From: Heptranchias perlo | Taxonomy: Eukaryota | Reading direction: 5' to 3' | Assembly (NCBI RefSeq): GCF_035084215.1 | Contig: NC_090332.1 | Span: forward strand, 78,058,001 to 78,122,000 | DNA: 64,000 nt | Program-made: the position numbers and the translations under genes | In this document: positions 1 through 64,000 of the stretch, piece by piece | How the letters are laid out: each line of letters starts with the position of its first letter | Position numbering within the stretch: the first letter of the stretch is position 1 | Notes under the pieces: model-generated | Database searches by the model: none | The model's input: the letters and a program-made list of their open reading frames with translations, nothing else | Told to the model about the DNA's origin: nothing

Positions 1-433
1 TATTGCAAGTGCTGAGTCTCAGTTCTTCAGGTTTTAATTGTTGTTGGAGATTTTAAAAATGTAAAATTTAAATTTAAAATTTTTTTTACTTTTCCTTTGT
101 GTCTTTTTTCTTTCTCTTAATCCAGTATTTCCATCCCTTTATTTCTCTTTCTGTACCTAATTTGGTATTGAATTCACCCACTCTAACTTACACTTTCTTC
201 TCAGTCCTTGCGCTGTTAATTTCACAATCCTTCAATCTGATTGGTTAAGGAGATACCTTGCTGGTTGCCCTGGTCACTCAGGTCCCAGATGCCCTGTTTC
301 CTTCGCTGTGCCATTATCAGCTCGCACTTTCAGTAACTTGCCACGCAAAAAATGTAAAAACCTAAACGTGCAAGGGCAAGTCTAATTAATGGCAGATGCT
401 GTTAGATGATCTGCTACAGCAAAATCATGGCCC
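1..433. mobile_element. Right end of a Harbinger-type MITE (truncated by window edge)
   Basis: Ends in ...GCAAAATCATGGCCC, resembling the GGGCC..ATTTT termini of other Harbinger-derived elements in this window; left end not visible. Confidence 0.4.
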
Positions 434-1614
434 ACTATAAGCACCTGCAGTACCTGTTACCCCTGTAGGTGACACTGTGATTCGTAGTTTCGATGTTAAA
501 CATGCCATACTTCCGTATAACAGCCTTTGTCTTACACAATGGCTGCTATTTTAGAGTATATCATGCTGTGATTGCACAATCTGGCCACTGGGTTCCCACA
601 AGTCACTCAAAACCTTTTCATCTACCATTTTTTTCTCAGCAACTCAAATTTCTAATATCCAAAAGAAGAGTTTAAACAAAGAAAAACCTATTTCACAATA
701 ACTTGATTAAATTTATGAACTAAATTGTCTTTTGTGTCTTTTTAATGTCTTTATTAAAGTTTTTCTTTCATGGCATCAGTTCCTTCCCAGAGCCTGGTCT
801 CAGACTTGATATTTTTGCATTGAATTTGGATTTTATAGTCTAGAAATACAGTGCACATAGTTTGCCAGGATGAATCAGTACCATTTAGTCAGTTGTACTG
901 TTAGAATATTCTAGCAGTTTTTGCTCTAAAGTTCTTCAAAAAGAAAAGGTACAGAACTAATTTTAAAATCTTTATTCAGGTAAAGTTTATAGGGCTTTTT
1001 TTTAAACAGGAAGTTTTTTTTAAAATAGTGTGTGTGAGAGAAAGAGACTACTGATTACATGCCTCTTGTAGCTTTTGTTTTGTGTTCTGTAGCCTTCAGA
1101 AAGTGCATTAATCTCAGAGAGACAGAGTGGTTTCCTCATAATTGAGTTCATTTTTCAAAAAATAGTTGAATCTTTAAGCAGATAGCCTCTAATTGTCTCA
1201 CTTGATTATTATATGTTATGTTGACAGTTACAGATAGAGCCATACCCAAGAATCAAACTGTTAGGAACTCCCATCATCCCATTCATCATGAACTAAGGTT
1301 CATAGAACAAACACAGGAGGATCAAAGTGGCAAAAACTTAGCAGTGTTCACTTCAACATTGGGTTCCATACCTTTACATAGCAACCACTTCCAGTTCCAA
1401 TTTGAATGAGCGACTGTAAACAGCTGATTGTTAAAGTGACCCCATCATCTACCACACAACTGCAGAAGATTATGGGGCAACTTCAGTATTCAGCTGTTGC
1501 CCAGGCTCCTGCATGAGCAACACTAACAGGAGCTGGAAGAGCTATTGTTCACGTGAAAGGCACACGATTAGCAACTGTGTAACTCTAGGTCCTATCCTGT
1601 ACCAAGATCCAATT

Positions 1615-1967
1615 TAGGGTGCCAACTTTGGTTCTGTGCATTCCTGGAGGTTTCATTACACGATTTCCCACCTTAAACCACCCCACACTCCTGGATTTGG
1701 TCCATCCTCCAGACCCGCTGCCTTCCCACACCAATTGGAAAGGGAACACTCTGTCACTCAATTGGATTCATCTTGACTGTTCGTGAAAGCCTTTTTTCAT
1801 CATCTCCAGTACTACTATTAAATGAAAGTGTTCAAAGAAAACGGGGGAAAAAAACATTTTTTTAATGCCCCTATGATTTTTCTCCTGAGTCGCTTGTAGC
1901 AGTGTCCTGGAGATTAATCGTCAATTCCTGGAGACTCCAGGTCAATCCTGGAGGGTTGGCAACTCTA
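1615..1967. mobile_element. hAT-like MITE
   Basis: Terminal inverted repeats TAGGGTGCCAAC ... GTTGGCAACTCTA, with internal short CCTGGAG repeats; 8-bp TSD not clearly preserved. Confidence 0.6.
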
Positions 1968-2136
1968 ATCTCGCTGGGGCGACTGCAGAGTGATCAGGAT
2001 CAGCAGGGCCGGCCAATTCCCTAATCCTGAGGTACTGCAACCAATGGCTGTGATGATACCACTGCCGATCAGGGTTAAGGAAAGGTCAGCAATCACTGAG
2101 AGAAATGGATCCGTTACACAGTGAGCTGGGGCTCGG

Positions 2137-2310
2137 CCTGTGAACCCCCGAGCCGGCCTGTGCCGGGGACCCGGGCCGACCTGTGAACCCCCGAGCCGGC
2201 CTGTGCCGGGGACCCGGGCCGACCTGTGAACCCCCGAGCCGGCCTGTGCCGGGGACCCGGGCCGACCTGTGAACCCCCGAGCCGGCCTGTGCCGGGGACC
2301 CGGGCCGACC
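2137..2310. repeat. GC-rich 43-bp minisatellite, 4 exact copies, in NAA20 promoter
   Basis: Unit CCTGTGAACCCCCGAGCCGGCCTGTGCCGGGGACCCGGGCCGA starts at 2137, 2180, 2223, 2266. Confidence 0.95.
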
Positions 2311-2343
2311 CTCCTCACAGCGGACACACTCCACTCGCTTCAA

Positions 2344-2423
2344 GCCCGCGCCCGCGCCCGCGCCCGCTCCCTGACGTCAGTTCCGCTCGCTTTCTGAGCA
2401 AAGGTGAAAGGTTCACTTCCGGT
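2344..2423 (+). promoter_or_regulatory. NAA20: NAA20 core promoter motifs (GC repeat, CRE, ETS/GABP)
   Basis: (GCCCGC)4 at 2344-2367, perfect CRE TGACGTCA at 2372-2379, ETS site CACTTCCGGT at 2414-2423, CpG-rich, immediately 5' of the ATG at 2443. Confidence 0.75.
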
Positions 2424-2442
2424 AAAATCATCGCTTTACAAA

Positions 2443-2495
2443 ATGACGACGTTACGTGCGTTCTGTTGTGATGATCTTTTTCGCTTCAACAACAT
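2443..2495 (+). CDS. NAA20: NAA20 exon 1 (coding part)
   Basis: MTTLRAFCCDDLFRFNN(I), donor GTGAGT at 2496. Confidence 0.96.
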
Positions 2496-5400
2496 GTGAG
2501 TAAAATACAGTATAATGTGCAGAGTGATAGTACTATATAGAGTAATAGTAGCATTAAGGAATACCGTAGTAGCATACAGAGTAATAGCAGCATAAAGGGT
2601 GATAGTAATGTACAGAGTAATAGCAGCATAAAGGGTGATAGTAATGTACAGAGTAATAGCAATGTACAGAGTAATAGCAGCGTACGGGGTGATAGTAACA
2701 TACAGAGTAATAGCAGCGTACAGGGTGATAGTAATGTACAAAGCACTGGTAACAGGGTGAAGATAACATACAGAGTAATAGTAATATACAGTGTAATATG
2801 TACAGCATAGCAATGTAACAAATAATAGAGTCAAATTTACACCATAGGAGTAAAAGGCGGAGTAATAAATACAACATGAGGTGGCTCATGTGGAGATCTG
2901 GCCTGTTTCTGGGGTAATAGTCAATGATTCTGGAAGTATAGTCAAATACAGTGTAATATATAGAACACAAGTGAAATATAGAGTAATGTGTACAACGTGA
3001 ATGAAATATGGTAAAATAGAACAATGTATACAATGTATGTATGAAAGGTGGAATAATACATACATGGGAGTGAAGTTATATAGTACTGAGTAATATGTAC
3101 AAATATGCATGCCTGAAATTTAATAGTAATATATGCTAATAGGCAGCTGAGTGAAGTATGGCAATATACAGAATAATATACATACAAATGAAATAGCAGA
3201 ATACAGAGTAATATATACTGATGTTCAACATGAGTGAAGTATACTCATACAATGAGTAAAACCGTAACATACAGTAATATTTCACTTGTATATAGTGCTC
3301 TGTAATATGCACAAAATGGAATTCAAATATAGTAGTATACAGTGTTATATATTCCAAAATAACAGGAGTGAAATAGGGTAACATGCAACAACTTACATTT
3401 TATATAGCTCTTTTAATGAAGTCCCAGGGCACTTTGTGTGGTAGTAGTAAGAGGAATGTCAAGCCGAGAGAGTACAGGAGGAGTGATTGAAGATTTGAAT
3501 GAAAAGATTGGTGTTTAGAACCTTTTTTTTAAGGAAGAGAGAAATGCAGAAGGGTTTCATGAGCAAGTTCCAGAAGTAGTGCCTAAGCAGCTGAAAGTTT
3601 TGCCACGAATAGCATGGTGGACAGAGGCATAGAAAGCACGCACATGAGGCCAGAGTTGGAAGATTGAAGAGTACAGGAGGGAAAGTAAATTTGAAGGAGA
3701 TTACAGAGGTACGGTGGAGCCAGGCCGTAGAGATGTTTGAAGGTGAGGATTTTAAATTCAATATATTGGAGTGCAGGGAGCCATTGTTGGTCAGGGGGGT
3801 GGGGGAGGTGATGAATGAGTGTGGCTTAGTGCAGGATAGATACGAGCAGCTGCATTTTGAATAAGTTGGAGTTTATGGAGCGTAGACAAAGGAAGGTCAG
3901 CAAAGAGAGAATTGGAATAATCGATGTGAGAAAAGCATGGATAAGGGTTCGACGGCCGAGGTGAGGTAGGAGTGTAGGTTGCCAATGTTGTGGACATTCA
4001 AATAAGCAGTCTTGGTGGCTGAGAGGATGTGGAGTTGAAATTCAGCTCAGGATTGAACAGAACGCCAAAGTTGCACGCAGTCTTGATCATCCTGAGTGCG
4101 GGACTATGGAGGGGAATGGGATCAGTGGCAGGAGCAGAGTTTGTGGAGGGTGCTGAGATAAATGGCTTTGATCTTCCTGATGTTGAGTTGAAGGAAGTTG
4201 TGGTTCATCCAAGACTTTGTCACAGAGGCAGACTAACATCATGGTGGTGGTCATGGGATTGAGAGCAGTTGAGAGGTAGAGCTGATCAGTCTATCTTTGG
4301 AAGCTGACCCCATGCATGTGGATGATGTCACCAAGGGGCAACATGAGGAAAATAAGGAGGCCAAGGACAGATTGTTGGGGGACTTTGAGCTGACATAGTG
4401 GCAGGGGATGAGAAGCCATTGCTGGAGATAGGCTGGTTGCATCCAGAAGGGTAGGAAATGGTCCATACAGGAGTAGTCACCGAGCTGAACAACAGAAGAG
4501 AGGCAATGGAGCAGGACAGTAGGATTAAACCATGTCAAATGCTGTAGAAAGATCAAACAAGACAAGCGGGGATAGCCTGCTACATTCAGAGAGGATTTCA
4601 TTCATGACTTTGGCTAGTGCCATCTCAGTGTTGTGACATGGGTAGTAGCTGAATTGGAGGGATTCAAACAGGGAGTTTCTGGAGAGATAGATATAGAATA
4701 TACAGAGTAATGTATGCAACAACATGATGAGACTAATCAAGATATTCAACAACACCTAAATTTATATTTAAGTGATATACAGAAACATAGGCATATTTAT
4801 AAACAAAATGAGTGATTCCGTCTTGATGAGTGACATAGGAGATCTGCACCCCTTATCATAGAATCATAGAATGTTACGGCTCAGAAGGAGGCCATTTGGC
4901 CCATCGTGTCCGTGCCAGCCGAAAAAAGCTATCCGGCTTAATCCCATTTTCCAGCCCTTGGTCCGAAGCCTGTAGGTTACGACACTTCAAGTGCACATCC
5001 AAGTACTTTCTAAATGAGTTGAGGGTTTCTGCCTCTGTCACTCTTTCAGGCAGTGAGTTCCAGACCCCCACCACCCTCGGTGAAAAAATTTCTCCTCAGC
5101 TCCCCTCTAATCCTTCTACCTTTAAATCTATGCCCCCTGGTCACTGACCTCTCTGCTAAGGGAAATAGGTCCTCCCTATCCACTCTATCTAGTCCAGTCA
5201 TAATTTTATACATCTCAATTAAATCTCCCCTCAGCCTCCTTTGTTCCAATGAAAACAACACCAGCCTATCCAATCTTTTAGAGTCATAGAAGTTTACAAC
5301 ATGGAAACAGGCCCTTCGGCCCAACATGTCCATGTCGCCCAGTTTATACCACTAAGCTAGTCCCAATTGCCTGCACTTGGCCCATATCCCTCTATACCCG

Positions 5401-8400
5401 TCTTACCCATGTAACTGTCCAAATGCGTTTTAAAAGACAAAATTGTACCCGCCTCTACTACTGCCTCTGGCAGCTCGTTCCAGACACTCACCACCCTTTG
5501 AGTTAAAAAATTGCCCCCAGACCTTTTTGTATCTCTCCCCTCTCACCTTAAATCTATGCCCCCTCGTTATAGACTCCCCTACCTTTGGGAAAAGATTTTG
5601 ACTATCTACCTTGTCTATGCCCCTCATTATTTTATAGACTTCTATAAGATCACCCCTTAACCTCCTACTCTCCAGGGAAAAAAGTCCCAGTCTATCTAAC
5701 CTCTCCCTATAAGTCAAACCATCAAGTCCTGGTAGCATCCTAGTAAATCTTTTCTGCACTCTTTCTAGTTTAATAATATCCTTTCTATAATAGGGTGACC
5801 AGAACTGTACACAGTATTCCAAGTGTGGCCTTACTAATGTCCTGTACAACTTCAACAAAACATCCCAACTCCTGTATTCAATGTTCTGACCAATGAAACC
5901 AAGCATGCCGAATGCCTTCTTCACCACCCTATCCACCTGTGACTCCACTTTCAAGGAGCTATGAACCTGTACTCCTCGATCTCTTTGTTCTATAACTCTC
6001 CCCAACGCCTTACCATTAATGGAGTAGGTCCTGGCCCGATTCGATCTACCAAAATGCATCACCTCACATTTATCTAAATTAAACTCCATCTGCCATTCAT
6101 CGGCCCACTGGCCCAATTTATCAAGATCTCGTTGCAATCCTAGATAACCTTCTTCACTGTCCACAATGCCACCAATCTTGGTGTCATCTGCAAACTTACT
6201 CACCATGCCTCTTAAATTCTCATCCAAATCATTAATATAAATAACAAACAACAGCGGACCCAGCACCGATCCCTGAGGCACACCGCTGGTCACAGGCCTC
6301 CAGTTTGAAAAACAACCCTCTACAACCACCCTCTGTCTTCTGTCGTCAAGCCAATTTTGTATCCAATTGGCTACCTCACCTTGGATCCCGTGAGATTTAA
6401 CCTTCAAAGATTTGTGCACATATACCCCCCTCTCATAGCTAAAATTCTCCAGACCTGGCAACATCCTCGTAAATCTCCTCTGTATCCTCTCTAGTGCAAT
6501 CACATCTTTCCTATAATGTGGTGACTAGAACTGTGCACAGTACTCAAGCTATGGCCTAACCAATGTTTTATACTGTTCTAGCATAACCTCCCTGCTCTTA
6601 TGTTCTATGCTAATAAAGGAAAGTGTCCCGTATGGCTTTTTAACCACCTTATCTACCTGTCCTGCTGTGGGATCTGTGGACATGCACTCCAAGGTTCCTT
6701 TGTTCTTCTATACCTCTCAGTATCCTCCCATTTATTGTGTATTCCCTTGCCTTGTTTGCCCTCCCCAAAATGCATTACCTCACACTTTTCTGGATAGAAT
6801 TCCATTTGCCACTTTTCTGCCCACTGACCAGTTCATTGAAATCTTCCTGCAGTCTACAGCTTTCCTCCTCACTATCAACCACACGGCCAATTTTTGTATC
6901 ATCAGCAAACTTCTTGATCAAATCCTTAACTAATTTGTGTACACACGAGCATTTTCTCCCTAAATACACGATAACCAGGAGTGACAAAATTTCATGGCAA
7001 ATATTCTTTTTGCAATAAATGCTGACTTCTAAAATATGCTACTGCGGCTGTACAGAACAGCCAGGCAATTTAATTGGTTGAACACTGCAGGCAAATAATT
7101 CCACAAATATACTCTGTGCTACTTTTGAAAAATCATGTTGCAGCATGCAATTGAACTCTGTTTTAGATCTTTGTATTTGGTGTTCTAGGAAGGTGAAACC
7201 ACCAAAACTATTCAGAAGTATCCATAAAAGACGTCAGCAGAGATATTAGTTTGCACGAAACACAGCACATTTTCCCTTGTGCAACTTCGGAGAGGAAAAT
7301 GTGTGTAAAATGTTTTTTGATTTGGGAAGGTCTAATGTTTGACAACATAGTCGGCAGTATTGGCTTCTGGTGCTGCGTCCTCAAACGTTGCTAATACAAG
7401 GAAACAAAATGATTTGAACTTAGTATTGCATATCCTAGGTGCAGCTGCTTGTAAACCCTGTCCAATACCTGACCACTGTATAACTGACCCTATATTATTA
7501 CTGAACGCATTCCACTGTGGTGTGACATTCGGATTGTTTATCTTATTCAGGGGAATAGTCTTGAAGAGTTTGTTTTAAAAAGGTTCTGCAAAGTTTGTGC
7601 TGCAGTGATATGAATCACTTCAAAATGCATTGGTTGCCCATGATGTCAATGTTGTGAAAGCGATATGTGGCTTTTCATGGAGGTTTTTCTAAAGTGAGCC
7701 CTGTTTCGTGAAGCTAATGCTTTGATATTTAAAACATTGGACTGTGAACCTCTTGTAATTTGTTTTTCTTTTCTTTGCAGAAATTTGGATCCACTTACAG
7801 AAACTGTATCCTTGTCACGGTCCATTTTCACATTGGTTTCTTTGTTTCTTATGGGGAAACGCAGGTTAATATAAAATTCAGTGATGGTCACCAAATTATG
7901 CTGCCTTTTTTTAATAAATCATGATTCAGATTGAAGATGTGTGTGGACAAAACTATGTTTTAAGTTGATATTTAGTTCATTTCTGGCTTCTTGGTATAAA
8001 CAACATGCTTGGTGAATAGAATCCAGATTGGTGGACTCAGTATACTTTAGTCCTTTTTATTAATTCTATTTGTTAACTGATCATTAGTTGATATTTTACA
8101 TGTTTAAAATCTTCAAAAGTAGTGTTATTTGGAAAATAACATTCTGCTGTTCTATAGCTAGTGCTCACACTATTGGTTTTACCCTGGGGTATTCTGAGAT
8201 GGAGGTGCCCACCTCCTCTTGGGCTGCTAATGTCCCTTTCAAAGCATGTTTTAATTCATTAGACCTTGTTGTGTACTAACATGATTGCTAGAACAGCCAT
8301 ACAAATTGCTAGTTTGCAAAAGCATTTCAGTCAAACCCTAACTGTCAAATTATATTGCTGGTATAGAAATGCAATTCTTTGCTAGGTGCAGAGTTGGTTC

Positions 8401-11236
8401 CTTGTAATCCAGCCATTCGGAGGCAGAGGCTAGCAGATTTCTTGAAGTTAGGATTGCATTTACATTAAATTCAGCATTGATTATTATGAGCAGGTCATTT
8501 GAAGTGGACTGAACTAGTTTAGGTTGCAAACTGTCAAAGGCCCTACACCAATCGGCATTGCTGTTTGTAATCTTATTAAAAGCTGTAAATTCAGAGACAG
8601 ATTGAGAGACAGCTGTAGAGCTGGGAAATGTGTTGAACTAAGCCAGGAGAAGAGAGGATCATCGGTTATGTTAGAAATCAGAAATAAGAGAGAATAGTTT
8701 GGACAGAAAGATTGGAGGTAGCATTTCATTAGCCTCCTTATCACATATCAAGAGCTGTAAGCAAATAAAAGTAGAGCTGCTGTAATTGTTTTATATTGGT
8801 TAGTTTATTGTAAACCGTACAGACTACTGTCATCTGAGCTTTTTGTTAGGTTTTTTTTATCTGTTATTTTCCTTTAAATAATTCATAGTATGGGATCCCC
8901 TTCTACCTCCAATATCTAGCTCATTGGCCGGAGTATTTTATTGTTGCTGAGGCACCTGGAGGAGAGTTAATGGGATACAGTAAGAATCCAGTGTCATGAT
9001 CATTAATATGTTCTACAGATGTCCGACTGAAAAAGTTCTTTTTTATGACTGTACATTTTGATTGTTTAAGCATTTTTTATGCTTACTGTGATTCGATTCA
9101 AAAATCTAAATCCCAACAAAATTCTATTTTGAACATTATTAATGTGCTGTAACAAAGTTTTAAATTAGCATATATTATGTTTTTACAATTTGTTCTCAGC
9201 AATTGACTCATTTGTATTTTTTAGAAACGTGTCTAATTTTTTTTATAAAAATGGTACATCTAGCACTCTTCCTATCCATTACACTGCTCTGGCATACTTC
9301 AAAAAAATGGGACCGAGGACACACAATGCTGGAGTGAGAATGACTGCTGTCTCTAGTGATATCTGTGTAAATTTGCCCTGTAATTACTTAACTGCAGTCA
9401 GACTTTGTAGCCTTAACTGGACTGATGCCTATACTTTACATGGAGTAATGTTCTTTGCTTCATAAAATCCTCTGAAATTACCATGAGTGGTGTCAGGGGA
9501 GATTTACCAGTGATATAAAATAATCCATTATCTGTCCATTACACCTCTCCAACATACACTAAGTGTCACATTCACATTTCCTTGTCACGCTTCAGAGAGA
9601 AGTACGAACAAACAAAGGTGTCATTTGGAATGAGAGAAAAACACCTCAGTATTACAGGAGTGGGAATGTCTAGAGCTTCTTAATTGACCTTAGCAGTCTA
9701 CTGCTAGAAAGACAACACAGCCAGGATATGACCTGCACTCTGAACAACAATTAAACACTTGACTTCACCCAGAATTTACTTAACAGCAGTTAGACTTTGT
9801 GACCTTAAAGATACACATCTTCATCTTAAAAGCCGAATAATAGTCATAATCCCCATGACCTTATAAAACAGCACATTGTCTGATTTAATTGTGATCATCT
9901 GCTAGCATATATAAAAGCCTTGAATTTAGCATAGTCCTCTCTTGCTACACTTTTTGTTACAGATGCAAAATAATTTTTTTTTAAAAGGGAAAGCAAGTAT
10001 TTTCCACGGCCACGCTTCCGTGCACAGTGGCATGTGAGGTTCGCTAGTAGTATTTTTTTGAAAAAATCTCTGATCTGATCAACTTCTGTTTGATGAAAAA
10101 CATTCCTCAACTATCTACTTCCTAGAACTAAAGTTTTACCACTTTATCTATACTGGAAGTGGCAGTTTCAAAATGGATGCTTTCCACTTGAGCAGTGTTT
10201 GTTCCCATATGATATCCAAATTACTTTTTATTCTGGTGGCTTATGTGTGTAGAGAAATATATTAAATTATAATTTTGGGTTGCATTTCATAAAACATCTT
10301 TTAATCGATGATTAAATGGAAGCATTTTTTGGTGTGTTAGTGGTTCAAAAGAAGATAGTGAAGATTTCCACATATATTTTAGTCAGCAGAAAGCAGTGTT
10401 GCATCACAGCCTGTTGACAAAAGGCAGGTTACTTCATCAAGTCAGTCAATATGTGACTCACTATTTTAATTTATAAAATGATTCAAAGTAAGTGAAAGGC
10501 CGTACAGCCTTTAAACATATTTAGAAAGAGCTGGCTACCTCATTTATTTTTAATATTAGAAATTTCTCTGGCAGTGAGAGGCAGATGAGTAGAGCTGTGT
10601 GCAGGCATTCAAGTTTTTTTTTTGAAGTTCTGCTTTCCCTAGTTTGAGAGCAGTGCAGGTGGATAACATAGCCATCATCTGTTTAGACCACTCTTCAAAA
10701 TGCTTGATACTGCATCATTTGCAGAGTAAGGAAAGAAAAACTTGCAATTCACAGTACCTTATCACATCGCTCAAAAGAGCTTTACACACAACAATATACT
10801 TTGAAGTGCTGTGACTATTCTTGGGTAAGTGCAGCAGCTGTTTTGCACACAGCAAGATCCCACAAACAGCCACTACAGATACCCGAGACTTTTGGAACTT
10901 TAGTCCAGTTTGCAAAAAGGGGAAATTGGATAAATAAAAATCAGTAAATCTGATCCGAGGCTGCGCACAGTTTGTAAAATGCGACAAGAAATTTGGTTGG
11001 ACCTGAAACTAGTGTGAATTGCAGTAGTAATGTTTGAGGAGTATAAAGTGCCTTATGGTTGTTTCTTCTTTTTAAGTTATGGGGAAAGCTGAAGGATCAG
11101 TGGCAAGAGAGGAATGGCATGGGCATGTAACTGCTTTATCTGTAGCTCCAGAATTTAGACGCTTGGGACTAGCAGCTAAACTGATGGAGCTGCTAGAGGA
11201 AATATCTGAAAGGTTGGTGTATATATTTTAACCGTT

Positions 11237-11277
<41 letters not shown>

Positions 11278-12022
11278 ATATTTGTTGTCAGGAACAGATG
11301 AATATTTTGTGTCTTTTTTCACAGAAAGGGTGGATTCTTTGTGGATCTGTTTGTACGAGTATCCAATCAAGTGGCAGTGAACATGTACAAACAGCTCGGC
11401 TACAGTGTCTACAGGACTGTGATAGAGTACTACTCAGCTAGCAATGGAGAACCTGATGAAGATGCTTATGGTATGACTGTAAAGTTCTGTGGAATAGATT
11501 TAAAATAAAATACTGGTAACTGGGTTGTAACTTTGGTACAGAGTACATAAGTAGGATTGTGTTGGTACCTTTTTAAGACCCTATACTGTATTTGGTATGG
11601 GATATGAAAAATCTGATTTCATTAGATAGTTCACCTGAGGCTTTTTATTTTAGTGGAGTTCCATTTTATTTTAATAGTGGATATTTATCTTGCTGACTGA
11701 GTGTGAAGAGCATCTGTGAGTGTTGAAGGTACCAGTGATGATGTCCGTCACGCCCCCTTCCCTAGTAGAGCTTTTTAAGTGCATTACTTCATAAAGGTGC
11801 TTCTATAAATCTGCAATTTGCAATTGAAGAAATATTTTTATAAATTGAATTTTTAATGAATTGTGTTAAGCTTTACACAGTCCCATTTTTTTGTAAGCAC
11901 ACTCCATTCTAATTATGTTTTTCTTTTCTATAACAGATATGAGAAAAGCCTTATCACGAGATACAGAGAAGAAATCAATAATACCCCTTCCCCACCCAGT
12001 TAGACCTGAAGATATTGAATAA
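2443..12022 (+). CDS. NAA20: N-alpha-acetyltransferase 20, NatB catalytic subunit (6 coding exons, 178 aa)
   Basis: Exons 2443-2495, 7781-7805, 8889-8979, 11077-11212, 11325-11470, 11937-12022 join in frame (537 nt) to MTTLRAFCCDDLFRFNNINLDPLTETYGIPFYLQYLAHWPEYF...HVTALSVAPEFRRLGLAAKLM...PHPVRPEDIE*, a GNAT protein recognised as NAA20. Confidence 0.98.
2500..3385. repeat. Degenerate 18/36-bp AT-rich minisatellite in NAA20 intron 1
   Basis: Alternating TACAGAGTAATAGCAGCA / TAAAGGGTGATAGTAATG units, best preserved at about 2570-2790 and decaying 3'. Confidence 0.85.
3386..4690 (-). mobile_element. Decayed L2-type LINE, 3' part
   Basis: RT remnants on - strand (CHNTEMALAKVMNEIL..LVLFDLSTAFDMV; LHKLQLIQNAAARI) and the L2-type tail (CAACAACTT..TATATAGC on +) at 3386. 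Confidence 0.8.
4855..6925 (-). mobile_element. CR1-type LINE 3' fragment interrupted by a younger CR1
   Basis: (CATAGAAT)n tail at 4855; RT remnants ([39 protein letters not shown]); sequence breaks at about 5277 and resumes at about 6431. Confidence 0.85.
5279..6430 (-). mobile_element. Younger CR1-type LINE 3' fragment with uninterrupted RT C-terminal reading frame
   Basis: ORF 5430-6503 contains [46 protein letters not shown]; own CATAGAAG tail at about 5285. Confidence 0.9.
7781..7805 (+). CDS. NAA20: NAA20 exon 2 (25-nt micro-exon)
   Basis: Acceptor TTCTTTGCAG, encodes NLDPLTET, followed by U12-type donor GTATCCTTG. Confidence 0.95.
7806..8888 (+). other. NAA20: U12-type (minor spliceosome) GT-AG intron, NAA20 intron 2
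   Basis: 5' splice site GTATCCTT; branch-like TTTTCCTTTAA at 8867-8877 about 11 nt before the AG, with no polypyrimidine tract between. Confidence 0.85.
8889..8979 (+). CDS. NAA20: NAA20 exon 3
   Basis: YGIPFYLQYLAHWPEYFIVAEAPGGELMGY, donor GTAAGA. Confidence 0.96.
10730..10875 (-). mobile_element. Deu-domain SINE 3' fragment
   Basis: Reverse complement matches the 3' part of the SINE at 52310-52750 (GGGATCTTGCTGTGTGCAAA..CACTTCAAAGTA..). Confidence 0.7.
11077..11212 (+). CDS. NAA20: NAA20 exon 4
   Basis: MGKAEGSVAREEWHGHVTALSVAPEFRRLGLAAKLMELLEEISE, includes the acetyl-CoA-binding motif RRLGLA. Confidence 0.96.
11242..11274. repeat. (TA)n microsatellite in the 112-nt NAA20 intron 4
   Basis: About 16 uninterrupted TA units. 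Confidence 0.95.
11325..11470 (+). CDS. NAA20: NAA20 exon 5
   Basis: KGGFFVDLFVRVSNQVAVNMYKQLGYSVYRTVIEYYSASNGEPDEDAY, AG/GT boundaries. Confidence 0.96.
11937..12022 (+). CDS. NAA20: NAA20 exon 6 (coding part)
   Basis: (D)MRKALSRDTEKKSIIPLPHPVRPEDIE then TAA. Confidence 0.96.
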
Positions 12023-13006
12023 CTTTAAGCTGTGGCTCTTGGGCAATATAGAAACCAAAAAACTATTATACTTTTTCTTTATTAATATGAGAATGTTGAG
12101 AAGAATTGCAAGGTAGTTTTGAATATTTTATTAAAAGGACAGAACATTTGCTGTTAGAATTTAAGTGTGGCTCAGTGTTACAGTACTTGTGCATAACCAT
12201 TAAATTATATTTTAACGAGAAATTTGAGGCCCACTTTGATGCATTCAGTTTATAGTCCCAAGAACCACAGCTTTATTAGGAAATGTTTGTGTTTATCATG
12301 TTATTTTCCCTAGCAGATAACAGCCCTTGAAATACATTGTGTATGTAGGCAAAGAGATCTTGTATATACTTCATAAAGATTTGTGTAAGATATAATTTGT
12401 CATTTTTGAGATATACAGAATATGTTTGGTATCTGAAGATGTAACAAAAGCCGTTCAGAATACGGTTGGCAGCTCCTCTTCGAATTTCTGTTCAATTGAA
12501 AGGTCGCAGACAGAAGTGTCTGGGCTGCCCGTTAAGGAGAGCCAATGTTTTGGGGACAGTGAGAGGAGTTTGATTTGTTACACTGCTGTTGCACGCAAGC
12601 GCTGTGAATAACGTCATTGTGTTGTGTTTATAAATGGGAAAAGTGCTACCTAATGAATTTAGACTGATAATGTTGGCACTTTACTTTAAACTCTGAAGGT
12701 CTATTGTACCTTTTTGGAGTTTTTCCTAGATGGAGCAGCAGACAGTGACACATTCAATTTGTATAATAGGAGACAATGAGTATCCTTTGTTTTGCTGTAT
12801 TTAGTCCAGCTACCAGCCGATTCACCTGGGGCGTTGGGGGAGGAGGGGAAGGAGGAGGGAAGATGAAAAAGATCTGTAGTTTTGACATTCCCACCCTTCT
12901 GATGGGGCATAGTGAAGTGGGGGTGGGAGATCTCTCTTGTATTGATCCAAATCAGTATTTCTTTAAAAGTTTCATATTCAGTTTCACCATATTACTGTGG
13001 TGCTGT

Positions 13007-13012
13007 AATAAA
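13007..13012 (+). terminator. NAA20: Candidate NAA20 polyadenylation signal
   Basis: First canonical AATAAA I found after the stop (about 1 kb 3'UTR); earlier ATTAAA variants also exist. Confidence 0.45.
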
Positions 13013-13616
13013 CTGTCAAGATCAGTTTCACATGATCATATTGATATAAGTAAACACTCTGCAGTGGTTGTCAATGTCAGTACATTATAATTTGCACTTG
13101 AATAATTTCACTTTTACACTGAGAGCATCCTGAATTACTGCATCAACAAAGTTGTTCTTTGTGAAATAGGCAGGAAATAGTTATGGCCCAAACTCCAATT
13201 TTATTTTTTGTTTTTTTTTAAAAAGCTACTGTTTAAACATGTGCAAGCTGGGGGTGGGGGGGAAGTTATGAAAATACTGCAGCTTGATAGACAATTTCCC
13301 AAATTTGCTATCCTTATGACTCTCTAAATGAGATGGACAATTTTGACTTATCCATTTGGTCCAGCACCTGAGGCAACAAAAATTCTTATTTTTTTCTCTC
13401 CTTTGTCAGTCTGTGTAAGATTTGAACCAGTTTCCGGAGGTAAAGGGCCTGCACGACTCATTGCACCATTTTTTTTTGTTGCCACCTTGGTATCAGTATG
13501 GAAATATTGAGGTAGCAGTTGTAGTCTTGCTATTTGGGCACACTCCTGATAATTATCACTTGTGCCCCTTGTAATAGTCATCTTCCATAGGCAAGTGCTA
13601 GCTTTCTATGAACAAA

Positions 13617-14341
13617 CAGACAAGTGCCAGGAAATGACCATCTCCAACAAGAGAGAGTCTAACCACCTCCCCTTGACATTCAACGGTATTACCATTGCCA
13701 AATCCCCCACCATCAACATCCTGGCGGTCAACATTGACCAGAAACTTAACTGGACCAGCCACATAAATACTGTGGCTACAAGAGCAGGTCAGAGGCTGGG
13801 TATTCTGTGGCGAGTGACTCACCTCCTGACTCCCCAAAGTCCTTCCATCATCTACAAGGCACAAGTCAGGAGTGTGATGGAATACTCTCCACTTGCGTGG
13901 ATGAGCACAGCTCCAACAACACTTAAGAAGCTCGACACCATCCAGGACAAAGCAGCCCGCTTGATTGGCACCCCATCCACCACCCTAAACATTCACTCCC
14001 TTACATCCTGTGGCTGCAGTGTGTACCATCCACAGGATGCACTGCAGCAACTCACCAAGGCTTCTTCGACAGCACCTCCCAAACCCGCGACCTCTACCAC
14101 CTAGAAGGGCAGCGGGCACGTGGGAACAACTCCACCTGCACACACAATCCCGACTTGGAAATATATCGCCGTTCATTTATCGTCGCTGCGTCAAAATCCT
14201 GGAACTCCCTACCTAACAGCACTGTGGGAGAACCTTCACCACACAGACTGCAGCAGTTCAAGAAGGCGGCTCACCACCACCTTCTCAAGGGCAATTAGGG
14301 CTGGGCAATAAATGCTGGCCTTGCCAGCGACGCCCACATCC
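13617..14341 (+). mobile_element. LINE 3' fragment (CR1/L2 group, Crack/Daphne-like)
   Basis: RT C-terminus DQKLNWTSHIN..IYKAQVRSVMEYSPLAW..LDTIQDKAARLI; near-identical copy at 47378-48005. Confidence 0.85.
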
Positions 14342-14444
14342 TCTGCCAATGAGCCTGTTCACTGCGTGATATATGCACTGGACCCACATAGGTTAAGAGT
14401 TAGGGGAGGGGTTTAACCCATCTGAAATTGTTGGAAAATAACCA

Positions 14445-14697
14445 CGGGGGAAAAATTTAACCTCGTTTCACCTGTTTTAAGGATATACAATGAGGGAAAA
14501 ACTTAATGGTGTTGCAGTCGGCCTGAATTACTGCAGATTAAACCCGCGAGCTGCTTCCCGACTGGTGCCTGAACCTCACTGGTTCTATGGAGTTGAGGCC
14601 TGGTGCCGAATTTGGAACAGGTCTCGTGCTAGCACGGAGTATGCGGAGCGATCGGCTGACTTGCTGCCCATTTTGGGAGCAAATCCAATTTCTAACC
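14445..14697. mobile_element. Probable Harbinger-type MITE
   Basis: CpG-rich block with imperfect GGGGGAAAAATTT / CCAATTTCTAACC termini. Confidence 0.4.
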
Positions 14698-15578
14698 TCA
14701 CATGTATTAGGCTGAAAACTGCTAATTTATTTTTATTGGGAGCAAAAGCAAAATGGATCAATCAGCAGAATGAATAAAGGAATAGAATACTACTTTGACT
14801 AAGTCTTCTGCCACCACTTCTCCACCTGTCTTCCCTTTCCAGCTTGGCATCCGTTTTCCTTACACCTATTTGTGAAATAGTTTGGGATGTTACTTATGTC
14901 AAAGGCACTATATAAATGCAAGTTTTCCTGCTTGATTGCACACTAATATGTAAAATGGTTCCAAAATAATAGTCAAGAAGCTGTGGCAATTTTTGTAATC
15001 TTGGACCACACATCTGTAAAAGAAATGTTTTACACGAGTAATACAATTCAAGAGTCCTCTGCCTCTGGCCCATATAACAGTACAGCAAGAAGGGAACTGG
15101 CAAGTAATGACTCTAGTCCAAGTTGTATATGTCGCTCGCTCGCTCTCTCTTGTTCCACCCTCCCCCTTTTTGATGCAGGTGTGTGCAAAAAGAAGATTTT
15201 TAAAAATATAAGTACACTCACAATTAAAGCTGTAAATTAGAATAGTTCAAAAGGAATCACTTCCTTTTGGGACCTGTAGACACTACATTTCCTATGGAGA
15301 GAAACACATCCAGCCCTTCCAGAAACCAGGCCATTTTAAAATTGTCATAATTTTTGCAAGCTAAAAATTTCAATAATATGTAGAGATTCATATGATCTGA
15401 AACAAGTTAGACCCCCCCAACCCCGGACTGACACATAATCTTTAATATATATATTCACAGAGACACAGGTATTCTATTTAAATAAGTCTTGCATACAAAG
15501 AGAAACTGTCCAGATATCCTTAGGAAGGATTTCTGGTTTAATCAAAACTGCACATGTATTGATAAGTTTATTCTGGTA

Positions 15579-16155
15579 TAAAAACAGAAAATGCTGTAAA
15601 TACTCAGCAGGTCAAGCAGCGTCTGGAGAGATCGATGACCTTTCATGAGAATTGGAAGAAGTAAAGATTTAACAGTTTTTAAGCAAGTACAGAGCCAGGG
15701 AGAGGGGAGGAAAGAACAAAAAGGAAGGTCTGTGATAGGGTGGAGGGCAGGAGTGATTAAATGAAAAAAGGGATGATGGTGCAAGGCAAAGGGGGTGGTA
15801 ATGGAACAAGTAAAGAATCAAAGGATTATTTAAATCAATGAGTCCTGAAGGCACTTCCAGACTCAACGTTGATTTCAATAACTTCAGATCATAACCACTG
15901 CTCCCATTTTTTCTGACAGCAGGTGTTGGTAATGGTTCTGCAGTTGCCATTTACAGCTCCTTTGGATCCATTTTTTGTTTCTGAACTTGTCCTGTTAAAC
16001 CTTTACTTCTTCCAGTTCTGACAAAAGGTCATCGACCTGAAAGGTTAATTCTGTTTCTGTCTCCCACCTACAGATGCTGCCTGACCTGTTGAGTATTTCC
16101 AGCATTTTCTGTTTTTATTTCAGATTTCCAACAACTGCAGTATTTTGCTTTTGAC
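15579..16155. mobile_element. Penelope-like non-autonomous element with inverted ends and degenerate hammerhead motif
   Basis: Inverted terminal segments (AAAACAGAAAATGCTG.. / ..CAGCATTTTCTGTTTTT), 12-bp TSD TTTATTCTGGTA at 15567-15578 and 16156-16167, hammerhead-like core at 16014-16050. Confidence 0.7.
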
Positions 16156-17310
16156 TTTATTCTGGTAAATGTTTTCAGAACAGCAAGCTTTCATCTCTTA
16201 ATGTTTTGTCTACAAAATGTTACTTCTTATTACATTTTTGTCACATGATGGTGTCAACTTTTTAATTATAAATTCCTATATCCATATTTATAATGGAAAC
16301 TGCCTATATAAACTTGTCATGCTGTAATTATACCCTCCAGCCAGTGGTGACAGTATAGCACCTCAATTTTGCATCTTCCATATCCCTGGCCTGTACTGCA
16401 GAGAAAGTCCTACGCTCCAACCAACTCTACTTCTCCAATTCCCAAATTGTCCTAAGTTTTGCTATTTAACTAATAACATAAAATCAAGGTATATACAAAT
16501 AAAGACAAAATGTATAGCTTTATAATAGGGTCTAGATTATGTCCCTTTGCCCTGGATTAATAATTGCCTGCTTCACCTGAAGACTACACCTAGTCTTGAA
16601 TCCGCATATGTGAAATGGGAAGTCAACTTTATTTTGAAAGGTTTGCACATAATGTTAATTTCATGCAAATACAAGAATTTTCTTGTCATGATTTTATGTC
16701 AGGTTACAATTTTGCCATTATAATATAAGCTGTGACTCAGTCCTCCTTGAAAAGTTGCCAAACGAGGTGTTACTGATTACACTTGACCTGATTTGGCTGA
16801 TTGGATATATGATCAGTTTCACCGTTGGTTCTCCCAGCCACAATTCTCAGGTATGTTGCCTATTGGTATTCCCACCCACTGCTGCCACCACACTCCTGCT
16901 GCCTCTTGTTGTCACTTCTCCTTCTTGCTGCCATTGCTGAACCACTGCCCCATTTGTTGCTGCCAGTGCTCCCTATCCACCTTAAAATAAGCTTTGTAAT
17001 ACAGTAAAAGCATTTCATAACACAATTAAACTTACCTGTAACTTTGTCTTTTGTGTCTGAGTATGTTCATTAAGGTTTTTATTTGAAGGCATCAGTCTCT
17101 TTCAAAATCCTGCACTTGGTAGTTGATATTTTCCCCAGAGTTAACACTATTTTCTGGATGCCCCAGTCTCAACGTCTGCAGTATTTCTCAGCATGCATAG
17201 TATAATTCTTTCAGTGCAACTCCAAGGGAATGTGAAATTGTGCTGTGACAGGATTTGAGTTCCCAAGTGATTTGAAAACCAGCTGGAGAATGAATTGTAA
17301 GAGGATTATT

Positions 17311-18016
17311 CAACAACAACTTGCATTTATATAGCACCTTTAACGTAGTAAAATGTCCCAAAGCGCTTCACAGTACCATTACCAAACAGAATTTGACGTT
17401 GAGCCACATAAGGAGGTATTAGGACAGGTGACCGAAAGCATAGTCAAAGAGGTAGGTTTTAAGGAGTGTCTTAAAAGGGGAGAGAGAGGTTTAGGGAGGG
17501 AATTCCAGAGCTTAGGGCCTAGGCGCTGAAGGCACGGCCACCAATGGTGGAGTGATTAAAATTGGGAAAGTGCAAGAGGGAGGAATTGGAGGAGCACAGA
17601 GATCTCGGAGGGTTGGAGGAGGTTACAGAGATAGGGAGGGGCGAGGCCATGGAGGGATTTGAAAACAAGGATGAGAATTTTAAAATCGAGGTGTTCCCAG
17701 ACCGGCAGCTGATGTAGGTCAGTGAGCACATGGGCGATGGGAGAACGGGACTTGGTGCGAGTTAGGATATGGGCAGCAGAATTTTGGCTGAGCTCAAGTT
17801 TATGGAGGGTGGAAGATGGGAGGCCAGCCAGGAGATCATTGGAATAGTCCAGTCTAGAGGTAACAAAGGAAGGCATGGATGAGGGTTTCAGCAGCAGATG
17901 AGCTGAGGCGGGGGGCGGAGACTGGCAATGTTACAAAGGTGGAAGTAGGTGGTCTCAGTGATGGAGCGGATATGTGGTCGGAAACTCATCTCAGGGTCAA
18001 ATAGGACGCCAAGGTT
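17311..18016 (-). mobile_element. L2-type LINE 3' end
   Basis: [35 protein letters not shown]; tail CAACAACAACTTGCATTTATATAGC on +. Confidence 0.9.
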
Positions 18017-18049
18017 CAGGTAAAATTTCACATTTAAATTCCGATAAAT

Positions 18050-18194
18050 TGTGGCGATGAATTTCCACGGGAGTGCCTCTGCGCGTCTGCTGTAACTTCA
18101 GCAGGAGCTGTGGAAAACCTGACTGTTATCACTGCGGATCTTCCACCAAAGTAATGGCAGACGAGCAGGAAAACCCCTGCAGAAATTCGCCACA
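18050..18194. mobile_element. Short MITE
   Basis: Imperfect TIRs TGTGGCGATGAATTTCC / AGAAATTCGCCACA. Confidence 0.55.
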
Positions 18195-19189
18195 CAGGTG
18201 TTTAGTTTTTTATTTCAAAACAAGTCTAGCTGAGAGAAAAACACACACATTGATAACTTGAACATCTGTTTTATTTACTCTTAGATTGTTTACAGAAATT
18301 TAATTTTTCCCTGAAAACTGGAATTGTGTATTCACTGTCTAACAGTTTATTTTTCTGAATGATTTGAAAACCAATGAAGATGAATTTAAGAAGCTTTTGA
18401 GTTAAAGCTTCACATGAAAATGATTATCCTCTTTAATTCAGAAAGGGAATGTAGCTGCAGCACTTGAGAGCAACAGAGCAATGAAAGAAATTTGGCCACA
18501 TCTGTGCTTTTTTGTTCATGTTCAGAATTCCAAAAGATTGTTCACATAAAATTTACTTATACATCTACAATGGTTAGGGAAACGCTAATTACTTTCCAAG
18601 AGTTTGATTCACTTTCCGGACATAGAAATCTTAAGACCCTTTTCAAATTATTTCACTGGCAGTGTGCACTCCTCCACTACTGCCACACCCCAGCACCCAC
18701 ATCGACACAACTTAAAATATAAAAATCAGAAGGTTTTATTAGATTGTTTTTTGTGTCAAAAATTATGTAGATACTAGGGGTTGTTTATAGATACAAGCCA
18801 TGTGTCTATTTAATATTAGCCTTTTGTTTTTTGAAAATTAATTAATTTTTTTATTTGAAAAACACATTTCACTGTAGCTGGGAAGATCTTTCAAAATGCT
18901 GTCAGATCCACAATCCACTCCCTGTCTCCATTGTGGTGAATCCCTCCACAGTGCTGCCTAGCTACAGGATCACCTCCTCCTCCTCCCTCTCAATTCCCAA
19001 TACTCTCCCCAGAACTTGCATGTCAATGCTGAAAAATTATCAAATTCTAGGACCACCCTCCCCCCAACCACTGTTGCAAAGTTCCAAGACTCTCATTGCA
19101 ATGCTGTCAATCTAAGAACTGTCTCCTGTGCTGTAAATCCCAGGACCAGCGTAATGTTGTAAAAACTCAGGAACTCCATAGCAAGGGTA

Positions 19190-21520
19190 CGGAGTTTGTG
19201 GTAGAGGCTGAAGGCAATGGCTTTGGACTTCCCAATGTTCATCCAGAACAGGATGCCGTACAAGCAGGCTGACCACACACAGGCAGTGGAGAGGTAGAGA
19301 GAGGTGGTGGAGAGGGAGATCAGCATACATGTGGAACCTGACGTCATGTCTTCCGACGATGTTGCCGAGGAATAGGAGGAGGCCAGGGATAGATCCTTGG
19401 GGGACTCCACAGATAATGGTGCAGGGTCGGGAAGAGAAACAATTGCTGGAGATGCTGTGGCTATGATTGGATAGGTAAGCGTGGAACAAAATAAGGGCAG
19501 TCCCATTCAGTTGGACAATGGTGGAGAGGTGTTGGAGGAGGATGGCGTGGTCGACCGAGTCAAAGGCTGCAGAGAGGTAGAAACGGACGATGAGGGATGA
19601 TGCACCATTGTCACAATCACAGAGGATGTCATTTGTGACTTTGATTATGGCTGTTTCTGTGCTGTGGCAGGGGCATAAACTTGAATAGAGAGATTCAAAC
19701 ATGGAATGGTGGGAAAGATGGGCACAGATTTGGGAGGCGATAATACGATCAAAGACTTTGGAGAGGAAAGGGAGTTTTGAAGGAAGGAGGTGATAGTGGT
19801 AGTTTTAAAAGGGAGGGGAACCTGAGGCAAAGGAACCACTTACAATGCCAGCTTGCATGGGGGCTCGGAAAAGAAGTTGGGTGGTCAGCAATTTAGTCAG
19901 AATGGGGTCAAGCGAGTGTGAGGTGGGTCTGGACAGGATGAGTTTGCAGAGGGCATAGGGGAGATAGGAGTGAAGCTAGAGATTGACATGGGTTCTGGGC
20001 TGGAACTGGGGGATCCTTGGGGGAAGTTTAGTTTGGTGGACAAGGAATGCAGCACGAGGCAGCTGAACAGATAGTCTGAATCTTAGTTACAAAGTAGTCT
20101 ATGAGCTAGTCGCACTTGTTGGAGGGTGAGGCTGGAGAGAGGGGTTTAAAGAGACAGACTGTAGTGGAGAAAAGAAACCAGGGTTATCTTTGCATTCCAG
20201 AATGATTTTGATTAGTGAGCAATTTTGGTAGAGGAGAACAAGGCCTGATAATGCTTAATGTGGTCTCGCCAGATCTGGCAATGAATGGCTAAACCAGATG
20301 TCTGCCAGATACTTTCAAATATGTGTCCCTTGGGCTTGAGAGAGCAAAGATGGGGACAACGACCAGGGTGGGAGAGAGTAAGGGTTTTATTGGGGACAAG
20401 GACAGAAGGATGGGAGTGATTGAGCAGATTGACAGCTGTAGAAGTATTGTGGTACATGAAGGGCCAAAGGCTGGAGAGTTGGGAGTTTGAAAATGCAATT
20501 GTAAGTGACTGGGAAAGATTTTTTTTCCAAAGGCACAGATGGAAGTGAGGTTGGAAGGGTAGGGTGGTGGGAATGGCGAGGGATGCAGGGAAGCAATCAG
20601 ATGGGTGTGCCTGTGATTTTTTTTTTCGTTCATGGGATGTGGGCGTCACTGGCAAGGCTGGCATTTATTGCCCATCCCTAATTGCCCTTGAGAAGGTGGT
20701 GGTGAGCCGCCTTCTTGAACCGCTGCAGTCCGTGTGATGACAGTTTTCCCACGATGATAGGAGAAGCCACGTGCAAAGACAAGGTCGTGGGATTTTTTGT
20801 GAAAATGGATGGGAGAGTTTACATGGAGGGAAAGGTTAAGGGAGGAATGTTAAATCAGAGGATTGATATGGAAATTGAAATCACTGAGGATGAGGAGTTG
20901 CTCAGTGCAGAGGCTGAGGGAGTGAGGATATCTCAGTGAGAAACTTGGTTGTGGCGACAAGAGAATGAAGATTTTTAGAGGCAAAAGGGGTGGAACAAGA
21001 TGACATACTTGAAGGAGAAGTGCCAGAGGAGTAAGGACAGGGCAGGGGGTGGAAAGTACAGCCACGCAGGGAGGCTTCAGTAAGGCGGAAGGTGTCCCCA
21101 ACCACAATCCAAGTTTCCATCAAAGCCATGATGTCAATGCAACATCGTAAATGGACATTCTGGAGGGAAATGTAAAAGGGCAATGATTGTTCATCCACTG
21201 GCAGAGGCCAGGGGGGGTAGCAGTGGGTGGGGTGATCAAGACAGGAAGGAGGGTGGCAAGAATAGTTCCCAGAAGACACGCTGGGTAGGAGAGAGAAGAA
21301 TGGGACAATTTGGGTTGCTGCTTGTAAGGCAGTAGCGACAGGTTCCTCTGGGCCTTTCGGAGAATGTCGAGAAACCCAGAGGGTAGCTGTGGGCTTATCC
21401 AAAGGGGATTCGAATCTGAAACAGCGGTGAGGAGGAAGGCAGAGGAATAGTGTTGAGGTAGGGATTTGGGCTGGGGAGTGGGGAAAGGAAGTGTCCGAGA
21501 GCAGAGATATGACAGTTGAC
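19190..21520 (-). mobile_element. Decayed L2-type LINE spanning endonuclease to RT
   Basis: EN remnants (ISLQNV..IDIMALMETW; LILSDFNFHIN) and RT remnants (HSTETAIIKVTNDIL..LSAAFDSVDH..GVPQGSI..FHMYAD); a short LINE tail is inserted at about 20618-20738. Confidence 0.85.
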
Positions 21521-22360
21521 ATGACTGCGAGACAGGAGAGAAGGAGTCAAGGGGGGGATCAAAAGAAGTGGAAAAAATGGGAGCTAGAAGTAATGGTCTC
21601 AGGTCCAGAGCAGGAGCCAAAATGTGCACGCAAATAGACACAGAGGAAATTCAGGTTACATAGGCATGGCAAAGATTAGGACAGCTATGTCCTGATTGTA
21701 AACAGAGGATAGGGTGAAGACAATACGAGAGTCCAAATTTAAAGTCAGAGGTCAGGGTGGAGTCAGCTTGGAGTACAGATGAACCAATGTCCAGGTTTGG
21801 AGACAGATCTGGACAGCGAATGAGTCTCGGAGCTGTTTGGGGGCATCACCCAAAACCCACCCACAAAAACTATTCAGCAAAGGTTCCCACATCGTGATTA
21901 TAAATAATTTTATCCTGTCCGTAGCCAAAGGTGCTGAGGCCCCAGGAAAATCAGCTTATCATGGTCTGTATGGCTCACTATATTGTATTAATGTTTACAA
22001 CTTATATGCAAAATAACACCTTTAACAGCATTGATGGACTATTAGGGAGTCATCTTGAGAGATCCACTGTATTCAGTTCGCTGGTAACTAAAACCTCCAT
22101 CAACTTTTTTAAAGTATCTAAGCTTGATAAGTTATTCTGACCTCCCCAAATGAGGATAGTGTGGTGGGAGATCATAACAATAGCAAAAGGAAAGCAGAAA
22201 AATAAACACTGGGTACAAAAAATTATTTAATAAGCACTTTACAGACAGCTCCGGCTGTTCAAATATTGTACAAAAAAAAAGAAAATATTTTGGAATAAGT
22301 GGAAAAACTGAAGACAAAACAGCAACAGTCGGGAAGGCCTCTGTAAAGGTTGTCCATTCA

Positions 22361-22534
22361 TCAGGATTCAATTTCAGTCTCATCTGTATCTTTGTCTGGG
22401 TCATGTTCTGGTTCTTTCTCTTCCTGCAGTTGCTTCTTCCAGAGCTTGGCCATAGCAAGCAGCTTGAGGTTTGGCTGATTGGCAGCATCTTCTGGGAAGA
22501 TGTAATCATAATACTCTTCCCAACCAGCATCTGT
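22361..22534 (-). CDS. CRNKL1: CRNKL1 exon 14 (coding part)
   Basis: [57 protein letters not shown] then TGA. Confidence 0.95.
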   Translation of the reverse strand, partial: TDAGWEEYYDYIFPEDAANQPNLKLLAMAKLWKKQLQEEKEPEHDPDKDTDETEIES

Positions 22535-25500
22535 CTGTAAGTTAAGAAAATTATTGGAAAATATTATTCAGTGAAATGTCATCAAATTTACTATCATAAT
22601 TCTGTTGGTGGGATTCCAAAATAATCAAACTACTTTATTTCTATATTTTTTTTAAAAATGAGTTAAATCTTTCTAGCATTAAGCAGCCCTACTACCTGAA
22701 TTTAGCACCCAAGGCTTTCACATCTATGCACAATTAAACAATTTACAGGTCCATGGACTGGAGATATTTTTGGTTAGGTGCTAGTTCTCAGCCTTGTGAA
22801 ATTTTTCACTGCAGTTCCCTCAGCATCAAGACAATGCAGGCCATGGATACTTACAATCCATCAAGAAGGCTCGAGTGACCATGTCAACATTGTATAAATG
22901 CTATTTTGCATCAAACTTATTACAAATATAAGGAAAAAACTGGAAATCACTTTATGGATTCTGACTGATCGGTGTATTTTCAGCATTTTCTGCTTTTGTT
23001 TCATCACAAATATAACTGACTTGGACCATATCTCAACATTCAAACACTGCTTACTATACACATGAATCCATTTTTAAAAATAAATTCTAGGTTTGTGTGA
23101 CACATACCTCAGTGTATCAAAGGATAGGTTAAAGCAAGACTGTCCAATCTACAGCCCTAGGGCCTGGCGCTGTTCTCCCCCCCCACCCCTGGGAATGTAC
23201 CCGAGGGCCAAGTAACTCAGGCCTATTTGTGCTATATTTCTTACTCGCTGGTTTCCCCTGTTGGTATTTTGTGGGCAGGAGGTCTGGAAAGGCCAGCTTT
23301 TAGCACTGTGCCTTGGTAGATAAATCCTAAATTAGAACACCAACATCTGTTAGTGTCAGCAACTCGGGACAGATACAAATTATTGAGAACATAGGTGGAT
23401 CCCAAGGTTCCACACCTACTTGGCCCACAAAAGCAAAAGATTGGACATCTTGTTAAGGTATCTGATATAAAATGAAGTTGCTCATCTAATTCTACCCAAA
23501 AATGGTAGTACAGACCTATTTAAACAATAGTGTTCCTGATTCAAGATAATAACTTGTGTTTAACTAACTTGATAAGAGTTTTTTGATGAAGTAACAGGGA
23601 GGGTAGATGAGGGTAATGCGGACGACGTGGGGTATATGGACTTTCAAAAGGCGTTTGATAAAGTGCCGCATAATAGGCTTGTCATCAAGATTGAAGCCCA
23701 TGGGATAAAGGGGGCAGTAGCAGCATGGATACAAAATTGGCGAAGTAACAGGAAGCAGAGAGTGGTGGTGAACGGTTGTTTTTGTAGCTGGAGGGAGGTG
23801 TACAGTGGTGTTCCCCAGGAGTCAGTACTAGGACCACTGCTTTTCTTGATATATATTAATAACTTGGACTTGGGTGTACAGGGCACAATTTCCAAATTAG
23901 CAGAGGACACAAAACTTGGAAGTGTAGTGAACAGTGAGGAGGATAGTGATAGACTTCAAGAGGATTATAGACAGGCTGGTGGAATGGGCGGACACGTGGG
24001 AGATTAAATTTAACGCAGAAAAATGCGAACTGATACATTTCGATAGGAAGAACGAGGAGAGGCAATATAAACTGGAGGGCACAATTCTAAAAGGGGCACA
24101 GGAACAGAGAGATCTGGGGGTATATGTGCACAAATCGTTGAAAGTGGCAGGGCAGGTTGAGAAAGCAGTTAAAAAAGCATACGGGATCCTGGGCTTTATA
24201 AATAGAGACATAGCATACAAAAGCAAGGAAGTCATGATGAACCTTTATAAAACACTGGTTCGACCACAACTGGAGTATTGTGTCCAGTTCTGGGCACCGC
24301 ACTTTAGGAAAGATGTGACGGCCTTAGAGAGGGTGCAGAAGAGATTTACTAGAATGATTCCAGGGAATAGAGACTTTAGTTACGTGGATAGACTGGAGAA
24401 GCTGGAATTGTTCTCCTTGGAACAGAGGTTGAGAGGAGATTTGATAGAGGTACTCAAAATCATGAAGGGTCTGGACAGAGTAGATAGAGAGAAACTGTTC
24501 CCATTAGCGGAAGGGTCAAGAACCAGAGGTCATAGTTTTAAGGTGATTGGCAAAAGAACTAAGGTGGCATGAGGAAAAACTTTTTTACCCAGCGAGTGGT
24601 TAGGATCTGGAATGCACTGCCTGGGGGGGTGATGAAGGCAGATTCAATCGTGGCTTTCAAAAGGGAACTGGATAAGTACTTGAAAGGAAAAAAATTGCAG
24701 GGCTACAGGGATAGGGCAGGGGAGTGGGTCTAGCTGGATTGCTCTTGCATAGAGCTGGCATGGACTCGATGGACCGAATGGCCTCCTTCCATGCTGTAGC
24801 CTTTCTATGATTCTATAAAGGACCATCATAATGGTAAAACAACAGGGCCATAGGTGGTGCAGTATGCTGGAGTACCAAAACACCAACATGCAGCAGTAGA
24901 ATACAGACTTATTCTGGATCATGAACGTGCTCTCAGGGGGAGGTGCAGGGGAGATGCTAGGAAAAACTGAAGGGTTTGGATAGTCAGCCATGTAAAGAGG
25001 ATGGGAAGTCATCCAAGTCGCTCGTGTACCCTCCAGCACTCAGCTCAATAAATCAAGAGCAGGGTGTGGGACGAGTTGACTGTCCACTTTCTCGGCCCTG
25101 AAACAGCATATGACAGAGAAGACCAAAAAAGGACTGCAAACAGGAGGGGGAAAGAAGTTGCACGTGCTGATTCTTACTAATTGTTTGCATACTGTATCAC
25201 ATAACAAAAATACTTACACCATATATATGACAACATAAAGGGTTCCTTTAGGTTTCCACTACTGCAAAATTATGCATTCAAATATTACACTCAGATGCAA
25301 GCTACATTTGTTTAATTTCAGTTGCAAAATAAGGTGGGTAAATAGCCAGTAAAACTTCAGGAGCATTTATTTTTATTAGAGGAAAAAAAACGTCTCCTGC
25401 TAATGTGCACTTTATAATAACCAATTTTCATCAGTCTGATAGTTCTCTACAATACTTCAGCAGATCAGGTAATTGATATGACTGGTCATTAGTTAGTTTA

Positions 25501-28500
25501 ACAGCTATAAGGATAAACTTCAGAGATTCCCCTTTGTCACTCTAGTACAAGCAACTTTGTGTATGTTTTGAGAAGCGTCCTTACCCCATCTTCTGCATGC
25601 AGCTTTCTCCTCTTCTTGACACGTTCTGGCATGAGTTTTCGAACTCTACCTTGTGAAGACTCTGTGCCAAATTCTGTCTCAAAATCCCTCCAGGACTCCA
25701 AGAACATGAGTCGCTCTTCTTTCTCCTCACAGTTCCGCAAAGATCTGTTGGCATCCTCATAGATTTGTCGACATCTGGATATGCGTTCTGGCACTTCCAC
25801 TGAAAGCTCAAATTGAACATAACTGATCCATACCTATAGAAAACAAAAACATATAATACCATTTCAAAGGTTTGACAACACAAAAATGCAAGAGCATGGA
25901 CAACTTTTCTTCCATTCCCCCTTCAGTTCTAAAAACTGACAAATGGCAAAATTTGGACTGTGAAAAAGCTGCCTACGTAGAGAATAACAGATAGCGGAGG
26001 AGTTCAGATAGAGTCAAACTCAGAAGTTTATACTAGCTGTTTAAATAGCAAAATTAGATTACAAATCATTCACTTTAATCAGTAATTGTGATATTTTGTG
26101 GTTTTATTCTGATATCGATGACAGCAGAACTATCGCTGTGCCCCAAATCTTTTAACATCTGATGAGATTCATTGATTAATTCTAATGTCATCAATTCACG
26201 TAATTAGGAAATTATCTAAAGTTGACATATGGGAACTTCTATGTCCAACACACTTTATAAGTTCTATCGTCCTATCTATAAGTAGCTCACCTTAACATGT
26301 TGCGTACGTTGAAGTAGGCGTCTGTAAAGGTTTCTTGTCCTTTCATATTCTTCCTGTTCAATTTCAAAATCTATGTAGGACTTCCAGAGAACCTGAAAAG
26401 TAATGCAGTTAACAAAATTACCTAACTTGTAAAAAAACATTTTTAAACTCTAGAAGTTGGCAACATTCAAGATTGCTGGACCATCAAAATTATGGGCAGC
26501 CAATATGTCTGGGGCTCTTACAGCCTCAAACAAAACTGGTTGAACTGGTCCAAGACCAGCCTGTTAAAAACTGTCCAGTCCCGGGACAAGATTTACAGTA
26601 CTGTACTCCCAGTTGTACTTGTGTTTGGTTTCTGAAGACCGCTAGTGACAAATAAAACAATTCTCTAGCAGTAATCAGGTATTTAGAACATATTACTGTA
26701 TTTTGCGCCATTTTGTGAAAGTACAGATGCAATTTATCTCTATGCCCCATCCCCCCACCTCAAAAAATGAAAGCAACAGGTCATGCACCTCAGATTAGTG
26801 GAATTTCTAACCTCTTTAGAAGTAACAAACAGAAGCGATATTTGTGAGGCAACAGCACAGGAGACTTTATAAACATTCTCACGGTTTTACTTAACTCCAA
26901 AATCAATCTCTAACTGAACTATCAATTTTTTTCCCCATTTGTTACCTCTTACTAAATTACTTAAATACTACAATCCCGACTTTTAGAAGGGAAGGACTGC
27001 CTCCAAACACTCAGGTCACAAAGCTTTTTCTTTTACTCACATATGAATGAACTGCAGAAGAAAACATTTTATAAAATAATAAAGCTTGTCCTCACCACCC
27101 ATAGCTGCTTTTCTACAAAAGTTATTAGATTTTTGGTAAAGAAATACCAGAGCAAAAACAAACTGGGATGCTCATCAGCCCACAGAAGTAGTACGCTATA
27201 TTTTTTTTTAAAAAGCAATATAAAAAGGCACTCAGGAAAAATTAATACTAGTACAAATTTTAGTAACTACAGCCATTTTTGAAACCTATATTATGCATTA
27301 AGTGCTAGGTATTTGTGTAGTTATAGCATACCACAAATTAAATGCACTATTGAAAGCACTAAATTAGCAATCACAATACAAAGAGAACATTTTTATTCTA
27401 GAAACTTTCTATTACTTTTATGGCAGGATTTTACAGAACTAATAATGTATCAAAATGACAGCTTTTTTGAAGCGCCTGACATTTTTACCCAATGTCACTG
27501 GGTCTTACAGGAGGGTGGCTGAAGGAACAAATATTAGCTGAAAGATGGTAAGCAGTGAGTGATAGAGAACAGAAGCTCAGGTATACCTCTGGAACTGATG
27601 AAAAAGACGACAGCTGACTATATTCATCTTGGGGTTTAGGGCTATTATGAGGCAAAGCCAGGGTGAACAGGAGATTCCAGAAAGACAGATAGGTTACTGG
27701 AGTGGGTAGTTGGTTGGCTGATGCCGTTCAATGCAGAGAAATGTGAAGTACTATATTTTGGGAACAAGAAAAGTGAAAGGAGGTGTTACCTAAAGAGCAA
27801 GACTCTTCAGAGATTTAATGGCACAGATACATAGATTTTTAAAGGTCAGACTGCAGGTAGAAAGTCATAAGAAAGGCAAATGAGGTCCTTGGAGGATTGA
27901 ATATAAAATCAAGGAAGGGACGTTGAAATTGTACAAGACATTGGTTAGGTCACGGTTGAAATATTGTGCGCAGTTCTGAACACCCAATTGTGGGAAGAAT
28001 TTTAGAGCCATGGAAAAAGTATAGTGAAGGTTCACCAGAACAACACCACAAATGAGAGCTTAGAGTTATAAAGAAAAAGGTCAAAAACTGGGGATTTTTT
28101 CCACTGGAATAGAGTACATAAGGGAAATTAATAGAGACTTTCAAGATTATGAAAGGGAGAGTAAATATTGAAAGCTTGTTTCCCAATGGTCAAAGAATTG
28201 GAAACAAGAAGGCACAGGATTAACATTAGAAGAATGAAGGAGGAAATTCAAAGAACTTTTTTCCACAGAGAGTTAATTAGGATATGGAATACTGTACAAG
28301 TGATATTGAGACAGAGACACCATTTAAAAAGGGATTTGGGTCTGAAAAGAAATATAAAAAGATAGAGGAAAATGGAACAAGACCAGTTCAAGGACCAGCA
28401 CCAGCACAATGGGCCGAATGGTCTCTTAATGTGCCGTAATTGCTATGATTTGAAGAATGAGACGACATGCAATCAATCTACTGGGAGGTACTTGAAGTAG

Positions 28501-31500
28501 GAAAGATCAGTCTATATTTTGTTTAAAATCTAAATGATTATCCTGTCACAGTGGGTGTATAATTATAGATAGGTATTGTTTTCAGCTTGCTTAACAATAA
28601 AAAGAATCAGTCTCCAGAATAGAAATTCTCTTATATTAGTGAAAATCCAGTAAAGCATTTGAAAGTACTGAGGTGACAAGTTAGTTTTCAAATACAGAAT
28701 GTTTATAGACATATGATTCAATGAAATGTAAGTTCCTAATATATCAGTTCAAGTTCAAGTTTCATGTAAGTCTGAACAGGATTTTAAAAAAAGAGGTGAC
28801 ACCACTTCTCACGGATATAAAACAGAATAGATTGAAAGTGTGAAGCATGTCCAGTTTTAAAGGAAACACAATTTCTGATAATTGGGATGAAGTCTGATTA
28901 AAAGCTCATGAAGGTTTTTTAAATTATTGAGGTAATAAAACTGTTAATAGACAGATACAAAGTACATAATGGGAATTCTCCCGCTCCACTTCCACATAGC
29001 AACACAAGGATTATGTAGAGCAATGTAGCGATAACAGATTGCATATTAAGGCTAATCACTTAAGTGCTGAGCAACCATCTGATACCTAAATTCTATTATC
29101 TTTAATCTCTTAAAATTATCTGTTTAATGTGGCAAGCAATGGACTTGTTACCAAATGTGTTGCATGAGATCTGGGAGGTAATTTTAACCCCCAAGAACGG
29201 GTAGATTGGGAGTGGGTGGGCAGTAAAAATAATGGATTTTTGGAGCAGGTCCGCATCCCCGCTCCAATGCGCCCACTTCCAGGTTTGACCGAGGTGCATT
29301 TGGATGCGCATGCGCGCACGCAGAACTGACACCCGGACGTCCTGCCCCCACTTAAAGCCGGCGGGCCAATAAGTAAAGGGGCAATGTACCTCATTGCGAT
29401 AGTTGAGGTACTTAATTTTTTGTGTATTACAAAAGTAAAACAACTTTAACCAAAGCTATTCGGGTTTCCCATCGCTTCCAATTCACATCAAGTGAAAGCA
29501 GGTGGGAAGGGCCGGATCCAAGAAGTGAGTGTCTTTATTGCACTGTTTGTGGGCCCGGAGGAGCAGGAGTACTTCTTCCAGGCCCAACAAGCTCACCTGG
29601 CACGACATGACCCCACAATCGGCCAAAACCACCCCCTGATGCTGGACCCCCCTGATCTTCTCCACCCGTTGTCATCCAGGCCCCCCACTCCTTCGATTTC
29701 TTCCACAGTCCACAATTTCTCTCCCCCTCCCTGATTCGCAGCTCCTCTCACTTCTGACAGGAAGCCAGTCTGTCAATCTGGCTGCCTGCCGCGTAGGAAA
29801 TCCACAAGCACAAATACTTACCTTCAACTGAGTTGCGATCGCAGATTTGGCTTCCGGGTTGCCCATGTGAATTTATAGGGACGGGTTGGGTTCCCGGCTC
29901 CCAGCTAAAATCATGTCTCATGTTTGTGGAAATTACTAATGACATTGCAGAGCTGACCAGATATCTTACCTCTGGCATATCTAGTCTAGGTTGGCCAATT
30001 GCCAGTTCATAGATTGCACGGGCACGTTCAACATCACCGAGGATGGTCTCCAACTCAGCAAACTTGATCCAAGTAGTGCAGTTCTCTGGAGAAAACTCCA
30101 GGTATTTCTCATACAGTTTCCTACACCGGTCAAACTCGCGAAGCTGGAGCTCTAGTTCAATGTACCCCTTGAACAGCTTGTTCTTTGGACATTTCCCTAT
30201 GCCAGTACCCTGAAAGTGCACACAAGAAAAATTCTAATGTAAGTTATTATTCATTAATATACAGCTTATCCTGATCCAGAATAAGAAATGTATTCCAGTT
30301 GACAGGTCACTTGCAACAGTAAAAGCAGGCCTCTCAGTCCAGCATAGTATGGCATGGAGGGGGAAGGATAGTCAATTTCAGAACGGCCTTCAGAAATGAG
30401 AAGAATACACATCCTCATTTGAATGGAAATAAAAAGAAAAAACTCTGCAAACTTTGGAAATCTGAAACAAGAAGTGTTGTGAATAGACATCTAGAAAGAG
30501 AAAAGAACAGATTTTTGATGAAGGGTTATACACAAAATGTTTCCCTGTCTTTTTTCTTTTCAGATGCTAACTGACCTGTTGTGCATTTCCATCATTTTCT
30601 GTTTTTGTGTCTGTTTAAATAGAGATGTCTTCTGACTGAACTAATGGTTGACCTAAGCTGAACCCGATGCCAGCACTTTTCCAATCATATGTTGGCAACA
30701 CTGGAATTAAAATAATGATGTTTTATAAAAAAGGTAGATTTTTTATTTACACATGGGAGGTGTGAAGTACTTTTATTTAAATGTACTCTTTCCCCATTCA
30801 ATAATCTCTTCTTTTTAATTTCTAGTTACTGACACAGAGAGGGAAAAAAAAGTGATTTTTGGTAGTGGCAGAATTTAGTATTTTGCTTCCCCAATGACTC
30901 AGTTTTGTCCATTAAGGGCAGTAAGCTCACAGGTTTAGATCCCATCTGTGCTAATCTCAGTCAAGGTGGCAGTAATGCCCCTACAATTAGCCTCAGTGTC
31001 CCTGAGTTAGGGAAGGGAAAATTAGCCTGTGTTCCTGCCTCTGTTTGCTATCCAGTGACCCCAGCTGTAAGTAGGCGTGTGCGTATAGATATGAGGTGAG
31101 GAGAGGGTAGGATGCAGCTTTGACATCCCCTCTCGTGAATAGTCTACTGACATTCATTGTGAACCTCATATTGGAGGGCGCCCAGTGCCTGTGGAACCTC
31201 GACAAGGAATCCATACCTTTGGGACAGCGAGGTTCAAAATCGGTAAAAACAAACAGTATTTCTGCAAAGAAAGTCTATCAATTGCCTTGGCACCTGGTTT
31301 CTGTCGTCAACTTAACAGATGCGTGACAGCTAAGACCTGTACTGTGATAAATAGAGTTTCAGAAGAAAGAGCATAATGCAGCATCAAAAAAGACATGAAA
31401 GTTCTGAGAGTCTAATCTAACTATTGTATCCTTAAGCTAAGAAAGATATCATCCATAAGTAAAAGTGAAGGAAGGTGTATGATTACTTACCAAAGCCCTC

Positions 31501-34500
31501 CTGGCCAGAGACAGGTTCTTCTGTCGAACTTCAAACTGTGCATACAGCAGCCACAATTTGGCAAATGTGAACTAAAATCATAAATCATTAAGACCAGAAG
31601 GTGAGGGTGCATTAATAAAACAGGAGGTTAGTTACTCTAAATTATATTGGAGTTATATTTAATATAGCAACAGATGTTTAGGTTGTAAAGAGACAATCAT
31701 TTTGTTCAGTATCTGGAGCCCATAGTGTGCAATGACATTCACCAGCTTTATAATTACATACATTTTCTCTGAACAAAATTTTCAACAGAATAGTTATTAA
31801 GTTGTAATTATTTCTGAAATATATCTTCCTCCCATTATTTTTGCCTTGCTACAGTTTCCTCCATTATTTGCAATTAGTACTGAAGAATCTACACTTTGAA
31901 CAGAGGAATATTTATTTTGTCAATTCCCTCAAAAAGGAGAACCATGGGAACAGAAAGATCAGAGACATCAAATATTTGTGGATTTTGCAGAATTCCAATA
32001 AAGGTAAAATTGTTTTTTCAGTTGCAAATTAGAAAGGCGCACATAACCTTTTTTAAACCTCTGACATAAACACAATGCTTTATTTCAGAGTGAATCTGAC
32101 ACTCCAATTCAACTGCAGAATAAAACTTGCAGTAAATCCTAGTAGAGAGTAAAGAAAGGACTTGCATTTATAAAGCACCTTTCATAAGCTCAGGACGTCC
32201 TAAAACACTTTACAGCCACTGAAGTACTTTTGAAGTGTAGTCACTGTTGTAATGTAGGGAAACGCGACAATCAATTTGCGCACAGCACGGTCCCATACAC
32301 AATCAAGAGATAATCTTTTTTTAAAAGTTATGTTGGTTGAGGGATAAATATTGGCCAGGACATCGGTTGAACCCCCCGCGTTTTTTCAAATAGCGTCATG
32401 TGATCTTTTACGTCCACCTGAGAGGGCAAGCATGACCTCGGTTTAACATCTGATGATACCTCTGACAGTGCAGCACTCCCTTAGTACGGTACTGAAGAGT
32501 CAGCCTGGCTTATGTGCTCAAGTCCTGGAGTGGGGCTTGAACCCATGATCTTCTGACTCAGACAAGAGTGCTACCACTGAGCCAAGGCTAATACCAAGTA
32601 CCTTCTGGAGACAAATCAACATAGAATTCTCCAGGCCTGTATGGTTCCAGGTCAAGGCAACGTAAAGGATTATCTGAAGTCTCCATGTCTGCTGGCTATA
32701 GGGAGAGAAATCAGTTGTGTGGACTTCACACTTCTGTCAAAACTCATTTATGCCCAATTTACATGAGAACAGAATTACTTCCATTAGTTTAGGACGGCAC
32801 AACTATACCTTCTTATGAGGGATGAGTTCCAAACATGCTTGATATACTTGCCCAGTCTTCTCTGGATCCTGTTCAGGAAGGAATATTGATGTTATAGAAA
32901 ATGTTCTCAGAAATACACAAAATACACATACCCCATCCAAAATATAACTGAGAAATTAGGACTTAATTTTACCTCAAACAATGGTCCAACCTAATCTGTT
33001 GGGCACAAGATTTTTTTTTACTGAATCATATAGCATTTATTAATTTGGTCTAAAATAGTTCTTCAGTTATTACAATATAGAAAGAGGCACAATATTCCCC
33101 TGCATCCAACAGTAATATAAATTCCACTATTACAGCTCATCAAATCAGGAAGCTTTAAAAAAAAATCAAACAGTTTAAAAGGAAACACAGTTTCTATACC
33201 ATCAAGACACAATCTTCCCATGTTGGATCACTGGTTAAGAAGATTGCCCATCCACTCTCAGCTACAGAAGCATGTAGAGACCAGAAGACAGGCAAACTGG
33301 GGAAAAAGTGGGGCTGTAATGCATCCTCACACAAAATTATTTGCTCACGTATTGAATTGTAGTCATATCTGTACCTTTGCCTCCAGTTCTTCAAACAAAG
33401 AATAGTTGATCCATAAGTAAATGTATCTCCTCCAGTGCCTCTTTTCCGGAATGGGTGGTACATTGGCTATTGCGCGCTCATACACTTCACGTACGGTATC
33501 AACATCACCATCACTTTCAACTAGTCGGAGGTAGTCAAACCAGGCATCGTAATTATGTGGATTAGCCTTTCAGAAATATAAAAATAGGATCTTAAATTTT
33601 TGAAAGATTTTTGACATGGAGAGATTCTTTTTAACTCTGTGTACCAATTTTTATTTGCATTTTGAAGAATGCTTTTTTCTCTCTCAGTATTCACATGAAC
33701 ATGATTCGCCGTTGCAATAATTTATGTTGTTCCTACTATTTGGACGTGAACTGGGATTTTGTTCTATTTCTCTCCCCCCATACAACAGAGCACATTGCAG
33801 AAGAAAAATTGTTCATGAGCAGACACATGTTTGACAACTCCCCACTTCCACAACATGAGTTCTTGATCTCAGCTGCCATGGTGTAGCAAGTCATTGAGCG
33901 TGACCAAAAGTCTACTCATGGTTGTGCGGGAGGAGAAAAATCAGAGCTCAAAATGGACGGGTGCTCGAGGCTTGCGAAAAGGGCACCCAACAGAAATGGT
34001 ACTTCTAAATTCAGAATAACTTTATATCCAATTTAAAAAGATCACAAGAAAAATGAAGAATGCTATTCAGCCAATCCTAGCTCATTCATCCAGAACAAAC
34101 TTATAGCTCCCCCATCACAACGACCAACTGTTTCTTAAATGACTTGAGTTTTTGCCTCCATTACTCATCTTTGTGTTCAAGTTCTTGTTGCCTGTCTTAA
34201 ATTTGCTTTTTACCAGTTTAACTTGTGTCCTCTTGTCCTATTATCCCAGGTTTAACTTTTCTTTACCATTTACTATCTTATATACTTCTAGGTCACTTCT
34301 TAGTTGCCTCTTTTCAAGCGTTAAAGGCACAAATTACGCTGCTTTTTCCTCATAAATCAGCTCTCCAACAATAAGGACTAGCCTCATGGTACTTTGCATC
34401 ACCTCCAGGGCTTGAATGCCTCTCTTGTGTCGTGGTGGCTAAAACTGGACACGGTACTTAAGGTGCAGTCTGGCCAAAGCACCATAGTTTACCATGACAT

Positions 34501-37500
34501 TCTGCAACTTGTAATCTATTGATCTGAGTATATATTTCAGCATTCTATTTATTTTGTTGGTGCTGCTCTGCGTGACTACGCATGGTGAGCACTGAGAAAA
34601 CTAACACTCTGGATATATTTCAACAGCTCCGACATTGATTTTAATTTCTACAACAGGCAAAAACAAACAGATGCCGGAAATCTGAAACAAATAGAAAATG
34701 CTGGAAACACTTGGGTCAGGCAGCATTTGGACACAGAACAGACATTAATTTTTCAGGTCTAGACTGTTTCTCAAAACAATTTTGAGGATGGGTCCATACC
34801 TGAACATTAACTTGCCCAGTCTCTCCATAGATGCTGCCTGACCTGTGTGTGTTTTCAGTATTTATTGTTTTCCAATTTTATTTGTATTTTGGAAAGTCAC
34901 ATGTATTATCTTCGCAAAACACGACTAGAAAGATAAAATTAATCTTACCTTGACTTCCTCTTCATACTGAAAGCGCCTTTTGCTGACAATAACATCTTCG
35001 ATGCCTCTTCTATCCCCAAACTTTTTCTCAAACACTGTGTAGTTTTTGAAGAGCTCTTGAGCCTGCTGTTTGGCAATTCTGTCAAGTGCATATTTGTAAA
35101 TCACCCTCACTCGATCAAACTAGAAAAAGAACAAACTCACAATACAAAGTGGAAATGCAACTAAAGCATGTGATTCAAAAGCAGCAGAGGCAGGACTAAA
35201 ATCTTTTAGTAGACCGGACAAATCTTTCAAGGTTTGATTACTGTGAAACGATTACTAACAATTATGTTACATGGGGAAATTCACATAACTATTATTTTTG
35301 TAGAAGTTGCTTGAAAATCATAGTTAAATGAAAACCGACATCACAAAAGGATGAAATATTTTCTGACCACCAGATTTACACTGCTCACAATACAGCACAT
35401 GGTTTCAATTTCCTATCATTCAAGTTTTCCCCCATCTCTATTGAAGAGACTCACACATATTTCATCGTAGAAGGCATCAGAACTGAGCCTTATTCTGTCC
35501 TTGCCTGATGTCAAAACATATGCCCTTTTCAGCAGATATCACTGGCTAACAGTCAAGGGAGCAGGAATGCGAGCTGATTTTCCTCCTCCTTGGCTGAGGG
35601 CCACAGAGACCAACTGTAATGCCCCTATTACCACCACTCTGGTTGTACCATCTAACTCAGCATGGACTAGGGATTGAACTTTCCTGGTTGGTGTAGCTCA
35701 GTCCTGAACTGGGCAATGCCGTTATCCATTAAGCCAGCAGTTCTGCAACTGGCTTCTTGTTCCTGCATTGTATCTGACTGTATAGCTTTCAGTATTCAGC
35801 TAAAAAGCAGCCACATAGTCGAATTTGCATTGTCGTCTTGCACGGCAATTGATGAGGCAACAGTTTGAAGTTGCCAGTTTTCATGATGCTGTGAAGGAAT
35901 TGTAAAAGCAGAAGATACACAATGCAGCAGTTCACACTTGCACTACCTATGGAACTTTATGGTAGAAATCAAATATATTTAAAAATTCTACAGAATACTA
36001 GAAATATTTCTGCATAATGAGGTGTAACAGCATTTACCAAATCAGCCCTTTCTTGCATGCAGAAAACTACCCACTATATCGGATTGTGATACATTATATG
36101 TACAGATGGCTTTATTCCATAAATTTAGCATTGAATCCCTTCAGTATTTATCACACTGCTTAAAATCTCAATTGGAATGTTAAATACTTGACTCTTTTAG
36201 TCACTTTGTGTGACTATTTATATATCTCTTTCCCTAGAAGCAAACTCTACTTTTTTTTGGAAGAAAATTCCATGTGAAATCATCTGGAACTGAATATATC
36301 AGAAATAGTATGCATTTAAATACCAAAGAAAATTGTTGCTGATTCATTATAATCAGCTTAGTAATCCCCTTCCAAAACAGGAGTAAATGCAATGTTAAAT
36401 AACAAATAAAGCTACATTGAACTAGGCTTAAAAGTTTGAAGCACGGCATTTGCTGCAGTAAATAAAGCAGTGCCATGTCCTCCTGATAGAAGTTAGGCTT
36501 TTTGAGCCAGCCTTGAAAACAAACAAGGAAATAAAATTAAATTCTGTGATTTTCTTACTTCTTTCTGCTTTTCTTCAAACTTTGCAAATGCTACAAAGAG
36601 CTGTTCATCCATATTGTCTTCCCCATAAAACTCCACTCCTCTTTCATATACTTTCCGTGCATGCCCAACATAAGCATGCTTTTCTTCAAACCGGGCATAT
36701 TTAATCCAGTTCTTAACATCAGGATGGATAAAAACAAGTGCAGAGGAATTAAGGAAAACAAAATTGCATAAAAGGAATCCTTCCCACAAATGGCTATAAA
36801 ACAATTAACCATTTTTTTAAGTTACTGTCCCTGGTCAAAATTGTTCCTACACCTTCAACACTGTAGATCTTTAGCTGCTTGCAAGGTGGTAGGTGAAGAT
36901 TGCCTATAATGACTGGCCTGATTTCCCATTGCTTCCTCCACTGGAAAAGCCTACCCTACATGCAGTACAATGCCATAACAATATGATTGAGAGCAAGTAT
37001 TTACCATATGGCCGGGGGGGGGGGGGGGGGGGGGATCATAAGCAAAAATCCACATCCCACACTCCAATCCACGGTATCTCTGTGCTTCTCAATCAACCTT
37101 TTAAATCAAATTCAAATGTAACTGTGTGATATGAATAGGGAGCACTGTTCTGTATAAAATTCTCATAACATTTCAGTGGCTATTTTCAAACTGCATTGAT
37201 TGATCAATGCAATGATTTAAGCATTGTATTCTAAATAATCAAATCTGCAACGTTCAACTCACTGTGAATCAGGCACGACAAACTTAGGCCCGGAATTTCC
37301 TGGAAAGATTTGGCGTAAGAGCTGTTTTGCCCCTTTTTTCTGCAAGGAAATTTACGCGTAACTGATTTATGCCAAATTTATGCTGGAACGTTGGTATGCC
37401 GCCGCCCCCCCCCCCCACCCCCCAACGCAAAAGACCAGCTCACACAAGTTTCCTGGATTTACGCGAATAATGCGCTGGCGTTGATCCGTGCCCAAAAATT

Positions 37501-40500
37501 TAGACACAGCACGGCCCGAAGTCACCTGGTATCAGTGTAACAGATTTCTGGAGTTTGATAGCAACTTTCTTGGCGATTTTTAAAAAAAACTGCGATCTAC
37601 GCTATACTTAACCACTTAACCAAAATGCTGTCAGTCTCAGTGCACCTGAAATACTTTGGACCCCCACCTCCCTCATGAGTTCAGAAGGACTATGCAGCTG
37701 CAATGGCCTTCCCAATGGGCATACCCCTGTTCTGCATAATAATGGAAGAGGAAGGAGAGACAAGAGGCACGGACAATGAGGCACCACGTCAGAAGGTACT
37801 AACAAACTGAAATCACTTGCACAGCCACACAATGGCCGGGTAATTCCTTGGAGATGCTCCCACTCTTCTGGTGTTACGTTGCCAGAAGTGAAGCGAAAAC
37901 CCCGTTTGCACTAATAAGTGGGGTTCCCGTTGCACTTCTTGGGAAGTACGTCGGAAGAGTGGGAGCAGCTCTGTGGAATTTCCAGCCAGTATCACTCAAA
38001 AGTGAAACTACAGCTGGTAACAATGTTAACGACAGAAGGTAATTCTGAATAATTCAGACTTTAACAAGTTAACAATGGCTTTTTGACACTATTGTTGGGT
38101 GCTGCCCAAATTGACACCATGGTGAAGGTGTGGAAATTAACTTTTGTTACTGGACATAGCAATGGAGCTGTTGCCTTTACAGTTGCATATACAAATGAAA
38201 AGTTAAACCAGAAATAAGTTCCTCTCCAGTAGGCCTGGTGATAAAATGTCAGGAATATCTGGACAGCTGTGAGTTCAAACCCAGTTTTAACCAAGAATCA
38301 CACTTCCTTCCCCTCATTTTTGATGACTTCTAAATGATGCAGCACTTCCGCTGTGATTCATCAGAATGCTTGGTTTCATAATCCACACATGCAAGTCTCC
38401 TTTTTTACAAAAAATGTTCACTAAACAGTAATACAGACGCATGCAGTAAGTTTTTAAAAAATTCTGAGCGGATAACACCATTTTAAAAATAGCATCTACA
38501 GTCAAAACACAAATGGGCAACAATTACTGGCGCTGAATTTGAGCTTTTTTTACACCAGTTCTTAACATTCCGGCATAGGCCAATGTGCGCTACTGCAAAT
38601 TTCAGTGCAAGTTTCTGTCTGCAAGATCAGCATGGAAACTGGAGTAAATTTTGGTGCAATTTCTGCGTAAATTGGGATGCAGGAAATTCGGGGCCTTTGA
38701 GACACCTGCATATAAAGTTGTGCTCAGTTCTCTTTTCCCTGTTGATTCCGCTGCTTTTGTTTCTTGTTCTTTATTTTGTCCATTTTTTCTTTTCTTAGGA
38801 AAATGCTAAGAAGAAAACGAAGTGCAATTTGGGTTGTAACTCATTTCAATTGGATACTGTTAGGTTTGTCTAGATTTAACTGTACCATTTCTGGGCTAGA
38901 GCAGTACCAATGACATTAATGAGTAAGACTCTTAAAAGGCATAGATTGAGATGTCCTCGCAAGCAAAGTTTCTGATTGGCTGACATGGAGTGCACATTCT
39001 ATTCCCAAGGGTGCACACCCCATTGCCAAATTCTAGACAACTTAGGTTGGCCAATACAGGTTGCCCCGAAATTCTTTGGACTTTGCTGTCTCATTAGATC
39101 ACTGAGTCTGTGAAGTGAGGTTGGCTCTGTTCCCATTTTCCATCAGTGGTCATATTGTCATGGAGCCCTTGACCCCAAAGATACATGCTCATCTCTACTT
39201 CCTCCCCTGCCCCCCAACCAAGACGATAGTCATTTGTTGGTGCGGGCTTTAGCCCTTATTAACCAGACAGAAAATAACCAATAACTTCTCAAATAAAATA
39301 GGGAGAAGCAGAACTCACCATAAAGCATGTGAATGCACTGTTCCCATCCTTCTGACCACAGCATGGACACACATCATACCCTATCAAACAGCAGTTACAC
39401 CAAGTGGAGGTGTAGATCTTCAGCAGCAACCCAATCATTGTAAGAACCAAATCTTAGATATATAAGCTTTCCCGTTAGTTTGTGTGGTGATGAGCAGCTT
39501 ATATCCCTTATTTCTTCATACAAATCACAATTTAAAAGGATATACTTCTCATAAACCAGCCTGGCTCTTTCAATCTCCTTGTATCGGAGTTCAAAGTTGA
39601 TATAGGAGTGCCAGGCTTGCTCATCAGGTTGCCATTCCATCCAGCGCTCAAACACCTGTCGTCCTCCTGCAACATTCCCTAGCATCTCCTCCATGTAGGT
39701 GTATTTATACCTAGCAAAAGTAAATATAATATAGTATGTGCATATCAACACAAGCATACCTTTAGATCCATTCTGGGGACATTACGTTCGTATAGCAATG
39801 GATTTTAAAATTATTTCCATTATGGTTCAGCACCACAGAGTGGCGAGTCCTGAGTTTGCAACCCACAGTTCCAAACTGAGCCGTGTCATTATGCGAATCA
39901 GGTTCTTCCCTGCCTTGAGAGAGTCTCGTCATCAGTCCGGTATCATACACTTCCTAAACCTGGGTTCAGAGTGATATCAGGGCAGACCAGTGAACAGTTC
40001 ATCTGCCTTTTTGGGTGTAGCTGATGTAGGGCATAGGTGGGAAAATGGAAGGGGTTCTTACCTTCAGATTAGGGAAAACATTAGAAAGCACAGTCTCATT
40101 CTGATGAAATGACTTGGCTGAAATGAACTGATATTTTTAGACTTCCAAAAAAGAAATTCTCTCGCTAAGAAAACTGTGGCAAGAACAGGTTGGAATTAAT
40201 TAGTCCGAATATGATAGAGCAGAACAGGCTTGCAAATGTAATCAGAAACACCTATTATCTTAACAGTTCTCTTACACAGTGATTTAAAATTAATAGGACC
40301 AATAGAATATGGATCTGAAATTTATATTTGAAATATGCTTTTTATTCAAATACAAATATTTTAAATATGCAAAGAAATGAAGTAGGAAACTGTTAACATA
40401 TAAATAATTCTCTGTTCTGTTGTTTATTAGTGACATTCATTTAAGTTGGATTTTTGAGGATGTGTTAAAATAAATAATTACGAAGAAATTGATTAGAAGA

Positions 40501-43500
40501 AAAATAAAACACTGATTCAAAACCAGCACTGTTTTGGAGGTTCCCAAGTTTTAAAAAAAAAATGTGCTTTAATCATACTAAGTATTCATTTCTCATATGG
40601 TCTAGTGAACAAAACATTTAAGGCAACAATAGACCAGGCTTGTTGCTAATCATTCCAAACAAAGCTCAACAGTATGTTTCAAATTGAAATACAAAACTGG
40701 AAAAATAAAGATTGCTGTATAAATAAAGAAACAGTAGTTAACTTACCAAAACTGGTTGACCCTGGGCAGGATGGTAATCGCTCGATCCCAGATATTGCGG
40801 GCATGGTTAATCTGTCGATTCTTCATTTCCATTTCTGCATACTTCAACCATAGGGTGACATTTCTGTGATCGACATCTAATGCACGCTCGTAAATGGAAC
40901 GTGCTCTTATGGATACAAGCAGACGTGTGAGAATAAAAAGCAAACTGTAGTTTTAAAAAAAACACCGCTGTATCAATCATATTAAATTTTCTTAAAACAG
41001 TTACCGTTGTATCTCTTTTAGGCTCTCCTCCCATTGTGCATATTTGATCCAGTTGCTAATAACAGTTCGATTTTTCCGTATATTGTCTTCAAATGTCTAT
41101 TACAAAACAGTACCAATTAAACAATTGTATGTAACTTATGCTGCAAGGACAACAATCCTGATTTGTCACATTTGTCTAGTAAATTATCAGGAAACATAAC
41201 TTACAAAGTACTTACTTTTCTTTTTCTTAGCTTGTAGTCATTCAATTCCTCCTCATCGGTGATCTTTTGTGTAGGAGGTGGTGGAAGGAGTTCAAGTTCC
41301 CTCTCTTTTGCTTCTCTCAGGAGCTGTTCAGCTGTGATTTGCAATTCGGCAGGTGCTTTATTTTTCACCTGTGAATAAAGGTGAAACAAGTCAATTATGG
41401 CTCTTGTACTGAACAGATAAACCTGACGGTGCACGCAAAAAAAAAATCAAATCTTGTTACAGCAATAACTTAGTTTAAGAAACTTTCTCAAACTTTGAGT
41501 TGAATCTATGATGGGGCTTTATTTAACCACTATCTTTGTCTCCAATGCAACCCACATTTTTGAATTTGTCTTCCAAAATTGTCATACCGCTGGCCACATT
41601 TGAAAAATTGAGTGCATGTCAAGTAAACTATACATTGAAAATTAAATATAACTATAGTTTGGGAAATGCCACATAAAACACACCAATCTGTTGTGCAACA
41701 TAGCAAAGAATGGTCTGAAGGTGAAAGGAGAAACATTAAATATAAATGCATATCTATCATATTCTGAGCAGATTTTTCCAATAGGTAAACCTCTTCTGCG
41801 TTTACGTTCTGTTTTCCCTGTATATTTTCCGTGTTCATGAGTGCAAAGTTATTGAGGGGAGAAAGGAGGAACAATGAAACAGTCTTTGTATTCACAAGAT
41901 TAAAATAAAACCTAACATTATACCTACATATTATTTATTCCAACTATCCTCCAAGACCACAACTTCTGATTTTCCTTCACTACATGCCTCTGATGTCCAA
42001 TGCCTCTTGTGCATCTTTGTGCCCATTCTATGCAATCTGCCTGGTATTGCTCATCATAACTGCCTCCCTGCTCTTGCAATGAGAATCAGGCAATGGTAGT
42101 TGGTACTATCACAGTCTTCCCTGCACTCTGAAACTGGTCCTTTATCACTGTAGGGAACAGAATGGTGCCATGTTGCAGGAAATTCCCTCCCTAAAGCCCT
42201 CCGCCTCTCTACTTCTCTCTCCTCCTTTAAGACACTCCTTAAAACCTACCTCTTTGACCAAGCTTTTGGTCACCTGTCCCATTATCTCATTATGTGGCTC
42301 GGTGTCATATTTTGTTTGATAACGTTCCTGTAAAGCACCTTGGGACGTTTTACTATGTTAAAGGCACTATTTAAATGTAAGTTGTTGTTGTAACATATAC
42401 ATAAACAAAGCAAACAGGACGTTGGGTTATAGTGCTAAAATCAACTGAGTTCAAATTCTCAGCGGTTACGCTGAAGCTGTGCAGTGCTCTGGTCAGGCCA
42501 CACCTTGAATACTGCATATAGTTCTGGTCACTATGACAGGCCTTAGCAGCAATGCAGAGGGCTGCAATAATGCTGATCTTTGGTGTTAAGTGAGATGCCA
42601 CAGTGGGGACCTTACAGTGTTATAAGATACTTAATAGGACAGAGAAAGTAAACCAGGAACAATGCTTACAGAAAACAGCAGCCAATAGGTTGATAGTTGT
42701 GAATGGAAAGTTTAAGACAGATGTTAGAAGTATCTCTTTACACAAATGGTGATCAACAGTTGGAACGGGTTTCCAGGAAGTGTGGTTGAGGCCAGGTCAC
42801 TGAAGTCATTTAACACAGGTACGTGCTGTAATGGGAAGACACTAGGTTGGTATTCCTAAAGGAAGAGTTCAAATGGGCTGAAGGGTCTTCATTCAAAACT
42901 ATCTTGTGATACTACCAATAGCCAGGAAATGCAAAGAATGAGATTGGAAAAAAAACAAGACATATTACAAACCAATTTAAACAGATGGAGCTGTGTTTAC
43001 TTTTCAGCAGAACTTTCTTTTTCGTCAGCTGGGTCTGTGACATGCAATGGAAACCCTTCACTAGGCTTAATAATCAAAGAGAGGTAAAGTTTCTCTTTGA
43101 CTGATAAGAGTACATACTCGCTCCATGTAAAAACGCACCCCATTCACATAGAATGCATACTCGCTCCATGTAAAAATGCACCCCATTTACCCAAGTCCAG
43201 AAACTTAAGCACAGGTATAGCCAAGGCTTAGGGATCCCAAAATGTGGAGTTTAACCAACTAAAATTGTACAGAGCATTGGTAAGCTTCCTACTGCTGGTT
43301 TAGCTAGGACCACCCCACCATTTTCTGGAGCAGTGCGGTATGGAACTTCAGCAGCAACTGTCATCCTCTCTAAAACCCAGTCACAACAGACATGGAACGC
43401 TGGACATATGACCATCACCCCAGGCTCGCTGACCCACAATGGCTCCTGGTTTGGCAAAGCCTCAATTTTAAAATTCTCATCCTTGTTTTCAAATCTCTTC

Positions 43501-44368
43501 GTGGCTTCGCTCCTCCCTATCTCTGTAACCTCCTCCAGCCCTAAAACCCTCCAAGATCTCTGCGCTCCTCCAATTCTGGCCTCTTGCGCATCCCCGATTT
43601 TAATCGCTGCACCATTGGTGGCCATGCCTTCAGCTGCCTAGGCCCCAAGTTCTGGAATTCCCTCCATAAACCTCTCCAACTCTCTCTCCTCCTTTAAGAT
43701 GCTCCTTAAAACCAGCCTCTTTGACCAAGCTGTCCTAATATCTCATGTGGCACGGTGTCAAATTTTGTTTGATAACGCTCCTATGAAGCGCCTTGGGATC
43801 TTTTACTATGTTAAAGGCGCAATATAAATGCAAGTTGTTGTTATTATTCTTAGATTATGCCTTCAGGCAGCTAGTCTCAGTCCTCAGATTTTACTCAACA
43901 GTTATATGACAGACATCTGTCTTCAGTGTTCGGTAACTACTTAAGACATCTTGCGTTGTGCTGGCCACCTCAAGGTTTCAGTAGTATCAAGGCTTACTCA
44001 GAGTGACTTTATTTACTACACTTCAAAAGTAGTTCAGTGACTGTAAAGCCCTTTTGGACGTCCTGATGTCGCAAAAGGCGCTATATAAATACAAGTCTTT
44101 CTTTTAAGAAACCAATTGATTTTCAATTTTACAGCAAATGCTGGGAATCCTCAGTCACTAAATTAACCCACGAGCCCATTACTTTCTGTACAATCTTTAA
44201 AAATCCGGACTTTAGTTCCAAGACCATCAATCTGCTACTCCACCGCAAGAACAAATGTTTATGATTGGAATTTCCGCACCGCCTAACTGGGCCTCGCACA
44301 AGTTATAAAGGGTCTGTTACCTTCGCCACTTTGGGTATTCGCTGTTTTCCAGCCGCTGTCGACGCCAT
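22361..44368 (-). CDS. CRNKL1: Crooked neck-like pre-mRNA splicing factor 1 (Syf3/Clf1, HAT-repeat NTC protein; 14 coding exons, 688 aa)
   Basis: 14 exons join in frame (2067 nt) from [38 protein letters not shown] to ..[37 protein letters not shown]; multiple HAT repeats (W.KYA.FE...AR.IYERA). Confidence 0.98.
23548..24816 (+). mobile_element. CR1-type LINE 3' fragment in CRNKL1 intron 13
   Basis: [47 protein letters not shown] with a frameshift; CTATGATTCTAT tail. Confidence 0.9.
25585..25833 (-). CDS. CRNKL1: CRNKL1 exon 13
   Basis: [44 protein letters not shown]. Confidence 0.95.
26291..26392 (-). CDS. CRNKL1: CRNKL1 exon 12
   Basis: [38 protein letters not shown]. Confidence 0.95.
27620..28450 (+). 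mobile_element. Old, decayed CR1 fragment
   Basis: Degenerate TTCAATGCAGAGAAATGTGAAGT, GGTTAGGTCACGGTTGAAATATTGTG and ATGGGCCGAATGG segments resembling the younger CR1 copies. Confidence 0.7.
29172..29920. mobile_element. Harbinger-type MITE in CRNKL1 intron 11
   Basis: Shares subterminal motifs (CACTTCC.GGTT, TTAAAGCCGGCGGG, TAGTTGAG.TACTT) with the left end of the Harbinger at 45620. Confidence 0.6.
29970..30209 (-). CDS. CRNKL1: CRNKL1 exon 11
   Basis: [45 protein letters not shown]. Confidence 0.95.
30430..30607. mobile_element. Decayed fold-back Penelope-like remnant
   Basis: GGAAATCTGAAACAA at left and CAGATGCT..CTGACCTGTTG..CATTTTCTGTTTTT at right, same family as 15579-16155. Confidence 0.55.
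30940..31225 (+). mobile_element. Unclassified SINE-like repeat
   Basis: Homologous, in opposite orientation, to 35480-35735 (CTACAATTAGCCTCAG..GGGAAAATTAGCC..CAGTGACCCCAGCTG). Confidence 0.55.
31491..31571 (-). CDS. CRNKL1: CRNKL1 exon 10
   Basis: [27 protein letters not shown]. Confidence 0.95.
32150..32590 (-). mobile_element. Full-length Deu-domain SINE (SacSINE1-like)
   Basis: tRNA-like head on - strand (GGCTCAGTGGTAGCAC..GGGTTCAAGCCCCAC), Deu-like core (GGGAGTGCTGCACTGTCAGAGG..GTTAAACCGAGG), L2-like tail. Confidence 0.8.
32809..32868 (-). CDS. CRNKL1: CRNKL1 exon 9
   Basis: [20 protein letters not shown]. Confidence 0.95.
33375..33566 (-). CDS. CRNKL1: CRNKL1 exon 8
   Basis: [38 protein letters not shown]. 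Confidence 0.95.
34040..34600 (-). mobile_element. Old CR1-like fragment
   Basis: Degenerate CAGACTGCACCTTAAGTACCGTGTCCAGTTTT on - strand (RPHLEYCVQF-like). Confidence 0.55.
34656..34875. mobile_element. Decayed fold-back Penelope-like remnant
   Basis: GAAAATGCTGGAAACAC..GGTCAGGCAGCAT at left, inverted ATGCTGCCTGACC..CAGTATTT at right. Confidence 0.6.
34949..35119 (-). CDS. CRNKL1: CRNKL1 exon 7
   Basis: [57 protein letters not shown]. Confidence 0.95.
35480..35735 (-). mobile_element. Unclassified SINE-like repeat (same family as 30940-31225)
   Basis: Reverse complement resembles 30940-31100 and has a B-box-like AGTTCAATCCC near its 5' end. Confidence 0.5.
36559..36737 (-). CDS. CRNKL1: CRNKL1 exon 6
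   Basis: (F)[42 protein letters not shown]; preceded by an AC acceptor. Confidence 0.95.
36738..39543 (-). other. CRNKL1: U12-type AT-AC intron, CRNKL1 intron 5 (2806 nt)
   Basis: 5' site ATATCCTTTT, branch TTTTCCTTAAT (36758-36748), 3' end ..TCTGCAC; these boundaries keep the frame (T|TT = Phe). Confidence 0.95.
37287..38695. mobile_element. Harbinger-type non-autonomous element inside the AT-AC intron
   Basis: 16-bp TIRs GGCCCGGAATTTCCTG / CAGGAAATTCGGGGCC (1 mismatch); flanks TTA / TTT fit a mutated 3-bp TSD. Confidence 0.75.
39544..39710 (-). CDS. CRNKL1: CRNKL1 exon 5
   Basis: [55 protein letters not shown]; followed by an AT donor. Confidence 0.95.
40747..40905 (-). CDS. CRNKL1: CRNKL1 exon 4
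   Basis: [52 protein letters not shown](W). Confidence 0.95.
41005..41096 (-). CDS. CRNKL1: CRNKL1 exon 3
   Basis: [30 protein letters not shown](R). Confidence 0.95.
41216..41368 (-). CDS. CRNKL1: CRNKL1 exon 2
   Basis: [51 protein letters not shown]. Confidence 0.95.
42178..42390 (+). mobile_element. L2-type 3' tail fragment
   Basis: Matches the reverse complement of 17311-17510; ends AAATGTAAGTTGTTGTTG. Confidence 0.8.
42400..42900 (+). mobile_element. Old CR1 fragment
   Basis: CTGGTCAGGCCACACCTTGAATACTGCATATAGTTCTGGTCA ([12 protein letters not shown]). Confidence 0.65.
43113..43187. repeat. 32-bp direct duplication (43-bp period)
   Basis: CATACTCGCTCCATGTAAAAAYGCACCCCATT at 43113 and 43156, one mismatch. 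Confidence 0.85.
43425..43845 (+). mobile_element. L2-type LINE 3' end
   Basis: TTTTAAAATTCTCATCCTTGTTTTCAAATC.. through tail ATATAAATGCAAGTTGTTGTT. Confidence 0.85.
44010..44105 (+). mobile_element. Deu-SINE 3' tail
   Basis: ACTACACTTCAAAAGTA..AAAGGCGCTATATAAATACAAGTCTTTCTTT. Confidence 0.7.
44321..44368 (-). CDS. CRNKL1: CRNKL1 exon 1 (coding part)
   Basis: [16 protein letters not shown], donor GTAACA; YY1-like AATATGGCG over the start codon. Confidence 0.95.
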
Positions 44369-44690
44369 ATTCTTGCCGTGATTTCCCCCTCACTCTCTGT
44401 TCAATAATTTTTTTTAAAAAAACAAGAAACAAAATGATTTCACCGCCACCAGAAAGCCTCCTGCTTCATACCAGCGAACACCAGGGCCCTCACGTCGTGA
44501 CCTCCGACCCGCCGGCACTCCACGTGATCGTGACGGCGGTTGTCATGGCAGCGGAGCGCGGCGTCGCCAGGGTGAGGGCTTGTTGTGGCTTCTCTCTCGG
44601 GAAGGCGACGGCAGCTGTGGCGCAGCTTTCTTTTTTTTTTAAAAAAAGGTTTTAAAGGCGGACGATTTTCTATCCGGGTAAGGCTAACTT
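44369..44690. promoter_or_regulatory. CpG-rich, probably bidirectional promoter (CRNKL1 and inferred CFAP61)
   Basis: E-box CACGTG at 44521-44526, X-box GTTGTCATGGCAGC at 44539-44552, weaker X-box-like GTCGCCAGGGTGAG at 44563-44576, + strand donors GTGAGG (44572) and GTAAGG (44678); CFAP61 identity comes only from human gene order. Confidence 0.7.
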
Positions 44691-46638
44691 TAAAACAAAC
44701 CGTTCTGTATATATATAAAGAGAGAGGAAAATGTGAATCCAGGGGTGGCTACCGTTAAATTTGTATTTTTCCGAATACTCCTGCTCCCACACAGGGTGGA
44801 GCGTTAGGCCGTTATGGGAAGGGACAGTCGATGCGCAGGATCTATATGTTGTCAGACCCATTGAAATATAATGAATTCTAGGGTTGTTTTCCACCAGGAA
44901 ATTTTTATAGAATTAGTATTTGCAATATTCAGCTTATTCCACATATCAATCCTGATCCTCCTGCTCCACCACAACCTCCAATTTTGTTTCCTACTTTGTG
45001 ATGGGATAAAGTTCAACTTTGAAAGAAAATCTGTTGTTTCAAACAAAATTTGTTGGGAAGTTTTCAGAAAAGCAGAAAATCCACAGCAAGTCAGTCGGTG
45101 TCTCTAAAGAGAAAAGGCAAGGTTATGGGGCTAGGAGTTCCCTCCGCATTTGCGCCCAGAGATATGTGTAAATTGAGCGCAAACCAATTATGCGGCTTAA
45201 AAGAGCACGAATTTTGGGCGTAGGTGAGTTAAGCCAGTAACTACAATACGCCCAAGTCGCCTCGATCTTTTAGGTATGTCCATCCTTCATTCGAACGAAT
45301 CTCCGCCCACAAAACTGGCCACGCCTCCAACTCTCATGCGAGTATCCTCTGCTTTTTCGGAGGGTCTCTTGTGACCAGATTTTCAAGCGCAACAGGAAAG
45401 AAAGTCATTATTCTAATGTTTAATTGCAATTTTTTGAGCCTTTTTAAAAATTTATTCTGACTGAATTTTAAATTTATTTTTATGGCATAAGTATAAACCA
45501 CATTAAAAATTGAAAAGCTTCTCCGCTTGCAAGTTCCTAAACATGCTGTGCCTGATGGACATGAATGATGGTTGAATGAGTTGAAATTTAAATTTTCCTA
45601 CTTAAAGAAGAAATACATGGGGACTGATTTTCGGATGGCTGAGCGGGTGCGTTGGGGGCGGGGGGTCAGCTAAAATGCCGGAATCCTGCAGCAGGTTCGG
45701 AGCCCGGCTCCAACCCGCTCACTTCCGGGTTCCCCAATGACGCGTTCGGGTGCGTGCGCAGCTCCCGCATGCGGGGCTCCCACCGGCAATTAAAGCCGGC
45801 GGGATGATAATTTAGATAATTATTTAGGTAGTTGAGATACTTGACAGACCTCATTGAGTGGCGATTTTGGCAGGGGTGCAATTTTGAAGGATCCTCAGCG
45901 TGTTTCCCGTGCTGTGGGAAACACTCCCTGTTGGAGCAGATGTGTTTCAGCCAGCAGCCAGTGGGAGATGCAAAGGATTATTTGACAGGTGGGGGAATAC
46001 CTCATTTATTGCAGCAGGGCACTCTGTCACTTCAGACAAAATTTTGGCTGCAACACTTATGTCTTTCCACTCAAAATGATTAATTTATACCCTAAACTCT
46101 GCTGTGCAAACACATTTACCTACTTTGCAGACCCCCTCAAACTCTCAACGTCAGGATGGGGGGGCACCATGGCTGCATTCATCACTTCATCTGAGGACGA
46201 GCAACATCGCCAGGCATGCTGTCCACCTCCGCCACGTGGAGCTCCACAACACAGTGCTGCGCGACAGGCACCAGCACAACAGCAGGGAGGGCAACAACAG
46301 AGAGAGCGGCGTCACAGGAGGCAGTACCCTCGCCACAGGGTCTACAGACTGAGGCTCAGCTTCCTGGATTTCTCTGAGGAGCAGTGCATATGGAGGCTCA
46401 GAGTCAGTCGCCAGGTAGTCGTGGACATTTGCAGCCTCCGTCATGCTGAGCTGCTCCCGGCTGGCCCAAGCAGCATCTTCTTACCTGTCGCTGTTAAAAT
46501 CACCACTGCCCTCAAATTCTTCGCCTCGTGATCGTTCCAGGGTGCCAACGGGAACATCGCTGGGGTCTCTCAGTCGTCTGCATACAAGTGCATTAAGGCA
46601 GGTCACTGATGGCTTGTTTGCAGGGCCTCGCACTATAT

Positions 46639-47279
46639 TGTTGCTCCGATTTTGCTAGATGTTCGAAAGATCGAACAAATAGGTTAGCAACCTTTCCTTT
46701 TAGGGTTCAAATGTAAGTTTGCGCTGAACAAACACACCGGCAACAGATTTCGTGTACAAAGATTTATCTTTAATAAATGCTTAACAAACACCGTTCGTAG
46801 TTTAAAGTACAGTTCCAAAATATAAGACTCACAGCTTATATTGATTACCCGATTTGGTCCAAGGTGATCAATCTCTGTCCAAACCTCTACGTAGGGTTTC
46901 TGTCCCCAGGTCTCTGCTGTCGAGTGTTGCTCCTAGGTTCTCGCTGCTATCTGGGGTTTTTCCTCCTGGTTTATACTATCCTATAATCTGTCCCATCTCC
47001 TTGATTACACATTTGTTCCCTTTTCCTGCACCCTGTTGATTAGTTTATCCTATTCTACAACCTGTCCCATCTCCTTGATTAGTTTACATCTTACTTCATC
47101 CATTGACCCATTGTTTGTTAACTGGCGTCTGTCGTGACCTCACCCATGTCTGACAAGGTTACCTATGAGTCCTCTGTTTCAGAACATTACTGAACCTCTG
47201 CATTATTTATCCACTATCCCTTACACATGGTGACTCCTTCATTTTATTTCAGTTTTACACTACTAATTCCATTTCCACA
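46639..47279 (-). mobile_element. Solo LTR (641 bp) inserted in the transposase
   Basis: TGT...ACA termini; 4-bp flanks ATAT/TTAT whose removal restores CAC TAT ATC AAC; TATAAA (about 46970) and ATTAAA (about 46770) on - strand; internal direct repeat TGTCCCATCTCCTTGATTA. Confidence 0.75.
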
Positions 47280-47377
47280 TTATCAACTTCCCCATGGATG
47301 ACCTCAGCCAGACAGAGAGGGCAGTGGGATTCCACGCTGTGGCTGGCTTCTCACGGGTGCAGGGTGTAATCGATTGC

Positions 47378-48008
47378 ATATAAATACTGTGGCGACAAGA
47401 GCAGGTCAGTGGCTGGGTATTCTGCAGCGAACGACTCATCTCCTGACTCCCCAAAGCCTTTCCACCATCTACAAGGCACAAGTCAGGAGTGTGATGGAAT
47501 ACTCTCCACTTGCCTGGATGAGTGCAGCTCCAACAACACTCAAGAAGCTCGACACCATCCAGGACAAAGCAGCCCGCTTGATTGGCACCCCATCCACCAC
47601 CCTAAACGTTCACTCCCTTCACCACCGGCGCACTGTGGCTGCAGTGTGCACCATCCACAGGATGCACTGCAGCAACTCGCCAAGGCTTCTTCGACAGCAC
47701 CTCCCAAACCCGCGACCTCTGCCGCCTAGAAGGACAAGGGCAGCAGGCACATGGGAACAACACCGCCTGCACGTTCCCCTCCAAGCCACACACCATCCTG
47801 ACTTGGAAATATATCGCCGTTCCTTCATCGTCGCTGGGTCAAAATCCTGGAATTCCCTTCCTAACAGCACTGTGGGAGAACCTTCACCACGCGGACTGCA
47901 GCGGTCCAAGAAGACGGCTCACCACCACCTTCTCAAGGGCAATTAGGGATGGGCAATAAATTCTGGCCTCACCAGCGACGCCCACATCCCATGAATGAAT
48001 AAAAAGAA
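47378..48008 (+). mobile_element. LINE 3' fragment inserted in the transposase
   Basis: Near-identical to 13760-14341; interrupts the transposase right after the catalytic IDC motif; ends CCCATGAATGAATAAAAA. Confidence 0.9.
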
Positions 48009-48939
48009 ATATAGCATATGAGCACCTCCACACGAGCCAGGACTGTTCATCAACAGGAAGGGCTATCATTCCATCAACATTCAGCTCATCTGTGACCACT
48101 GCAAGAGATTCCTTCACGTGTGCGCCAGATACCCTGGCAGCTGCCATGATTCCTTCATCCTCTGGGAATCCATCCCGCCCCTCTTCCACGCACCGAACAC
48201 CAGCAAAGGCTGGCTCCTCGGGGACAAGGAATACCCCCTGCACACGTGGCTCATGACACCTCTGAGGAACCCCACCACCGAGCAATATCGTCGCTATAAC
48301 GACAGCCACATCGCTACCAGGTGTACAATTGAGCATGCTATAGGGCTGCTCAAGATGCGCTTCAGGTGCCTTGATAGTTCTGGGAGAGCGCTTCAATACG
48401 CACTAGACAGAGTGGGACTCATTATAGTCGTCTGTTGTGCCCTGCACAACATGGCACAACAGAGAGGGGTGCCGCTGGAGGAGGCCCCATCCACATCTGC
48501 CACCCATATTGAGGAGGAGGAGGAGGACGAGGACAAGGAGGAGGAGCAACCCATGGGCAGAACAGCGGCTCACCTGGCTGCTCGTGAGCCCAGGGAGTCA
48601 CTGATATGTGAACGGTTCTCCTAACTTCAGACAGAGTGAAGAGTCCAGTCCTCACCACCTGGACAGAGCAGAGGCCACACCAGCTCCCTTCCCCCGCCCC
48701 TGCACAAAATAGTCGTGGAACTACACATACACCCACTATAGAGTGACCCAATGGGTGGCATCAAGTGGGGTGTTCATGGCGAACCTCATGAAAGGAACTT
48801 ACTACACAAGCCAGTCAAGAATGGCCAAGACGAGGCAGTAGTGGTGACAATAATAATATTTAATGTGCCAGTAACAAAAATCAAATATAAATAAAAAACA
48901 CGACAATCTGTCAAACACTCTTGTGCATCCCCTTTGTGC

Positions 48940-50804
48940 TCACAAAACCTTTGCCTCACGCTTCCGACTACTCCTACCTGGTGCTTCCCCTGTGGCTGCA
49001 ACAGAGGTAGTAGCAGGTTGTTCTTGTTCATGTCCTGACCGATTAGATGCTTTGGGCCGACGCCCTCTGTGTTTCGGTGCCTGTGAGGGCCCCTCCAAAG
49101 ACTGCTGCACTTGCACCTGTGCAGGGACAGACTCGACCACCTGGGGAGGAGGCAGCATTGCAGATATTGGTTGAGAGGGGGGCAACGGGTGAGACGTGGA
49201 AGCGCTTTGAGTGGCGTCCTCACTTCCCTGTCCCTTTTCATCATCCCTCTCCTGGACCAGGCCCACATCACTCCTACCACCCTGCTGGACGACAGTCTGG
49301 AGGACATGTGTGAAACCTTGTAAGGCCAGTGCTAGTGTATCTGCCGGCCTGTTTAAGGCAGCAGAAAGTTGCTCACCCTGATTCTGAAGGGCTGTTGTCA
49401 GGACCTCAGTGGACTCATTGCTGAGCCGTGCTTGAAGCTCGATGGAGGCTAGCCTTCCCTCCATCGCAGACATTCCCGCACTTACCCGCGACGCTATCTC
49501 AGAGATGCCCTCACGTTCCTGTGACACTATCTCAGAGATCCCCTCCTGCATCTGTGCCACCATTCCAGTCATGCAGGAGTTGGACTCCATCCTCTGCGCG
49601 ATTGTGGAGAGTGCGCGTGGCATCTGTTCCAGCATCTCGCAAATGTGCTGCTGCCCTTCGATCATTCTCCCTTTAAAGGATTGCCCCAGGGTTCAGCATC
49701 TGTGTCCAGCTGAGCAGAGCCTGGAGAAGAATGCTCTCACCGACGCGGACTCTCCACAGCTGCCCCTGCCACCAGTGTCTGCTCGTGTTCACGTGTGTGG
49801 TAACTCACCATGTGCAACCCCAGCTAACTGAGGACGGGGACCCACCGAGGTGTGTGTATCTGCGCTGGTAGATGGCTCGCTCAGATGTGACAGTGCCCCC
49901 TCAGAGGCCGGCAGGTCCTCTGAGGAATCGCCCTCCGTCGTCACAGCAGTCGCTGAAGGCCGTGTAAGAGAACAGAAGGCAATATTAAGCATGATGAGAG
50001 ATGTTGAGGTGCTGAAGATGGCAAGGCATGTTAACATCATTTGCTATTGTGAGTGCTGAATGTTAAGGTTCCATCACCAGCCGTTTGTCGGGTGGTAGTC
50101 TCGGCGTCCCAGACGGACAGGCACTCGAGGGTGCGGCTCAGTTCAAGAGCCTCCTGCTCCGCGTCCGTGAGGACGACCTGATGTTGCCGCCCCCCTCCGG
50201 TCTTCGCCCTCTCCCGTGCATTCTGGGCTCTCTTCTCCTATAAGGGGGGAAAGTAGAGAGGCGTGAGTGAGGGATGGTGACATGGCCAACAGCTGAATGC
50301 AATGGTTTGGGTGAGGCTGACCGTGAAAGAGATGCATCAGAGGGTGAGTATGAGACAGAGCCATGATATTGTATGAGGATTGGGTTGAGTGGTAATGGTG
50401 GGATGAGTACTGGGGAGGTGAGTAAGGGCAGATAAGTTGAGGATGAGGTTTGAGTGGGTGTGAGGAGTGATGTAAATGAGTAGTGTTGGCAGTGCAGAAG
50501 GAGTTGTGGGGTGGGGGCGGTGATGTGGAAGACGGAGTGTAGGAGAATGAGTAAGTGTACTCACTTTGGCTGACCTAGTTAGGTCATTGAAGTGCTTCCT
50601 GCACTGTATCCAGGTGCGGGAGACATTGCTGGTGCTGGTGACCTTCTCTGCTACCTCGAGCCACGCCTTCTTGGTGGCAGAGGCAGGCCATTTACTCCCG
50701 TCCGCCGGGTAGAAGATCTCCCTCTTCCTCCTCACCCCATCCAGTAGGACCTGGAGTGAGGCATCATTAAACCTGGGAGCAGCCTTTCCCCTGGTCTGCT
50801 CCAT
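48940..50804 (-). pseudogene. Harbinger Myb/SANT-like DNA-binding protein gene (3 exons, decayed)
   Basis: Exon 50804-50565 (APRFNDASLQVLLDGV..KKAWLEVAEKV..RTWIQCRKHFNDL, donor GTGAGT), exon 50237-50078 (EKRAQNARERAKTGGG), last exon about 49961-48940 with acceptor mutated to AC and internal disruptions. Confidence 0.85.
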
Positions 50805-52299
50805 GCTGCACTTTTGGTTGGTTGCTGCAGGAGCAGCATTGGAGGACTGCCCCTTTAAACAGGGCTCCTCCAGCTGACAGCCCGTGATGCAGGTGCGCAG
50901 TCTGCCCGCTGCACAGGTTGATGACGTGAAACCCGGGAGCCATGGTAAATGCCTTCAATTTACCCGTGATTGCGCAGGGAACAGACGGATTTTACTGGGC
51001 GGGTTACCCAGTCGCCCCCCCCCCCCCCCCCCCCCCCGGTTGCCATCCTGCCTGCCGGGTAATATTGGGGCCATGGTGTGGGTTCGCCGCTTTATTTGGG
51101 CTCCTATTGTTTTCGTTGATGGGCATATTAAATTGGGAGGATACTTGGACATAATTTGACATCAGCAAAATGGGCGCAACATTGGGTGCATTTTCTGGTC
51201 TAACTTCCGGGTTGCGCCCTAGAAGGAAACCCCAGGCCTCAATGTTTTGGGTGTTTACCATTCATCAGAATTTGTTACTGAGGCAATTTTCAGACTGGGT
51301 TGTTTCTGGAGCTAAGAGTACCCAAAAATTCTTATTGAGCCAACAGCAGTGCTATTACGATATCCTTTTTGATGCACATGGTAATCCTCTGCCCATGGAA
51401 AAAGCTTTATGGCCGTTCCCTCACCAGCAACCACTCTAACTCCAAACTTTTTCTCCTCTGACCTGCCACAACATCATGGTCACTATTGACCTGCACAACA
51501 ACTTCCTTTTACTTTCAGTGACCTTGTCCCTACAAAGTTCTTCATGGTTTCTTACTCCCAATTCTGCTCTTGCAAGTCAGAAAGCTGCAAACTTGAGTTC
51601 ACCAGGTGTACCGCTGACCTGGTTATCCACTGCTAAACCTACCTTGACCACCCAAAGAATTTATTGTATCTGCCTCTCTGTGCCAACCATTCTTACTACC
51701 TTTTATACTGTTTATCCTGGAGTAGTACGAACTTTTGGCAAGGAGTGATAGATATACAGTAAGTTCTTAAGGTAGTCCAGTCAGATCTGGGCAGTCCCAA
51801 ACTCCTCTGCTCGATGACAAACTGCCTATTCTGCCCCCTCAATTTCCACACCAAGTGTGATGAATTCATGAATTTTTTTGTTTCAAAGATTGAATCTATC
51901 TGTTCAACTGTCTTAGCCTCATCTTTCTCCTCTTCCACTGCCACCCAGCCTCCCCCTCAGTTATCCTTGTACCTCAGGCTCAATCTCATGTAACTATGTA
52001 ACTCCACTGTCTCTTCAACCTACCCCTCCCCATCAGGCTCCTCATGATCCACATGAGATCCCCCAATGGCGCTATTACTCTTCTCCCGATCCAACTTCTG
52101 ATCACACAATTACCTCTCTTTTTCCCGATAGTCATTGACATCATCAATGCCTCCCTTTCCTTAAGCATTGTTAACTGTCCTCCAAAACTGCCATTGTCAC
52201 CCTCTTCCTCAAAAAACATGCCCTCAACTCCCTCTGTCCTCTCCAACTATAGCCCCAGTCTCTAACCTCCCTTTCCTCTCTAAGGTCCTTGAGTGTCAG

Positions 52300-52750
52300 T
52301 CTTGTCCCTATGGTACCACTCTCGCCTCTAAGTCAGAAGGCCATGTTTTCAAGTCCCACTCCAAAGTCTTGAGCACGTAATCTGGGTTGACACTTCAGTG
52401 CAGTACTGAGGGAGTGCTGCACTGTTGGAGGTGTTATCTTTTGGATGAGACGTTAAACCGAGGCCCTGTCTGCCCTCTCAGATCCCATGGCATTCGTCGA
52501 AAAAGAGCACGGAAGTTCTCCTGGTGTCCTGGCCAATTTTTATCCGTCAACCAACATCACCAAAAACAGATTATCTGGTCATTATCTCATTGCTGTGTGT
52601 GGGATCTTGCTGTGTGCAAATTGGCTGCCACGTTTCCTACATTATAGCAGTGACTACACTTCACAAGTACGTCATTGGCTGTAAAGTGCTTTTGGATATC
52701 GTGAGGTCATGAAAGATGCTGTATAATTACAAGTTTGTTTTTCTTTCTTA
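52300..52750 (+). mobile_element. Full-length Deu-domain SINE (SacSINE1-like)
   Basis: tRNA-like head, GAGGGAGTGCTGCACTGTTGGAGG..GATGAGACGTTAAACCGAGGCCC core, L2-like tail; homologous to 32150-32590. Confidence 0.8.
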
Positions 52751-53093
52751 AATGTGTTGTTGCCACTACACTGCACTTACATTTCCCATCAGTTCCTGTT
52801 TGAATCCCTTTAGTCCAGTTTCCACCGTGCTCATAGTACCAAATAATTTGGCCAGTCACCGACTTTGTAACTGCGACCATGGTGCGTCATCCCTCCCTTG
52901 TCCTGCTTGACCTCTTGCGGTTGATCATTCTGCCCTACTCTGCTGTATCTCTTCCATGGTTCACCTGCTTGGCACATACCTCCTTACCTGTCCCAACACA
53001 TACAACATATCTCGTGCAATCGCTTCTCTTCTCACCCCTGCCGTAAGCGTTTCATACTTGGCGCCGTCCTTTTTCTTGTCCATATGTCGAGAC

Positions 53094-53450
53094 CAAGGGT
53101 CTCAACAGAGTAGATAGAGAGAAACTGTTCCCATTGGCGGAAGGGTCAAGGACCAGAGGACGTAGATTTAAGGTTATTGGCAAAAGAACCAAAGGTGATA
53201 TGAAGAAAAACCTTTTTACACAGCAAGTGGTTAGGATCTGGAATGCATTGCCCGAGGGGGTGATGTAGGCAGATTCAATCATGGCCTTCAAAAGGGAACT
53301 GGATAATTACTTGAAAGGAAAAAATTTGCAGGGCTTAGCGGATATTGCGGGGGAGTGGGTCTAGCTGGATTGCTCTTGCATAGAGCCGGTACGGACTCGA
53401 TGGGCCAAATGGCCTCCTTCCATGCTGTAACCTTTCTATGATTCTATGAT
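53094..53450 (+). mobile_element. Young CR1 3' end
   Basis: Very similar to 24465-24816; tail CTATGATTCTATGAT. Confidence 0.9.
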
Positions 53451-54218
53451 ATGTTGCCCTACTATCTATAGGCATGGGGGTCAGCTTCAATATGTATGCT
53501 GACAAACACCCAGCTCTATCTCTCCACTGTCACCACCCTTGACAACCACTGTGCTGTTGGACTGCTTGTCCGACATCAAGTTATAGAAGACTCAAAACTT
53601 TCTCCAATTTAATATCAGGAAGACTGAAGCCATCCCATTTGGCTCCTGCCAAAAGCTATGTAGTTTAGCCATTGATTTTGTCCCTCTTCATTGCTGCCCA
53701 CTCAGTCTGATCCCAACAATGTGCAACCACAATATCCTATTTGACCGGGCTTCAAACCCGTCCGTCACCACGACCTTCTATTTCTATCTCTGCCACATCG
53801 CTCACCTCCTTGATTACCTCACCCCTTCATTGCTGCAAACCTCATTGACACTTTTTTCATCTCCAGGCTTGACTTCTCAAATGCTCTCCTCTCTGGCCTC
53901 CTAAGTTCACCCTACATAAATTCTAACTCGACGGTCCACATCTTATCCTGCACTAGGTTCCACTCCCCTATCACCCATTCTTGCCAATCTCCACTGGCTC
54001 TCAGGTTCCCAATGCCTGAAGTTAAAAATCCTTGTCCTCATTTACAAATCCCTCCATAGCTTTGTCACACTCTACCTCTCCAACCTTCTTCAACCATATG
54101 TGTCAGCTGGTGCCCTCCACTCTTCCATTTCTGGTCTCCTTTGCATCTCCCTCCCTCCCTCTGTTTTATCTTCATTGGCAGAGCTTTCAGCCCACTCGGC
54201 CCTACATTCTGGAACACT

Positions 54219-55864
54219 GGGGGAGAAATTGGTTAAAGGTCCGTTCTGGGCGATGTTAGCACGATGCGCTAACACCCCGCGCCCGACAGACCCTGGGCAG
54301 GCAGGACGCAAGTTTGGTCCCAAGGGAGCACTTACCAGCAATCCGTGTTCCTTTCCAGGCCTTGCATGTGGAACCAATGCAATTCACACTTTCCACCACC
54401 AGGGGGAGCTCGATCTCTTAAAGGGAAGATGTTTCTGAGAAATCTCTTAAAGGTAGCTTGTACCTGTTATTTGCTGAAAAAGTGTCTGAACAGAGATCAG
54501 ACATCGCACACATAAAACACAGATGCAGATCCCATCCCTACGTTTAGGCACTGATGAGTTATGTTAAAACATTGAATAAAGGTTGCGCATTACTAAATCC
54601 CACATCCTCCAATCTGCACACCAGACCTCAGCAATCTGCCAATCTGAGAGCGCATGCACCAAGGTTCTCTGCTGATGCACGTGAGACCTTGGGTGAAGAG
54701 GTTTACAGAAGGAGGGACATCCTATATCCGCAGTGGGGTGGGGGTTGGGGGGGCAAGATGCCCTCCAGACATATACTCAAAAGACAGTGGGGGCATCGGG
54801 GGACGAAGTCAATGCCAGGCGCACAGCATCATAAACATTGATGCAGTGCAGGAAGAAGTTCAATGTTTTGACATGAGTGGGCAAGGTGAGTGAGGTCAAC
54901 TGTCAAGTGGCATCTCCTACCAACTGCACCACGCACTACACCCCCCCATCACCCACATACCAATAAACTCTTTCCATCAGTACTCAACTCTTCCCATCAG
55001 ATGCTTCCTCCCGCCCTTGCACATTACCACTGTTTCAAGCCACCCACCCACAACTCACAGGCCACACACACTAGCAGCTATTCAGCCATGACAGGCACAT
55101 CACCCAGGCACACACCTCGCTTTCTTGCAGGAGAAGGTGGCGCATATCAAGAGGCAGCAAGTGGCAGTGGCATTTAGCCCCTCAAGCCTGTTCCACCATT
55201 CAGTGAGATCATGGTGGACCTGTGACATAACTCCATATACCCGCCTTAGCCCCATATGCCTTAATACCCTTAGTTCACAGAAATCTATCAATCTCAGATT
55301 TAACATTCACAAGTGAGCTAGCATCAACTGCCGTCTGTAGAAGAGCATTCCAAACGTCTCCCACCCTTTGCGTGTAGAAGCATTTCCTAACTTCACTTCT
55401 GCCCGTCCTGGCTCTAAGTGTTAGGCTATGTCCTCGGGTCTTAATATTGAAGTCTAGGAGAGCTCCAAAAACAGTTACAAATGTCTCGTCAGCCAGAGGC
55501 AATAATCCATCCACTAACCTGTAAATCCTGCATGGTCCCTTCAAATAGCGCCGGTGGGGGGTCTTCCAGGCACTCTAAGACACGTTCAGATGGTCGGGGT
55601 TAAGACTGCATTGAGTTGAGCGTTAAGTTCCAAAATGGTGTCTATCACTTTAAATCAGCGTTGCACACTGATTGAAGCCATTTTCTTCCTACTTTACATG
55701 ATTCCAGCGTTTCTTATCTGCGCCTGCGCTAACTCCTATACCAAGATGGCATCTGGCGCACCTCACACAGGAAACGTGCATGCGCATCCAAGATGCCATC
55801 TTGGATGTCGGAGAGGCCGTGTAGCGCCGAAACAACAGTCGCTACACGGCCCAATTTAGTGCCC
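54219..55864 (+). mobile_element. Second, internally deleted Harbinger element with Myb/SANT remnant
   Basis: Termini GGGGGAGAAATTGG / CCAATTTAGTGCCC; APRFSADARETLGEEVYRRRDILYP..QCRKKFN remnant with donor GTGAGT (about 54886) and acceptor CTTGCAG|GAGAAG (about 55130); CR1 tail inserted at about 55170-55440. Confidence 0.75.
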
Positions 55865-56249
55865 GCTATCTCTAAATAACTCTCATTTTGTTCTCTCTCT
55901 TCCCACCTTCAAAAAACCTCCTCAAAACCTACCTCTTTGTTAGTGTCGTCGGCCACCTCTCCTAACTTCTGTCACTCTTCTTGATCAGATTCCAACAGTA
56001 TGCTGTGAAACAGTTTAATTACGAGCGGGAGTAGAAAAATGCAAGTTGTTCTTGTTGAGAAAAGGTTGAAAGACAAAAGGATCTAGTTCTTTGAAATGCT
56101 AAGAGGCATGAATAATGTAGATGTAAGATGGTTGTGTAATTTATACAGTAATCACAGAACTAGCAAGATTAGAAATTAGATTTTTTTCTTTCCTCAAAGT
56201 AATATATAGAAAAGACTTCCAGCCAAAGCAGTTAGTACTATATTGTTGA

Positions 56250-56456
56250 TGTGGAGATGCCGGTGATGGACTGGGGTTGACAATTGTAAACAATTTTACA
56301 ACACCAAGTTATAGTCCAACGATTTTTATTTGAAATCTACAAGCTTTCGGAGGCTTCCTCCCTCACATTTACCTGAGGAAGGAGGAAGCCTCCGAAAGCT
56401 TGTAGATTTCAAATAAAAATCGTTGGACTATAACTTGGTGTTGTAAAATTGTTTAC
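56250..56456. mobile_element. Fold-back Penelope-like mini-element with perfect 76-bp inverted repeat
   Basis: Arms 56286-56361 and 56381-56456 are exact reverse complements; 14-bp TSD TACTATATTGTTGA at 56236-56249 and 56454-56467. Confidence 0.85.
56367..56407 (+). ncRNA. Minimal type I hammerhead ribozyme motif
   Basis: Stem I AUUUAC/GUAGAU, core CUGAGGA plus extra A, stem II GGAGG-AAG-CCUCC, GAAA, GCUU with essentially no helix III; predicted cleavage after 56401. Confidence 0.7.
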
Positions 56457-56743
56457 TATATTGTTGAAATCGGAAGAGACCATTGCGATCTGCTGAGCCT
56501 GTCCCAAAATTTAAAAAACTATCTCTCAGACGCTTCCCCTGTTCTCTTTCTCTGCAACTATCTATTCAGTTCTTCTTGAATTTATTCCAAATAGATGACC
56601 AAATACTTTATGGAACACAGTGATTGTATACATTTGGGACATTGGGAATGTTGGCTATGGGATGTACTAATCTTAGCTGAATAGTGTGTGTTGTGAAGTT
56701 GGATCGCTATCCTGAAGCTTTACTCCCTCACTCTTGGGTGTCA

Positions 56744-56846
56744 ATTGTAAACAATTTTACAACACCAAGTTATAGTCCAGCAATTTTATTTTAAATTCAC
56801 AAGCTTTCGGAGGCTACCTCCTTCCTCAGGTGAACGATGTGGAACA
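56744..56846 (-). mobile_element. 103-bp Penelope-like mini-element (single arm)
   Basis: Same family as 56250-56456; 10-bp TSD TTGGGTGTCA at 56734-56743 and 56847-56856. Confidence 0.8.
56795..56835 (-). ncRNA. Minimal type I hammerhead ribozyme motif
   Basis: On - strand: GUUCAC CUGAGGA A GGAGG-UAG-CCUCC GAAA GCUU GUGAAU. Confidence 0.7.
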
Positions 56847-57144
56847 TTGGGTGTCAGGAAGCCATTTCAGAGCTTTCTTTTTTTGAAGTTTTCCCTATTG
56901 CTGTTTTCTGCCCTCAAGAGATTAAGTAGGTTGGGCAGGGTCCATGATGGGGAAAATTGTATACTGTCTATGGAGGGAACAAGCTGACGGGCCAGATTTT
57001 TTTTTCCTCATTACATACTTTCTTGTGCTTTTTTGGAAGGATATCCTTTTCTCTTTCTTCTACCTACTTTTGTTTTTAATGATTTAATGAGCTTTGTTTT
57101 TTAGGGTGTTGTTTCCTGTGTTTTGTTCCAAAACCCCTTAGATT

Positions 57145-60100
57145 TAATGTTACATTGAGTCTACAGCACAGAAACAGGCCATTCGGCCCAACTGTTCTAT
57201 GTTGGCATTTATGCTGCGCACGTGCCTCCTCCCTCCGTACTTCATCTGCTCCTATCAGCATATCCTTCTATTCCTTTCTCCTTCGTGTGCTTATCTAGCT
57301 TCCCCTTATCTATGCTAGTTGCCTCAACTACTCCTTGTGGTAGCGCATTCCACATTCTTACCACTCTGGGTTAACATGTTTCTCTTGAATTCCCTGTTGG
57401 ATTTAATAGTGACTATCTTATATTGATAACCTCCAGTTTTGGACACTTCCACATAGGGTAAACATAGAGAAATGTTTCCATATCAAACCCTTTGATTGAC
57501 TTAAAGACCTCTTTCAGGTCACCCTTCAGCCTTCTCTTTTCGAGAAAAAAGAGCCCAAGCCTGTTTGGTCTTTATTGATAAGTATATCCTCTCAGTTCTG
57601 GTATCATCCTTGTGAATCTTTTTTGCACCTTCTCCAATGCCTCTATATCCTTTTTATGATATGGAGTCCAGAACTGTGCGCAATACCCAAGGTTCTATCC
57701 AAGTTTAATATAACTTATCTGCTTTTCAATTCTATCCCTCTAGAAATGAACCCCAGTGCCAGGTTTGCCTTTTTTATGGCTTAATTAACCTGCGTTGCTA
57801 CTTTTAGTGATTTGTGTGTCCGTACCCTGAGATTCCTTTGCTCCTCTACCCCATTTAGACTCTTATTATCCAAGCAGTATATGGACTCCTTATTCTTCCT
57901 ACCAAAATGCACCACCTCACACTTATCTATATTGAAGTTCATTTGCCAATTACACACCCATTCTGCCAGTTTATTAATGCCTTCTTGCATTTTAATGCAT
58001 TCTTCCTTTGTATTAACTACATCCCCAATTTGGTGTCATCTGCAAATTTTGAACTTGTACTTCTGATTCCCGAATCCAAATTGTTGATGTAAATTGTGAA
58101 CAACAATGGTCCCAGCACCGATCCCTGTGGAATAACACTCTGAGTAGCTACCCTTAACCCCTACTCTCTTTTCTGTTTTGTAGCCAGCTTGCTATCCACT
58201 CTGCTACCTGTCCCCTGACTCCACATGCTCTGACCTTAGTCATGAGTACAATATGGTACCTTATCAAAGGCCTTCTGAAAATCCAAATATATTACATCTA
58301 CTGCATTACCCTTGTCTACTCTTTCTCTTGCTTCAAATAATTCAATGAGGTTGGTCAAGCATGACTTTCCCTTCTGAAATCCGTGCTGACTACTCTTTAT
58401 TATATTTTCATTTTCTAGATGTTTTTCTATTACATCTTTGAGTAAAGATTCCATTATCTTTCCTACCACTGACGTTAAGCTAACTGGTCTATAGTTCCCT
58501 GGACTTGTTCTATCTCCCTTTTTAAATATAGGAATAACATTAGCTGTCCACCAGTACCCTGCATCTTTCTCTTTTCTAATGAATTTTTATATATATGTAA
58601 TAATGCCTATGCTATCTGTTCCCTAATAATATATGCAGATGCAATCCATCAGGACCAGGGGTTTTATCGTCTTTAAGTTTAATTAGTTTATCAATTATCG
58701 CTCCCCTTTCTATTTTAAATATCTTCATACCTTTTTTGATCTCTTCTTCTAATGTCATACCCACCTTATTGTCTCCCTGCTAAATACTGAGGCAAAGTAA
58801 CTATTCATTATTTCTGCCATTTCGCTGTCATTACCTGTGAGTTTATCTCGTGCATCCCTTAGTGGCCCTATCCTTATCCTGATTTTTCTTTTGTTATTTA
58901 TGTGTCTGTAGAATACTTTACTATTTCTTTTTATATTCCTTAATAATTTAATTTCGTAGTTCCTCTTTCCTAATTGTTTTTTTTGCCATCCTTCCCCTTT
59001 GTATTCCTTTTTGTCATGCTCTTCTTTATTGTCTGTGTACTTAAAGTATGCCTTTTTTGTTTCAATTTTACCCTTATCTCTTTATTGATCCATGGTGTTT
59101 CATTATTGGCTAATTTATTATTTTTTTAGAGGAATATATTTCTCCTGAACTCTATTGATCACTGTTTTAAATATTTTCCGCTGCTGTTCTATCTCTTTGT
59201 CTGTCAACATTTTTCTCCAGTTTACCTTCTCTGGTTCCATTCTCATCCCTTCAAAATTAGCTTTTTTTCCAATCTATTACTTTGGTCCTTGTCTTACTTA
59301 TGTCTTTCTCAACCATTATTTTAAATCTTCTTATGTTATGATCGCTATTGCCTAGATGTTCCCCTACGCTTACTTCTCTTATCTGCTCCGGTTCATTTCC
59401 CATTACTAGATCCAGCAGTGATTCCTCTTTTGGGCTTCTCAAATATTGGTAAGAAAGGAGTCAAGTACACACAGTAAAAACATCATTCCCCTTTCCCCTT
59501 TCCCTACCTCTTGCCAGTTTATTTGGGGGTAGTTGAAATATGCCATAATTATTATTTGATGTTTTTTACTGATTTCATAGATTTGCCTACATATTTCTTC
59601 CTCCACTTCCTTTCTACTATTAGGTGGTTTGTAGAATATGCCTATTAACTGATCAATCCCTTTTTTTTCTTTGTCTCAATCTGTATGGATTCTGTTTCTA
59701 CCTTAATATTACTTATGTCCCTTTTTTCTATTGCCATTATGCTGCTCTAATTAGTACAGTTACTCCACCCTCCCTTCTTCCTTCTCTATTCTTTCTAAAT
59801 AAGTTATATCCTCCAATATTTAACTGCCAGTCCTGTTCTTTATGTAGCCATGTTTCAGTTATCCCTGCTACATCTGGCTCCTCATTACAAATTTGTATCA
59901 GATGCTGTGCACATTGCTGTACAGGCAATTCAATTTGTTTTTAATAATTGTCATTTTGTACTTATGTTCTGTAACTGTATTTGTTCCCTGACCATTTATG
60001 TTACCCTTGTTCCTTACCTTGGTCTGACCTTTACGCTCATCTCCTATTTCTTTTATCTTCAGACTTACGTTTTTTTCATCAGATTCCTCCCCTGTCTTAC

Positions 60101-60175
60101 TAGTTTAAAGTCCTATTAACAACCCTATTTATCCTTTTTCGCTAGGACACTGGGCCCATTCTGGTTCAGTTAGAG
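57145..60175 (-). mobile_element. Long decayed CR1-type LINE (endonuclease + RT)
   Basis: VAGITETWL..GYNLFRKNREGRREGGV; SLLDLVMGNEP..HLGNSDHN; [29 protein letters not shown]; WQMNFNIDKCEVVHFG; many stops and frameshifts. Confidence 0.9.
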
Positions 60176-61593
60176 CCCTTCCCAACCTATATATCATGTG
60201 TACGGTAGCAAACAGGAGCTAAATCAAAAATAAAACAATTCAGCTCCAATTTGCCATCATGGCAGATTTTGTGAATCCAGAATGAATAAAATCCTCCTAT
60301 TTGGTAGTTTATGTGTTATAATTTTGGACTTCCTAGTATTACTAATGGCGATGGAAGTTCTTGAATTGTAGCTCGGGCAATGCAGCAGGTAGAATATCAT
60401 TGCTTCCTTGTTTACCCCCCTCCAGCTGATAAAGGTACTCTGCAGTGCCATCAACAAGAGTTAGTGTCTCCTGAATGTGGCTGTGAACATGAATTTATTT
60501 TCAGTATAGCAACTAAGTGGGTTGTTTTATTAAGTGGATTTATGGTCAAATATTTATTAAATATTTGCTTTACCTACTTTCTTTTTTTCTCAAGTAACTG
60601 GTTTTGCTTCATTTCTGTTTATTGAACAACCTCTAACTATGCCATATTCTCCTAACTGGGAACTTATGGTGTGTTCCTTGATTTGAACTTTCTGTTTTTA
60701 TGTTCTGCTATATAAATTGCTGTGATGGATGTGCTAAGGTTGTGAATCACACTAAATTTGCAAACTCTTTCTTACTGGTGAGAGGTCAAGTGTCCTATAT
60801 TGTAATCTAGTGAAATATACTGTGTTTGCTCTTGCTTTTGTTTAATTTCACTTCTTAATAAGCATGATTTGTAGTTTATAGACTGAGAGATACCATCTGT
60901 CAGACTGTTGTTTGTCCATATATCGAAGAAATTGGAGAGGATCAGGCATCTTGTACTATATTCCACAAGCTTATCAGCAGCGTAAAAGATTTATCGTTCA
61001 CTTCAAGCATGCTACCTCGTAGATTACTTCAAACATAAGGTCAAGTTTAAGTTTATAGAAGTGTGGGCTTGCCTGCGGAAGTGATCCTTTGCCCTAGGCA
61101 CAAGAGAAAGTAGCAATAGAACGCCTAAATCATAACAATTGCATCAGTTATAACATGAGACAATTAAAATGCAACTAGGAATATATTCGGGCACAAATCT
61201 GGTTTTAGGTTTATTTGGTTGATCTATTGTAATCGTTTTTTGTTCCTTGTTCCTCTAATCTTCAGCAAGCTTAACTGTGAAGTAGAGAATGTATATACTA
61301 TGCAGTAGCTACAAACCTGTTATTCTATATGAGTTGTTTTTTGGATTTAGAGCACTCCTTATTACTTTATTCATAAATTAATATTTTCTGGTGAAGTTTT
61401 ATGTTCACCGAGGTGAGGAATGTCAGTGCTGGGGAATGCCAGTGTCAACATTTCAGTGTAGGTATAGATGCAGAGGTGACTTCCTTTGCCTGAGTCTCAA
61501 CAATGTATTTATACTACCCCACACCAACGTTACATTTCCGTTTTCCATACCAGCTATGTTTCTGCATGGGTAGCCTAGTGGTCATGGTACTGG

Positions 61594-62769
61594 ACAACAA
61601 CAACTTGTATTTATATAGCGCCTTTAACCTAGTAAAATGTCCCAAGGCGCTTCATAGGAGCGATTTTTGGGCCAGATACGGAGATATTAGGACCAGTGAC
61701 CTTGAATTTACCTTGACCAGGTAAATTTGAAGGAGCGTCTTAAAGGAGGAGAGAGAAGCAGAGAGGTTTAGAGAAGTAATTCCAGAGCTTAGGGCCTAGG
61801 CAGCTGAAGGCACGGCCACCAATGGTGGAGTGAAGAAAATCGGGGATGACCAAAAGGCTAGAATTGGAGAAGCGCAGAGATGTCAGAGGCGGTTACAGAG
61901 ATAAGGTGGAGTGAGGCCATGGATGGATTTGAAAACAAGGATGAGAATTTTAAAATCGAAGCCTTGCCGGACCATAAGCCAGTGTAGGTCAGTGAGCAAA
62001 GGACTGATGGGCGAACAGGACAGTACAAGTTAGGATACGGGCGGCAGTGTTTTGGATGAGCTCAAGTTTACAGAGGGTGCAAGTTGGGAGGCTGGCCAGG
62101 AGCGCATTGGAATAGTTGAGTCTAGAGGTAACAAAGGCATGGATGAGGGCATCAGCAGCAGATGAGCTGAGGCAGTGGCGGAGATGGGCGATGTTTTGGA
62201 GGTGGAAGTAGGTGGTCTTGATGCTGGAAAGGATATGGGGTTGGAAGTTCAGCTCCGGGTCAAATAGGACGCCGAGGTTGCAAACAGCCTGGTTCAGCCT
62301 CAGATAGTGGCTGGGGAGAAGGATGGAGTCGGTGGCTAGGGAATGGAATTTGTGGCCGGGACTGAAGACAATGGCTTCGGTCTTCCCAATATTTAATTGG
62401 AGGAAGTTTCTGCTCATTCATTGCTGGATATCGGGCAAGCAGCGTGACAAATCAGAGGCAGTGGAGGGATTGAGAGAGATGGTGGTGAGGTAGAGCTGGG
62501 TGTCGTCAGCGTACATGTGGAACCTGATGTTGTGTTTTCAGATGATGTCACCATGGGGCAGCTTGTAGATGAGAAATAGGAGGGGGCCAAGGATAGACTC
62601 TTGGGGGACTCCAGAGGTAATGGAGTGGGAAGAGAAGCCATTGCAGGTGATTCTCTGGCTATGACTGGATAGATAGGAATGTAACCAGGCGAAGGCAGTC
62701 CCACCTGCTGGACAATGGAGGAGAGACATTGGAGGAGGATGGTGTGGTCAACCGTGTCAAAGGCTGCAG
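61594..62769 (-). mobile_element. L2-type LINE 3' part
   Basis: [17 protein letters not shown]; NFLQLNIGKTEAIVF; LIHAFVTSRLNYSNALL; tail ACAACAACAACTTGTATTTATATAGC on +. Confidence 0.9.
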
Positions 62770-63572
62770 ATCCCAGACTCCGCCATCACCATCCCTGGTT
62801 ATGTCTTATCCCATTGACAGGATCCCATGGGGGCATTATGATACACAGTCAGGTGGGAGTGGTCTGGGACATGAAGTCTAATGGCTTCAGGTAAAACAAG
62901 ATCCTGCTGCTCACCACTTACCACACCCCCTTCAACTGATAAATCAGAACTCCCCCATGTAAAAAAGCTTACCAGAATCCAATTTGTTTAAACCTTTCAT
63001 AATGTTAAACACTTCTATCATATTCCCATGGCCTTCTCTGTTCAAGAAAGAAAAGACCTAGGGTAGTCAATCTTTCCTCATACTTCTTTCTCTTAAGTTC
63101 TAGGACCAACTGTGTCGCCTGACTCTGTACTCACTCCAGTAACTGAATATCCTTTTTGAAATGGAGAGACCAAAACTGCATGCAGGGAAGCGTCCTGTGC
63201 CCAGCCATCTTCAGCTACTTCATCAATGACCTTCCCTCTGTCATGTCAGGAGTGATGCTATTGGCTGACTTTTCCACAGTCTTTAGCTCCATTCACAGCT
63301 CTTCTAATGATGAAACAACCCATGTTAGCCTACAGCAGGATGTGGATAACATCCAGACTTGAGCTGACAAGTGGTAGATAGCATTTGTGCCAATAAGTGC
63401 CAGGTAATGATCATCTCAAATAAGAGAAACTCAGCCATCTCTCCTTTACCTTCAATGACACCACTATTGCCGTGTGTCCCACCATCAACATGCTGGGGGT
63501 CACAATTGACCAGAATCTGAACTAGACCAGTCTCATCATCACTGTAGCTACTAGAGCAGGGCAGAAGCTGCA
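62770..63572 (+). mobile_element. Mosaic of decayed LINE fragments
   Basis: QGSVLCPAIFSYFINDLPS remnant and CAAGTGCCAGG..CCACCATCAACAT segment homologous to 13617-13800; short CR1-like piece on - strand at about 63000-63180. Confidence 0.7.
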
Positions 63573-63573
63573 T

Positions 63574-63806
63574 GTCAGCCTTGGTAGAGTAGCACTCTCG
63601 TCTCTGAGTCAGATGGTTGTGGATTCAAGTCCCACTCCAGACTGTGCTGGTCATTATTTGTTCCTCAACCAACATCACTAAAAAAACAGATTATTTAGTC
63701 ATTATCTCATTGCTGTTTATTGGACCTTGCTCTGGGCAAATTGGCTGCTGCATTTCCTACATTACATGAGTGACTACATTCAAAAATACTTCATTGGTGT
63801 AAAGTT
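63574..63806 (+). mobile_element. Internally deleted Deu-domain SINE
   Basis: tRNA-like head (GGATTCAAGTCCCACTCCAGA) joined to AACCAACATCACTAAAA..CAGATTAT..GCAAATTGGCTGC 3' part. Confidence 0.75.
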
Positions 63807-64000
63807 CTTGAACTACCAATTTGATTGCAAATAATCTTTATTGAGTTCGACTGAGTCTTGAGCAATTCACTTGAGTAAGACACTCAATGTCTTAAGCAAT
63901 TGTCATACAGAGAAATAAACGACATTACCCGCTTTTGCTCTGGATAGAGAACGTAACCTTTGTCGATTCTTTTGTTCTTGATTCTCTCTACGAATTGTGA

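Follow-up and report, generated by a model that had tools for sequence, protein, structure and literature searches.

Two short hammerhead-bearing insertions, most likely terminal pieces of a Penelope-like element

Two short insertions that lie close together in a 64-kb window (the window being the whole stretch of DNA analysed, 64,000 nucleotides) are probably dead fragments. Both represent the terminal module of a single high-copy family, a module that most likely corresponds to the pseudo-LTR end of an endonuclease-bearing (EN+) Penelope-like element (PLE). The link to Penelope is the most likely one, and it is drawn from a shared architecture and not from identity to a named family. The features on which this reading is based are listed below.

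56236..56249, plus strand: left direct repeat of insertion 1; its last 3 nt also match the end of the element tail; single in the organism C contig
56250..56283, minus strand: tail of insertion 1; a 33-39-nt A/C-rich 3' extension, present at this end only
56283..56364, minus strand: left arm of insertion 1; terminal module, broken within the hammerhead
56365..56453, plus strand: right arm of insertion 1; tail-less terminal module, with the whole hammerhead and an AATAAA 3' of it
56367..56407, plus strand: intact hammerhead of insertion 1 (minimal type I), with its core at 56373-56401 and a predicted cut site after 56401
56454..56467, plus strand: right direct repeat of insertion 1; its first 3 nt also match the element
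56734..56743, plus strand: left-hand repeat of insertion 2 (10-bp target-site duplication); 2 nt match the continuation of the element and the remainder resembles the start of the tail
56744..56846, minus strand: insertion 2; 5'-truncated terminal module without tail
56795..56835, minus strand: intact hammerhead of insertion 2 (minimal type I), with a core that starts at 56829 and a predicted cut site after 56801
56847..56856, plus strand: right-hand repeat of insertion 2 (10-bp target-site duplication)

Two separate insertions, one with an empty site in a relative

The first insert spans 56250-56453 (204 bp) and the second 56744-56846 (103 bp), with a gap of 290 bp between them. The direct repeats around insertion 1 (56236-56249 and 56454-56467) match exactly at 14/14 positions, and those around insertion 2 (56734-56743 and 56847-56856) at 10/10. 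When random window segments were examined with loose boundaries, a flanking repeat of at least 14 was found in 0 of 3000 segments of 204 nt (the largest being 11), and one of at least 10 in 5 of 3000 segments of 103 nt. At either end of insertion 1, 3 nt are compatible with both the element and the target, so that the duplication of insertion 1, previously given as 14 bp, stands as an exact 14-bp repeat within which the true duplication measures 8-14 bp. At the 3' end of insertion 2 this applies to 2 nt, and positions 56845-56846 of the same insertion are two letters that match neither the family nor the left flank.

Contigs from four public runs were aligned to positions 55900-57200. In organism A, three contigs span all four junctions with 0 differences, at a depth of ~13; this run may be the source sample itself, and the contigs therefore exclude an assembly slip only. 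An empty site for insertion 1 was found in organism C, in which one 934-nt contig joins window position 56237 to 56456 (adjacent contig positions 408/409; aligned blocks 56030-56237 and 56456-56743) and skips 218 bp, i.e., the 204-bp insert plus one 14-bp repeat. Because exactly the insert and one repeat are missing from this contig, insertion 1 is a true insertion. The flanks in organism C differ from the window at 51 of 496 letters and at 21 further gap positions. Insertion 1 therefore postdates a fairly old split, and the 98% identity of its two arms, described below, together with the perfect repeats make it young within the time since that split. The organism C alignment ends at 56743, the last base before insertion 2, and supports the left boundary of this insertion only. 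Among the joint rows listed for organism A, which has 131 further rows, there was no empty allele. The preliminary description had proposed two independent and recent retro-insertions. That they are two separate insertions, each with its own target-site duplication, is borne out by the exact 14- and 10-bp repeats and, for insertion 1, by the empty site, and recent activity holds in so far as insertion 1 is younger than the organism C split.

Insertion 1 is an inverted pair

The two related insertions that had been described are both present; however, insertion 1 is in fact a head-to-head inverted pair, in which 56283-56364 matches 56378-56459 over 82 nt at 98% identity, with both 3' ends pointing outward, and it thus contains a third arm with a broken hammerhead. 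This left arm keeps stem II, GAAA and GCUU, and is without the 5' strand of stem I and most of C3-A9. Insertion 2 ends at the same extension-less position as the right arm of insertion 1. The three arms have different 5' ends, none of which (0/3) coincides with the cut site, and no arm is circularly permuted. Neither insertion shows a tandem unit or terminal redundancy, and beyond the three arms no further family copies were found in the 64-kb window (blastn; the next nhmmer match had an E value of 2.3). The possibility that the 10-bp repeat of insertion 2 represents the terminal redundancy of a circular unit was rejected, since the left copy is present in the orthologue and the family sequence takes a different course at 56844.

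Both 3' ends recur elsewhere in the family. At least 28 contigs of run X1 enter the element at 56246-56249 on the tail side (three joint rows among those listed), and the tail-less end recurs at 56283-56285 in record 3 of X1, with 1196 nt of foreign flank, and in record 17 of X5, with 207 nt. Upstream of the 5' end of copy 2 the family extends past 56844 in three organism B contigs, a continuation seen for about 45 nt (the median) and in organism B only, which indicates that insertion 2 is 5'-truncated. The reverse complement of this upstream stretch precedes a forward arm in two more contigs. Within the joint rows listed (12 of 86), the forward arm starts at 56365-56375, just upstream of the core, in 11 of 12, and 56840-56844 is joined to 56365-56375 in 8 of 12, although this clustering of starts is biased because the reference itself ends there. 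We read these joins as other head-to-head copies in which both arms start just upstream of the core, their strand having been inferred. The junctions of other inverted family copies, among the joint rows listed, differ from the one in insertion 1.

That the family is a high-copy one is supported by a summed depth of 0.3-3.3 million over the arms, whereas the unique bins that separate and follow the arms reach 13-46. This depth is not a copy number, being inflated by overlapping short contigs, and we infer a family of thousands of copies or more. Related sequence is also present in organisms B and C. One run, which we guess to be RNA, contains family sequence and lacks the flanks of the locus, its contig depth being unsuitable for ranking the parts. 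Conservation across organisms is far higher in the tail than in the body of the element, with depths of 151,000 and 2,500, respectively, in run X11 (organism C). Pattern scans gave 0 family copies in metagenome contigs (two patterns), viral contigs and prokaryote genomes. A literature search found no published description of the family by sequence, with Repbase, Dfam and the supplements of a 2026 preprint outside its scope, and there was no sequence match in the supplements searched.

Complete minimal hammerheads on opposite strands

As the preliminary description had stated, both inserts carry a complete CUGAGGA-A-stem II-GAAA-GCUU motif. Both motifs contain all core bases C3-A9, an extra A, GAAA (G12-A15.1) and then G, C, U16.1 and U17, with a 5-bp helix II that has G10.1-C11.1, a 3-nt loop, a palindromic 15.1-16.1 and no helix III, which makes them minimal type I hammerheads. 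The core of copy 2 is identical to that of copy 1, helices I and II are predicted to form in both, and the earlier cut-site numbering is correct, position 17 being 56401. The two complete motifs lie on opposite strands, with their cores starting at 56373 (plus) and 56829 (minus). The hammerhead pattern occurs twice in 64 kb versus 0.29 times expected, and at least two occurrences were found in 2 of 100 shuffles, with a spacing that was chosen post hoc. Loose CUGANGA...GAAA matches at 12006 and 16577 were rejected, as their spacers are long and weak.

The scan with Rfam hammerhead models that had been suggested gave 0 matches at the gathering score, and no hammerhead was present among the 21 matches at E values up to 10. 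The Rfam hammerhead models expect a helix III, so the absent match does not disqualify a motif of the minimal class. The microRNA matches that Rfam gave were rejected as generic hairpin scores under the gathering thresholds.

In isolation the two motifs were predicted to fold as drawn, with pair probabilities of 0.61-1.0 and folding z-scores of -1.6 and -2.0. Within the whole of insertion 1 the hammerhead stems had a pair probability of 0.00, and the predicted fold is an ~80-bp hairpin on either strand in which the hammerhead is sequestered. The stem pairs of copy 2 reached 0.78-0.98 in context. In minus-strand predictions copy 2 folds (0.82-0.99), but the left-arm AGCU, the sole AGCU nearby, is wholly taken up by pairing within the hairpin, and its probability of pairing with copy 2 is 0.0. 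For the isolated 41-mers, and with an energy model that ignores the catalytic core, a dimer fold lies within 1 kcal/mol of two monomers, and a stem II-swapped fold lies 9-12 kcal/mol lower. No RNA cleavage is predicted at this locus, where the two complete motifs occupy different strands and either strand of insertion 1 would form the ~80-bp hairpin. The variants of the 3' strand of stem I (56403-56405 on the plus strand and 56797-56799 on the minus strand) give two different stop codons in one common frame, probably by chance, which would add a constraint if an open reading frame ended there.

Stem I differences are attributed to source subfamilies

It had been noted that stem I differs between the copies and still pairs, and that loop II is the only other difference inside the motif. 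Both observations hold: stem I forms 6/6 pairs in each copy, with one pair changed on both sides and two pairs changed on one side. Over the whole alignment, 9 of 90 columns differ between copies 1 and 2, of which 4 fall in stem I, 1 in loop II and 4 in the next 17 nt. The core and stem II (26 nt) contain 0 differences, an outcome with a probability of 0.065 at 10% divergence. The last 33 nt, at the 3' end and outside the ribozyme, also contain 0 differences and are as invariant as the core. The observed covariation was reached in 248 of 500 shuffles, and in a simulation four random changes preserved all six stem I pairs in 1.4-21% of trials, depending on the transition bias. The proposal that compensatory changes reveal a selected fold is therefore not upheld, with one two-sided change, a covariation so often reached in shuffles and a non-ribozyme 3' stretch that is equally invariant.

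A change at 56796 is found in 100 contigs (37% of the X1 depth) and would open the fifth pair of stem I unless it is matched, the pile-up being unphased. In organism C the A at 56404 is absent from most of the depth (again unphased), so that the stem I difference may involve an indel. Since the stem I differences are common to many contigs, they would be traits of subfamilies of the source elements and not changes that were selected at this locus. In active source lineages the fold is likely to be under selection, a view that comes from published work and goes beyond these two copies. The organism C family copies in run X11 have insertions in stem II/loop II at 56384-56389, i.e., a longer helix II.

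Likeness to insertions of EN+ Penelope-like elements

The locus combines an inverted copy, a one-sided tail of 30-40 bp, a duplication of 8-14 bp and a minimal hammerhead, and because these four marks together are the published signature of EN+ PLEs, we regard the insertions as most likely of Penelope origin. EN+ PLEs have been described with pseudo-LTR hammerheads, an adjacent inverted and 5'-truncated copy and a 30-40-bp tail that is often confined to one end (PMC8557442), as well as with 8-10-bp duplications and head-to-head palindromes (PMC3846280), and Penelope elements have been reported in the whale shark genome (PMC8455134). The insertion units of these elements (PMC8557442, PMC3846280, PMC8969392) resemble the present ones in their 5' truncation, head-to-head inverted copy and one-end tail of 30-40 bp, and also in their duplications (8-10 bp), microhomology junctions and solo pseudo-LTRs. 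Unlike those units, both arms here are too short to retain ORF sequence.

The hammerheads point in the same direction, and the earlier recognition of a minimal type I hammerhead of the Penelope kind is supported by the complete core, by the traits of PLE minimal hammerheads (min-HHRs) and by the EN+ PLE insertion architecture. Metazoan PLE min-HHRs are described as mostly single and dispersed, without cleavage as monomers and with low cleavage as dimers in vitro (Cervera and De la Pena 2014, PMC4209133), and dual motifs 100-700 bp apart on opposite strands have been reported (PMC4209133). The motifs here share with them the type I core without helix III, the extra base after A9, G10.1-C11.1 and the palindromic 15.2-16.2 (PMC4209133); of the four PLE min-HHR traits that can be tested on single copies, three (the extra base, G10.1-C11.1 and the palindrome) are present. 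They differ from the Schistosoma families, in which helix II is 7-8 bp and helix I 4-5 bp (PMC4209133), in having helices of 5 bp and 6 bp, respectively. The searchable supplement of PMC4209133, file 1 excluded, contained no shark example.

A further parallel is Poseidon_Ac from Anolis. Its purified protein was reported to cut and extend both target strands, with uncleaved RNA as the main substrate and a ribozyme that needs protein, and its tail is delimited by two internal start sites for reverse transcriptase (RT), which lie 111-118 nt into an ORF starting at stem II (PMC11167929). The present family is alike in its two start sites and tail, in its A/C-rich start region and in its spacing, the distance from the start of stem II to the end of the tail being 112-115 nt here versus 111-118 nt there (PMC11167929). 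The Poseidon_Ac ORF starts at stem II, whereas the module here contains no ATG after the core, so that the reading frame layout differs. The likeness to Poseidon_Ac is one of architecture only, and its sequence was absent from the supplements searched.

A search for a partner element with a Penelope RT and a GIY-YIG endonuclease had also been proposed. A Pfam scan of 253 of the 896 open frames in the window (38 aa or more) found no GIY-YIG domain. The RT at 58020-58586 was rejected as an autonomous partner, as an apurinic-type endonuclease lies upstream of it (59442-59940), which makes it a LINE.

Non-coding sources and host use as alternatives

Possible, and in our view rather unlikely, is a source that has neither coding capacity nor autonomy: a dedicated SINE-like or non-LTR-retrozyme master of 120-350 nt, descended from a Penelope pseudo-LTR and dependent on Penelope proteins for its mobilisation in trans. 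Both inserts are short and non-coding, the family depth is very high, and the start of the forward arm just upstream of the core in 11 of the 12 joint rows listed, biased as it is, would fit a short template. Non-LTR retrozymes derived from pseudo-LTRs, with a mean unit of 363 bp and dispersed monomers, have moreover been reported in vertebrates, including one chondrichthyan (10.64898/2026.07.22.740005). What weighs against such a source is that neither insertion has a tandem unit or terminal redundancy, that the three arms have three 5' ends, none of them at the cut site, and that the family continues upstream of copy 2, while inversion and tail are ordinary in Penelope insertion and circular RNA is not needed to account for them.

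Non-LTR retrozymes of animals consist of tandem units with a hammerhead in each and are expressed as circles (PMC7229834). The present insertions resemble them (PMC7229834; 10.64898/2026.07.22.740005) in being short and non-coding, with a type I hammerhead, a Penelope derivation, duplications of >4 bp and an occurrence in a chondrichthyan. They differ in that the retrozymes form head-to-tail tandems that are released as circles by canonical hammerheads, whereas there is no tandem here and the hammerheads are minimal; furthermore, the units here are 103 and about 90-115 nt and have variable 5' ends. A circular-RNA retrozyme is unsupported, since no arm starts at the cut site, tandem units are absent and an ~80-bp hairpin is predicted to enclose the insertion 1 hammerhead. 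The distinct retrozyme-like mini-element of the preliminary description is not borne out either, given these same observations, the upstream continuation of the family and the Penelope tail and inversion. A more specific version, which we hold to be slightly less probable again, is an ORF-less Penelope-derived parasite of 120-250 nt, with an RNA that would start a short way upstream of an uncleaved hammerhead and a copy number in the tens of thousands; insertion 1 would then be a fossil of two-ended priming, with one of the start sites known in vitro used on each strand.

The inserts sit 12 kb upstream of the start codon (44368, minus strand) of a gene that we take, from Pfam HAT matches and its N-terminus, to be CRNKL1-like (crooked neck). 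Its first coding exon is at 44368 and its HAT-repeat exons are at 39398-39781 and 29751-30233. No exon of another gene was recognised around the inserts, the plus strand included. This setting bears on the idea that the host has retained both hammerheads at this locus, where they would cleave a host transcript, for example one divergent from the CRNKL1-like promoter 12 kb away. Both motifs are intact and copy 2 is predicted to fold in context; however, insertion 1 is absent at the orthologous organism C site, and no single strand carries both complete motifs. Copy 1 is predicted to be hidden in the hairpin, and in the minus-strand prediction the left-arm AGCU is wholly paired and leaves copy 2 without a partner. 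In addition, single min-HHRs showed no cleavage in vitro (PMC4209133), and intactness is expected of young copies whose arms are 98% identical, so that we regard host retention as highly improbable. Equally improbable is an origin of insertion 1 as a fold-back DNA element or through an assembly or repair artefact, its resemblance to insertion 2 being incidental, for while insertion 1 has a long inverted repeat and its Rfam matches are to a generic hairpin only, the contig alignments largely refute this, with independent contigs spanning the junctions without differences, an exact empty site in organism C, unequal arms whose module is shared with the non-inverted copy 2, and other junctions in other inverted copies.

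Other repeats in the window

Several other mobile elements were recognised. A PIF/Harbinger-like transposon, which is CpG-rich, occupies 45986-50954, with a DDE_Tnp_4 transposase frame at 48022-48621 (E 3e-30) and a Myb/SANT frame at 50340-50954, and is interrupted by a LINE piece at 47302-47943. A decayed LINE with RT and apurinic-type endonuclease fragments lies at 58020-59940 on the minus strand, and further LINE RT pieces are found at 5433-6524, 19115-19804, 23576-24569 and 61992-62785. From 57132-57200 onward there is another very high-copy repeat, common to all four runs; its boundary at 57149-57162 is sharp, and its flanks are A/T-rich. Two adjoining perfect G/C-rich inverted repeats at 55741-55851 (arms of 14 and 12 nt) probably come from a small DNA-transposon derivative.

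Proposed mechanism and significance

If the insertions are end-pieces of an EN+ PLE, they may have arisen as follows. The GIY-YIG endonuclease of the source element would nick A/T-rich target DNA, and its RT would start at one of two internal RNA sites, 33-39 nt apart (giving a tailed or a tail-less end), aided by 2-3 nt of microhomology. The template would likely be uncleaved RNA, used in target-primed reverse transcription. In the case of insertion 1, priming may have taken place on both target strands, with a different start site used on each, and the resulting pair of short cDNAs would have been joined in head-to-head orientation close to the hammerhead, whereas insertion 2 would derive from a single cDNA that began at the tail-less site and stopped about 15 nt beyond the hammerhead core. 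The hammerhead itself would be cargo from the source element, where it may be active as a dimer, with the palindromic AGCU forming helix III in trans, or with the help of protein. Within this scheme, direct observation covers the insertions with their duplications, the hammerhead motifs, the depth of the family, its two 3' ends, the tail at one end and the inversion in insertion 1, as well as the site in organism C that lacks this insertion.

Minimal hammerheads in Penelope-like elements have been known as a class since 2014, and this locus is one more instance. Its value lies in being a clean example, in which a 204-bp insertion combines an orthologous empty site, a tail, an inversion and microhomology at both ends, with a spacing of 112-115 nt that agrees with the element studied in vitro. 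How inverted and tailed Penelope insertions are made, and what purpose the hammerhead serves, are described as open questions (PMC8557442, PMC11167929). If the source were an ORF-less parasite, young micro-insertions with empty sites in relatives could be used to map nick geometry, start-site choice and the stalling of the enzyme on the ribozyme, and the role of the Penelope hammerhead would become a question that can be asked in vivo. A genome-wide set of such copies would make the questions of the insertion mechanism and of the role of the hammerhead testable.
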